From: Octopus sinensis
Lineage: Eukaryota
Reading direction: 5' to 3'
DNA: 64,000 bases
NCBI RefSeq assembly: GCF_006345805.1
Contig: NC_042997.1
Coordinates: 123,690,001-123,754,000, forward strand
Numbering within the stretch: position 1 is the first letter of the stretch; each line of letters opens with the position of its first letter. Below are positions 1 to 64,000 of this stretch, in pieces. Both the position numbers and the translations under genes were made by a program. Under the pieces are notes generated by a model. That model was not told the DNA's origin. It searched no databases and was given only the letters and a program-made list of their open reading frames with translations.

Positions 1-1604
1 GCACTTAATAGCATAAAACCTAGACCTGAAATGAACGTATGACATGATTATGTCGTTATACTAATATATTATGTAGATATATTAACAGACGATTGATGTA
101 ATTTGCTGTATTTTAAGTTGAATATTTAATTTAGAGCAAAGCTGACCCTAAATTGAAGAAAATTTCATTATGATAAAACACCAGAAAAAAATGAATTCCA
201 TTGGTTTGTATCACCAGAAAACAAAGAGCGTATATCCTTCGTACAATTCGATATCAAAAACTATCATACTTCGATATCAAATGCTCTCTTTAAGAAAGTG
301 ATGATGTTCGCTTCTAAACTTGTACAGTATATTAAAGAGGAAATTAATAATATAATTTTTGTTTGGGACTTGTGTGATCTTATCGAACGGAGAAACGCCA
401 GAGATGTCACTTTGTGATACATTGATGGGATCATTTGAATTGGCAGTCGATAGAGGAGTGTTCCACTCTTCATAAATCATTACCTGGCATTCCAAATTCA
501 TGTACTCGACAGCGGTTTATACTGAAATGAATCTCTATAAACAGTAAAAATCTTAACTACGCTACACTAGGAATCAAAATTCTTTTAAACCTGCAGAACA
601 ATACAATGTCTATATCTTTCATCTTGGTCAATAAATGAGAAAGTTTTTTTCGATGCCACCTTAAATTTGAAATGTGACTCACCTTTTCCTTGCCACACAT
701 CCAACGAAAATCTTATGTAGATACACAAAAATTCGAAAAATCCAAATGTTAACGTTATCTTGTTAGGAATATTTCTCCTCTAATATCCAAACAATGACTA
801 CTCACAGTTATTACAACTCATTCCTTTCTGTCATTATTTGATAAGATACGAATAATAAACTTCCTTTTCATAAATATAATGATCTCTTTATAATGATCTC
901 TTAAATTTTCACGTTGTTATTTAGCGCTACCTATCGACAGAGGTTGGGAAATAACAATGGATTAGTTTATCATTTCTTTCCGAAGATCTGGTGCGTCGAG
1001 GCAAATATGCAGTTCAGTAATTATATGGTGTTCTGTTACCGCACAGCAAACTCGTTTTCCCTAGTAAAACATGTGTAAAACGTATGTAATTCATAACGTT
1101 ATAATGAAAATGTAAACTCGGTCATCTGTTTTATTCTGTTCTCCAATATACACTTTATAAGTTACTCACCTTTATATAATATGAGATGGTAGTCAGATCA
1201 AAAATACATAAACTGTATGTAATACTAGAGTGTAAAGTGGATATACATGGATTTACGTGACGTTTTAACATCTCGTTAACCATTATGCTATATAATTTGA
1301 AACGGTATTTTAAGTACACACGCACTCACGCACGCACACATATGTATATATGTATATAGATGGGTAATTAGGTCACCATTTCATAATTTCAATTTCACGC
1401 ATGTGCATTGTTTTTTCTTATTTTGTCGTCTACACAATATAGTAGGAGCAGTTGGGCATCGTCTGTGAGAAAAACAGCACCATTAAGCAATTCGATCTGC
1501 CAGAAACTTGGAAACGGCACGCTGTACTGCTTGGTATTCGTACCTGAAGCTCCAATATGAACATTTTAGAGTGCTTTAGTTCCAATCTGAGGACAATTCA
1601 ATCT

Positions 1605-2226
1605 TAGGACATATGACGTGAGTGATAAAAATCAAACATCCCGTCAACGTCATGGTGTTTGGAGTGATCGCTAGTGGTAGCGACGTTATGCTTCACTTCA
1701 TCTTCCCACACGACCTCAGACTCAACACGAAGGGTATGGATAAGATAGTGCTGCCCTGGGTCAAGAGGGTTGCTACAGGAATACCCTATGGCTGTCAATA
1801 AGACTCTGCACCATGCCACACAAGCTGGAGAACTCAGACATGGCTGTCAGACAATTTCTGCGACCACATCATCCCTAACATCTTGCCTCCTAACTCCTCA
1901 GACTGCAACCCCTTGATTATTATGTGCGGGGCGCAATTGAGTGAGAGAACAACAAAACTCCTTGTCACACCAAACATGAACTGAAGGCAAAGATTATGGC
2001 GACATTCACTCACTTAAAGAAGAAGACTATCCAGAACAGTTGCAGGGGATTCCGAAGTCGTATGGAGGCCGTGGTTGAAGCCAATGGATATTCTACTGAA
2101 TAAGTTTAGTCTTTAGTATTTCAAGATATTTTTATGTAATTTTGGTAAATATATCTGTTAAAAGGAAATGTCAGTGTTTTTTTAATTTTTGCGTAATTTA
2201 GACAATAGTTTATTCACCGCACCCTA
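1605..2226 (+). mobile_element. Decayed 3' half of a Tc1/mariner-superfamily transposon, maT (DD37D) type, with right terminal inverted repeat
   Basis: Manual translation gives KHPVNVMVFGV..., Q*DSAPCHTSWRTQTWLSDNFCDHIIPNILPPNSSDCNP(L)DY (37 residues between the 2nd and 3rd D after repairing a 1-nt deletion), and ...RGFRSRMEAVVEANG. It ends in TTATTCACCGCACCCT followed by TA. Stops and frameshifts are present. Confidence 0.85.
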
Positions 2227-2854
2227 TATATATTGCGAACATAACGAGTAATCAACTATACAAACATCGCGTAAATTCAAATATGTACAAATTACATATA
2301 TAGGAGCCTATTATCTACATGTAGATATTAGGTTTATTTGTATAGTAAAAATGTTTATTTCACTGTAGTATGAAGGAACATAACACATCGTGAAAAATAT
2401 AGATAAATTCTGTGTATTTGACTTCGAGACACTTAAGGCATACATCTCTCACAGAAAATATTCCTATCTATTGCACCTATGACTGATCTTAAGCCCTGTC
2501 ATTCAAGGTTCTACGTTTTAGGATCATCTTAGGATATATCTGAAAACGATTAGAAATTTCTAAACACGATATCAGGTTTCTCACCACTTCCTCTCTTATT
2601 CTTTGCACCGAACATTTATTGTTCCCAACCAAAAAATATAAGACTGTCTAACCTATTATTCTCCAGTTCGCTTAAAAGTTTAATAGGGACAAAGAATTGA
2701 ATAAAGATGCATATATATGTTTTTCCCCCCTATGAAATGCAGCTGAATAAATAGGATTCAAATTGAAAAAAAATAACATATGGTAAGATATCCATGCGGC
2801 GGAAACTGATGTCATACAGAGATTTAAAGAGAATATATCGTATAAATCACTGTA

Positions 2855-3055
2855 ATATTAGTTTCAAATTTCAGCAAGATCGGGAAGGGAATAAGTCGAT
2901 CACATCGACCCCAGTATTTAATTGATAATTATTTCATCGAACCGGGATTGATAAGGCCAATCTCCGTGGATTTTGAACTCAGAACGAAAAGACGAAGGAA
3001 ATGCTGCTAAGCATTTTTTTTCGGCGTCCTAAAAATTCTGCCAGGTTACCACATG
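2855..3055 (-). mobile_element. tRNA-derived SINE, family B (degenerate)
   Basis: Reverse complement matches the head and body of the copies at 5007 and 6237 (B-box-like GTTCTGAGTTCAAA, GGGGTCGAT core). Confidence 0.7.
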
Positions 3056-3291
3056 ATAAATGACTCTAATATTATAAACTGTACATGTATAACTCTCTTT
3101 ATAGTCTTGCATATACACTCAGTAAACTGTTTATAACACAACGAAGCGAAATGTGGATTTAACCACCGCGTGAAATACACATTGGAAGCGTCGATCTTAA
3201 ATATTCTCAGGTCATTCCAGATCATTCGATGCAGTGAGCCAGGACTTGAATTATACTAGAGTACTTGGACGGTTGATTTACTATCCCAATG

Positions 3292-3292
<1 letters not shown>

Positions 3293-3341
<49 letters not shown>

Positions 3342-3345
3342 ATAT
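3293..3345. repeat. (TA)n microsatellite
   Basis: Direct inspection. Confidence 0.95.
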
Positions 3346-3707
3346 CAGGAGTCGTTGTGTGGTAAGTAGCTTGCTTACCAACTAAATAGTTTCGGGTTCA
3401 GTACCTACTATAGCCTCGGGGCGACCAAAGCCTTGTGAGTGGATTTGGTAGACAGAAACTGAAAGAAGCTGGTCGTAGATGTGTGTGTATGTGTGTGTTT
3501 GCGTGTCTCTGTCCCTACACCATCGATTGACATCCAACGGATATTGGTGTGGTTACGTCTCCGCGACTTAGTGGTTCGGTAAAGGAGAGGAACGGAATAA
3601 GTACTAGGCTTACAAAGAATAAGTCCTGGTGTCGATTTGTTCGACTAAAGGTGGTGCTGCAGCATGGCTGCTGTCAAACGACTGAAACAAATATAAGAAT
3701 AAAAGAA
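3346..3707 (+). mobile_element. tRNA-derived SINE, family A (internal GT microsatellite, TAAAAGA tail)
   Basis: Head GGAGTCGTTGTGTGGTAAG...GGGTTCAGT and tail GCATGGCTGCTGTCAAACGACTGAAACAA; colinear with the copies at 30527 and 39616. Confidence 0.85.
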
Positions 3708-4052
3708 TATATATACTCCAAGAAAGATGGAGGTTGTGAATCCAACCCACTAAGGGATAATACCTATCCAATATCTTCAATCCATTTGAGTAATAAAGGT
3801 GGAATGAGGTATTTTTATTTATTGGCTGAAACAGCGGTAAGTTATTTTACCAATTTATATTCATGTTTTTATAATAATTACTGGTATCCTTATATATTAC
3901 TATATTTAATATATTATATCATATATGTTAAGAATAATGTTATATGTATGTATATTGTTGTAATTATCAGTTTAGTAAATAAATAAATAAGTTACATAGT
4001 ATAATGTCTAAAGTTGATGAACCATCTGTTGTTCTCCTCCATTTTCTTATTG

Positions 4053-4110
<58 letters not shown>

Positions 4111-5006
4111 GTAATACCTTACACGGATATGGATATTTTGTAGAAAACTTGAAAGCACTGATCGTGTGTAATTAGAAAAACCCGGAACCACGTGATGTTC
4201 GACGAACGTCTTGACCATAAATTCACACATATGGCAGTTCGCCTTTTTATTATAACAGAGAATAAGCACCGCAACAACTGCAAGATCGATACCAGTATTT
4301 TATTGTTAGAACTTGCTATTTATTCTTAAGTATGTTTACATAGGAAATTCGCAGCTATTACGTGCATATTTCGAAATACTGATTGGTTTTAATGATACAT
4401 TTTATGTTTTGGTGTGAGTATTACTGTATTTCAAAATACCATCTTTATTCTAGCGAGTTGCTCACTACATTCAACTCACTGACAAAGAAACAACGAATGT
4501 TTGCGTTATTTATATAACATACATAGCTACTAAATTGAGAAATGAGGTGAAATAATAATAAATCATATATTTTCCCAGAAGAAAATTGTTTTAGAAAAAA
4601 ACTCATTTGTAATTTTTTTTTAAATTTCATTGTTCAATGTTTTTATGAATTATTGCTATTTGTGAGGATATCGTTCACTCGTTTATTAGTTAGATTTCTA
4701 CTAATGGTGCAACATCATTGAAGTTCTGTGAGGAAAATGTTGATTCCAGTAGTTGACTGGTATTTGGTCAATCGGTAACAAAAACATTTTGAAAGCTTGT
4801 GTCAGCCTTACCATGGTATGGAATGCGTAGTAGCATTTCGTCCGTCTTTACGTTCTAGTTTCAAATGCTCTTGGCTCCAACTCAGCATGTCATCCATTCA
4901 GAGCTGTCTTGGATCTAAAAACGGGAACAATGCTGCAAATATGAGTAAAAGTTTGACCTGTGTAACTGATGTGTAGGATGGTTCATTTGAATATTAGTAT
5001 AGACTC

Positions 5007-5410
5007 AGGCGGCGAGCTGGCAGAATCGTTAGCACGCCGGACGAAATGCTTTGTGGTATTTCGTCCGCCGCTGCGTTCTGAGTTCAAAGTCCGTCGAGGT
5101 CGACTTTGCCTTTCACCATTTCGAGGTCGATAAATTAAGCACCAGTTACACACTGGGGTCGATGTAATCGACTTTTTCCGTTTGTCTGTCGTTGTTTGTC
5201 CTCTCTGTGTTTAGCCCCTTTGTGGGTAATAAAGAAACAGGTATTTCGCCCGTCACTACGTTCTGAGTTCAAATTACGCCAGTGTTAACTTTGCCTCTCA
5301 TCATTTCTGGGCCGATAAAATAAGTTTTATTTAAACACTGATGGCAATCTAATCGACTTAAAACCTGCCATGAAATTGTTGGCTCAGTGCCAAAATTTGA
5401 AACTTTACTT
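5007..5410 (+). mobile_element. tRNA-derived SINE, family B, dimeric form
   Basis: Head AGGCGGCGAGCTGGCAGAATCGTTAGC with B-box-like GTTCTGAGTTCAAA; a second GTTCTGAGTTCAAA unit occurs at about 5260. Confidence 0.85.
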
Positions 5411-5704
5411 GTATCGTATTGATTTCACATTTTGTTAAGATGTGATGTCAATGTTTTTTTTTCATTTTCGCGTCATTTAGACAATAATTTATTCACCGCA
5501 CCCTGTATATATTGCGAACATAACGAGTAATCAACTATACAAACTTCACGTAAATTCAAATATATACAAATTACATATATAGGAGCCTGTTATCTACATG
5601 TAGGTATAAGGTTGGTTTGTATAGTGAAACATTCTTATTTCACTGTAGGTTGAAAAAACATAACACATTGCGCTAAGGATTCCGCGAGCTTGCCGCCTTA
5701 TTTA

Positions 5705-5976
5705 TTTTATTTTATTTTATTTATGACCCCTTTTCAAGCCTAGTCAGGCGCATGGGCCCGGTTTCTGTGGCGTATGAGTTCCCCACCAGCTGGACGGGAC
5801 GCTAGTCCATCGCAGCGTTACTCAAGAAATAGGAAGAAAGATTGAGAGAAAGTTGGGGCGAAAGAGTGTTACAGCCTTAGGTGTTTTTACTCAATAAACA
5901 CAGGCAAGGCCCGGTCTGGGGATCGAAACCGCGATCCTCCGAGCTGCCCTAACCACTGGGCCATTGCGCCTCCACA
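5705..5976 (-). mobile_element. tRNA-derived SINE, family C, with 12-bp target-site duplication
   Basis: Homologous to 17246-17498 and 57205-57442; (TTTTA)n tail; CCGCCTTATTTA flanks it at 5693-5704 and 5977-5988. Confidence 0.85.
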
Positions 5977-6003
5977 CCGCCTTATTTACTGGTACAATTA
6001 TAT

Positions 6004-6230
6004 AAGGCGCCAAGCTGGCAGAATCCTTAGCGCAACGGGAAAATGCATAGCGGCGTTTCTTCCGACTGAAAATTCTGATCTGAAATGCGACCGAGATCGA
6101 CTCTGTCTTTCGTCTTCTTGTGATCGATAAAATAAAGATTAGTGGAACATTGCAGTCGGTGCAGGCGTCATAGCACCTCCCTCAAAATTCTTGGCCTTCT
6201 GCCAAAATGTGAAATCAATATGATACGTGT
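6004..6230 (+). mobile_element. SINE family B (diverged)
   Basis: Head AAGGCGCCAAGCTGGCAGAATCCTTAGC and body similar to the 5007 copy. Confidence 0.75.
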
Positions 6231-6236
6231 AAATAG

Positions 6237-6443
6237 TGGTTTCAAATTTTGGCACACGGCCAGCAATATTGGGGAACGGATAAATCGATTCATCGATCTC
6301 AGTGCACGTACTTTTTTATCGACCAAGTAAGAATGAAAGGCAACGAGGACAACGGCGGAATTTGAACTCAGAACGTAATGACAGACGAAATGCCGCTAAG
6401 CATTTTACCAGCTGTGCTAACGATTCCGCCATCTCGCCGCCTT
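6237..6443 (-). mobile_element. SINE family B
   Basis: Reverse complement begins AAGGCGGCGAGATGGCGGAATCGTTAGC and contains GTTCTGAGTTCAAA. Confidence 0.8.
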
Positions 6444-7585
6444 TGTATGTGGAAATATTGAATCATAATACATGTTTCCCATTGATGAATATGCTCGAAA
6501 AATTTACATTTATTTGGGAATAAAAGAAACGAAAACTCCTTTTATCAATTGTTTGCTAATAAACTAACTTTCAGAAATGTTCAGCATCACAATAACTCTG
6601 AAGAATTGTCAACTTTATATTGATAGAAAAACACAAAAGACATATTTATGTCTATTATTTAGCAGCTCCCACGCCATTGCATCTATCTCAAACACTCAAA
6701 AGAATAGATAAAATATCTAAAACATTAAATGAAATATGCTTTAAAGTATCTGCATTGAATATTAAAGAAAATTGGCTTTGGTGTATTTATTAAAAATCTT
6801 TCACGCTGTTGTAGCCTAAGAAACTTATGTGTTTATTACTGCGGACGGAAATTATAAGCGCTGGTTATTTCTCCTCTGTTAGGGGTAAAAGATGGAAGAG
6901 TGAACAGATAAAGTCTAAAATTAGGAAAAAAGAGAAAGACAGAAAGAATAACAGAGAAGCTGTGAACAATAGAGCGGAATGGAGAATGCTATTATTCTAT
7001 ATCAATTCAGATATTGGCTGAAAGGCATTTAATTTCAATTTTGATTAAAATTCGCTAGCTATATCATATTTGAAAGTAAAATTTATAAAAATTTATACCT
7101 AGTAAAAGAATTCGGTTTTTCATTCTGCAAATGAAAAAGTAGGGAAAACGCTAAGAGTAATAAAAACGTCATTTCATTAAAATTTCGTTATATTAAAAAT
7201 ATCATCTATGGCTTTATGGAGGTAAACAATATAAAAGTCGATCATTGAATTTTAATCTCAGAATAAACAGGGTCTACACACACAGATGTATAATAATATT
7301 GTATATGTAGCGCTGTGTCAAAGAGCGTATTTTATATTTATGGCGAATCAGAGAAAGGGAGTCCTCGTATATATAGAGATATGTAAATTACAAAATTTTA
7401 AAAAATGATGGCTTGTTTTCATTTTGTACAGCCGAAAGCTATGCATGGTGCCTTAATAAAATTAGAAGTGTAGATTTTAATGCTTGGATCGAATATACTT
7501 TATAGTAATGCATAGAAAATGGGAGGTCAGTCCTTCAAAGACATTAATACAAATTCAGCACACCAAACAACGATGGATCATTAAC

Positions 7586-7811
7586 TATTGGGTTATCCGG
7601 AAAGTTCGTGCCAATTTTTAAAGGAAAGAAAGAGGCCAATAAATTCTTGATATATTTTTAATCAACCAAATATGAACCATTTTGCTGCACAATGCGTCTC
7701 CATCTTTTCTTTAGCTTGAAAATACCCTCTTCCCAGAATTGAGGTGCCTGGGAACGTAAGTCGAAAGGTAAGCTACTATAAATCGGCACAAAATTTTCGG
7801 ACAAAGCAATA
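7586..7811 (-). mobile_element. 226-bp internally deleted mariner (both TIRs plus the transposase C-terminus)
   Basis: Imperfect ~32-bp TIRs TATTGGGTTATCCGGAAAGTTCGTGCCAATTT and AAATCGGCACAAAATTTTCGGACAAAGCAATA. The minus strand reads PQFWEEGIFKLKKRWRRIVQQNGSYLVD*, a typical mariner C-terminal motif. Confidence 0.85.
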
Positions 7812-9412
7812 CTTTTGTCTGTGTTACTGCTGTACGCATCAGTGATGTATTTGTTATGTAAAGAAAAGTTCAGCGCTGGGGACTAGAAACACTCTAGGGG
7901 TTTTTCCATTTGGTTTTCAAATTCACTATGAGCTTCGCTAATATTTGCTTGCAGGCATTTAATTGATATGTTTCCTGTTTACAAAATTGAAGAATATCAT
8001 GACTCACGGTCTACAACATTATGCCTCAACATTAAATCCCATGCAAGTGTTGAATGAGTTGCTTAATTATGACGTGTTCGTGTTAAGAATGCCTCAAAGT
8101 ATCAAGGTACCAGGCAAATATTCACTTAGCAAAGCCATAAAACAAAGAACACATTAACATGCTCGATCTTCATGTATCTCTACTGTGGAGCTAAACGAGA
8201 ATTCATTCTCTTCGAAATAATATAATATAATGTAAACTTCCCTCATGATCAATTTGCTGCTTTCCTCATTGTCACTTATAAAGCCAAGCAATATACAGGT
8301 CACCCAATAACATCTCCTTGCCATTCAAATGAATCGTGTTTACTCCTTGCTTACGTGTTGCTCAAAGCCAGCAAACACAGTGAATACACACACGATAGAC
8401 TTTAATAGACAACAGGAATTTAGAAAAGATCTGAACAATACACTGAATAAGAGCAGAACACTAAGTAATCAACAAAAGTAAATCCACTTAATTCCTCGAA
8501 TAAGTAGCTACCACATCACATTTGCATCACATCGTAATGCACTGGAACTGGAAATACGCATTCAGAATAATGTGAGCCCGAAATATGACGCTTCAAAAGT
8601 GGGGGAAAAAAGAACTTCTGAGATGATCATGTCAAAAACATGTTTTTCATAATGTATGCTCGAACACCCTACCCTGCATCGAAACAACTCTATTGAAAAA
8701 AGAAAGAAGCTCTATCATATACACTGTAGATCTATCGGTTCAGTATGGTTTTACTGATCACATTTCAAATTCTAGCATATGCTATGCTTGCTTGAGTGTA
8801 GATACGTATAACCTGTTGCTCCTATTCCTCTGCTAATCGTACTATCTAAGTACCTGTATTTGTTTATGTCTTTATTTATATAACTACTCAGACATAGCTA
8901 AACGATATGAAGCGATCGGGTACGCTGCATCATTAAAATATAAGAACACGCATATACACATATACGTGAAAATATATGAATGCATTTCTGCAGGAGCAAC
9001 ACCAAGGCCAATTTAGCTTTCAATTCAGCTTTTATAATATAAAAATATCTATTTTGAACTAATACTGATTCTGTTTCACAAAACGTATTTTTATTATAGT
9101 GCAATATTTTTGCGACAACAATGATTTTTTTCATTAATTTACTTTAGCAATGATGATTGAGTTTGTCATAGTTTGTTGTTACACGTGGGTACTTGCTACT
9201 GATGACACACAATGAAGTAGAAACCTCCATTTCGCAATACTACCGCTGCTGCTGATTTTTTTTTTTTGCTGTTTGTATATTTTTGTCTTATTTAATACTA
9301 TACGTTCATAGAAGTATTATTTCAGAATGAATGCAGTACTAAATTTGGATTTTTGCGATGTATCTGCATTAAGCATGATACACAGATTTCTATCTACCTA
9401 TATCTGTCTACA

Positions 9413-9454
<42 letters not shown>

Positions 9455-10967
9455 TTCTAACTTTCTGTTGTTTAATCAGATGAAACTGAAATTAAATATC
9501 GCTATAACGAGAAGTTTCTCGTACTGTAAAAAGTGCACGTTTAGGTTGGAAAGTTATTAGAAATATAATGCAATTAGTAACAGCATTAACAAAGCCTTGG
9601 AAAATGAACGTCATTTAATTTACGTACATTTTAAAAGTGTATTTTAATTTCAGTATTTACTGTTATACTTTCAGTAAATTAATTCTTATTGTAGCTTTTT
9701 GATAATTTGCCATAAGAGTTGTAATGTGTTGAAAGTTATAAAAATTGCCTATAAGCAAAAGAGGAAGATATACTTTTAGTCGTAACCTACTTACGATTTT
9801 GAATAGTGAATGACACCTTTCTCAGCGCAGTTGCGTGTAATATATAATTTCAATCCCTGGCAGAAATTTTGTAAATTAGCGAGTTTTCCTTAGAACACAA
9901 CCGTCCGTAGTGTTAGAATGGTTGAACATTAAAGACAGATATGTTTTGCCCGTTGAAGTTTGTATAAATAAATGCAGAAATATTCGATGAGGCCGCTGCG
10001 GAAAGCTATTAAATGGATGAACCGATGCGTTCACTGTTTTTCAATAAACAACAAGTAGATGATCTCACCACCGTCGACATTTTGAACATGGCTCGAGAGA
10101 GATGTATGCGATAAATCTTCAAAAATCACTCTGAGCTTCAGGGAATATTATGGGCTAAATTCAACGTTTCTGAAAAAATGTAACACATCTAAACCTATTT
10201 TCTGGCATCCGTTTTTCTCAGCATCAAAACTGGTACCTCATCAGATTGCTTAGAATTCTTCTGATCTGCTGGGATTAAATTGATCGTTTTCCATCAGAGC
10301 CGAACGTAGCCATATATATCAAAGGCTTAAAGACTTGCACATAGAATGAAGGAATCCTACAAATTCGATTAGTTGTAGCAATGTTATGTTTTGCGAGTTT
10401 CATGACAGTGATCATTAAGATAAGTATAGCCTATCCGAAAATATTCCAGAAGAGTTTATTCCCAAACGCCGAATATATTTCAAGCGTATATATCCGATAA
10501 ATAAATTATGGAAAACGCATGATATTAACGTTTAACAACAGCATTCTACGTAATGGCGTCAATTGCTTTTTTAAATAGTAAATAATATTAAAGAAATTGA
10601 AAGAAATCTTATTGTCGAACTTATAAAGTAGACGTTTCAGTGATCGTGGACATGATCATATTCTGAGTAATTTCTGTACAATTGTACAGGCTGCACTAAC
10701 AGAGTGATCAACAGTATATACACTGAATAAGGTACGCAATTGTCTCTTTTACTGCCAATTTCGTACACATACACACACACAAACAAACATATATCGACAA
10801 GTACAGGTACATATATAAATTGATTTATAGATAGATAGAGAGGGAGAAAGAGAGAGCGCGGGGGAGAGAGACAGAGAGAAATGTTATATTCACCAAAATA
10901 TTATTCATTGTGTTCATCATGTTATATTGATGTCTATACCGTGAAATGATGCAAATGTTTTTTTGTA

Positions 10968-11521
10968 TTTTTTCAAGTTGATTGTCAAGCCAAAATCATC
11001 ACAAGCCTAGTCAAATGCAGATACAAGAGATTGCAGACTTGTTTCCGAATGATTGACAAGATCGCAATCGTCAGCATACGAAAGATCCCTAATGAGTGAA
11101 GTAATAAACTTTTTGAATTTCAGGCTGGTCAGATTAAAAGCATTTCCTGTTCTTCCTTATTTTCTGTAAATACCCTCCTCAGAGTTTTGAAAAGCGTGTG
11201 ACAACGCAACAGCAAAATATATTTCAAAGGGGGTGGGTGCATCAAGATCAACTTGATTGACGCCATTTTCTACCGCAAAAGATTCAGAGAGCCTACAGTT
11301 AAGATTAACTCTAGCTTTGAAATCTTGATGCAAAGCCCTGATATTTTCTTTAGAATTAGCCACAGAGCATTTCCCTTAACAGTATCGAAAGCTTTACTCA
11401 AATCAACAAAGCAATGATACAGGTTAAGATTCTGTTGAATGCAATTTTCTTGAAATATTTTGATAGTAAAGATACGATAAACTGTGCCCCTGGAGGAGCG
11501 AAAACCACACTGCTCTTCGCT
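10968..11521 (-). mobile_element. RTE-clade LINE reverse transcriptase fragment (pseudogenised)
   Basis: Manual translation: EEQCGFRSSRG...CFVDLSKAFDTV...GVNQVDLDAPTPF...RDLSYADDCDLV...FGLTINLKK. YADD lies at 11066-11077. Confidence 0.9.
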
Positions 11522-11637
11522 TAAACATTCGGAACACCGAGTACTATAATGACAACTTACTGTTTGTTCGAAATTATAACATATATAAATATTCCTGTTT
11601 GTCTAATAACTAGATCTCATTCTTTTGTTGTCCCTTT

Positions 11638-11649
11638 ATATTATTATTA

Positions 11650-11705
<56 letters not shown>
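11638..11705. repeat. (TAA)n/(TAT)n microsatellite at the 3' junction of the R4/Dong element
   Basis: Direct inspection. Confidence 0.95.
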
Positions 11706-11706
<1 letters not shown>

Positions 11707-13460
11707 TATGTTTGACTTTTGCTTTATATTTGTACAAGTTGGCTCCAAGTCTCACCCAGTGACCTCAAGAAACAACAGGTTGGAAGTTCATGTTGTTGTT
11801 ATGCCTAGTGTGCCATATATTGGGGGGGGGTTGTACTAATGAATGTCTAAAAAGAATAAATAAATAAATAAATAAAAAAATTTTAATAAAAAAAAATAAA
11901 AATTTTTTTTTTTTTTCCTTTCCCTTAAAAACCGAAAATTATGTTTGTTTAAACCTTGAGATTACATAGAAATTATTTTGCGTAGGATATGAGCAGTTCC
12001 AATGAGCACTATCTTTTGAATTTCTGCCATTTTTGGGTTTCCTGGTATCTGAGTTAGGTAGCTATAAGCCCATTTTGCTATCATTCCCAGGGCACCTATG
12101 AGAACAGGTATTGTTTTAGTCTTCAGGTTCCACATTTTGCTGAGTTCTATTTCAAGATCTTTATATTTGCTCAGTTTTTGGTAGGTCTTGACAGATACGT
12201 TTATATCGATAGAGACAGTCATATCAATGAGGAGGCATCTTCTTTGTTTGAAGTCTTTCAATATGATGTCTGACCTATTTGCATCTATCTTTCTGTCAGT
12301 TTGGATGGCGAAGTTCCAGAGGAGTGAGATGTGGTCATTTTCAAGCATTGGAGGTGGTTTGTGTTCCTACCAGTTTTTTTTCATGGGGCAAATCCAGGTT
12401 TTTGCAGATTACCCAGTGAATATATTGTGCAGCTCTATCGTGTCTGTTGAGATACTCTGTAGGCGCTAGAAGACTGCACTTGGAGACCACATGGTCAATG
12501 GTTTCATTTTGTTGCTGGCATACACGACACGTTGGACTGCTTCTGATCTTTAATATGTTGGCCTGGTAGTTTCTTGTTGGTAGGCATTGATCTTGAGCTG
12601 CTATGATAAACCCCTCTGTTTCAGATTTTAAGCCAGAGGCCATTAGCCATTGATGGGTCAGGGCTTTGTCAACATCTACATTATTTGCTCTCTTTGGGTA
12701 TTTGCCATAGAGAGGTTTTTCTTGCCATTTATCATTCAGAATATCTAAGGCTACAGATTTAGCACGGGTTTTCATGCGCTTAGCTTTTTCTGTGCCTGTT
12801 TCTTGTATGTCTATCTCTAATTCCGAAATTTGTTGTATTCGGAATTCACTTAGATATTCCTTTGCCTGTTTTGTTACTGCGTATGATGCTTTCTTGTTTT
12901 CATGTTTTGAGACAAGTTTTAACATCCAGTCCTCAGAGTTTTTCAGGTAGGTGTCTAGGCTAATTGTAGCAATCTTCATTGTTATTGTCAGTTGTAAAAG
13001 TCCACGGCCTCCTTCTTTTCTTGGCAGATAAAGTCGTTCTGTATCTGCCTTAGGGTGGTGCATTGTATGCATTGTCAACAGTTTTCGTATTTTCCTGTCA
13101 AGATTACATATTTCAGTAATTGACCAGTTAACGATATTGAAACTGTAAGTCACAACTGGTATGGCCAATGCATTGATCGCTTCGATCCTGTTTCTCGCAT
13201 TCAGCTCTGTCTTGAGTATTGCTCTTACTCTGCAATAACATTCTCTCCTGATCCTTTCCTTCATCTCTGAATGCTTTATTCCTTCTCCTTCAATTACCCC
13301 TAGATACTTGTAGTTCTCTGCTGGGTATAATTCTTTTATGACATTCTGCTGGTCAAGGTTAACGTTAGATGTTTCTGTCATTTTTCCTTTGATAAAGGTA
13401 GCTTTTGCACACTTATCGAGGCCAAATTGCATTCTGATGTCATCACTGAATTGTTTGACA
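11706..13460 (-). mobile_element. 5'-truncated R4/Dong-clade non-LTR retrotransposon (RT thumb, CCHC knuckle, restriction-like endonuclease, 3' UTR)
   Basis: ORF 12341-13432 has FGLDKC, LYLPRKEGGRGL and CRVC...ETIDHVVSKC...RHD. ORF 11962-12348 has the RLE motif (DANRSDIILKD...IDMTV...KLSKYKDL). A frameshift at an A8 run and a TAG stop fall near 12370. Both junctions are in TAA repeats. Confidence 0.9.
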
Positions 13461-13491
<31 letters not shown>

Positions 13492-13508
13492 TATTATTAT
13501 TATTATTA

Positions 13509-13551
<43 letters not shown>

Positions 13552-13563
13552 CATTATTATTAT
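13461..13563. repeat. (TAA)n microsatellite at the 5' junction of the R4/Dong element
   Basis: Direct inspection. Confidence 0.95.
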
Positions 13564-13703
13564 TATATATAAAGTTTAATTTATATAATTTATATAAATT
13601 GGTGTTTGCTAAATTTTTCTTGAGAACATCCCCTTCTTAGTGGTATGACCATAGCGTATCATCTTCTAGCATAATGAACGCTCACTTATAAGTCACTCCT
13701 TTT

Positions 13704-13714
13704 ATATGTATGTA

Positions 13715-13753
<39 letters not shown>

Positions 13754-13765
13754 ATATATATATAC

Positions 13766-13850
<85 letters not shown>

Positions 13851-13855
13851 CATAC

Positions 13856-13931
<76 letters not shown>

Positions 13932-13982
13932 TATATATATATAATATATATATATTATATATATATAATATATATATATATA
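13704..13982. repeat. Long interrupted (TA)n microsatellite
   Basis: Direct inspection; it generates the spurious IY-repeat ORFs. Confidence 0.95.
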
Positions 13983-14232
13983 CAAATTGAGATAGGGGTT
14001 GTAAATGCAACCCTCCATGGGATAACATATATCCAATATACTGCTAGTGAAGTACTCAACAAAGTTAATACATAAATGTTAAGAATTGCGATGCAGTTAA
14101 TTCATTTACTGTATTATATGGCCAAAGGTAAAATGTTTTACCACAAATTCATAATACAAAATAAGAAAATAGAGAAATACATCGAAATACATCTTACAGG
14201 TCAATATGTAGTTATAAATGAGACATATGTCT

Positions 14233-15905
14233 CATTTAGGAGTTTGTGGGTCTTCAGGAAGTCAGCTATCCTTGATCTTAACACTCTTTCAAACACTTTA
14301 ATGATGTGGGAGGTGAGTGAGATTGGGGTATAGTTGACTGCGAGGGATTTGTTTCCCTGTTTGAAAACCTGGATGACCGACTGGGATAGAAACTGTTTCG
14401 GTATATAACCTGCGTCTAATTAATTTCTCCAGAGGTTGGTCAGAGGGACTGCAAGTTGGTATCTACATTCCTTCAGGAGACTAGCGGGAAATCTATCAGG
14501 GCCTACAGCGAAGTAATGTTTGACCTCATTTATTGCTGCTACGATGTCAGTGGCAGTGAAGGTTATGTCTGAGATTTTGTGTTGGGAGTCAACTTCGTTC
14601 GTTTCCCTTACGTCAATATCAGTGGGAACACTAAAGACAGAGCAGTATTGTTTCTGCAGTATTTCTGCCATTTCTTTAGCATCGTGTTGGGGAATGCCGT
14701 TATCATCAATCAATAGCCCAATGGGTGAGACAGTGGTTCTATGCTTATTTGCATAAGAATAGAACACTTTAGGGTTCTGTTTGATGTTTTTGATTACCCA
14801 TTGTTCCTCCACAGCTTTTTGATTTTCAATGGATGTTTTCATGATGGTCTGCAAATGAAGTTTTTCCAGCTCTAGTCTTTTCATTGTTGTTGAATGTGGA
14901 TGTGTGTGGGAATATTTTAATTGGTTGATTTTTTTGTTGAGTCTTTTGATGCGCCTGATGAGTGTTTTTTTTTCTTTTTAGGAAGCCGGTTTCTGTTTGC
15001 GTTAGTAGATTTCTTGGGAGCGTGTTTAGAGCATCTATAGGTGACAATGTTTTCAAAGTGCTGCCACGCGGTCTCAATATGAGAGGAATTGAGAGTAAAA
15101 GACCAGTCGATGGAAGACAGATCCTTTCTGATTGTTCCCCAGTCCGCTTTGTGGAAGTTTATGTTGTCAAATGGGTGCCATGGAGTGGGATTGGCTGGTT
15201 TGGTTTTTATATGTCGGGAATTAAGATTGCAGAGTACCATGTCGTGGTCTGAGAGGAGAGTTTTTTCGACTGAAATACTGTGAAATGTAGCTAGAGTGAT
15301 TGGTCAATACCAGATCCAAGATCGTTTTATTCTGTCTCGTTGGTTCGAGCACTAGCTGAGTCAGGAAATATTCATCCATCAGATTAAAGAGCAGTTCTGC
15401 TGCTGCTCTATCTGATGTAGAGCACTTGCCTAACTTCAGAGTATTTGTGGGCCAGTTCACATGAGGGAGGTTAAAATCACCTATCACTAGTATGTTTCCG
15501 AAGTGGTACTTCCGAAGGAAGGACTTGACTTTGCTAAGGCACTCTTTAAAGTACTTTAGAGGTGCCTGGGGAGGCCTGTAAAGACCAACAATGGTTATGT
15601 CCTTGGCTTTGTTGTATAGTGATACCGATTCACAGTAGCCATTGGAAAATATGTCCTTGGCATCAAGTGAAAAGGAGTCATGGATAAAGATGGCTGTCCC
15701 TCCCTTATTTCGGTATGTGCGATCCGCACGAACAATGGTGAAATCTTTTATTTTCACCTCTGCGTCCATATGGGTGTTGTTCAGGTGAGTCTCGGTAAGG
15801 ATAAAGAAGGGAAGCAATGTGCCATTTCGGCAAGCCAACTCTCTATATATGGGATCTTCCATTTTTGGGCAATAATTGATGGGTTGATGCCACGTACATT
15901 TAACA
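14233..15905 (-). mobile_element. CR1-like LINE ORF2 5' half (APE endonuclease, linker, start of RT), frameshifted
   Basis: LNVRGI...LTETHL...RADR...GGTAIFI...GLYRPP...VIGDFNLPHVNW...EPTRQNKTILDLVLTN, then KQNPKVFYSYAN, AVGPDRFPASLLKEC, and PISLTSHIIKVFERVL. Confidence 0.9.
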
Positions 15906-17245
15906 TATATATATGTGTGTGTGCAGGCATGTATTTTTCCTATATGAATGTGTAAAACTTTATGCCCCTAGATGCACGTATGAGTGTTTCTCTGTATGTG
16001 TTTTAAAATCTAATTTCGCTGTATTTCAATATCTATTAAAATATTTCTTTTAACTTAATAGGTAGAAATTTGCATCCTCATTTTATTTCTCATTCTAATT
16101 TATTTATTTATTTATTTATTTATTTATATACTAATTTGTATTTATTTATCTATTGGTAAAAGACATTAAAATGGCATATGTGTTTCGGGTTGGAAATAAT
16201 TGGTATTACTTTTATTCCAGCACACCTATATTAACGTATTGTGCCATTTTACATTGTGGTGTCTTGGAGTAATTACATTTCAATAGGAAAGGAAGTAGGA
16301 TTTCTATTTCATTAATTTTCCCATTTTTACATTTGATTTCAACTTGATACATTGAAACTTGACAGTCGATGATATTAGTGTTGTTTAACCCTAGGCTATT
16401 TTATTCAGAACGCCAACACGTAGAAGCCATCGATTCAACACCATCACATAATTTTCATATATGCTTCTTTTCAGAAATACTGAGCCATATTCTACATCAT
16501 TCGATAGAATGTTAGATATCTTGCAAGAAAAATGTTTGGATTTAAAATGAGTTTTAGTAAGGATGTCGAAGAAATTGATTGAAAATGGAATAGCTTGTGC
16601 GTTTTCTCGTACAATGATATTAAATAGAGCTAGCTATTACTTTGTACTGTATATCTACGGTTTAAAAGAGCATTAATAGAACAATATCTAAGGCTTCCTT
16701 CTCGACCTCTTATTATCACCTCTAAAAATTTGGCTATTCTTTTCAACCACTCTAAAACTGGAGAAAGACTTCTATTCCTGTATTATATTATCGTTGTTTG
16801 TGTTTTTCTTTCCTTTTATTTTTTTTTTCTCTTATCTTTCGTTATTTCTTCTTCAGCATACGCAACAACGTCTTCGCTATCATCATTGTCGTCACTACCA
16901 GCATCAATGACAACAGCATGAAAATCATGATTACAATGTAATATAATATTTTCCCACAGTTAGGGGACAAGGACACAAATTTGAGGGGTGGGGATTTATT
17001 CGATTCCATCAATCCAGCTTTAGAATGGTACTTTATTAATCGAACTGCGATGGATAAAAACATGTTTGTCGGTGTGATTGGAGCTGAGAATGTAAAGAGA
17101 TGGATAAGTTCAGTATACCTCTGTGAGCTCGCTAACCCATTCTTGTAAATAATATCTTTACTACTACCCAACAATGAAGGAGTGTTTTTCCACTTGGAAC
17201 TAAGATGCGCTTAATGGTCACTGCACTACACTATAATAAAAGTAA

Positions 17246-17498
17246 TAAATGCGCCCTTTTAAAGCCTAGCCAGGCTCATGGGTCCGGTTTCACGGTTTCA
17301 ATGGTGTATGTGTTCCCCAGTTGGACGGAACGCCAGTCACATCGCAGCGTTACTCATTTTTGCCAGCTGAGTGGACTGGAGCAACGTGAAATGGAGTGTT
17401 TTGCTCAAGAACACAACGCGTCGCCCGGTCCAGGAATCAAAACCACAATCTTACGATCATGATGGTCACACACTACCCACTAAGCCACGCGCCTCTAC
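17246..17498 (-). mobile_element. tRNA-derived SINE, family C
   Basis: Minus-strand head GTAGAGGCGCGTGGCTTAGTGG...GGTTTTGATTCC followed by GTTCTTGAGCAAAACAC; homologous to the 5705 and 57205 copies. Confidence 0.85.
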
Positions 17499-18320
17499 GC
17501 ACTACACTATATCCTAAATATTACAAATTTAGTTTTCCCGATTAATCAATTCATTTTCTTTTAATTTTTCATATAGTTACTTAACGTTTTGTAGTTCCGT
17601 CTAGCAGCTTTCATAAGTTATTCATAATTTGACTTCTCGCATTTAATTTTACTTAACTGTTTAAGAAGGTAGTTGCTAGTTTTTCTATAGGCTACCTTGT
17701 AACATTCTAGTTGATCTTTAATTCCAGTATAGGTCAACCAGCTCTCAGGGAAGATCCTTATTGAATTTATTGTCACCGATAATTGATTCCTGCTTATTAC
17801 GGCGTAATAAAAGAAAAGACAAATCTCATAACTTTTCCTTGGAGTCCTCTATGCGGGCTGGGAGGAAGGACATAGATATCGTCAGACTGGTCACCTACCA
17901 GGGAAGTTTGACAGGGAAGTCAATGAGCTTATGATAGCATCGTTCCGGGCGTCGGAATTTTATTATTGCTTGCTTTTGAATGCAACTAGCATTTCCTATT
18001 TAACCACACCTTCTTCAGAATGAATATCACCAGCTCACCAAACACCACCTTCTCCACGTTTTTCATCACCTCACCTCACCATCACGTTCACTGTCACAAA
18101 CGCCATCTCCAAATGCTCCTCATTTTCCCAGTGGGTCGAGGAATATTACCAATTCATCCCCATAACTTGTTTCAACGTCATCTTCATCATCATGATCATC
18201 ATGACCCTCATCATCATCATCAGCAACAATAGCAACGTCATCATCATTATCATAATCAACACCATATTGTAAGAGAGAGATCATACATAATTCTCTACTA
18301 TCTCTCTCTCTTCTATTGTC

Positions 18321-18540
18321 TTTTACTTGTTTCAGTTATCTGACAGTGGCCATGCTGGGGCACCGCCTTTAATCGAGCAAATCAACTCCAGAACTTATTT
18401 TTGTAAGCCTAGTACTTATTCTATCGCTCTCTTTAGACGAACCGCTATGTTTCGGGGATGTAAACACACCAGTATCGGTTGTGAAGCAATGTTGGGGGGG
18501 GGACAAACACAGACACACAAACATACACATACACTCATAC

Positions 18541-18598
<58 letters not shown>

Positions 18599-19074
18599 TA
18601 ATCCAAACAAGAAAACAAAGAAGACAACAACGCAAAAGGTGGAACAATTAAAGTATTATTAGGCGCTCAGGAAAAAAGGGAAGAAGGAGGATATGACGTT
18701 TCGAGCGGAGCTCTTCTTCGGAAACATAAGAGAAAGAAAGATGCCGAGGTGGGAGGACAGAGGGAAAAAACGCCAGTGGTCTTCACGAGGTAAACATACT
18801 GAAAGGCGGAAGTCGTAGACGAGAGGGGACAGGTTTTCAAAGACAGGAGAGCGGAAAAAGAAGGAAGGTAAAACACAATGAGTGAGATGAAGAATATATA
18901 TATACATATATACAACGAGCTTCTTTCAGTTTGTCTACCAAATCCACTCACAAGATTTTGGTCGGCCTTAGGCTATAGTAGAAGACACTTGCTCATGATG
19001 CCACGCAGTGGGACTAAACCCGAAACCATGTAGTTCGTAAGCAAGCTTCTTACCACACAGCCACTCCTACGCCT
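18321..19074 (-). mobile_element. SINE family A split by a PLE-derived insertion in its internal (TA)n
   Basis: The 3' half (18321-18540) and 5' half (18905-19074) are colinear with the 39616-39984 copy. Confidence 0.85.
18595..18894 (-). mobile_element. Penelope-like element terminal (pLTR) fragment with a minimal hammerhead-like motif
   Basis: Homologous to 32565-32770. It contains GUUU-CCGAAGA-A-GAGC-UCC-GCUC-GAAAC-GUC at 18691-18725 (minus strand). Confidence 0.7.
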
Positions 19075-19866
19075 CTGTATCTCATTGCATAGAATTTACT
19101 AGGTGACATGGTTTATTGAGCTTGAAAAAAATGAAATCGAAGTCGATCCTAGTAGAATTTGAACATAAAACATAATGGTATAAGAATAAATATGGCACAG
19201 ATTTTATTCTGGCTTTCGAACGTCTGTTCTACTTTTCAAACATTAGTATTAATATTGATAGCATTCGTTTGTACATACTATTTGACTATATATGCACAGA
19301 AGCATACAACTTATTGTATCGAATACATAATTATACTGACAGGAGCCAATACTTCTCAGAGTATACATTAGAAATATGACATACTGATAGAATAAAATGA
19401 GCTTGACAACAAGTATATAACAGAAGTATGTTCAGATATATAAGAGAAAAGTAAAAAGTTAAATCAATGACACCCGATTTTCCATGAGGAAATTTAATAG
19501 AAGGTGAAAAGCGAAATCTAAATGGAATTCAATGCGTTGGAGACAGATAGTTAACTCAATTGCCTTCAGTGATGATTGTTCATTCTTAGTGGTTAATTAT
19601 ACAGCCTGAGGTTGTAAATGAGAAACTGAAGAGCGAGCAGAGGGTTAATAGTTGTTACTTGTATTCGGGAACACTTTAATTAGCCAGTTCAATTCCTGTC
19701 TGAATATGCGTCTTCGGGCAAAATACAATTTTCTTATTCACCACCAAATTATCTTTCCTTGTGTACCGAACTTTTGTACTTTGAGAATATTATACTTATG
19801 CAGTTATGTATGCATGCATGTATGTATGTATGAATATTCCTATACATATATTTATATGTTAACACA

Positions 19867-19913
<47 letters not shown>

Positions 19914-20461
19914 TGTGATACATGTTTCCTTCGGGGTATAAACTTTCTACTAAGAAAGGTTGTCCAACAGGATACAAAATACAGCAATATAGAGTTACCA
20001 TTTACCTATACGTATAAATGAAAATATACGTTTCCCTAAAATGAATCACAAATATGTGTTTGTATGTTCGATTGTGTGAATGATTTTCTGAAACTTTGCA
20101 TGCATGTTGGAGATTTTATGCGTGTGAGAGTAAATCAGTCGTATATTGAATATTGGGCGGTCACCATCGGATTAATTTGTAAGATTTTCATAAAAGTTAA
20201 AAGAAGCGTATTGCTTTCTTAGTGCATAGGAAGTACTGTGATATATTTAATGAAACTTTGGTAATGGAATATAGACAGACATGTGTGTGTGCGTGTGTGA
20301 GAGAGAGAGAGAGAGAGAGAAAAAGTGATCCACTAGAAAATTGCTAAGATATTAATACGGTTTCTTCACATGAAACAAATGGTAGACTTAATATGCTAAT
20401 AAAGAAACTTTTTTCATACTGACGCGGTGTTGAGCACTCGTTGACATTGTTCCTCACTTAC

Positions 20462-20529
<68 letters not shown>

Positions 20530-20535
<6 letters not shown>

Positions 20536-20930
20536 ACCGTTCACAACATAGTAAGCTATTCCTATAGCTACTACACTGGATCTAGCACCATTTTAAACAA
20601 AGATATTATGCATATATAAACTCGTTTAAATATAAAGAGAATAACAATATCACATCATAAGACAGCCACGCCTAATTAATAGAAAAATACAATATAAACT
20701 TTCCTAGGCTATAATAGACTCGGGTATCCTATATCAGGGCCAGCACTCCAGATGTGGATTCTGCTTAAAAGAAGCCCTCAAAATTTTAATCTACAACTCA
20801 CCACAATTGCTTAATAAATACAACGATTCATTCACTACGTGAAAGCACACATTCTTCTGCATTTTTCAATTCTTTCATAAATCTAAATATAAGTTCACAC
20901 ACCCCTCTGACGAATAGCACCCATATATAA
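20530..20930 (+). mobile_element. Penelope-like element C-terminal (GIY-YIG) remnant
   Basis: YYTGSST... and CGFCLKEALKIL...QLLNKYND resemble the PLE C-x-L-C-L-x-E-K...LLNK terminus; a truncated CTGACGA follows at about 20908. Confidence 0.55.
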
Positions 20931-21212
20931 ACCCCAATATCCATGAACACATACATCTCTATATCTCTTCTATTTCTCTTATATTTCTATATCGCGTATT
21001 TCTCCCTTATATCTCTTATATCTACTTTACCTCATCACGTTATGAGACATATATTAATACTTTAATATATCTTTAATGCATTTTTAAAAATTAACCCAAT
21101 AAATCCCCTAATATCTAATTCTAATTCCCACTCATAAATAATTTAACTTTCAGACTACTGCTCAATTCTCTACTACCTACACACCCATAACCCCATTGCT
21201 AAATATAACTTA

Positions 21213-21581
21213 CATTACAAGGATGTTTGCAAAAGGGATATGAAGGCCTGCAACATCAACATTAGCGGTTGGGAGGCAGTCGCCAGCAACCGTGGAGAAT
21301 GGCGACGTACAGTAAAAGAGGGTATACAGAGGAGTGACAGAAAGAGAGAGGAGAAATGGAAAGAAAGGAAGGGACATAAACAAGAGACCATGGCACTACA
21401 ACCAGCCAGGAAGTCTTCGCTACATTTGCAGTACCTGCCAGAGGGAGTGTTTGTCCAGGATAGGACTACACAGCCACAGCAAGAAATGTAACAGGAAATA
21501 AAATATAACAGCCGGACTAGACCTAGAAAAAAAAAAAAAAATGCGCAACTCCATTGTCTCCCGAGACAGAAAGGATGCCAA
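21213..21581 (+). mobile_element. RTE-clade LINE 3' end
   Basis: YKDVCKRDMKACNI...W...ASNRGEWR...V..G, then C..C...CLSRIGLHSH..KC, then the 3' UTR motif TCCATTGTCTCCCGAGACAGAAAGGATGCC. Confidence 0.85.
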
Positions 21582-22198
21582 ACTTCCAAAATATAACTCT
21601 ACAGCCACTGATCTTAGCCAGAACGGACAGAGGCATTTGCCACTAGATATCCTCCCAACACACATAGACTTTAAGACTACAACCGACACCTACTGTATTT
21701 TTTAAATTCCTTTCATTTTGCTTTTTTTTGTTTATCTACTTCCCTTATCTTCCTCTACCTCCTCATCCTCTCTCTACCCCTACACAATATACTAAGACAC
21801 CGTATGCCCATGTACCTTCCTTTATCCTAAAGCCAATCCTTAAATTCCTCCCCTCATTCTATCTACTTCTCTTTCTATTTACCTGCTTTCCTTTCCTTTC
21901 GTGTGTGTATGTGTGTGTGTATGTGTGAGACAGTGAGTGATCCACTAGAAAATTTTTAAGATATTAAGACGGTTTCTTCACATGAAACAAATGGTACACA
22001 TATATTCAGAAACTGAATGCGAGCCACCTTTTTGCTAAGTCAACCTTGAATTTATTGATACTTTTCCAATTTTGTTTATAGTACATTTATCAGTATTGCT
22101 ATCTAGACTTCAGTAGAATTGCTGGTTATTGAGTGCTTCTAGCACCATTCCCTTGTAGTGCGTCTTGTCCATTATAATAATAGCTCATCCTTCGTCAG

Positions 22199-22236
<38 letters not shown>

Positions 22237-22240
<4 letters not shown>

Positions 22241-22831
22241 ACTAAGCCCTAATTATATAATGTAAAATTTTGAATTCGCCTTAAATGGTCCTTTTACATA
22301 CTGAACACTTGGTGAAATTGATTAATTAATTAATTTTACCCTCAATTGTTGATATTATAATTCATTTCTCTCGGTCATACTGCCTCGGTTCTCGCAGTTA
22401 AAATATAATGTTTGCTAGATAGACCACGTGGGTGGAAGGGGATTGAAGAAATTTACGCCTGCGCATTTTGAATTTGTTGACACTGTTAGTTGGAGTGGTT
22501 CATCTGAACTGATAAGTTCGCTGATAGGTAAAGTTCCTTCTTTTTAGTGTTTCCAAATCCAAATTAAGAAATTTTGAGCTGACGATAGAAATGCTGATTT
22601 TATATGGCTAATCTTGAAACGTTGACGTACTCAAACGATGTATGTACTTGTGATATTTTTCTGTATTTACCTCCAAACCTTCGTGGGCTGTCTGGAGTAA
22701 ACATTATCTGAGAGAAATGTTCTTTAAGTAGTAGAAATGCTAAGAAAATTTTTTTGGCTGCTATTTCTACTAAGTTCAGTATGTGGCAAAGTAATTTATT
22801 TTACTAAGCCCTAATTATATAATGTAAAATA
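22237..22831 (+). repeat. Older copy of the ~570-bp hammerhead-containing unit, with a ~33-bp terminal redundancy
   Basis: TTTTACTAAGCCCTAATTATATAATGTAAAAT occurs at both ends; diverged homolog of 23998-24480. Confidence 0.8.
22573..22635 (+). ncRNA. Type I hammerhead ribozyme motif
   Basis: UUUGAG-CUGACGA-U-AGA..UCU-U-GAAA-C-GUUGAC-GUA-CUCAAA: 6-bp stem I, canonical core, GUA cleavage triplet. Confidence 0.7.
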
Positions 22832-22852
22832 TATATATATATAATATATAAT

Positions 22853-22897
<45 letters not shown>

Positions 22898-22924
22898 TTA
22901 CCGTATATGTATTTTACCCATATT

Positions 22925-23110
22925 GTTCCGCCAATATCGCTTGACAACCGATGCTGGTGTGTTTACTTCCCCGTAACCTAGCGGTTCGGCAAAAGAGATC
23001 GATAGAATAGGTACTAGTCTTACAAAGAATAAGTCCTGGGGTCGATTTGCTCGACTAAAGGCGGTACTCCAGCATGGCCACAGTCAAATGACTGAAACAA
23101 AAGAGTAAAA
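22925..23110 (+). mobile_element. SINE family A, 3' half
   Basis: GATTTGCTCGACTAAAGGCGGTACTCCAGCATGGCCACAGTCAAATGACTGAAAC tail. Confidence 0.8.
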
Positions 23111-23189
23111 TATATATATATATATATATAATATATATATGTGTGTGTGTGGGGGGTGTATGCATATATATATACATCTGTATAGATAC

Positions 23190-23233
<44 letters not shown>

Positions 23234-23515
23234 CAACAATTGAGGGTAAAATTAATTAATTAATCAATTTCACCAAGTATTCAGTATGCAAAGGGACCAT
23301 TTAAGGCGAATTCAAATTATTACATTATATAAAAGGGCTTAGTAAAATAAATTACTTTGCCGCATACTGAACTCATTAGATAATAGCAGCTAAAAAAAAC
23401 CTTTTATCAAACTATTTCTAATACTTAAAGAAAACTCTCTCATATAGTGTTTGCTCAATTCAACTCACGAAAGTATGGGTGTAGAGACATTAAAAAATCA
23501 AATGCAAAGGTTATT

Positions 23516-23568
23516 TGAGAACGTACGTTTCAAAATTAGTCAAAATCGACATTTCTATCATCAGCTCA
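23516..23568 (-). ncRNA. Type I hammerhead ribozyme motif
   Basis: UGAG-CUGAUGA-U-AGA..UUU-U-GAAA-C-GUAC-GUU-CUCA on the minus strand. Confidence 0.65.
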
Positions 23569-24243
23569 GAACTCCCTGGTTTGGATTTGAAAACACTGAA
23601 AGTGGGGGCGTACCCTTTCGGCTTCTTATCGCTTCTGAAGATCCGCTCGAAACTAACAGTGCCAGCAAACTCAAATATGCAAGCGAAGAATTTCTGCTCT
23701 CCCCCTTTCCACCAACCAACGTGGGTTAAAATCAGCAAACACTATGCTTTTTTCGGTAAAATCCGAGGCATTTAAATAGAGAGAGATGAATTATAATTTC
23801 ACAACAATTGAGGGTAAAATTAATTAATTAATCAATTTCACCAAGTATTCAGTATGCAAAGGGACCATTTAAGGCGAATTCAAATTATTACATTATATAA
23901 AAGGGCTTAGTAAAATAAATTACTTTGCCGCATACTGAACTCATTAGAAATAGCAGCTAAAAAAACTTTTATAAAACTATTTCTAAAACTATTTCTAATT
24001 TTTACCCTCAATTGTTGAAATTATAATTCATCTCTCTCTATTTAAATGCCTCGGATTTTACCGAAAAAAGCATAGTGTTTGCTGATTTTAACCCACGCTG
24101 GTGGAAAGGGGAGAGCAGAAATTCTTCGCTTGCATATTTGAGTTTGCTGGCACTGTTAGTTTCGAGCGGATCTTCAGAAGCGATAAGAAGCCGAAAGGGT
24201 ATGCCCCCACTTTCAGTGTTTTCCAATCCAAACCAGGTAGTTC

Positions 24244-24296
24244 TGAGCTGATGATAGAAATGTCGATTTTGACTAATCTTGAAACGTACGTTCTCA
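24244..24296 (+). ncRNA. Type I hammerhead ribozyme motif
   Basis: UGAG-CUGAUGA-U-AGA..UCU-U-GAAA-C-GUAC-GUU-CUCA; palindromic stem III ACGUACGU. Confidence 0.7.
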
Positions 24297-24481
24297 AATA
24301 ACCTTTGCATTTGATTTTTTAATGTCTCTACCCCCATACTTTCGTGAGTTGAATTGAGCAAACACTATATGAGAGAGGTTTTCTTTAAGTATTAGAAATA
24401 GTTTTATAAAAGTTTTTTTAGCTGCTATTTCTAATGAGTTCAGTATGCGGCAAAGTAATTTATTTTACTAAGCCCTTTTTA

Positions 24482-24513
<32 letters not shown>

Positions 24514-25399
24514 ATATATATATATATAATTATATACATATAATATACATATATATTATATATATATATATATAATGTGTGTGTGTACATATGTATATAC
24601 CCACATGTGATAAAGAGGAATTTAATATTAAATAAAATAAATACCTAACACCAACCCTAAACTTTTCAGGAAAATGGGTTAGATTACTTTTCATTATTCG
24701 GCCTGATAGTCTACGTTGTACTCTTTGATGGAACGTAGGATGCTGAAGCCCCAAACTTAGTGATGTGCCTTTCATTCAAAAAGAGCAAGGTATACATAAG
24801 CATCTATCCGTCTACCCATTCACTCATCCATCCTTTCATACATTCATAAATACATACTTACATACATATATATATTCATATATATATGCGTGTGTGTAAT
24901 GTATGTACTATGTAGGTGTTTTATGTGTGTGCATGTATATATATATTGAAATAATTGCATAAACTCACGCACACTCAGATGCACACAAACACAGACGCAC
25001 ACATACTCACGCATAGACGCACACACAGACTCAAACACACAGACATAGACACGTATACACTAAAATATGGTAATGAGAATGTGAATCTGTGTATACATGT
25101 TGTGACTTTTGGAGGAGGTATTTTCAAGCAACGAATTTACCTGCCCGATAACATAATCAGAAGAAAAAATTTCAGTGGAATTTCATTGAGGTTTCAGTTT
25201 GGTAAAAATTGATTTTTTTTTTGTAGGTTTTCTGCACTACAATGACTAGAAAAATAACAGAAAATCAATGTTGCTATGGTAACTAGAATCTTAAGTACAT
25301 GAAGTATACTAAGAAAACAAAGCACTGAAATGACTTATAAAATGGAAGCAGACACACACACATATATATGCATGCCTCTCACTTGTCTCTCTCTTTCCC

Positions 25400-25423
25400 C
25401 CCATAACTCTCGTTGTACATCAG

Positions 25424-25466
<43 letters not shown>

Positions 25467-25600
25467 GTATATATATACTTTATTAAAGCAGCAGAAATTC
25501 AACAAACCTGTTGCCGTTCATCGGACAGTTTTTGCTAGAATATATATATATATATATATACATTATATAATAATATATATATATATATCTATATATATTA

Positions 25601-25675
<75 letters not shown>

Positions 25676-25836
25676 TATATATGTATATAATGTATACACG
25701 TGTATATATATATATAAAAAAATATATATATAATATATATACTGATGTAGAACGAGAGATATGGGTGGAAAGAGAGAGGAAAAAGTTACTATCATAGCGA
25801 TGGTGATCAAAAGGAGGAAATAGAGGAACAAGGAGT

Positions 25837-25917
<81 letters not shown>

Positions 25918-25938
25918 TTCATTATATAATAAAAATTT

Positions 25939-25992
<54 letters not shown>
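25400..25992. repeat. Compound (TA)n and (TAA)n microsatellite zone
   Basis: Direct inspection. Confidence 0.9.
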
Positions 25993-26607
25993 TATCATTT
26001 TGATCATCGTTATCGTCATATAAACTTCGTCAAAGGGAGGAGTAGTAATAAAGTGGCGATGGTTATTGTGAAGGTGAAGGGAGTTTGAAAGAGGAGGATG
26101 GGTGTCTCATGATAGTAATGTCAATATCACGCGATACAGTGCTTCTAATTTCTTGGTCAATTCAATGTTTCGTGGTTTCGATATTTCATATGTAAAATAG
26201 ATTTGTGATGGGTGCAGTACCAGTTTCAATTATTAAATATTCTGTCAACTAATAAACACTTTTCTAAGTAAACACATGATTATAACATACACTTGCTTTT
26301 ATATATGTATATATATATATATAAATATATATATTATAATAACACAATATAAATACTATATAAATATACATACATATATGTCCATTCCTACATATATATG
26401 TGCATATACATGCATATATGGATACAGGGCATCAAAAATAAAAATAAAAACGTTGAATGCAATGAGAAACGAAACCAAAAATCAAAAACATAGAAACGAA
26501 CTTTGTTTGAACAACGGAAATAAAAGCAGAGAAACGAACATACAACATAAAGAATATTCCCCTTCTTCAGTTGTTCCCTATTTCATCTATACCACGTATA
26601 TATATAT

Positions 26608-26671
<64 letters not shown>

Positions 26672-26687
26672 ATATAATATATATATA

Positions 26688-26722
<35 letters not shown>

Positions 26723-27162
26723 TGAATATAGATATATCTATATGTATATATACATTACTTTCACAATTCAGTTTCAATATTCATTTGCATAGACACTATT
26801 CTCTGCTTGATGGGTTACAGTCAGTGTGTCGCTTAAACAAATAAAATGCATCCAGTATTTTTGCATCTTCCCAGTCCCTGCATCGTGGAATACACATTCT
26901 AATTGTGGCAATGCAATACTAGGAAAACAAATTATACTCATGAAATTCCTAATCATGCCTTCAGACACTATCCATTGAACTAAATTCCGGCTATCAGTCT
27001 ACTTCATTTTTTGTTAAGCCTATATAGGACCTAGGTAACTCACCCAGAAGTTATACACAAATAAATAGAAGAGTGCCATACCCCTGTGGAAGGCATGCTA
27101 GATGCCGAAATATCGTTCAATCAATTTCACATGATAAGGCAGCCTTCTATTTATTTATCTAT

Positions 27163-27209
27163 TTATTTATCATCATCATCATCATTATCATCATCATCAT
27201 CGTCATTAT

Positions 27210-27271
<62 letters not shown>

Positions 27272-27272
27272 T

Positions 27273-27322
<50 letters not shown>

Positions 27323-27334
27323 TTATTATTATTA
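27163..27334. repeat. Compound (CAT)n(TAC)n(TAT)n microsatellite
   Basis: Direct inspection. Confidence 0.95.
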
Positions 27335-27887
27335 TGAGTGAGAGAGCAGTTCATGCGATCAAAGTGATACTGGGGTAAAATATACGAAGCCCAATATACC
27401 CATCATGACTACCCGTCTGATAAGGGTACACCAGGCACATGCATCACAACCATATGTGCGCGACATGGTGATCTCATAAAAAGATAACAGCACATGACCT
27501 TGCAGGTGGGGCCCAGTTAGAATTTTCTTCTGGTTGAGTAGCCCATCCCACTCAAAAGGTCCCTGAATAAGGTTGTTTAAGGATGTCTGAAAGAACCACC
27601 CATGTTTCCAGAGGTGAACTATTCAAACCCAAAGAATCCCTCTCAATGCCTGGCTATGATGCTCCCCCACTACTTTCGCTCGTGATCAGAGATGCACATA
27701 TCGTCAGCCACTAAGGGACATGCTCAACTGGTTAAGGTCAAACAACTGACAAGCAAATATGTGGTATTGAGCAGAATATTTGCTGTAGCCCATCTTTTAT
27801 ACCAAGACAAAACAATGTACATGATAACACTTCCAATCAGTTAAGATCAGAAGCCATGAGAGCCACTGCCTGGCACTGCATCAGAGA

Positions 27888-27888
<1 letters not shown>
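27335..27888. mobile_element. ~554-bp non-coding interspersed element embedded in (TAA)n
   Basis: Complex, GC-richer sequence with sharp ends against TAT repeats on both sides and no ORF. I recall it as a common octopus repeat; this is not verifiable within the window. Confidence 0.55.
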
Positions 27889-27944
<56 letters not shown>

Positions 27945-28530
27945 CATCATCATTATTATTATTATTATCATTATTATTATTGTAGCTCACATCACTGTAC
28001 TCTTTATATTAACTGCTTCGCAATTGTTAACTAGCGTCGCGGAAGATGCCTAGGAGTTTTTTTCAAAATATTTAGAAACAGCGTGCAGCTTACATACTGA
28101 AAAATGCGTCATACGTTCACGAATACAGTTCTGTACGTCTTTCTAATACTTTAATTACACACTATAATTTTACTTGAATGGTGACGAATTCTGTGACGCC
28201 TATAGAGCTGAAAGGCATGATTCAAAGATATGTTTATTAAATACAAATCTCTACATTATGAACACGTAAACATTGCGATGAGGAAACTAGCTTCAGAACA
28301 GTGACTGTTGATAAACTCTTCTCAGGGGAACATTCTAAGCAGCAAATATATTATATTATCGTTATACTATTCGTTCTAGTGTCTTTCCTAATTTGTAAAA
28401 GACTAACATCAGTCTCTTTGTACCACGTAGGAAATATATTTATTTACATTTAGTATGAGAGAGGATTTCTTCCTTTACAAACATACATGCATATAAGCAT
28501 ACACACACAACCACCTACAAAAATAAATAC

Positions 28531-28561
<31 letters not shown>

Positions 28562-28809
28562 CATACCTGTATATGTGGGTTTGTGATTTGTACATTTATA
28601 TATATATATATATAATATATATATATATATATACATTTTAGCGTAAGATTTTTTTTCTCCACGACAATTCACTGACTTGAATTAAGAAGTTAATATATGT
28701 CACACATATTTTCATATGCCAAATAACTTAAGGCACATTCACACACACACCACACACACACACACACCACACACCACACCACACACACACACACACACAC
28801 AACACACAC

Positions 28810-28856
<47 letters not shown>

Positions 28857-29249
28857 ATACATATAAATTATCTATAGAGAGTGGGAGAGAGAGAAAAGAG
28901 GAACTGAGAGAGAGACTGAGAGAGAGAAGAGAGAGACATAGAGAGAGTGTGCAAGATAAGAGAGAGACAGAGAAGAGAGGTTGCTGGAACCTATGATGGC
29001 TTTCTGGGGAACATATGTTTCTCGTACAGTACAAATGAATAACAGCACTCGCAGCAGTGCAACGAAGCTATACACAGAAGATAATCTCAATGCAACAAAT
29101 TAGCTTCTAGGTAAGACGCAAAAGGTTAAGACTGTATATGCCAGTCATAAACGTTGGTGTGGAAAGTTATGCAAACACAAGAAAACGGCACCATTTCATA
29201 GTGCCTAAAATTCCACCCCTGCCGTCAAAATATATGACCAGATACCGCA

Positions 29250-29280
<31 letters not shown>

Positions 29281-29483
29281 AGGGATTCCAACCTTGTCTG
29301 ATTTTCACGTTTTATTTACAATCTTATAATGATATAATATAATATAATATAATAAAATAAAATAATAGAATGTTAAATGTTCATTCTGATTGAACTAGTA
29401 CTTTCATGCATTAAATTCTGTAATCTTCAGGTTCATGTAGTAGTGGTGACAGTCATGCTTCACAATTTTTGACTGTAGCGAGA

Positions 29484-29539
<56 letters not shown>

Positions 29540-29699
29540 ATATATACAATTCATAAAGAAGGGCAAACGAAAAAATTTCGAATGCCAAATATGCTGAAAA
29601 ATTGGACATATTTTTCATTAGCCATATATTTTTTTTTTCACAATACGCACGCTACTCCAAAAAAGGTCGACAGAAATTTCTAAAAAATTCCATTATAAC

Positions 29700-29756
29700 C
29701 ATATCGGACCGATTTCAGGGTTAGCTCATAACAGCCCTCCATTCGTCAGTGATACA
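29700..29756 (-). ncRNA. Degenerate type I hammerhead-like motif
   Basis: GUAUCA-CUGACGA-(AUGG)-AGGG..CCCU-GAAA-U-CG-GUC-CGAUAU on the minus strand; it has an extra 4 nt before stem II and an A.C mismatch at the stem I base. Confidence 0.5.
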
Positions 29757-29970
29757 TGTGGCAAAAGAAATAAATGAGATACTTACTCATACCCATGGAA
29801 GAAGCAAACACTAAGTCATGAGCACAATTAAACACCCCAAATACATCCAAAATAGAAATATTTTGGAGAGGGGAGGCTGGTATGCGTGGGCGACTGCTGG
29901 TCTTCCATAAAAACCTCGGAGGGGAACTTTCTAGGTGCAATTCCATGGTCATTCATGACCGAAGGAGGAC

Positions 29971-30062
<92 letters not shown>

Positions 30063-30097
30063 ATTTATGCACACACCCACACACCCACACACACACC

Positions 30098-30132
<35 letters not shown>

Positions 30133-30191
<59 letters not shown>

Positions 30192-30220
30192 GAGATAGAT
30201 AGATAGATAGATAGATAGAT
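30133..30220. repeat. (GATA)n microsatellite
   Basis: Direct inspection. Confidence 0.95.
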
Positions 30221-30526
30221 ATGTACATGTGTGTGTGTTATGTTATTTTCTTAAGGCTACTAGGAATCCGTTCTTTCAAATGATAGCACTATACTCAGAC
30301 TCGATGACTCCCCTCAAGCTTGCCAAAGAATAATCTTCACCACAGAGATCAACATTTCGAGTAGAGATAAAGTGGTCATTGACATAGGGGTATCTTTTGA
30401 CATGTAGCTTCTTTACAATTCCCTTCAAATGAATTTTACTCATACGTTTTGTCTACACTTTTCTACACCTTTCTTTAGTAGACTACAGTGTTCCCGAAAC
30501 AATTAAACATTAAACTAACAATTTAT

Positions 30527-30950
30527 AGGCACAGGAGTGGCTGTGTGGTAAATAGCTTCCTTACAAACCACATAGCTCCAGGTTCAGTCCCACTGCCTGG
30601 CACTTGAGCAAGTGTCTTCTACTATAGCCTCGGGCTGACCAAAGTCTTATGAGTAGATTTGGTAGACGGAAACTCAAAGAATCCCGTCGTATATATAATA
30701 TATATATATATATATGCGTGTGTGTGTGTGTGTGTGTGTTATGTTTGTGTGTCTGTGTTTCTCCCCCTAGCATTGCTTGACGACCGATGATAGTGTGTTT
30801 ATGTCCCTGTCAATTCGGCAAAAGGGACCGATAGAATAAATACTGGGCTTACAAAGAATAAGACCCGGGGTCGATTTGCTCGGCTAAAGACGCTGCTCCA
30901 GCATGGCCGCTGTCAAATCACTGAAACAAGTAAAAGAGTAAAAGAATAAA
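30527..30950 (+). mobile_element. SINE family A, full length
   Basis: GGAGTGGCTGTGTGGTAA head, GGTTCAGTCCC B-box-like motif, internal TA/GT repeat, TAAAAGA tail. Confidence 0.9.
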
Positions 30951-31044
30951 AGCTATTTAACCACGCCGAAATACCCGTGCCCATATAGAGACATGTATGC
31001 ACCCGTGCACAGTAATAATTGTAATCATAATTTGGTATCTGTCC

Positions 31045-31190
31045 AAATAATGAATTGGTTCTTATTTTATCGATCCTGAAATAATGAAAGACGAAGTCGA
31101 TCTTGGCGAAATTTGAACTCAGTGTGTAACGGTAGAAGAAATGCAGCTAATCATTTTGTTTAACGTGTCAACGATTGTGCTAGCTGACAG
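31045..31190 (-). mobile_element. SINE family B (degenerate)
   Basis: Contains TTTGAACTCAG and ends AACGATTGTGCTAGCT, the reverse complement of the family B head. Confidence 0.65.
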
Positions 31191-31992
31191 CTCTATTTGT
31201 TCACGAAAATTGAGAGGAATCTACATCTTTTAAATTATCTTTTGTATCAAGGCATATACTAATCTATGACTAAAAGGAAAATGACACTATAATTTGAAGT
31301 GTTACACTAGAATTGTGGGGATATATTAACATTAGGACATGTCATATGTGTAAGTGGAATAGGGATCTGAACAGGGGATTGTGCCAGCTGACAGCTCTAT
31401 TTGTTCACGAAAATTGAGAGGAATCTACATCTTCTAAATTATCTTTTGTATCAAGGCATATACTAATCTATGACTAAAAGGAAAATGACACTATAATTTG
31501 AAGTGTTACAACTACAATTGCGGGGATATATTAACATTAGGACATGTCATATGTGTAAGTGGAATAGGGATCTGAACAGGGGATTGTGCCAGCTGACAGC
31601 TCTATTTGTTCACGAAAATTGAGAGGAATCTACATCTTTTAAATTATCTTTTGTATCAAGGCATATACTAATCTATGACTAAAAGGAAAATGACACTATA
31701 ATTTGAATTGTTACACTAAAATTGTTGGGATATATTAACATTAGGACATGTCATATGTGTAAGTGGAATAGGGATCTGAACAGGGGATTGTGCCAGCTGA
31801 CAGCTCTATTTGTTCACGAAAATTGAGAGTTACCTACATCTTTTAAATTATCTTTTGTATCAAGGCATATACTAATCTATGACAGAAAGGAAAATGACAC
31901 TATAGTTTGAAATGTTACAACTACAATTGTGGGGATATATTAACATTAGGACATGTCATATGTGTAAGTGGAATAGCGATCTGAACAGGGGA
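31173..31992. repeat. Tandem array of four 204-205-bp units
   Basis: AGCTGACAG recurs at 31182, 31386, 31591 and 31795; the units are near-identical. Confidence 0.95.
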
Positions 31993-32564
31993 ATGCATTG
32001 ACCTGTCATGTATGTGTGGTACTGCTTTTCCTCCAAAGAAGATGCATCCATAAGTTGTCACGGTGTGCTAGCTCTGAAGAATGCACAATATATGTATGCG
32101 TAGCAGATGGGTAGTGTATTTTGTTCAAGTACCTGCAACGGCGTTTTAAAGAGCGTGTTTGCCGTAAGCTGAATGACTGTGCTATTGATTGAAAGTGTTA
32201 TCATTGTTGCCAGCTGGGAGGATGGAGACAGAGATTCTTGTTTACAATACAAGCGAGAGATATGTAGTTTGCTGCGAGGAACAATGCTGTGGATAGCGAT
32301 ATGCATGTAGGGTATATAAACAAAAATTAGCAAACACCAGAATATTCCTTTCTTAGTGGTAAGACCATTGCGGATCTACTTCTAGCATAATGGATGTCCA
32401 CGTAGTGGTCATCCCTCATATATGTATGCCATATAATTTTTCTTAATATTCAGATTTTAATATGCTAGACCACTGGTTTGAAATTGATATTAATCAAATA
32501 ATTATTCAATAATTCACCTTTATTACTTAAAATTATATATGTATGCATGTATATATATATATAT

Positions 32565-32770
32565 AGTTAATCCAAACAAGAAAGCACAAAAAAACACAAC
32601 AACGCGAGGACGTGGAACAAATATAGTACTATTGGACGCTCAGGAAAGAAGGAAAGAAGGAGGGTTTAACGTTTCGAGCGGAGCTCTTCGTCGCAAACAT
32701 AGAAGGAAAGATCCAGAAAAGGGAAGACAAAGGAAAAAATCGCCAGCGGTACACACGCGGTCACATTTTG
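32565..32770 (-). mobile_element. PLE pLTR fragment (same family as 18595) with a minimal hammerhead-like motif
   Basis: GUUU-GCGACGA-A-GAGC-UCC-GCUC-GAAAC-GUU-AAAC at 32664-32698 (minus strand). Confidence 0.7.
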
Positions 32771-32814
32771 AAATCATGTATATATACATACATAAATACA
32801 TAATCCCTCTTTCT

Positions 32815-32886
<72 letters not shown>

Positions 32887-32980
32887 GAATTTATAAATAA
32901 GGCTAATATCGATATTTAAATATCGACCTTATCAAGTGGCCAGCATGGGAATAAATACCATACAAAGGTAATAATTATTT

Positions 32981-33134
32981 AAAACTATAAATTTGGGTAT
33001 CTGAGAGATACAACAATGCTGAAATAGCAGTCAAAATCATGACCCTACAGTCATCTTAAGGTGGCTTTAGGGTCAGGGTTTTGAGTGCTATTTCTGAATG
33101 GTGGTATCTCTCAGATACCCTAATTTATAGTTTT
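32981..33134. repeat. 154-bp imperfect palindrome (foldback)
   Basis: Arms AAAACTATAAATTTGGGTATCTGAGAGATAC and GTATCTCTCAGATACCCTAATTTATAGTTTT, with inner pairing running to the centre. Confidence 0.9.
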
Positions 33135-33149
33135 ATATATATATATATA

Positions 33150-33216
33150 TTCCTGAGCGTCCAATAACACTATACTTGTTCCACGTCCTCGCGTTGTTGT
33201 GTTTTCATGTTTGGAT

Positions 33217-33221
<5 letters not shown>
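33150..33221 (+). mobile_element. Inverted 72-bp tip of the 32565 pLTR family
   Basis: Reverse complement of 32565-32646 with a small deletion. Confidence 0.85.
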
Positions 33222-33269
<48 letters not shown>

Positions 33270-33384
33270 CATGACCGACCAAGCCATCAGATGTAGTCAC
33301 ACATCGCTGGTCATAATGCGTTCGCATTGTTTTAGCCTTCGAATGACGCCACCCCCCCGGCTAAGCGAGCAGGCCATATATATA

Positions 33385-33457
<73 letters not shown>

Positions 33458-33561
33458 TAAAATCACAATAAGGGTGAAAAAATTGAATATTAATTAATAA
33501 CATCAATTTAAAACACCAAGTGGCCTAGCGTAAAAAACTGAGATACAGTAAAAATTATTAA

Positions 33562-33952
33562 TACAAGTAATAAGCGAGAGACCACAAGTGGTCACTCTAA
33601 TGCTAGAAATAGATCCGCAAAAGGAATCCACCACTAAAGAATTGTTCTCAAGTATCAATTCAACACGCCAAGAATGTAAGCGGGCAGGACAAATGAAAAA
33701 TAACGAAAAAATAGATTAACTCTATACAATTGTTTCATCGTTAATAGATTGCGTAATTTTACTTACATAATCATTTTCGAATCCTCAGTAGAGTATATCA
33801 AAAATATAATTTGTTGAACCGATCGCCAAAATCCAAACGAAGCCGAGCAAAGGCGAACGGTACAGCTTGAGAACAATTCTTTAGTGGTGGATTCCCTTTG
33901 CGGATCTATTTCTAGCGTTAGAGTGACCACACGTGGTCTCTCTCTTATTACT

Positions 33953-33956
<4 letters not shown>
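33562..33956. mobile_element. 395-bp element with 91-bp terminal inverted repeats and an internal hammerhead
   Basis: Arms 33562-33652 and 33866-33956 differ at 5 of 91 positions (hand count). Confidence 0.85.
33719..33794 (-). ncRNA. Type I hammerhead ribozyme motif
   Basis: ACUCUA-CUGAGGA-U-UCG..CGA-U-GAAA-C-AAUU-GUA-UAGAGU: perfect 6-bp stem I, canonical core, palindromic stem III. Confidence 0.75.
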
Positions 33957-33991
<35 letters not shown>

Positions 33992-33996
<5 letters not shown>

Positions 33997-34057
33997 TAGA
34001 TAAACTTAGATATGTTTCGACCAAAGATTGGTCCAGGCCATGTCTAACTTAATAGCA
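33992..34057 (-). mobile_element. 66-bp 3' tip of the CR1-like LINE, inserted in (TA)n
   Basis: 65 of 66 bases identical to 49091-49156. Confidence 0.9.
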
Positions 34058-34574
34058 TATATATATATATATTATATCGTGTGAATTTGATTTAGTATTT
34101 CTAAATTGAATTTCTTTCCCTGTAAGTTTGGATTTTTGTGTACTATAAAGATGCAAAACCTATTGTGAAGCATGGTCTGCTTTAAATTAGTAATAGAATA
34201 TAGGATGAGTCTTGACAAAACAAGGAACAACAAGACGTCCCAAAACCAATTCAGCACGTACAATTGTACAAGGCGATAGGAGCAGAGAGGAATCATACGT
34301 TTCGGAGGGCGGGTCCTGGTAATTTAAACACAAGAATTCTAAAAAAAAAAAAAAAAAAAGGACAATATGTGCACAAAATGAGCGGAGTCGATGTGCTTAG
34401 AATGATAATATATTGCAGGCTCCTTCGGAGAGCGGATGGTTATGCTAAATTATCCAGGTTAACATGTATTTTTGAGATTAGATGTAGGAAGTGTGCGCAA
34501 AATACTTGTGTGTGTTTAAGAAAACCATTGTATATATAAATATGTATAGAGAATAGCGTGTGTAAGAAAATGTA

Positions 34575-35611
34575 CAGGGATTGGACAAAATAATGGAAAC
34601 ACCTTAAAATTTCAAATTTATTTTAATATGGGGTAGGCCGCCTTTGGCAGTAATTACAGATTGAATCCTACGAGGTATGAATTAGTATGGAGCTTGAATT
34701 GTTTCCATAGGAAGTTTCGTTCATTTTTCAGCCAAAACAGCCTCAAGTTCTTTTATTGATGATGGTGGGGGATATCGATTCCTTTGTTGTTTTTATAAAA
34801 TGAATCAAAAACATTTAGATCTAGGGACTGTGGTGGCTAGATAAGATGTTCAACTTCACTAGAATGTACCTTGTGCCATTGCCATTCATTAACAACTTCA
34901 GCTGTATAAATTGGTGTCTCTACGCGTATAATCGGTCGGTGGTCGGAAATAAAGTAAAGGATGACACATCCGAGAAAATAATATTCTTCCACTGATCTAG
35001 GGACCAATTCTGTAGGTTTTTACTCCACTCTAAATGCTTTGCAACGTTTGCTTTTGAAAGTAGTAGTTTTCTGATTGCAGCCCTCCCATGAAATTTGATT
35101 GCAGCTCCCGGTGAACAGTTTGTGTGGAAATTAGGTTCTTGAAGTGGTCAAGAAGCTCTGTAGTAATGTTGTTGAGTTGTACTTTTGTGATCCTTTCTAA
35201 CAATTCGTGTAAGAGTCCGATGGTCCCTATTTGAAAGCTTTGGTTTTCTTCCGGAGTTTTGTTTCGACGAGGAGGCTTTTCCTTCTTTCTCAAAGGCTGT
35301 CATTACTTTCAAGACAGTACTTCTTGATATACCAAACATTTTGGCTGCTTTCGTTACGCTAGCGCCTGTCATATGAGCACCAACAATTTGACCTCTTTGA
35401 AAGTTCAATAGATCTGTCATTTTAATGAATTTTAATTACCTTTTCCTGATGATGTCTGAAAAGAAACAGCAATTTTAGCAAAATATATTAAGCAACACTA
35501 ATAATACATTTTTTAAATGTTAAAAATAAACACCCTTTTGATGGTTTTATAGATATTTCAAAATTATGATGCGATGATGCTTGGTGTTTCCAGTATTTTG
35601 TCCAACCCCTG
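34575..35611 (-). mobile_element. Internally deleted Tc1-type DNA transposon
   Basis: 29-bp TIRs CAGGGATTGGACAAAATAATGGAAACACC and GGTGTTTCCAGTATTTTGTCCAACCCCTG (27/29), with TA on the left. The minus strand encodes the N-terminal HTH (MTDLLNFQRGQIVGAH...SGRKPKLS) and C-terminal remnants; the central catalytic region is largely missing. Confidence 0.9.
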
Positions 35612-36899
35612 TGCATGTAAATATGGAGGGTGCGTTGTTTTACCTTATTTCGAGAATTGAAGAAATTTAATTACAAACATTAAAAAACAAAACTAAAAGC
35701 ACTATGCAAATACATATTTGTAAAATTTCATTTCTTCATTGTCATATTAAAATCGCTGTCTTGAATGCAACAAATCATATTTATACTGTATTTTATTTAA
35801 ATAACACCTATGACCAAATTTTCATTTAAAGTTTTATGTGGTACAGAAACTTATTAATTAAGATTTAAATGCAAAATAATAAAACAGATCTTCTTTAAAT
35901 TATAGTATACACTTAAAAAAAAAACGTTCGATATACTTCATGATGTTCATGTCTAGAACGAAAATGAAAAAAAGTGATACAATATCGTATGGTGTGACTT
36001 CTTGTACAGGACCGACAATAAAATATTCAAAATCGTTAACATGCAACCGTATTTGAACGACATAATCGCACCTCCAGGAAATTTTACGATATTGTTCATT
36101 GCACGCCATAAAATAATCTAAGATTCGTTTGATAACTTTTATATTTGTTATTATTCTTGTAATTGTCAATAAGACTAATATTGACACGTTGGCAATGTAG
36201 TGTATTAAAGTGATTCCTGTTTACAGAAGATAATTTTGATAGCGATACGCAAATTTATAAAGGGAAAACGATGGCAGCTGTATTTTAAATGAAACTGTAG
36301 CGTATATGATATAGAGGGAAAGACATTTAATTCTAAACTCTACAATGTACATAACCTATTAAACCTTTGGAAAATTAATATTGAAAAATGAAATTATTTT
36401 CTTTAGACAAGTTAAGCATAGTAGAAATATATTAATTTTTAGGTATGCATGATCGATCTACCACCTACTTTTAAGTGAAATCAACAAAAAAAAATATCAT
36501 TTATCTTCTCTAGGTTATTTTAGAGAATTAATTTCATATATCTAAGTATATACAGGAAAACATCGTGTAGATAAGAATCTTTATCATGATTTTCGTTGAA
36601 TGAGAGATATACTTGAATGCATCGCCCTCTAAACAAGATTTGATTCATAATTCTTCTTACAGTCCTTAATTCTGATCCGCTTTACTGCATTTATTTCTGT
36701 AAGGGATCCAATCGAACGCGTTTCTCTATCAACCTATGCATATCCCTGTAAGAGGTTTTCTACGCTTATTGAGGTTGACGTCATCGACTTGTCCCCTTCC
36801 CTCAAAATTTCAGTCATTCTATCCATAATTGAAAAAATTTAAGCCGACGAACGGACATAACTCATATTACACTTAGCGACGTAAGTTCTGAGTACAAAT

Positions 36900-37470
36900 T
36901 TCTTCCTCTTCTCCTTTTCTCCTTCATCTGTTCCTTTTTCTCCTTCTTCTCCTTCTCCTTTTTTCTTCTGTTTCTCTTTCTCCCCCTTCTCCTCCTCCTC
37001 CTCAATCTTCTTCTTCTTCTTCTTCTTCTTCTTCTTCTTCTTCTCTTCCTCCCCCTCCTTCTCCTTCTTCCTCTTCTCCTTCTATTTCCTCTTCTTCTTC
37101 TTGTTCTTGCTGTTGTTGTTGTTGTTATTGTTATTGTTGTACTTCTTCTGATTCCCTTTCTCCTCCTTCTTCTTCTCTTCCCCCTCCTCCATCTTCCTCT
37201 TCTCCTTCTACTTCCACTTGTTCTTCTTGTTCTTCTTGTTCTTCTTGTTGTTCTTCTTCTGCTTCCCTTTCTCCTCCTCCTCCTCCTCCTCCTTCTTCTT
37301 CTCTTTCTCCTTCCTCCTCCTTCTTCCTCTTCTCCTTCTCCTTCTACTTCCTCTTTTTCTTCTTGTTCTTCTTGTTCTTCTTCTCTTCTTGTTCTTCTCT
37401 TTTTCCTCCTCCTCCTCCTTCTCCTTCTTCTTCTTCTTCTTCTTCTTCTTCTTTTTCTTCTTCTTTCCCT
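36900..37470. repeat. Compound (CTT)n/(CCT)n polypyrimidine tract
   Basis: Direct inspection; source of the spurious R/E-rich ORFs. Confidence 0.95.
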
Positions 37471-39580
37471 ATCCGCCGAAGTGTTGATGATGCTGCACCA
37501 GTGAGACCTGAAACTAAAGAGGCAATAAAGGAATTCAAACTTTTTGACGTATGGAATACGAATGGGAATTTTTAAGTGTGGGAAACGAATCGGAGGAAAC
37601 CAAACCTCTGGTGACAAGGAAAAATATAAAATTAATCCACAGAAGTTTTCATATAACATTAGATTGAAGAATATAAATCTCTGCTGATAAATTCACATGA
37701 AGTTAATATAGAAACCAATTTGACCTTTTTCGCCAGTTTGCTTCTGTAATTATAAAAGTTGCGATTTTCTTTCATGTATCGACTTATGATGATAAATTCT
37801 AACTCAAAATTAGGTTCTAGTAATGGATGAAGTTTCTGTTATTCTCCTTGTATCAGATGCTTATATTCTCTGCTAAATTGGCTAGAATATATATTGCATT
37901 CATTAGCAGGTATGTCATACATAGTGATTACAGATGAAAGAATTATTCCGTAACTGAATAATTTCGTAAAGTTTAGTGGATTAATGCATTATACCGATTC
38001 ATTAAACTTATTCATCGTAGAATCGATTCATAAAGACCTGATTAATTAACTGATTGAACATTTTAAAGTGTGGCCTCGTGAAAGAAGGTCATTGAAGCCT
38101 CAGTGAGAATGTAATTAAGCATATTGCCGATTGATCTTTGGTGGAGCAGCGAAGGAATAATATGTCTCTATTAACATTTACAAAATGGGTTCGCTTAGGC
38201 ATGTAATTTCATCAAAGTAATGTCAGAACTTATGCCTTCTATATAATAAATATATCTTGGTGGTATTATTAACCCATTGGGATATGAATGTATGAGAGAC
38301 AACCCTTACATCAATGTTGTTATATAACATATATTGCTCAAAGTCTGAAATGTTATAAGTGTCTCTTTTCGACTTAGTATAAAGGCATGGTATTCTACGT
38401 GAAGAGTGAAATTGGATAATGTAACGTTTATAGCTATTCCACCGGATGTTAATGAAGTGTATTAACCTGAAATGTGGATAGAAACTATGTCGCGGTCTTG
38501 GCTTAAGAGGAACATAAGGCTTTTTTTCTACAGTTGTCTCAACACAGCAGTTAATGGTATTGTCTGGATAGATATGCGAAATAATTTTCATAATCCGTTA
38601 ATTTAATAACAGTAAACATGATGCAGCCAGCCGATATACGATAAAAGTTCACAGAATGTATCATGTATGTCTCTTATGCACATATGAATACACATAGATG
38701 TGTAGCTTGACTGTAATCGCCGATATATAGCTTCGCTTTAAGTTTGTGCGTTTGAAAGTATGGCTACGTTGTGGCAGGGAATGTGCACTTGGGCGTGCAT
38801 GTGTGCGTGCGCGTTCTCACAAGTGTATGAATGTGAGTGGATAAGATTGAATCCCATGCTGAATAAATATTCATATAAGATATTGAGACACTCTATATAG
38901 GAACTGTATACTCTGTAATGTAATTTCAGTCATCGGGGAACAGAGGGGATTTAATACATACAGCAATATACACATTTTATTTAATTCTACAACTAACGCT
39001 TTGTTTACAAGGCTTCGTAATCACGCCCCAGCCTTGATCCCAATACATAGCATCTTAGAAACGAAGATCTTCCTGTGGCCTCTTGTAGACCCATCACTTT
39101 TGAGTGAAATTAAGTAGCCAGAAACTGCAGTATCTCATCGGGCCAACTGGGACACATTTTGTCACACTGACACCGCCTAATAAATTATGTTAAGAATACA
39201 CGTAGCAGTCGAGTGTTCAGCCATTTCAAATTCAATGAGCAAGAAAGTTCTTTAGACCGAAAAACTGATTATCATCGTTGAAGCCGAAGACAAACTTTTT
39301 TATTTTTTATTTTGTAGCGGTTCACGCGAGCTAAAGAATAACATTGAAAGTGATTTATCTCATGTAGAAGCGGTCAAATTTCTCTTAAATCATATATCAT
39401 AGTCTCAAAGGAGTTGCAGTACGGTAAACAATGCAATCTATACCGACTGAATAAAATTTCGACGGGATAGCAACAGCTGGCAAGCAGTCGTTTAACGAAC
39501 AACTCAGATCAGATACAGATTATTCGTAACAAATTATAACTGAACTAACAACATGGCATGCCGGGGAATCTGCTTTTGGT

Positions 39581-39615
<35 letters not shown>

Positions 39616-39616
<1 letters not shown>

Positions 39617-39984
39617 TCTTTTACTTGTTTCAGTCATTTGACTGTGGCCATGCTGGAGCACCGCCTTGATCGATGAAATCGACCCCAGGACTTATTCTTT
39701 GTAAACCTAGTACTTATTCTATCGGTTACCTTTTGCCGATCCGCTAAGGTACGGGGACGTAACACACCACCATGAGTTGTCAAGCGATGTTGCGGGGGGG
39801 GGGCAAACACAGACACACAAACACACACACATATACATACATATATACGACAGGCTTCTTTCAGTTTCTGTCTACCAAATCCACTCACAAGAAGACACTT
39901 GCCCAAGGTGCCTCTTAGTGGGACTGCACCCGGAACCATGTGGTTGGTAAACAAGCTACTTAGCACACAACCACTGTTGCGCCT
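39616..39984 (-). mobile_element. SINE family A, near full length
   Basis: Colinear reverse complement of 30527-30950 with a small deletion. Confidence 0.9.
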
Positions 39985-40266
39985 AGAGATTCAGCTGAAT
40001 TAGGTACTTAAGTTGAAGCACCATGTCAGTCCAGTATTATCCGCACAGCTCGAAGTAAGGTAAATAAAATCAAAATAAGCAACAGGTTATGAAGTAGTGA
40101 TGTAGTGCGACCGTTTCAAGCGGCTCCTTTTAATTGAACAATGCAATCATTACATCAATTTAAATGTGGTGCTATCTTCAGCTGCACAAATAAATAAATA
40201 TATTAATATAATTTTTCTCAAATACTCTAACAGAGCAAGAAGATGGAAGAAATTCATGTTGCCGAT

Positions 40267-40410
40267 ATTGTAGCAACGAATTTATACGCACACACACGCA
40301 CGCACACGCACACTCACACACACACACACGCACGCACGCACACACTCACACACACACACACACGCACACACACACTCACACACACACACACACGCACACG
40401 CACATATATA
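40267..40410. repeat. (CA)n/(CACG)n microsatellite
   Basis: Direct inspection. Confidence 0.9.
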
Positions 40411-43104
40411 TAAACAAACTTCCACTTGTTTTTTTAGAAGTGCCGAACGTGCTTCGTACGATACAGAAAAGAAAGTGAGATTTTCGAACTCAGTATCGCC
40501 ATTAGGCCAGCAGAATGATTGGCCTGATACAATTACGTATCGAATTGTTACTTTCTATTTCATTTCTAGCAATCACGTTATTGACAAACATGCATATTCG
40601 TCCTGCTCATAAGGTTCATTGCGTTATGCGCCCACTTTTTAAGACAAACCAGTTGTTTAATGTACTTCATAAGAAACCTATTTAATGAGAAACATTTCCT
40701 GTTGTGTAGCCTTGATACTATCATCTAATCAATAGTTGTAGTGTAAGAATGATTCTTGAGGTAAACTTGTACGAAATGTCAGAAGCAATACCATTGAAAG
40801 GTCAAACAGTGTTATCGTAAGAATATATGAGGAAGTTCTAAAGGTTACGAGGTTTTCTAGCAAACTTTACGTTAACTATGTTATTTACAGCAAGTATTCA
40901 GAAGTAACTGGCCTATTAAAGTGTATGAAAATGCACCTAACCAACGATAGGCGTCGTTAGTAATACGGTATTTGCGCTTTGACAACAAAATCTATTGATC
41001 GCATCCTATATTAAATTTAAAAAATCAAAATATGTAACTGCTGAATATGTTCAAATTTAATACATCATTGTATATGTGCATACATATGCGAAGAAATGAA
41101 AGCACTTTCTAAATGATATATGTATACAGTGTTTTGGTTTGTTTATAAGACAACATACAAGCTTCATATTAAACTTGAAAAAAAAAAAAAAAATTCACGG
41201 AATTTTCGAAACGAATTAAAAATATAGATAGGGAGAAACGGTAAGTAATTTTTTCACTATATGCTACACATTCCAACAGGACTATATATATGTGTTATGA
41301 AGACATAATTTTGAATACGTCTATAAACACACATACGTTTATATACTCACATGTTTTTCCCCTGCACGCTATAGAGTTCATAGAAATGCACTACATACAG
41401 AGTGGCCACTTCGTCAGAAACCTGTAAAGTCATCCACCGTCTTCCGTTGGGATTGAGTAGGGCTATCTACCCATCCTTGTGTTAACCAATCAAACGTCCC
41501 ACCTTGTTCCACTAGAAAAAGTGTGTTCTCTGAGTATGTACTCCAGCGTATTGTTCCTACTGTAGTTCTTCTGCGGACTACTCACTAGCAAGTCATATCG
41601 CCCACACAAACGTGGTGTATATATGTATGACGGAGACAAATAACCCGCCAAAGAAGTGTTTCTCCGAGCAAAAACATTTCTTTCCCAACTCTAGGTTTAG
41701 GTTCCCTCTGATCGAGTATGGTCTTACTCCAGCAGAGGGAAATGTTAACTTCAGTTTGAGATGTTCGGAATCAAGAAAGACAATGTCCTACCGGAGATGG
41801 AGACATCCCTACTTTTGTACCAAAAGAAATTCGGAGATTGTTCTGGACAGCAGAAGCGGTTTGTTTAATTAGAGGACTACGGCGCTTTCATCTTATGCTC
41901 AAATAGATTTCAGACACTCCGATACTACTGAGAAGGCTTAAGAAATAACTATGATAGGCTAAATTAGTTTTCAGCCTTTGATCGGCGCGCCAAGATGCTA
42001 ATTTTCCTATTAAGCATTCTCAATGTTAAATATCATGTTTCATATACTGGAATTCCACTTTGGTAGTTCTCTGCTTTGAACCAAGTGGTCCTTTTATTCC
42101 AGGTCTTGTCCATATATTAGAACGGATTATCATTAAGGTGGTGAACAAGCAAAGTCGCTGACTCCCCAGAAAAGCATTTTTCCAGCTTTTTGCATTCGGA
42201 TTTCCAATGCCTCCGATATTGATTAAATCTTTATTCTCTCGGGATCAATCAATCTTATAACAATCGACTATAAGAGTAGCAGAAATTGAGTGAAACCCAA
42301 CCCAATATGTGCTGGCCTTGTGCCGTAATTACTACTTATTGCTATTACTAGTATTCCCTATACTGTGTAGCCTTGGGATGATGTATATGAGTTCGCGGCT
42401 TCGGGATGGTGTCACGCGTGCGAGTTTGTCTATGTTTCTGCCTGTGGGAATGAATATGTAAGATTTTACGAATGCATGTCTACGTATGCGACATCTAGCG
42501 TCTAAATATATTTTCATGATGTCTTGCTGGACCTACTGAGCTAAGCAGACTGATGTCCGCTATGTGAATTCTTTTTCTCAGTTAGACTGCAATAAACACT
42601 ACCTTATTATTATCATTAGTATTGTTGTTGTTGTTGTTGTTGTAGGACATCGTTTCTCTTCACTCCAACTCCTCTCCCATGCTCCTTTACGCGCTCGCTT
42701 CCTTTTCCTCTACTCCGCACGCCTATGTTACCCATACACTTCTTATTTGCGTACTGGAGTGCATTTAATGGTATCCGCCAATCTTTGAGTTGAATTTTTT
42801 GTGAGTAATACCGATTAATAGGGCCGCTGGTATTTGTTCATGTAACAGTTCCATTGTTTTATGTTCACATAATTGATGCCAGCCTATTAGATGAAACATA
42901 CGTACATAATGTAATGCTTTAATAACGACTACGTTTTCTTTGTTACTTTGTAAATACATACATACATACACATGTATATATATACATATATATATATGTG
43001 TGCGTGTTTGTGTATGTGTTCAAAGGCCAAAAGTGCATTCTCCACTAGATGGTCTATTATATTTATTCAAACCCCAAAACTTTACAAACCGAATTCATTG
43101 TTGC

Positions 43105-43201
<97 letters not shown>

Positions 43202-43849
43202 CATGTCGTTTTATACATACATATATATATACACACTCCGTATAGGCATATTGCGAAGCAGAACAAGCAAAAGTTATATTCTATTTGACAACTAACAATT
43301 TTGAGACTTCATCGCTCAATTTGTTTTTATATTCGTTTTATTCTTTTCTCAGGGCTTTGCGTAATAATTAATGTTCTAAGATAATATTCCACATCTATTT
43401 CAAACACTTATTTATTTGCTCTCTCTTCCGTTTGAAATACAAATTGTTTAAAAGCCGTAATTAACAAAGCTGTGTAATTGCCAAAGACCTATCAGCACAA
43501 ATTTTCAACAAGTAAAAGCTATTAATCCTTAGAAGCTTTTAACATATTGTTATGTTTAAAATATTTAGATATGTTTCCCATTTGAAATCTGAAATCAAAT
43601 TAAACCTAACTAAATAGAAATTTCACCGAAAATCAGCAAACTGCTTTCATGGTAAATGTTATACTTTCAATTGTTTAGCAAAAAAAGAATAATAATAATA
43701 ATAAACAGAGAAAGAATAACGGTTTAGAAACGAAACATAATCTCTGAGTGATTCCTATAACTTAATAATTACATGGAATGCAACAAAACCAAATATATGG
43801 TGCAATTCAAATAAATTACTGCAGTGCGAAACCATTAATAATTCTATAG

Positions 43850-44045
43850 CACTCAATACTTTTCTACTTTAGACACAAGACCCAAAATTTTGGGGGAGGG
43901 GGCCAGTGGATTAGATCGACCCCAGTAACGCAACTGGTACTTAATTTATTGACTCCGAAAGGATGAAAGGCAAAATTGACATCGGCGGAATTTGAACTCA
44001 GAACGTAAAAACAGACGAAATACCTATTTCTTTACTACCCACAAG
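43850..44045 (-). mobile_element. SINE family B, second-monomer type
   Basis: Reverse complement of the GGTATTTCGTC...GTTCTGAGTTCAAA...CTGGGGTCGAT unit at 5240-5410. Confidence 0.8.
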
Positions 44046-44099
44046 GTAGAGTTCTAACAAAACTTGACTTGTATGTATGCATGTATGTATAACATTTGG

Positions 44100-44600
44100 T
44101 TATAACCAGCATCATTCATATCTTTCAACTCTTAGGAAGGTGTTGCAGATTTTCATAGTCCCAGATATCACGATCATTCGTAGCGTATAAACTGAGGATT
44201 TGCGTTCTCTCCCCAAGATTCCAAGTTCGGCGATACTTTGCTCCAGACGGGTCGGTTTATATCTTGTTGCTCTAACAATGACAGGTATGAAGCTCAAAGT
44301 GTATCATGGGTACTAGATTTCCAAGCTCATTATTAATATTCCATAGATGTCCTCTTTCGCTTATATTTTATTCTCATCTCATTCGTGCCCAGGGGCAGCT
44401 GATTTCCACAACAGAACGTACGTATTCTTTGTGGTCCCACACAACAATATCTCGTCGGTTATGTTTAAATTGGTGGATGTTTAAATTTTAAAGTTCCACC
44501 AGTATTCTTTTGACGTTACGGGTTCAATAATGGTCAATTTCGTTTTGTAGATATTCTATTTTTCGTTGTCCTGTTCCAGATAATTCTGGCCACCATATCA
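44100..44600 (-). mobile_element. RLE-type LINE C-terminal remnant (copy 1)
   Basis: HDMVARIIWN, EYWWN, RDIVVWDH...VVEISCP, and SFIPVIV...ISGTMKICNTFL, with frameshifts. Confidence 0.7.
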
Positions 44601-44989
44601 TGTATATATATGTATGCATATCATTGATCAGATTTATTTCAAGATTTGTTGCCAATACAGAAAGAACGGGTTTCTAACCTAGATCCAGTGCTCCTTCATT
44701 GGAATTTCAACATCAACAACAGCGTGTTTTTGTTTGTATGTATGCATGTATATGTACAGATTAGTACGTTTTGTTTTATGTAAGTATTCTCATGCATATA
44801 GTTGCATATCTAGACATGCTCATATGTATTTCAATGATAACATTCAGGATGGATTGGATCTGTAGTCTTCGAATTAGATTTCTCCTTTCTGGTTTTGAGA
44901 AGCCTAATTTCTCAAGCTTGGTATTTAGGCAGTGTGTTAGACATCTCAATAATTACAGGGATAAACCTGAACTTGCAATCTGGATAGAC

Positions 44990-45360
44990 TAACAGCAGAT
45001 TTCTCAATACTTCATAGTAGATATTCTATTTTTCACTTACCTTCAGCTTTATGTTAATATCCGCTGGGCAGCTATTTTCCACAATTGTACACAGTGTCTC
45101 TTCTCCATTCCAAACCGTTATATCAATTCTGTAGTGCTTACATTTTATTGAGGTTTTAATTGGGATATTTCAACACTACTCCTTTTTATTACGAGTGGCT
45201 TCTTCTACCATACTGTGAGTTTTTACTTATTTGTCCTCGGAGTTATCCTTCCGACAGATTTTATTATTGAGTGACCTAGATACAACATCATTCCTCATTG
45301 GTAGATTCAACCGTGATGACATTTTCGGACAACTACTTATGTTGTAGATATTATACACTA
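44990..45360 (-). mobile_element. RLE-type LINE knuckle/endonuclease remnant (copy 2)
   Basis: ISSCPKMSSRLNLPMRNDVV...KHYRIDITVWNG...TIVENSCPADINI. Confidence 0.7.
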
Positions 45361-45364
45361 AAAC

Positions 45365-45900
45365 GGCATCAATCCAGTCTTGAGGGACTTTTTCAGTTCT
45401 CCAACAGTGACAAATTAATATATTTAAGAGTTCAAACGTTTTGTCACCCCTATATATCTTCTGCACAGGTTCCATCAGACCCTGAAGACTTATTGTTATT
45501 CAGTTTATTCACAACGGTGACAGTCAGAAGCAAACGTCCATAGGCATTATCGAAAAATCTCTTTTTCCACGCACTAGATGGTCAGTCCAGCTCTTTGCCC
45601 CTCTTATAACCTGAATGCTAGAAACGTCTTCCATATCACGTTTCTTGATCAGAATATAATCTATGAGATGCCAGTGCTTAGATCTTGGGTGCGTGCAGGT
45701 GGTTTTTTATTTACTCTTCTGCTTAAACAGAGTGTTGGTGACAACCAGATTATTCTCAGTACAAAACGTTAAAAGAGCTACACTACTGTTATTACATTTT
45801 CCAATCACATGTCGACTTAAAACAGGCCATGAAACATAGGCCATGAAACATAGTCCTTTCCAACTCTATTATGTCAGGTCGTCCTTGAGTTCTACTTCTA
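45365..45900 (-). mobile_element. RTE LINE endonuclease and RT-start remnant, internally deleted
   Basis: VTNTLFKQ...HPRSKHWHLIDYILIKKRD...TDH, then NKSSGSDG and CWRTEKVPQDWIDA. Confidence 0.8.
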
Positions 45901-46129
45901 ACATGTAATCCAGTATAAACTGTCGCATGGTCGGCTACTCGGCGACTAAACTTGCAACCCCACCAGGCTGACTTGGTGAGGCGGGTGTTTTTGGACATTC
46001 TGTGAGATGAAACATAAGACCAGGCAAAGGGCGGAGGAATTCCTGAATAGTCAACAACAATCCAACAAAATATCTGTAAATATGTGTATATCTTTTTTTC
46101 TTATATGTATATGTATTTATATTTTTACT

Positions 46130-46218
<89 letters not shown>

Positions 46219-46419
46219 TGTGTATGCGTGTGCGTGCGTGTGTATGTGCGTGCGGGCGTGTGTGTGTGTGTGTGTGTATTATCATATTTTTCAATTGCAT
46301 ATCTTTTCCTTTTTATATTTATATATATCATATTTAATTCTTATTTGCGTTTGCAAATCACATATCGTACTTCTTATTTTTTTATGTATGAATGGGCTAC
46401 TCCGCGTCGGAGTAGCCCA

Positions 46420-47260
46420 TTCATGCATAAGTCCAGTCCCCCTCATTAGGGTAGAAAAGATCTGACATTTCATATCAGTGGTCTGAGGTTTATCCTTCCG
46501 ACAGGTCCCATTATGGAGTGTCTTAGTTACAATATATCCCATCGGCAGATATAAACGCGATGACATTTTCGGACAAATGCTTATGATGTGGGTAATGTCC
46601 TCTATCTTAACGCCACAGAGATTGCATGTGTTGTCACATGTTACTGATTTACGTGTGTCTGAGGCTCTTTTGTGCATCAGGTATCCATTGACGCGCATCC
46701 CTTGTCCAAAGTTGCATATAAGAAGCCGATAACGTCATAAGACTTCGAAAGCAGCTCCTTGAACAGCATTCCTCGCTTGATAACCTTCAATACATGACCA
46801 AAGGAGACGCACATGCCCACAGATATTGACGTTTCTTGTTCCTGGATTTCACACACTTACCCTTCGAAATGTAAGGTAGTAATCTGGTTTTTGGCCCATG
46901 ATCTATTGCTTTGATGATCAATGTTACTCTCATTCCAGAGTCTTCTAACATATCCAAGCATGATCTTTCGCGCATCCATTCATCTGATGATACGTTGTGG
47001 TAGACTCGTGTGGCTTCTTTCATCGTATATTCAACGTTATCAGGCAAGAAATGCTGGTTAAGGAGCTGCTTTCAAAGTTTCATGATCATATCGGCCTCAT
47101 GTCCGAAAACTTGCTGAATGGATTCAAGCTATTGCCGCTTCTTCTGAACTAAGAGAAGCAACAATTACGCCACCAGATTGTGTAGTTGAATTGCAAAGGA
47201 AGAGTACTGCTTAGGCCAAGACAGAGGGAAAGGGACTTCGTAGACGCTGCTTGCGACTTC
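46420..47260 (-). mobile_element. RLE-type LINE remnant with CCHC knuckle (copy 3)
   Basis: CNLCGVKIEDITHIISICPKMSSRLYLP; about 110 bp is homologous to copy 2. Confidence 0.7.
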
Positions 47261-47732
47261 GTAGACACTTTTACCAATAAATGAAATCATGGTATTTCTG
47301 AGTCTTATACTTTATACTAAGCCTACGACGTCACCTGTGATGTCTAGGCGTACTGTACTACACGATAAATATTCGTTTTCATTGTTCAACTTCAGAGACA
47401 TTAGTTAAAAGAATATTAAGTAGAGAACTGGACAACATATTTATGATAATTTGTTAGACTAAAGTGGTTTGTTGGCTGAATCGTCAGCATATAAGACAAA
47501 CAGCTTAGTTCATCAGTCTTTACGTCTTGTATTCAAATTTATCGTCTTTATATTTCCTCCACTTCAATCGATAAAATAGGTATCAGCTGAGTGCTGGGTG
47601 CGATGTGATGGACTTACCCACTCTCCCGGAAGTTGCGTTTCTTTTTTTTCTGAGATTCTCTGCGGATCAATTCTTCCGCTTACCTGAGTGAGTAGACTTA
47701 AGCATACACACACCCCACACACGTGCACAAAT

Positions 47733-47791
<59 letters not shown>

Positions 47792-49090
47792 TATGGATTC
47801 AATGCCTTGACTGAGAAAGAATAGCGGGGGTGTTTGATTTTTGCAAGGACTTATAGTAAATTTTTAATAGACGAGTTCACTATTATCTTTCCAAGCACTT
47901 ATATTTTATGAAAATACATATTCAGGAAAAAAAAATGCATAAATTTAAAACACATCAGAATATTTCATACAAAATCTGTTCCATAAATTAATATTATCAA
48001 CATTAATATTCTGTTTGATAGATACATGCAATATTAATTCTAAATAGAGCTGAACAAATTTTATTCATCGCAATGTACACAGAGAATTTCTGATGAAATA
48101 CACATTGCTAGATGTTAATGTTGGAATAAGCTATGTATATTTCATGTGTCTTTCTTCAATAATTCTAAGAATGCTTTGTATCTAATGAAATCAACTGTAG
48201 ATACAGTCGATTTATTTTCATTACACGCCAGCCGCGGTTTGCCCTGGAGAATATCAGAAAACGTAATGATGTTTTCATTAGTATAAGATAATATTAAACC
48301 ATGTATAACCTCATAATTTCCAGGAAATCATTTTTTATTGTCTTTTCACGTCTGTTGTCATTTTGATTGATTGTTTCCTCAAAGACCGGTGTTTCACAGT
48401 ATCGCTGCATTATTTTCCTCTCCATCTTTATCTCCGCGGCTTAACGACTTTTTCTGTAACACACTGTCGTTTGACATATTTCGTTAAAAATACACCTTAT
48501 TGCTTTCAGCACAGGAATTAAACATAACACGACGCTGATCTCAGTACATACTTCTGCCACGCAGCAACAAATTATGCCTGTTCTGGTTTTCTCAAATATT
48601 TAATTTCCATCTCTACATGAATTTTTCCGTGTCACCTTTATAGCAGTAAGAGTGTATCATTCATAAATTACTAACGATTACTACAGAAGCGTCTCCAAGA
48701 AACTAAACTAGAAATCTCAGCTATAAAATGCATTTTCTCCTCACATGAAACAAAGCCTGCAACACAGTCACCTTGCCAACTGAACATCGACATAGGCATG
48801 AAAACCGTAAAGTTTTCAAAATTGGTAATCATCTCAACACACAGATTTAAAGTGAAGCAAAAAGCTGTCACTGATGTGGCAAGACTGCAATTCTACAGAG
48901 ATTACTATATTCCAGAAATGTCTAATAATCTAAGCACTTTGTCAGGTCATACAGGGGCGGTTATTTCTATTTTCTCTTTATCTCAAATGTAGTATGCATT
49001 GAGTACGCTGTAGAATCAAGATATATAAGGAATCGATAGGGAATAAGAAATAATAACTTGCAAAGTATTTATATATATATATATATATAT

Positions 49091-50448
49091 AAACTTAGAT
49101 AAACTTATATATGTTTCGACCAAAGATTGGTCCAGGCCATGTCTAACTTAATAGCACAACCTGATAGGATTATTTGAATCCTGTTTAAGTCAAGTTTTGT
49201 TTATGGTCCATTCAATTAGTGAGTTTTTGTTGTGTTAGTTGTATCCAATTATGGGTGGCTTATCTGGTATTCCTTGAAGGAATCTAACCACACTCCGTTT
49301 AAAGTTGATGGGATCCTTTTCCTCTTTGATCCCTTTCGGGACAATGTTAAATAGGGCAGGGCCTGTTGAGGAAAAGAAATTATGTTGCAGTGAACATATA
49401 TACTGTGATCTGGAATTGGGCAGGGGACGTATGGCCCGTGGTCCCAGTCTTGGATGAACCTTGAAGCTAATGTTCAGGTCGTTTGGGCAAAGTTGGCGGT
49501 ATATTCTCCACATCGTACAAATGATGTACCGCTCACGGCGACGCTGGAGAGAGTAGAGTTTCAAGGCCTTAAGGCGATCCTAATAATCGAGAGCAGCCAT
49601 GCCCTCAATTATTTTAGTGAGTGCCCTCTGGGGTGATTCAATCCTCGAGATGTTTTGTCTTGTATGGGGAGACCACAGTGGGCAGCAGTATTCGAGTTGT
49701 GGCCTTACAAAGGAGGAGAAAAGTGGTATGATGACACCTTGTTCTTAAGATCCAGGAACTCATCCTACGAGCTATATCTGCACTCCAACTGAGATCGTCA
49801 TCAACAATTACACCCAGGTTTCTGATATTGTTAGAGGCTGCGAGCGGTTCCCCTGAAGGAAGTGAGTATGGCTGTTCTAGTGAGGAATTTCTTCTAAAAT
49901 GCATCAGCTCAAATTTTCCCTCGTTCAGTTGCATTTTGTTTCTGTCTGCCCATTGACTCACAGCATATAGATCAGACTGGAGTTGAGTTCGGTCTGCTTC
50001 TTCATTGACGATTTGCTGGAGCTTAGTGTCATCAGCAAATATTTTCACTTTGCAGTAATGTACGACACTGGAAAGGTCGTTTATGTAAATTATGAAGAGT
50101 AGCGGACCCAAGACAGTCCCCTGGGGGACACCGCTGGTGACTTTTGCTGGGCTTGAGTGGACTGCGTCAACTACAACATGTTGTGTTCTATTCGCCAGGA
50201 AATACTTGATCCAGTGTAGAACTTTTCCACGGATTCCAACATTTGCCAATTTTGAGAGTAGGATATTATGGTCTACCCTGTCGAACGCTTTACTGAAGTC
50301 AAGATATATGACATCAGAGTTCGAACCTGTTCCCAAGGCTTTGAGTACATCATCAATATGGTGTAAGAGCTGTGTTATACAGGCCCTACCACAGCGGAAG
50401 CCAATGATTTGCATTTAGGAGTGTGTGGGTCTCCAGGAATTCAGCTAT
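49091..50448 (-). mobile_element. 5'-truncated CR1-like LINE 3' half (RT, C-terminus, 3' UTR, ATCTAAGTTT tail)
   Basis: DVIYLDFSKAFDRVDH, SGVPQGTVLGPLLFIIYINDL, FADDTKL, then LKLYSLQRRRERY; both ends lie in (TA)n; frameshifted. Confidence 0.92.
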
Positions 50449-50457
50449 ATATATATT

Positions 50458-50511
<54 letters not shown>

Positions 50512-50598
50512 ATATAAATTAGAGATAAAACCACTAATATGCATCTCAAAAAGTGATAGACATATATATATATATCTATATATATATGCATATGTATG

Positions 50599-50672
<74 letters not shown>

Positions 50673-51691
50673 ATATACATGCACATACAAAAGCCTATAG
50701 CAATCTGTAGGCGTATATACTATATATGTGCATCTTATCCTCAATAATGTTCATAATATTCCCACCTGAATTGAATATGTCGGAGTACATCCGCTATGGA
50801 AACAAAACAGCGTATTACTGTTGTTGTGCAAAATTTGTTACTCTGCCAATAAAAATGCATCACTCCTTTCAGATCAGTGTAGAATTACAGCGATATTGAT
50901 TATCGAACATTTATGAAGCCCCTGTAAGAATTCTTGTCATAACTCAACCAGATTTAAAGATGGTCAAATTGTATTGTTGCTAGTTTTTTTGTATTCTTAA
51001 ATTGAGGTCACGATCTATCAAAGTTCTGAATATTCATGCGTGTTTAGATCTTTCTTATTTACGGCAGCTGTATGTCTCTACAAGCAAAATTACGATTTTA
51101 TTGAAAGACATTAAACAACTATTTCCTATGAAAAAAATATTCAAAAAATACTTTCCTACGGACGACAAAAGTTGCTGAAGTAGGATTTAGTATAATCTAT
51201 GATAATTTTTGAGATGTACAAGAGTGCACGGCATAATAAATTTTAGAGCTCTATATTAAGGACACAATTTTATGGAAGACAAACTTCAATTTGCCATAAT
51301 AAATCGAAAATGACAAGTCTTCAAATCAATGCAGCTTTAGTGCTAAATGTCATAATATAGAAATATGGCGTCATATTTGAACATATCTGAACGTTACATA
51401 AGAAAAATATATGCAAGATGATACTATATATATTTTTCGGATCTCTCGTGGTTTTAGTGAATAGACACTTATATACATACAAAATCGTCGGGCCTCTTGG
51501 AGCTAATCTGCGACAGTTTTAGTCTTATATTTATATACTACCATATTAGTATGGCGATAACTATTATTATCCAGTAACCCTGCCGTAATATCCTTTAGAG
51601 AGACTTAGTAATTTTAATATTTCTATTATTGAAAACAAGTGGATGTATTCCACTGTAACTAGGTAAATAAAATCTTCGAATAGACGATCAG

Positions 51692-51777
51692 TAGCGACAC
51701 CTGCGGGTCTGACTACGCTGCATTGATAAAGGGCAACAACCCTGAAACATGTCTATAGATATCTGACTAGCAAGGTG
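51692..51777 (+). ncRNA. Type I hammerhead fold, U3-A8 variant, copy 1
   Basis: CUGCA-UUGAUAA-AGGG-CAACAA-CCCU-GAAA-C-AU-GUC (site after 51753); stem I carries private mismatches. Confidence 0.7.
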
Positions 51778-52235
51778 AAGCGGCTGACCTCCCCTGTTCG
51801 AAGGTTTGTAATGGACGCAGGTTCGTGTGTCAAATAGCTAGCTAGAGGCGATGGCCTCTTGGAGCTAATCAGCGACAGCTTTAGTCTTATATTTATAGAC
51901 TACCATATTAGTATGGCGATAACTATTAATATCCAGTAACGCTGCCGTAATCTCCTTTAGAGAGACTTAGTAATTTTAATATTTCTATTATTGAAAACAA
52001 GTGGATGTATCCCACTGTAACTAGGTAAATAAAATCTTCGAACAGACGGTCAGTAGCGACACCCGCTTTTTGTTTTTGGTGACCGATATTTCTGATTGCG
52101 TTATTGTTGTGTAGCTATATTTTTTGGCGTCGGAAAAATTTTGACTACGTTATTGTGGTGTAGCGGTTCGTGAGATCGAATCCGGTGGTGGAAGTTGTTA
52201 CGGCGTGGTGAAGTTTTTGAGATTTTTTCACGAAA

Positions 52236-53573
52236 ATGGAAACCCAGACGTATGCGGGTGCAGCAGGCAAGCGCCTGGTTGCGAAGGAGTTGCAGTTAGA
52301 AGAAGTCATCGTCGAGATGGAGACTTTGAACAAGTATTTCGACAGCTTGAAGAGGGAGGGTGACTGTGTGAAGGTCACACCACCCGAAGAAGAAGCGGAA
52401 GAAGCGGAGAAACAGATTATAACGTACAAAACATGGAGCGTGACTTCGAAGAAAATAGAAGTGGCACCGATAGAGGAAGTTGAATGCTGTCTTAAAGGAA
52501 TAGAAGCAGAGTCTACCTACTATAACAGAGGTAGAAAGTTCGCAACGGTGGTCGTCCACTTTAAAAGTGAAGACGAGGCGAAGAAGAACGCAACGAAAAT
52601 TTTAAAAACTGATAGATGGATGTGTTTACCAAGCTACTGCGGGAAAAGGGCAGTCAGAATAAAAATAAGCAAGATTTCGCCAGAGCTAAATATGGAAAGG
52701 ATTTTAGCAGCAGTGGTGTTTAATTGCAAAGAAAACGTGGAAATGTTGAAAGTCGAAAAATCAAAAGATGTAAAGTGGTGGGGTTATGCAGTGCAGGCGT
52801 TAGTCCACATTACAATGCCTGACCTGTATAACATCCCGGAGGAGTTGGTGTTCCCCGTCGAGACACGTCTCAGAGACGTGGTGGAGGGGAGACCGCCAGT
52901 GTGTCACAAATGCAAAATAAGAGGCCACATGAAGGATGTATGTCCGCTGAGAGAAGTACAGGAGAAAACGATAGCACTGGAGACTTTAACGAATGAGTTG
53001 CAAGATGCGTGTGTGGAGGAGGGAGAAATCGTTACTACAGATAATGCGGAAAGTGGTGACGAGTTGGAGAGAGAAAATAGAAAAAGAACGCGCGTGGAAT
53101 CACCACCCAAAGAACAAAAAAAGAAGAAGAAAAAAGCGAAAAACAAGATTACTGACGAGAAGGAAAACCGAACGGGAGAAGAGGATACAAAAGCAGAAGT
53201 TAGTGAACCGCTAAAAGCAGTTGAAGAATGGGACAGAAAATTGAAACAGCAGTTGAAAGCTTGTAAGAGAGGAGGAGGACTCAAGGGAAAGAAACACAGA
53301 GTGGCAATGTTATACGACAAGGACTTAAATTTGGAAAAGATGTTGCCAGGTAGGAAAGACTTAATTAGAGTAAAGTTGACCCCAGGAATATTTGATAAAT
53401 ATTGGAAGGCGGTAATCGTGGAGAAAGAGACGGTACGCAAATTGAAGGAATATAGCGCATTTGAATGGTTATATTTACGTTATGACACCTTACCAGCTGA
53501 TGTGGATCAGGAAGGCTTACTAGAGTATATAACAGATGAAAGACCAGTCTATGCAGACGAGTACCAAACGTAG
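52236..53573 (+). CDS. 445-aa L1/Tx1 ORF1-like nucleic-acid-binding protein (RRM-like region, CX2CX4HX4C knuckle, K-rich NLS-like tract, unknown C-terminal domain)
   Basis: Intact ATG to TAG. Motifs: TQTYAGAAG, FATVVVHFKSEDEA, PSYCGKRAVRIKISKI, VVEGRPPVCHKCKIRGHMKDVC, RKRTRVESPPK...KKKKKK. The paralog shows strong synonymous bias. Confidence 0.85.
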   Translation: METQTYAGAAGKRLVAKELQLEEVIVEMETLNKYFDSLKREGDCVKVTPPEEEAEEAEKQIITYKTWSVTSKKIEVAPIEEVECCLKGIEAESTYYNRGRKFATVVVHFKSEDEAKKNATKILKTDRWMCLPSYCGKRAVRIKISKISPELNMERILAAVVFNCKENVEMLKVEKSKDVKWWGYAVQALVHITMPDLYNIPEELVFPVETRLRDVVEGRPPVCHKCKIRGHMKDVCPLREVQEKTIALETLTNELQDACVEEGEIVTTDNAESGDELERENRKRTRVESPPKEQKKKKKKAKNKITDEKENRTGEEDTKAEVSEPLKAVEEWDRKLKQQLKACKRGGGLKGKKHRVAMLYDKDLNLEKMLPGRKDLIRVKLTPGIFDKYWKAVIVEKETVRKLKEYSAFEWLYLRYDTLPADVDQEGLLEYITDERPVYADEYQT

Positions 53574-53794
53574 CAGAGTAATATATGTAATTGTAAAATT
53601 GTAAATTGTGAAATTGTAATTTAAATGAAACTGCGAGCTTTGGGGGGCTCGTAAGCCGTTCCATCTCATCCATTATAAATATCCATTTCAATTCATAATT
53701 TTCGATTTTTTTTACTTTATGTACCCCACGTCCTGTCTTGTAATATCCCCTCTTAATTCGGGCCTCAGTGCCTATAATAAATATTTCAGTAGCG

Positions 53795-53875
53795 ACACCT
53801 GCGGGTCTGACTACGCTGCATTGATACAGGGCAACAAACCTGAAACATGTCTGAAGATGTCTGACTAGCAAGATG
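53795..53875 (+). ncRNA. Type I hammerhead fold, U3-A8 variant, copy 2 (A9C lesion)
   Basis: CUGCA-UUGAUAC-AGGG-CAACAA-ACCU-GAAA-C-AU-GUC (site after 53851). Confidence 0.55.
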
Positions 53876-54146
53876 ACGCGGTTGACCTCCCCTGTTCGAA
53901 GGTTTGTAATGGACGCAGGTTCGTGTTTCACATAGCTAGCTAGAGGCGGTGGCCTCTTGGAGCTAATCAGCGACAGCTTTAGTCTTATATTTATAAGACT
54001 GCCGTATTAGTATGACGATAACTATTAATATCCAGTAACGCTGCCGTAATCTCCTAGGTAAATAAAGCGTTATTGTTGAGTCGCAGTTGTGAGATCGAAT
54101 TCGTTGGTGGAAGCGTTTGCGGCGCTGGGAATTTTTTTTCTCAAAA

Positions 54147-55467
54147 ATGCAAACCCAAACGTATGCGGGAGCGGCAGGCAAGGGCCTGGCTGCGAGCGAA
54201 CTACAGTTGGAAGAAGTTACAGTCAAGAAGGAGATTTTGAAGAATTATTTCGACAGCTTGAAGAGAGAAGGTGACTGTGTGAGGATCACACCACCTGAAG
54301 AAGAAGCGAAAGATTCAGAGAAACGTATTATAACTGACAGAACGTGGAACGTGTCTTCAAAGAAAGGAGAAATGGCACGGATAGAGGAAATCGAGCGCTG
54401 TCTGAATGGAGTTGAAGGAGAACCTACCTTCTATAATAGAGGTAGAAAATACGCAACAGTGGTCGTTCATTTTAAAAACGAAGACGAAGCGAAGAAGAAC
54501 GCCACGCAAATACTGAAAACAGAAAAATGGATGTTATTACCAAGTTATCGTGGAAAAAGGGCAGTAAGAATACGAATCAGTAAGATTTCGCCGGAGCTGA
54601 ACATGGAAAGAATCTTAGCGGCAGCGGTATTCAACTGCAAAGAAAGCGTTGAAATATTGAAAGTAGAAAAATCGAAAGATGTACAGTGGTGGGGTTATGC
54701 GGTGCAGGCTTTGGTTCATATAACCATACCAGACCTGTATAACATCCCAGAGGAGTTGGTGTTCCCCGACGAGACGAGACTCAGAGTCGTGGTGGAGGGG
54801 AGACCACCAGTGTGCTACAAGTGTAAAATTAGAGGCAACATGAAAGATGTGTGTCCGACGAGAATATTGGAAGCTCTGACAGAGATATTGCAAATGGCAG
54901 ATGAAAAATGTGTAAACACAGAAAATGAGGAAAGTGGTGACGAGTTGGAGAAAGGAATGGAAAACACAGAAGGAAAAGTAGATAGAAAGAGAGCGAGGGT
55001 GCAATCACCACCTAAAGTTCAAAAAAAGAAAAAAGCTAAAAATAAGACAATAGACGAGATGGAAGATCGAACGTGCGAAGATAAGAATACAAAAGCGAAA
55101 GCGAGAGAACCGGCAAATTTAACGGCAGACCAAGAATGGGGAAGAAGAGTGAAAGAGAAGTTAAAAGTATGTAAGGAAGGAAGAAGACCCGAAGGAAAAA
55201 AATCTTAAGGTAGTAATATTGTATATGAAAGACAAAGAAATCGAAAAAAGACTGGCAGCTAAGAAAGGTTTAATCAGGGTTAGGCTGAATCCAAAAATAT
55301 TTGATGACCAAGTGAAGTCGGCGGTTGTAGAGAAAGAGACATTTATAAAATTGAAAAGTGTGTTTTCGACTGTTTGTGAAATGCAATATATCCGTTACGA
55401 CAGTTTGCCAGCGATTGTAGACCAGGAGAAGTTAATAGAATACATTACAGATGAACGCTCAGTATAG
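54147..55467 (+). pseudogene. Second ORF1-like cassette with a +1 frameshift in an A7 run (55196-55202) and an H-to-N change in the knuckle
   Basis: ATG at 54147 aligns with 52236. Removing one A fuses 54147-55208 with 55219-55467 (EGK-NLKVVILYMKD...), colinear with copy 1. The knuckle reads CYKCKIRGNMKDVC. Confidence 0.75.
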
Positions 55468-55652
55468 CAGAACTGTATTTTAAATGAAACTACGAGTTTT
55501 GGGGGGCTCGTAAGCCATTCCATTTAATTCATTACAAATAATTCATTTTCATATCATATTTTTCGATTTCTTAAATTTATGTACCCCACGTCCTATTTTG
55601 TAATATCCCCTCTTAATTCGGGCCATCGTACCTATAATAAAGATAATAGCGA

Positions 55653-55732
55653 CACCTGCGGGTCTGACTATGGTGCATTGATAAAGGGCAACAGCCCTGA
55701 AACATGTCTGCAGATGTCTGACTAGCAAGGTG
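55653..55732 (+). ncRNA. Type I hammerhead fold, U3-A8 variant, copy 3 (best preserved)
   Basis: UGCA-UUGAUAA-AGGGC-AACA-GCCCU-GAAA-C-AU-GUC-UGCA (site after 55708), plus a distal stem I helix GGUCUGAC/GUCUGACU. Confidence 0.75.
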
Positions 55733-55959
55733 AAGAGGCTGACCTCCCCTGTTCGAAGGTTTGTAATGGACGCAGGTTTGTGTGTCAAATAGCTAGCTAG
55801 AGGCGATGGCCTCTTGAAGCTAATCAGCGACAGCTTTAGTCTTATATTTATAGACTACCATATTAGTATGACGGTAACTATTAATATCCAGTAACGCCGC
55901 CGTAATCTTCTTTAGAGAGACTTAGTAATTTTAATATTTCTATTATTTATATATATATA

Positions 55960-56008
<49 letters not shown>

Positions 56009-57204
56009 TACACACAGTGTGTATATGGGTGAAGTTACGTTTAAGCAATCCACCACAAAAAATATTTTGAATAGAAAGTGTATGTATTATTCACAAGGCA
56101 GCGCTTCCGTTGAAATCATTTTGGAACCTAGCCACAATCTCCATGGACTGAAAGCAAAATATTATCAATTTGTTTCAATTCTCTTTGATGACCTTGCCGA
56201 TATATGAATAGGAACGATGCGAGCCATTAAAAGAATGAATCTAGTCTATTTCTGGATGAATGCCCTAATAAACTTCAGTAGAAAACTGCAGCATTCCTGG
56301 AACAACATATTATGGCGTTTTGGTATTGATAAATAATTTTGATGGATTGTGCTTGACAAACATACTCACATACATATATAATGTTATATTTGCTTCTTTA
56401 GGCTTAGGAAAGAATAATTTACTGAGAAAAAAGAATATGCGTATTTATTCTGTATTTTTAGAGTCTTTCAACTATCAATGTCTTGGAATTTATTTTCATG
56501 TCCGCATCTATAACCTATTTTAGAGAGCCTGCATATTTTGGCTTATATATAATTTGTTAACAATCACACGAACGTGCGCGCACACGCACACACACCCACA
56601 CACAACGATGCACACGCGTGTACATACACATATACACGGACGAAAATACACAAAATGATAACCACTGATTTATATTATAAAGAGCATTTCAATGGCAGAG
56701 TTTTCCAGTGATCTTTTCCTTGGAAATAATTTAGTCATACATATACATACACATATATAAAAAATATGTGTGCATATGCATGTGTATGCTTGCGTGTGTG
56801 TGTTTGTTTGTGTTTGTGTGTGTGTATTTGTGTGTGAGTACAACATTTAGATATGTTTCTATCAAAATCATCCCAAACCGCGTCTAATTTAATAATAGTA
56901 CCACCTCTTAGAATCGTCTAAATCATTTTAAGACACGTTTTTGATATCTTGGTATAATATAGGAGAACAAAATGTGTAGTACTTAACTAATAGCAGGGGT
57001 TTTCAGTAAGTATTCAATAATAATTGCATTACAAAATTACGTAGTTTTCATTTTAGCCCAAGCTAGCTGTATTCAGAAATATGAAAATCAAAGAAGAATT
57101 TATAAATAATCATAGAGACTTATACTTGTACAGCTGTTGTAAACAGATACACAGTTGATAACAAAGTATCGCCGTGAAGAATGATTTCACATTATTTTTT
57201 ATTT

Positions 57205-57442
57205 ATTTATTTATGCGCCCTTTTCAAGCCTAGCCAGGGTCATGGGCCCTGTTTTCCAGTTTGTATTTCAGGCGTATGTGTTCTCCCCAGCTGGACGGGA
57301 GGCCAGTCCATCGCAGCGTTATCCAAGAAACAAGAAGAAAGAGTGAGAGAAATAAACACGCACAACGCCCGGTCTGCGAATCGAAACCGTGATCCTCTGA
57401 CCGCGAATCCGCTGCCCTAACCACTGGGGCATTGCGCCTCCA
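57205..57442 (-). mobile_element. tRNA-derived SINE, family C
   Basis: Homologous to 5705-5976; the minus-strand head GTGGAGGCGCAATGCCCCAGTGG...GGTTTCGATTC. Confidence 0.85.
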
Positions 57443-58081
57443 CGATATCACGTTATACGTGTCATTTAGTATGCAAGTGTAAATCGCTGTTATTAACTTA
57501 ACTTATCTCTTTATTATATGGAGATGTATATTTAGCGTGGTAGAGAGGAACTCAGCAAAAGAACGAGAGAATGTGATTATTGACGTTAACAGTTCGTAAC
57601 GAATTCTATAAAACGTAACAGCTACAAATTTAAAATAACTTTCATATATTATTCTAGATTAGCTTTACCTGATGTATCGATTTTACTTGCATTAATTTTT
57701 GACCAAAATATTCCTGTAAATCGTTCAACAAATAGTATGCAAGTTCTTTATATAAATATTGCCTGAAAGAATGTCCCATTCTGTATTATCTTATACGAAT
57801 AACAAACCAGATATATATAGTAACATTTGAAAGAAATGATTTTTGAAATTATTTCTGTCACAAAAGAGCACAGTTTAACCTTTAATCGTCTCTGTCAGTT
57901 AATGTTGACGTTATTCAAATGATTCTGAAATAAGCGATTTTATCTCTACACGTCTTTGACAAATGCTTGAAGTGGGGAAATGAAATTGATTTGATCTACA
58001 TAATGTGAACATATATAATACACAAAGAACTATGATATACATATGTATGTGTGTGTACGTGTGTGTGGGTGGGTCTATATA

Positions 58082-58113
<32 letters not shown>

Positions 58114-58123
58114 CATATATACA

Positions 58124-59547
58124 CAGGCGGTGTCCTCCACTATCCATGATCGCATCTCCTCCTCCCGTCCCCCCACCGCCTCCAACCTCATTGTCCGCAC
58201 CACTCGCACCCCCACAATAACCTAACAACCCTGATCGCCCCAGCATCTCCTACAACTGCCCCACCGAACTCATCTCCAGATATCTTGACCGTGTCCTTGA
58301 CCCCTAGCGGCTTCCCTCCTCTCTCACATCTATGACACCAACCATGCTCGTCGTCTATTCAGCCCTTTCTCCGTCCCTCCAGGCCCCTCTAAACTTCTCT
58401 TCACTCTTGACATCAAGAGACTATACACAGTGATCCCTCACCACGAGGTGCTTCGGGCACTCCATCACTACCTTGATCTTCGACCCAATCCTCAACCTGA
58501 CACATCCACACTTCTTCGTCTGGCCGAACTTGTTCTCTCGCTTGACTGCTCGTTCACGGGTGATTTTTACCAGCAGGTTTCGGGTGTGTCCACGAGATCG
58601 AGAATGGGCCCCAACTATGCGAACATGCTCGTTGGCTACGTTGAGGCCCAAATATTCTTAAGTTTCACTGGCCCCACTCCCGAATAATACGGTCGTCATA
58701 TTGACGACGGTATTGGTGCGACCTCACTCTTCTGCGAAGAACTAGCCTTCTTCCTCTCTTTTGTCAAATATTTCCATCCTGCCCTCCACTTCTCCTGCAC
58801 TATTTCCAACACTTCCGTCGCCTTTCTCGATATTTCGGACAGCATTCATCACTGCACTCTCACTACCTCTATGTACTACAAACACGCAAATACCTCAACT
58901 TCTCCTCCTCCCACCCTAAATACACTAATCTCTCTATCTACAATTCCCAATTATTCCATCTGCGCAGGCTCTGCAGTGACAACCATGACTTTGAGACTCA
59001 ATCTCAACTCCTGGCTCGCTACTTCATCCTACGTGGGTATCCCCTCACCACTATCCACACCGCCCTTGCCAGAGCGTTTTGCGTAGACCATGCATCTGCT
59101 CTCTACCCTCGCACCCCCCGTCACTCGTCTCCCGTTTCCCATTACCTACCACCCCTCTACCCTGCCTCTCTAATGCACATTTTCTGAGCCTTCCAGTGAT
59201 TCCAGTTCGACCCCCCCCACTTTGCACATCTTCTCTAACCGACTCAGCCCCTCCTTCAAACGAACCCACAACATACGTGATCTCCTGGTCCACAGTTTCT
59301 ACCCAAACCCAACCTCCCCAACCGGCTCGTTCTCCTGCTCTCGCCCACGCTGGAGCACTTGCCCTTACCTCTCCAACACCACCATCCAAAGGCACCCATC
59401 ATCGACCCTATAATATCACTGACTCCTTCACCAGCACTTCTAACAAGGTCATCTACTGCATCACCTGCTCTCTCTGTCCTTCTCTGAACATCGGCCAAAC
59501 GGGACGCCGCTTGCTTGACCGGCTCGCGAAAGACCTCCGAGACATTT
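58124..59547 (+). mobile_element. Penelope-like element RT plus GIY-YIG pseudogene (C-rich)
   Basis: NLIVRTTRTP, CPTELIS.YLD, LFTLDIKRLYTVIPH, MGPNYANML, YGRHIDD, FSCSRPRW.TCPY, VIYCITCSLC...NIGQTGRRL.DR. Confidence 0.9.
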
Positions 59548-59769
59548 CCGCATGTATGTATACGTATACATGTATATACGTATACATACCAGTTTCTCAA
59601 AATTTCCATCAGGGATTCAATAAATTTGTTGTCTGCTTGTTCTTCGGGCATATTAAGGAAAATTTGTATAAATAAATTCTCGTTTGAAGCCCCTTTCTAT
59701 ATCTCCAGGTTGAGTTATGTATGTTGTACTATGAACCTGTGCCTTGGCCTTTTAGATGGTACAACCAGG

Positions 59770-61700
59770 GTCTGTGCAATTATATTTCGGGCTGTCATCT
59801 CTCATCATAACCATTAGGCTTGCTTGAGTCACTGCACCAGCATTGTGCAGTTTAACCCCATGGTGACGTTATTTTTTTTATCAGGCCATTCGGTTGCACT
59901 GATGTCACTCAGCAATTAATGCAAGAAAATGGTTCGGCGTATATGTACGTGGACCGCTGTAAATTATGCACAGTTTTTTTAATATAAACTGTCATCACTG
60001 GGAGGACCATAAATTTAACGAAACTGGCCTAGCTGGATGCGACTGTAAATCCCATGAAGGACCACAAGATTTTGCTGAACCTTTACAAATTTGGTAGCAA
60101 ACCTTAGTGGAAATGGTGGTGTAACAGCCAAATCTACTGCTTTTATACTATTATGGCGATGAAGTTTCGATCTGTGGTTATGAGGAAGCGCTGGGAGGTA
60201 CGTGGTGGATAATAGGTTGCGGTCTAAAAATGCATTGGTGCCTCTGATGTAAATCTTCTATACCCAGCTAAACGGGCATATAATAGAGAAAGACATTCTC
60301 AGAGGTAATATGTTACAGTGAGGTAATAGTGAGAAATATTTACATGAAGATTCTAACAAACCTATCGAATTCCTTGAAATTTGCACGGTGGCCTCTGTTA
60401 TCGATTGCATCAGTGATGGCGGATATTTATATCAATGGTACACAAATAAGTAGAAAACCGCAGCAGATAGGGCTGCGTATATTATCATCATCGGATTCAA
60501 AGCGACTAAACAACTCGCGTAAATTTACGTCAACCGATGTTAAGGGGTTAATGGACGCGGCAAAATTTTCTGCTAAAATAGCTAACATTCAGAGATCTTC
60601 CTTTGAATATTCTATAATACTTGCAGTGCCTGGGGAAAATGTCATGATAATAAATTCTAAACATCATCTAGCTAGATTAGTCTTAACGCCTTTTAATTTT
60701 GACGAGTTGAACTCCAAAGCAAATCTAGTTCCAGTTTTCTTTTTTTTTTGAGAACTTTTGCTGTTATCTACACTACCAACATATGGAAGATATGCTCTGG
60801 AAATCCTCTGTTACAGAGTATGCCATTATATTAAGAAGAGATATTGTTAAAAGCCATATCATTACTAACCATGTATTTTAGTATGAAGGATGGATATGTG
60901 AAAGCATCATTAGCATATAATAGCTTTCCGTTATGTTTACTATAAAGCCTGACGGTTACAGAAAGCAGATCAAATTTCATATCTAATATTCATGCCAAAG
61001 GTTGCTTTGAAATTCATACGCTGGATGAATAAAATATGATACTTTTTAAGGCTCTTGAGATAATGCACATTGATTTTTCCATTGATGATAAGGTTGTCAT
61101 CCTTGTATAGACCGGCTTCTGCAAAAAGGGGATTCTGTATGCGAACAATATAGGTAGGTCTCGGCCTTGGCAAAAAATATGTGACTATTGGTGACTCAGA
61201 CATTGGATTTTGTTACTGAAGTGTAAATGTCCACGCTCTAAAATTGAGTATACTTTCAGTTTTATTTAGAATTCCTTTTTCTTTAACCAGTCTATAACAG
61301 ACTTGTTATTAGTCTATCATGGGAGATTTACTACGTTTTTATTCCTAAGGAAAATGGAATCTAAGTTATTTCTATACTAATTTCTAATTAACTTTTAGAT
61401 TGGTTAATAAGCAACTAAAGTCAGCTTTGTTCTCCTTAAGACTAATAAAAGTTTTTTGCGGTGGAATTTACCCTCCTGTATCGCGAGAAATTCGGTTAGT
61501 AAGGATTATTTTTCCTTCTAGATTCCCCTCGTTATATAAAACACTTATCCGTATCCTTAATATTGTTAGAGAGGAACCAGATATAAAGGCATCACTATAC
61601 ACGATTTTTATCTTGCCCGAAGGTACAGCTATTTTGTTAGTGTTTAGCATGAAATTAGGCTTTCCTTGAGTGTTCTTCGCTTACTGGAGGCAAAAAGCAA
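59770..61700 (-). mobile_element. Highly decayed Penelope-like element of the GLY(R/K)DD type
   Basis: Fragments TFISLKENK, NNKSVIDWL, TQF*SVDIYTSV, AGLYKDDNL, NRGFPE and FPRHCKYYRIFKGRSLNVSY, in PLE order. A degenerate AUGAUGA..GAAA motif lies at about 59781-59810. Confidence 0.6.
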
Positions 61701-62129
61701 TTCGGTTGTTGAGTTAAGTTGAAGTGTACGAGTACGTTGTGGCGACGATGTCACGATAAAAATATTTATTGTTTTCCAGGACACACACATTACGATATCA
61801 GAAGCCACGATATCACTGTTCCCGCTTGGTCAGCAAGGATCATGATATATAATTCTAAACTCTTGGCTTTTACACATTAATCAATAACGATCTATATGTG
61901 TAATATAGTTTATAAAGCAAAAGTAGAGAAAATGAAAATTATTTCCTTTATTCAGTATCCAAACTTGTTTTCAATTAAAACAAGTTAGATTCAATTTTGT
62001 TTCCACTCTGTGTAAGAGCTATATAAAATCTTGCAATAACTGTGGAAGCACGTTAATTTGGTTGCTATCAAAGTAAATCATTATTAATATTTGAACTGGA
62101 AGCGATAAAAAAGGCAACTGAGTCACTTG

Positions 62130-62185
<56 letters not shown>

Positions 62186-63039
62186 GACGAAGGGGAAGGA
62201 GACAAAGCGAGAGAAGACATCTATGAAGTATTCGATGATGAGATGACTATAGTATGACAGAGAAATGGAAGGTATTTAGAGAAAGATATAGGAGGTTATT
62301 TATAGAGAAGTAGAACGGTGTCTGGAGAGGTGAATATGAATAGAAAATTCATGTGTGAAGATATGAAAATGTTATCTATAAACTTGAATCCCACTCAATA
62401 GAACATTAGTCATTTTAAAAGAGTATGTATACAAGGAATCGACATTTATGTGTTACATGTGATGTTTGATGCGAGTCTATATCTTTAACTTTGGAATTGT
62501 TGATTCTCAGAACAGATTCTCAATCGATTTTTACAAAAGCATTATCTTTGAAAGCTTATATTCTATGCTTGACAGACGGTTGCAAAGATTATCCATTCTC
62601 TATTGACCGACTGAAGTGAGTGCTGTGTGAATATGGAATAAACAATATAGTGATATTACAATATAATAAGTAGATCGTAGCACTGGCTCCTTTCTAAATT
62701 TCTTATAGATGTGATTATCAATTTTAAGAAAGAATCATATTATTAGCCTCTCTATTCGAGAGCGATGATTATAGTGAGAATGGGAAGGGAACCTACAAAT
62801 TTATATTGTCGGAATATATCGAATATTTGAAGCGTTTAGGCGACTGATAGTATGAGACTGAATGCGATGCCAATCCGTCGCCGCTTAAATTATCACCTTT
62901 CCCTGGTGAACATTTTCAGGTGAGTGATTTGGAGCAATTTGAAATGAAGTCCATTGCTTAAGAACAGATTGCGTCACTTGGTCCGAGAAGGGAATTCTAT
63001 ACGCACATATCTACCTACATAAATACATGCATACATATA

Positions 63040-63119
<80 letters not shown>
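63040..63119. repeat. (TA)n microsatellite
   Basis: Direct inspection. Confidence 0.95.
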
Positions 63120-63121
<2 letters not shown>

Positions 63122-63322
63122 AGAGTAAGTACATTAATGCGAAACAAGGGGGAAGAAAATAGTCCTCGAATACCGGAGGTAGACGAATATGCTTTATTAA
63201 TAAAGCGGCAAAGGCATCACAAAAAATATTATCAGAGATTCACGTTCGTTGGACAATTTTGGTTTTTCTTAACCAAAACTGTCCGACGACCGGGAATGTG
63301 AAACTCTGAGTAACAGTTTTTG

Positions 63323-63508
<186 letters not shown>

Positions 63509-64000
63509 TAATGTCATTCTAATACTTGCATTTATAATTTATTTAATAGTCCTTAAATTAGAACCATAAGCTATAAGGTGCTTTGCGCAAATCATTATTT
63601 ATTGTGGCTGTTTAATAGTAAATGTTTTTGCTCACCTATGGAAGAAGGCCGTTACTAGTATTGCGTATCTGATGCGATCCAAAGCTAACAATACCGTTTT
63701 GGGATAATAAACTATTATGTATGGAAGTATTTCGATGGATGACTGAAACCCTTAACGCCTCGTAGTTGTACGAGGAAAGTATATTACATTGAACATAATA
63801 TTCGTTTACGCTGAATATTTTTCAGTTAATGCTTTCGACTTTCAATAGAAAGATCACGAATTCCAATTTTTAATGTCTCATTCTGATGATAACACCATTC
63901 ACCATAAAAAAAATTATGTAACACATAGAAATATTCTATATAAGTTTCCATTGTATCTCATTAAATAACAGAAAATTTTAAAATTCAAAACGTGGAAATT

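What the first reader, a model, noticed from the sequence alone, without database searches (positions are those of the whole stretch)
51491..55947. Candidate new system: hammerhead-delimited cassettes encoding an ORF1/Gag-like protein without RT (protein-coding retrozyme)
Seen: architecture A-B-A-ORF-C-B-A'-ORF-C-B-A, with a same-sense hammerhead in every B. Cutting at successive GUC sites (51753, 53851, 55708) would release 2098-nt and 1857-nt RNAs, each carrying one complete ORF with its UTRs. There is no ORF2, poly(A) tail, TIR or evident TSD, and the right end stops in (TA)n like the PLE-type insertions nearby. Established: non-LTR retrozymes are non-coding tandem hammerhead units that yield circRNAs; HAL1 elements encode only L1 ORF1 but are not ribozyme-bounded; bdelloid Terminons link diverse ORFs through hammerhead repeats and a PLE RT. 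I know of no described element combining an L1/Tx1-type ORF1 with hammerhead repeats. Inference: a non-autonomous retroelement with a (possibly circular) RNA that makes its own RNA chaperone and borrows a PLE RT.
Basis: partly seen in the sequence, partly recalled or inferred. Interest (0 to 1): 0.95.

Follow-up and report, generated by a model that had tools for sequence, protein, structure and literature searches.

The report
Hammerhead-flanked LINE ORF1 cassettes in octopus
This octopus-type genome stretch holds a mobile element without its own reverse transcriptase, in which a Gag-like RNA-binding gene taken from a LINE retrotransposon sits between repeats that carry Penelope-type hammerhead ribozymes; that combination has not been described in the literature I could search.

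Summary
The repeat architecture is real, and the hammerhead spacing of 2098 and 1857 nt is exact. Each B module holds a type I hammerhead of the Penelope/retrozyme kind: U3-A8 core variant, 2-bp helix III and a palindromic loop. Rfam misses it. Six homologous copies from this window and from Octopus vulgaris support the fold: 8 of 13 pairs carry compensatory changes, including C3-G8 to U3-A8.

The 445-aa ORF is a real gene (dN/dS 0.13 between the two cassettes). It has tandem RRM folds, a CCHC knuckle and a C-terminal domain. Relatives at 24-36% identity are ORF1 of autonomous L1/Tx1-type LINEs in octopods, with an APE-RT-zf ORF2. The last ~60 nt of module C matches that LINE's 3' end.

Corrections: the second ORF is frameshifted and has lost its knuckle histidine. 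The second hammerhead has a core mutation.

Diverged ORF1-only elements in O. vulgaris (L002, L003, L004) show the same ORF1-C-hammerhead/A layout. They lack ORF2, and a (TA)n or similar simple repeat abuts at least one end of each.

So this is a family of LINE/Penelope chimeras, in effect protein-coding retrozymes. Which reverse transcriptase moves them is unresolved; I favour the Penelope-like enzyme over LINE ORF2p. Ribozyme cleavage and RNA circles are untested.

The parts
51491..51691 (+). Module A1: 5'-truncated copy of the structured A part of the pseudo-LTR. It ends in the 13-nt junction CAGTAGCGACACC.
   Evidence: 95.5% identical to A2.
51692..51852 (+). Module B1, with hammerhead 51716-51760. 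Predicted cleavage is after C51753.
   Evidence: 62.2 bits with model R1, which was built from this copy and five others.
51853..52066 (+). Module A2, full length. A1-B1-A2 makes 1.6 copies of a 362-nt non-coding, retrozyme-like unit.
   Evidence: Repeat spacing of 362 nt. The RNA fold has z = -3.86.
52067..52235 (+). 5'UTR of cassette 1.
   Evidence: 77% identical to the shorter 5'UTR of cassette 2.
52236..53573 (+). Intact 445-aa ORF: Type I LINE ORF1 homologue with two RRM-like domains, a CCHC knuckle (CHKCKIRGHMKDVC), a basic linker and a C-terminal domain.
53574..53789 (+). Module C1: 3'UTR with AATAAA at 53776-53781. Its last ~60 nt are homologous to the 3' end of an autonomous octopus LINE.
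53790..53950 (+). Module B2, with hammerhead 53814-53858 (GUC ends at 53851). It carries the core change A9->C and one helix II mismatch.
53951..54062 (+). Module A3: A with an internal or 3' deletion of about 100 nt.
54063..54146 (+). 5'UTR of cassette 2 (shortened).
54147..55467 (+). ORF copy 2, a pseudogene. The reading frame stops at 55206-55208 after a 1-nt insertion. The C-terminal domain is in frame +1 from 55219. The knuckle His is replaced by Asn.
55468..55646 (+). Module C2 (3'UTR of cassette 2).
   Evidence: 80% identical to C1.
55647..55807 (+). Module B3, with hammerhead 55671-55715. Predicted cleavage is after C55708.
55808..55947 (+). Module A4, cut off in the AU-rich stretch of A where it meets (TA)n.
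55944..56005 (.). (TA)n microsatellite at the right junction.

Best explanation
The locus is an insertion of a composite, non-autonomous retroelement family of octopods.

Composition:
- Each cassette (5'UTR, ORF1, 3'UTR 'C') descends from an L1/Tx1-type LINE that has lost ORF2.
- The cassettes are embedded between pseudo-LTR units (B+A) of the Penelope/retrozyme kind.
- Each pseudo-LTR carries a type I hammerhead with a very short palindromic helix III, a form reported to work best as a dimer.

Proposed life cycle:
1. (Inferred) A read-through transcript of the array is cut after GUC in successive B modules. This yields unit RNAs of about 2.1 kb, or 362 nt for the ORF-less unit.
2. (Inferred) The RNA or an uncut mRNA is translated into ORF1p, an RRM-RRM-CCHC RNA-binding protein that coats its own RNA.
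3. (Inferred) A reverse transcriptase supplied in trans copies the RNA into AT-rich or (TA)n DNA by target-primed reverse transcription. Template switching then gives partial-tandem and inverted copies. I think the enzyme is most likely the RT-endonuclease of a Penelope-like element.

Shown: the anatomy, the LINE ancestry of the ORF and of C, purifying selection on the ORF, covariation support for the hammerhead fold, and recurrence of the layout in other loci and species.

Inferred: cleavage, translation from the unit RNA, and the identity of the mobilising enzyme.
For: Architecture:
-.

Hammerhead:
- Six homologous copies (three in the window, plus L002, L003 and L004) form 84.6% standard pairs against 73.8% in shuffles (0 of 500 shuffles reach it).
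- 8 of 13 pairs change on both sides, including the tertiary 3-8 pair (U-A in four copies, C-G in two).
- Slid controls pair at 21-46%.
- U3-A8, a short palindromic helix III and dimer action are published for PLE hammerheads (PMC4209133).

ORF:
- dN/dS is 0.13 in the N-terminal part, 0.13 in the C-terminal domain and 0.33 in the linker.
- 305 homologues were found, and every one whose source I looked up is from an octopod.
- The predicted structure matches tandem-RRM proteins.
- Relatives are ORF1 of LINEs whose ORF2 has Exo_endo_phos, RVT_1 and zf-RVT.

Module C:
- Its end is homologous to the LINE 3' end.

Family level:
- L002, L003 and L004 (27-33% protein identity to the window ORF) have ORF1-C followed by B and/or A-like modules; the hammerhead sits after C in L002 and L004 and in the inverted 5' copy in L003.
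- They have no ORF2. (TA)n lies on both sides of L002, on the 5' side of L003 and on the 3' side of L004. Their outer ends lie in A/B rather than at the LINE 3' end.
- ORF1-only copies cluster apart from autonomous LINE ORF1s.

PLE link:
- An EN+ PLE in L002 has pseudo-LTRs, a minimal hammerhead and a (TA)n end.
- The window holds PLE RT remnants and a non-coding inverted hammerhead element in (TA)n.
- (TA)n targets and tandem/inverted structures are PLE traits (PMC8557442). Internal RT initiation and extension of both strands are reported in PMC11167929.
Against: - No PLE whose pseudo-LTR is homologous to A/B was found.
- The conserved LINE 3' end in C, and the direct C-to-5'UTR tandem in L005 that mirrors the LINE array in L008, fit mobilisation by LINE ORF2p.
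- The shared terminus in module A lies in an AU-rich stretch. It could prime on (TA)n by microhomology with any TPRT enzyme, and 5' inversions also arise by LINE twin priming.
- Rfam does not score the motif.
- Each window hammerhead has only 4 of 6 helix I pairs, and PLE-type hammerheads cleave poorly in vitro.
- Only about nine loci were sampled, and two have assembly gaps.
Confidence: 0.5

Rival explanations
1. Half-LINE (HAL1-like) model. The cassettes are ORF2-deleted LINEs that the ORF2 protein of the related autonomous octopus LINE mobilises in trans, through the retained 3' end in module C. The hammerhead/A modules are either part of that LINE lineage's own UTRs (a LINE with a 5' hammerhead that trims co-transcripts, as R2 does with its HDV-like ribozyme) or co-mobilised passengers.
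For: - ORF1 and the last ~60 nt of C are LINE-derived.
- L005 joins cassettes C-to-5'UTR with no A/B, like the head-to-tail LINE array in L008.
- A hammerhead-like relic without helix II sits at the 5' start of the L008 LINE (14.7 bits).
- Inverted 5' segments fit twin priming, and the AU-rich terminus in A fits microhomology priming.
Against: - In four of four composite elements the outer ends lie in A/B, not at the LINE 3' end.
- The autonomous LINEs sampled (L006, L007, L008) carry no intact hammerhead.
- To my knowledge, the ribozymes described in LINEs are HDV-like, not hammerheads.
- The hammerhead form matches PLE/retrozyme motifs.
- No autonomous LINE was found inside the ORF1-only clade.
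Confidence: 0.28
2. Deletion derivative of an autonomous two-ORF Penelope-like element. In this model a PLE with an upstream gag-like ORF1 plus RT-EN, as in Chlamys-2_cBra, lost its RT, and the copies seen are recent dead derivatives.
For: PLEs with an upstream zf-CCHC ORF and a 3' hammerhead exist in algae (PMC8557442). The pseudo-LTR-like organisation fits.
Against: - No relative of the ORF is followed by a PLE RT. The autonomous relatives carry LINE ORF2.
- ORF1-only copies that differ by about 70% in protein sequence share the same RT-less layout and show purifying selection. This argues for a long-lived RT-less lineage.
Confidence: 0.08
3. Chance nesting or local duplication. Unrelated retrozyme units and ORF1 fragments landed in the same (TA)n-rich spot, or one segment was duplicated, and no composite mobile unit exists.
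For: The region is rich in microsatellites and nested TE fragments. The two cassettes lie side by side.
Against: - The same order (ORF1-C-hammerhead/A) recurs at independent loci on other chromosomes of another species.
- The cassettes are about 20% diverged while A/B are 91-97% identical, so this is not a simple local duplication.
Confidence: 0.05

Closest known systems
Metazoan non-LTR retrozymes (Cervera & de la Pena 2020)
   Same: Tandem units bounded by same-sense type I hammerheads, low GC, no RT, structured RNA. The 362-nt A+B unit here is within their size range of 170-400 nt.
   Different: Described retrozymes are non-coding ('don't encode any proteins'). Here 1.86-2.1 kb units carry a selected 445-aa gene and a LINE 3'UTR.
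Penelope-like elements (EN+, Neptune-like, (TA)n-targeting)
   Same: Pseudo-LTRs with minimal or short-helix-III hammerheads including the U3-A8 variant, partial-tandem and inverted insertions, and (TA)n junctions.
   Different: There is no RT or GIY-YIG endonuclease. The ORF is a LINE ORF1, not a PLE protein. No PLE with homologous pseudo-LTRs has been identified.
HAL1 (half-L1) elements of mammals
   Same: Non-autonomous elements that keep only the LINE ORF1 and rely on an RT supplied in trans (stated from my own knowledge).
   Different: HAL1 has Type II ORF1, L1-type ends and poly(A), and no ribozyme or pseudo-LTR. Here insertion ends lie in hammerhead-bearing modules.
Autonomous L1/Tx1-type LINEs of octopods (locus L008, O. 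vulgaris)
   Same: Homologous ORF1 (32-36% identity), a homologous 3'-terminal ~60 nt, and head-to-tail arrays.
   Different: They carry a 1132-aa ORF2 (APE, RT, zf-RVT) and no intact hammerhead.
Chlamys-2_cBra PLE and bdelloid Terminons
   Same: Hammerhead-bearing PLE relatives that carry extra ORFs, including a gag-like zf-CCHC ORF.
   Different: Those are autonomous (a PLE RT is present). Terminons are giant, telomeric and EN-minus.

Membership tests
Hammerhead ribozyme, type I (PLE/retrozyme form) | Conserved core C3UGANGA9 ... G12AAA ... U16.1-H17 | tested here: met
   The core is UUGAUAA...GAAA...GUC. Positions 3 and 8 are U/A in four copies and C/G in two homologous copies, so the tertiary pair is kept. 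The U3-A8 variant is published for PLEs. B2 has A9->C.
Hammerhead ribozyme, type I (PLE/retrozyme form) | Helices I, II and III supported by covariation | tested here: met
   84.6% of cells pair. 8 of 13 pairs change on both sides, against 2.9 in shuffles (0 of 500). Slid controls pair at 21-46%. Only six sequences were available.
Hammerhead ribozyme, type I (PLE/retrozyme form) | Match to an Rfam hammerhead model | tested here: not met
   No hit at gathering score or at E<=10. Rfam also missed a canonical CUGAUGA hammerhead in the pseudo-LTR of an octopus PLE, so the negative result says little.
Hammerhead ribozyme, type I (PLE/retrozyme form) | Self-cleavage | not testable with these tools
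   This needs in vitro transcription of monomeric and dimeric constructs.
Non-LTR retrozyme | Tandem repeats, each with a same-sense type I hammerhead, and no RT | tested here: met
Non-LTR retrozyme | Small (about 170-400 nt) non-coding unit | tested here: not met
   The A+B unit of 362 nt fits, but the two main units are 2098 and 1857 nt and carry an ORF under selection.
Non-LTR retrozyme | Expressed as circular RNA | not testable with these tools
   No RNA data were available.
Penelope-like element | RT with a GIY-YIG endonuclease | tested here: not met
   tBLASTn with an octopus PLE RT-EN finds nothing in 51491-55947.
Penelope-like element | Pseudo-LTRs with a hammerhead; partial-tandem or inverted insertions; AT-rich or (TA)n targets | tested here: met
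   compared with PMC8557442 and PMC11167929.
LINE Type I ORF1p (L1/Tx1 kind) | At least one RRM plus a CCHC zinc knuckle | tested here: met
   The AF2 model (pLDDT >90 over residues ~20-220) matches tandem-RRM proteins. The C-X2-C-X4-H-X4-C motif is read from the sequence. Pfam zf-CCHC hits 14 homologues but not this ORF. The definition is from PMC5203782.
LINE Type I ORF1p (L1/Tx1 kind) | Encoded upstream of an APE-RT ORF2 | tested here: not met
   This holds for relatives in L001, L006, L007 and L008. It is absent here and in L002-L005.
HAL1-like half-LINE | LINE ORF1 and LINE 3' end kept, ORF2 lost | tested here: met
HAL1-like half-LINE | Insertion ends at the LINE 3' end or tail | tested here: not met
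   The ends lie in modules A/B next to (TA)n in the window, L002 and L004, and in the A-like module next to a (TG)-rich simple repeat in L003.

The most novel reading that the evidence does not exclude
The GUC-to-GUC unit is processed by the hammerheads and ligated into a ~2.1-kb circular RNA. That circle is both the transposition intermediate and a translatable message for its own ORF1 chaperone. It would be a protein-coding circular retrozyme, and would bridge LINEs, Penelope-like elements and viroid-like ribozyme RNAs.
Probability: 0.15. Interest if true: 0.9.

Novelty: new variant of a known kind. Interest (0 to 1): 0.72.

Why it matters
- Retrozymes and other hammerhead-bearing non-autonomous elements are defined as non-coding parasites of Penelope-like elements.
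- A long-lived, selected lineage that joins a LINE ORF1 gene and LINE 3' end to Penelope-type ribozyme repeats would be a cross-class chimera.
- Such a lineage would show that a non-autonomous element can keep its own RNA chaperone while outsourcing reverse transcription.
- It gives a natural system for asking what ORF1p contributes without ORF2p.
- It also lets one test whether hammerhead processing, and possibly circularisation, is compatible with translation.
- Finally, it can show how PLE and LINE machineries choose their templates.

Tried and rejected
Searches that found nothing or little:
- Rfam at gathering score and at E<=10 found no hammerhead. This is uninformative, because Rfam also misses a canonical PLE hammerhead.
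- Pfam and PDB sequence searches of the ORF gave nothing.
- The word-indexed homology search found nothing with the ORF alone and only one protein with the full alignment, because low-complexity words saturated the candidate list. A trimmed alignment gave three octopus proteins.
- Exact-sequence look-ups of the window ORF, P0002 and P0004 are not on record.

Leads that were dropped:
- The only canonical CUGANGA...GAAAC...GUC match in the window (11036-11074, minus strand) lies in the YADD-coding part of a LINE RT. It is a chance match.
- The RT ORF next to the element (49638-50414, minus strand) is an unrelated LINE fragment and not part of the element.
- blastn of A/B against the L002 and L004 PLE regions found no homology beyond (TA)n noise.
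- L009 (O. bimaculoides) was uninformative because of an assembly gap.
- The bacterial promoter/terminator scan is irrelevant for a eukaryote.

Arguments downgraded:
- I first read the shared terminus in module A as a PLE-specific RT start site. I downgraded this after seeing that it lies in an AU-rich stretch that could prime on (TA)n with any TPRT enzyme.
- I rejected programmed frameshifting at the A-run of copy 2. Reading on would need a +1 shift, and copy 1 has no such run.

Full report
**Observation**

Repeat analysis gives three copies of module B with start-to-start spacing 2098 and 1857 nt. It also gives four copies of module A, two ORF segments and two C segments.

- A1-B1-A2 makes 1.6 copies of a 362-nt ORF-less unit.
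- A 13-nt junction, CAGTAGCGACACC, ends each full-length A (A1, A2) and follows C1. After C2 it reads TAATAGCGACACC.
- The element ends inside A4 against (TA)n.
- A and B copies are 91-97% identical, whereas the ORFs and UTRs are only about 80% identical. The two cassettes are therefore diverged family members joined by much more uniform A/B modules, not a local duplication.
- Neither a LINE ORF2 nor a Penelope-like element (PLE) RT-EN is detectable inside the element.

**The hammerhead**

Rfam reports nothing at gathering score or at E<=10. The motif in B reads 5'-CUGCA UUGAUAA A GGG CAACAA CCC U GAAA C AU G UC | UGCAG-3'. This is a type I hammerhead with U3/A8 in place of C3/G8, a 2-bp helix III and a palindromic ACAUGU.

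Homologous motifs follow the same 3'UTR in Octopus vulgaris elements:
- L002 has UUGAUAA ... GAAAC UA GUC.
- L004 has a canonical CUGAUGA with a 6-bp helix I.
- The inverted copy in L003 has CUGAAGA ... GAAAC UA GUC.

On these six sequences the canonical hammerhead structure gives:
- 84.6% standard pairs, against 73.8% in shuffles (0 of 500 shuffles reach it);
- 8 of 13 pairs with changes on both sides, including all six helix I pairs and the 3-8 tertiary pair;
- slid controls at 21-46%.

Helix III plus its loop stays palindromic in five of six copies (ACAUGU or ACUAGU). These traits are the ones published for PLE and retrozyme hammerheads: the U3-A8 covariation, a short palindromic helix III, and activity as dimers with low activity in vitro (PMC4209133; PMC7229834).

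Rfam also missed a canonical hammerhead in the pseudo-LTR of an octopus PLE, so its silence is not informative. In the window, B2 has A9->C and a helix II mismatch. Each window copy forms only 4 of 6 helix I pairs. Catalysis is untested.

**The ORF**

The 445-aa ORF (52236-53573) has no Pfam or PDB sequence match. An exhaustive phmmer search finds 305 relatives. Every relative whose source I looked up is from an octopod: O. bimaculoides, O. vulgaris, O. sinensis or Argonauta hians.

Purifying selection between the two window copies is clear:
- dN/dS is 0.13 over the first 237 codons (third-position changes 78, against 23 and 22). The other two frames give 1.1-1.5.
- dN/dS is 0.13 for the C-terminal domain and 0.33 for the linker.

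An AlphaFold model (pLDDT 76.6 overall, above 90 for residues ~20-220) shows two RRM-like domains. Its best PDB matches are tandem-RRM proteins such as IMP3 RRM12, Raver1, UP1 and Prp24. A C-X2-C-X4-H-X4-C knuckle follows, then a basic linker and a conserved C-terminal domain. This is the Type I LINE ORF1p layout (PMC5203782).

Copy 2 is a pseudogene. It has a 1-nt insertion in an A-run, a stop at 55206, the remainder in another frame, and Asn in place of the knuckle histidine.

**Genomic context of relatives**

Two kinds of context appear.

1. Autonomous LINEs.
   - In L008 (O. vulgaris) a 503-aa ORF1 is followed by a 1132-aa ORF2 with Exo_endo_phos, RVT_1 and zf-RVT. Three copies lie head to tail with a 5.28-kb period.
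   - L007 (Argonauta), L006 (O. sinensis) and L001 are similar.
2. ORF1-only elements of about 2 kb: the window copies, L002, L003, L004 and L005.
   - None has an ORF2.
   - In a rough neighbour-joining tree they cluster apart from the autonomous ORF1s. Internal identities are as low as 26-34%, which suggests an old RT-less lineage.
   - The last ~60 nt of module C, including AATAAA, align with the 3' end of the L008 LINE. Each of five comparisons is beaten by only 4-15 of 2000 shuffles.

Details of the ORF1-only loci:
- L002 carries an inverted plus a direct A (82% identical to the window's A), then ORF1, C and the hammerhead, with (TA)n on both sides.
- L004 has C, a hammerhead, B/A-like sequence and (TA)n.
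- L003 has a large inverted 5' copy that contains the hammerhead.
- L005 joins two cassettes directly, C to 5'UTR, with no A/B.

**Mechanism**

The anatomy matches a Penelope-like element in which the RT-EN gene has been replaced by a LINE ORF1 cassette. Shared features are pseudo-LTRs with hammerheads, partial-tandem and inverted copies, and (TA)n junctions.

Supporting background:
- The literature lists (TA)n targets and tandem/inverted structures as PLE traits (PMC8557442).
- It also shows that a PLE RT starts inside the RNA and extends both target strands (PMC11167929).
- A Neptune-like EN+ PLE with pseudo-LTRs, a minimal hammerhead and a (TA)n end lies in L002.
- The window holds PLE RT remnants.
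- The window also holds a separate 1.25-kb non-coding inverted element with two hammerheads, bounded by (TA)n.

In the window, L002 and L003, the (TA)n-abutting ends of module A fall within about 15 nt of each other. That site is AU-rich, so microhomology priming on (TA)n by any target-primed RT, including LINE twin priming, could explain it.

The retained LINE 3' end and the L005 and L008 arrays keep LINE ORF2p as a serious alternative. I therefore favour mobilisation by a PLE enzyme but only at moderate confidence.

**Novelty**

Retrozymes are described as non-coding. PLEs with an extra gag-like ORF are autonomous. From my own knowledge, HAL1 elements lack ribozymes.

I found no description of a LINE ORF1 gene embedded in hammerhead pseudo-LTRs. 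I could not check Repbase or Dfam.

I rate this a new variant of known kinds: a LINE/PLE chimera, or protein-coding retrozyme.

Noticed in passing
window 23230-24485: A ~1.25-kb non-coding element made of inverted arms 97-99% complementary, bounded by (TA)n on both sides. Each arm carries a canonical hammerhead (CUGAUGA ... GAAAC GUAC GUU, palindromic ACGUACGU) at 23513-23571 (-) and 24241-24299 (+). It is a separate PLE/retrozyme-type insertion.
   Followed up: partly
L008 15011-15059 and 9734-9780: The 5' start of each unit of the autonomous octopus LINE holds a hammerhead-like string, UUCAUUGAU(A/U)CUCAAAAACGAAAC...GUCUGAAAU, without helix II (14.7 bits with my model). It may be a relic, which would mean the ribozyme association predates ORF2 loss.
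   Followed up: partly
L008 4445-19184: Three head-to-tail copies (99-99.7% identical, period 5.28 kb) of a full-length L1/Tx1-type LINE are joined 3'UTR to 5'UTR without poly(A). The third copy stops inside ORF2.
   Followed up: partly
L002 1-3703: An EN+ Penelope-like element (TLKDHKANF RT motif, CxC linker, GIY-YIG-like end) with 288-nt pseudo-LTRs, a hammerhead CUGAUGAACGGCAACGAGAAACUCAGAGUA and a (TA)n end. It has no Pfam hit, and Rfam misses the ribozyme.
   Followed up: partly
window 51751-51761 and 55706-55716: An 8-nt palindrome spans the predicted cleavage site: UCUAUAGA in B1 and UCUGCAGA in B3. The two central bases differ but the palindrome is kept. Cofolding predicts a strong dimer through it. 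Its meaning is unknown.
   Followed up: no
window 53776-53781, 55637-55642, and within A (about 52030): AATAAA lies 10-25 nt before the C/B junction and before the end of A. A polyadenylated mRNA ending just upstream of the hammerhead is therefore possible.
   Followed up: no
window 49235-50414 (-), 12341-15862 (-): Unrelated LINE fragments: RVT_1 in the first; Exo_endo_phos_2 and zf-RVT in the second. The hammerhead-like string at 11036-11074 (-) lies in a YADD-coding stretch about 1.3 kb beyond the second fragment's annotated ORFs.
   Followed up: yes
window 187-750 (+), 60988-61272 (-): Weak tBLASTn matches (25-30% identity) to the octopus PLE RT. These are degraded Penelope-like remnants in the same window.
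   Followed up: no
window 36862-37659 (-), 59079-59675 (+): ORFs of 265 and 198 aa with no significant Pfam match. They were not examined further.
   Followed up: no
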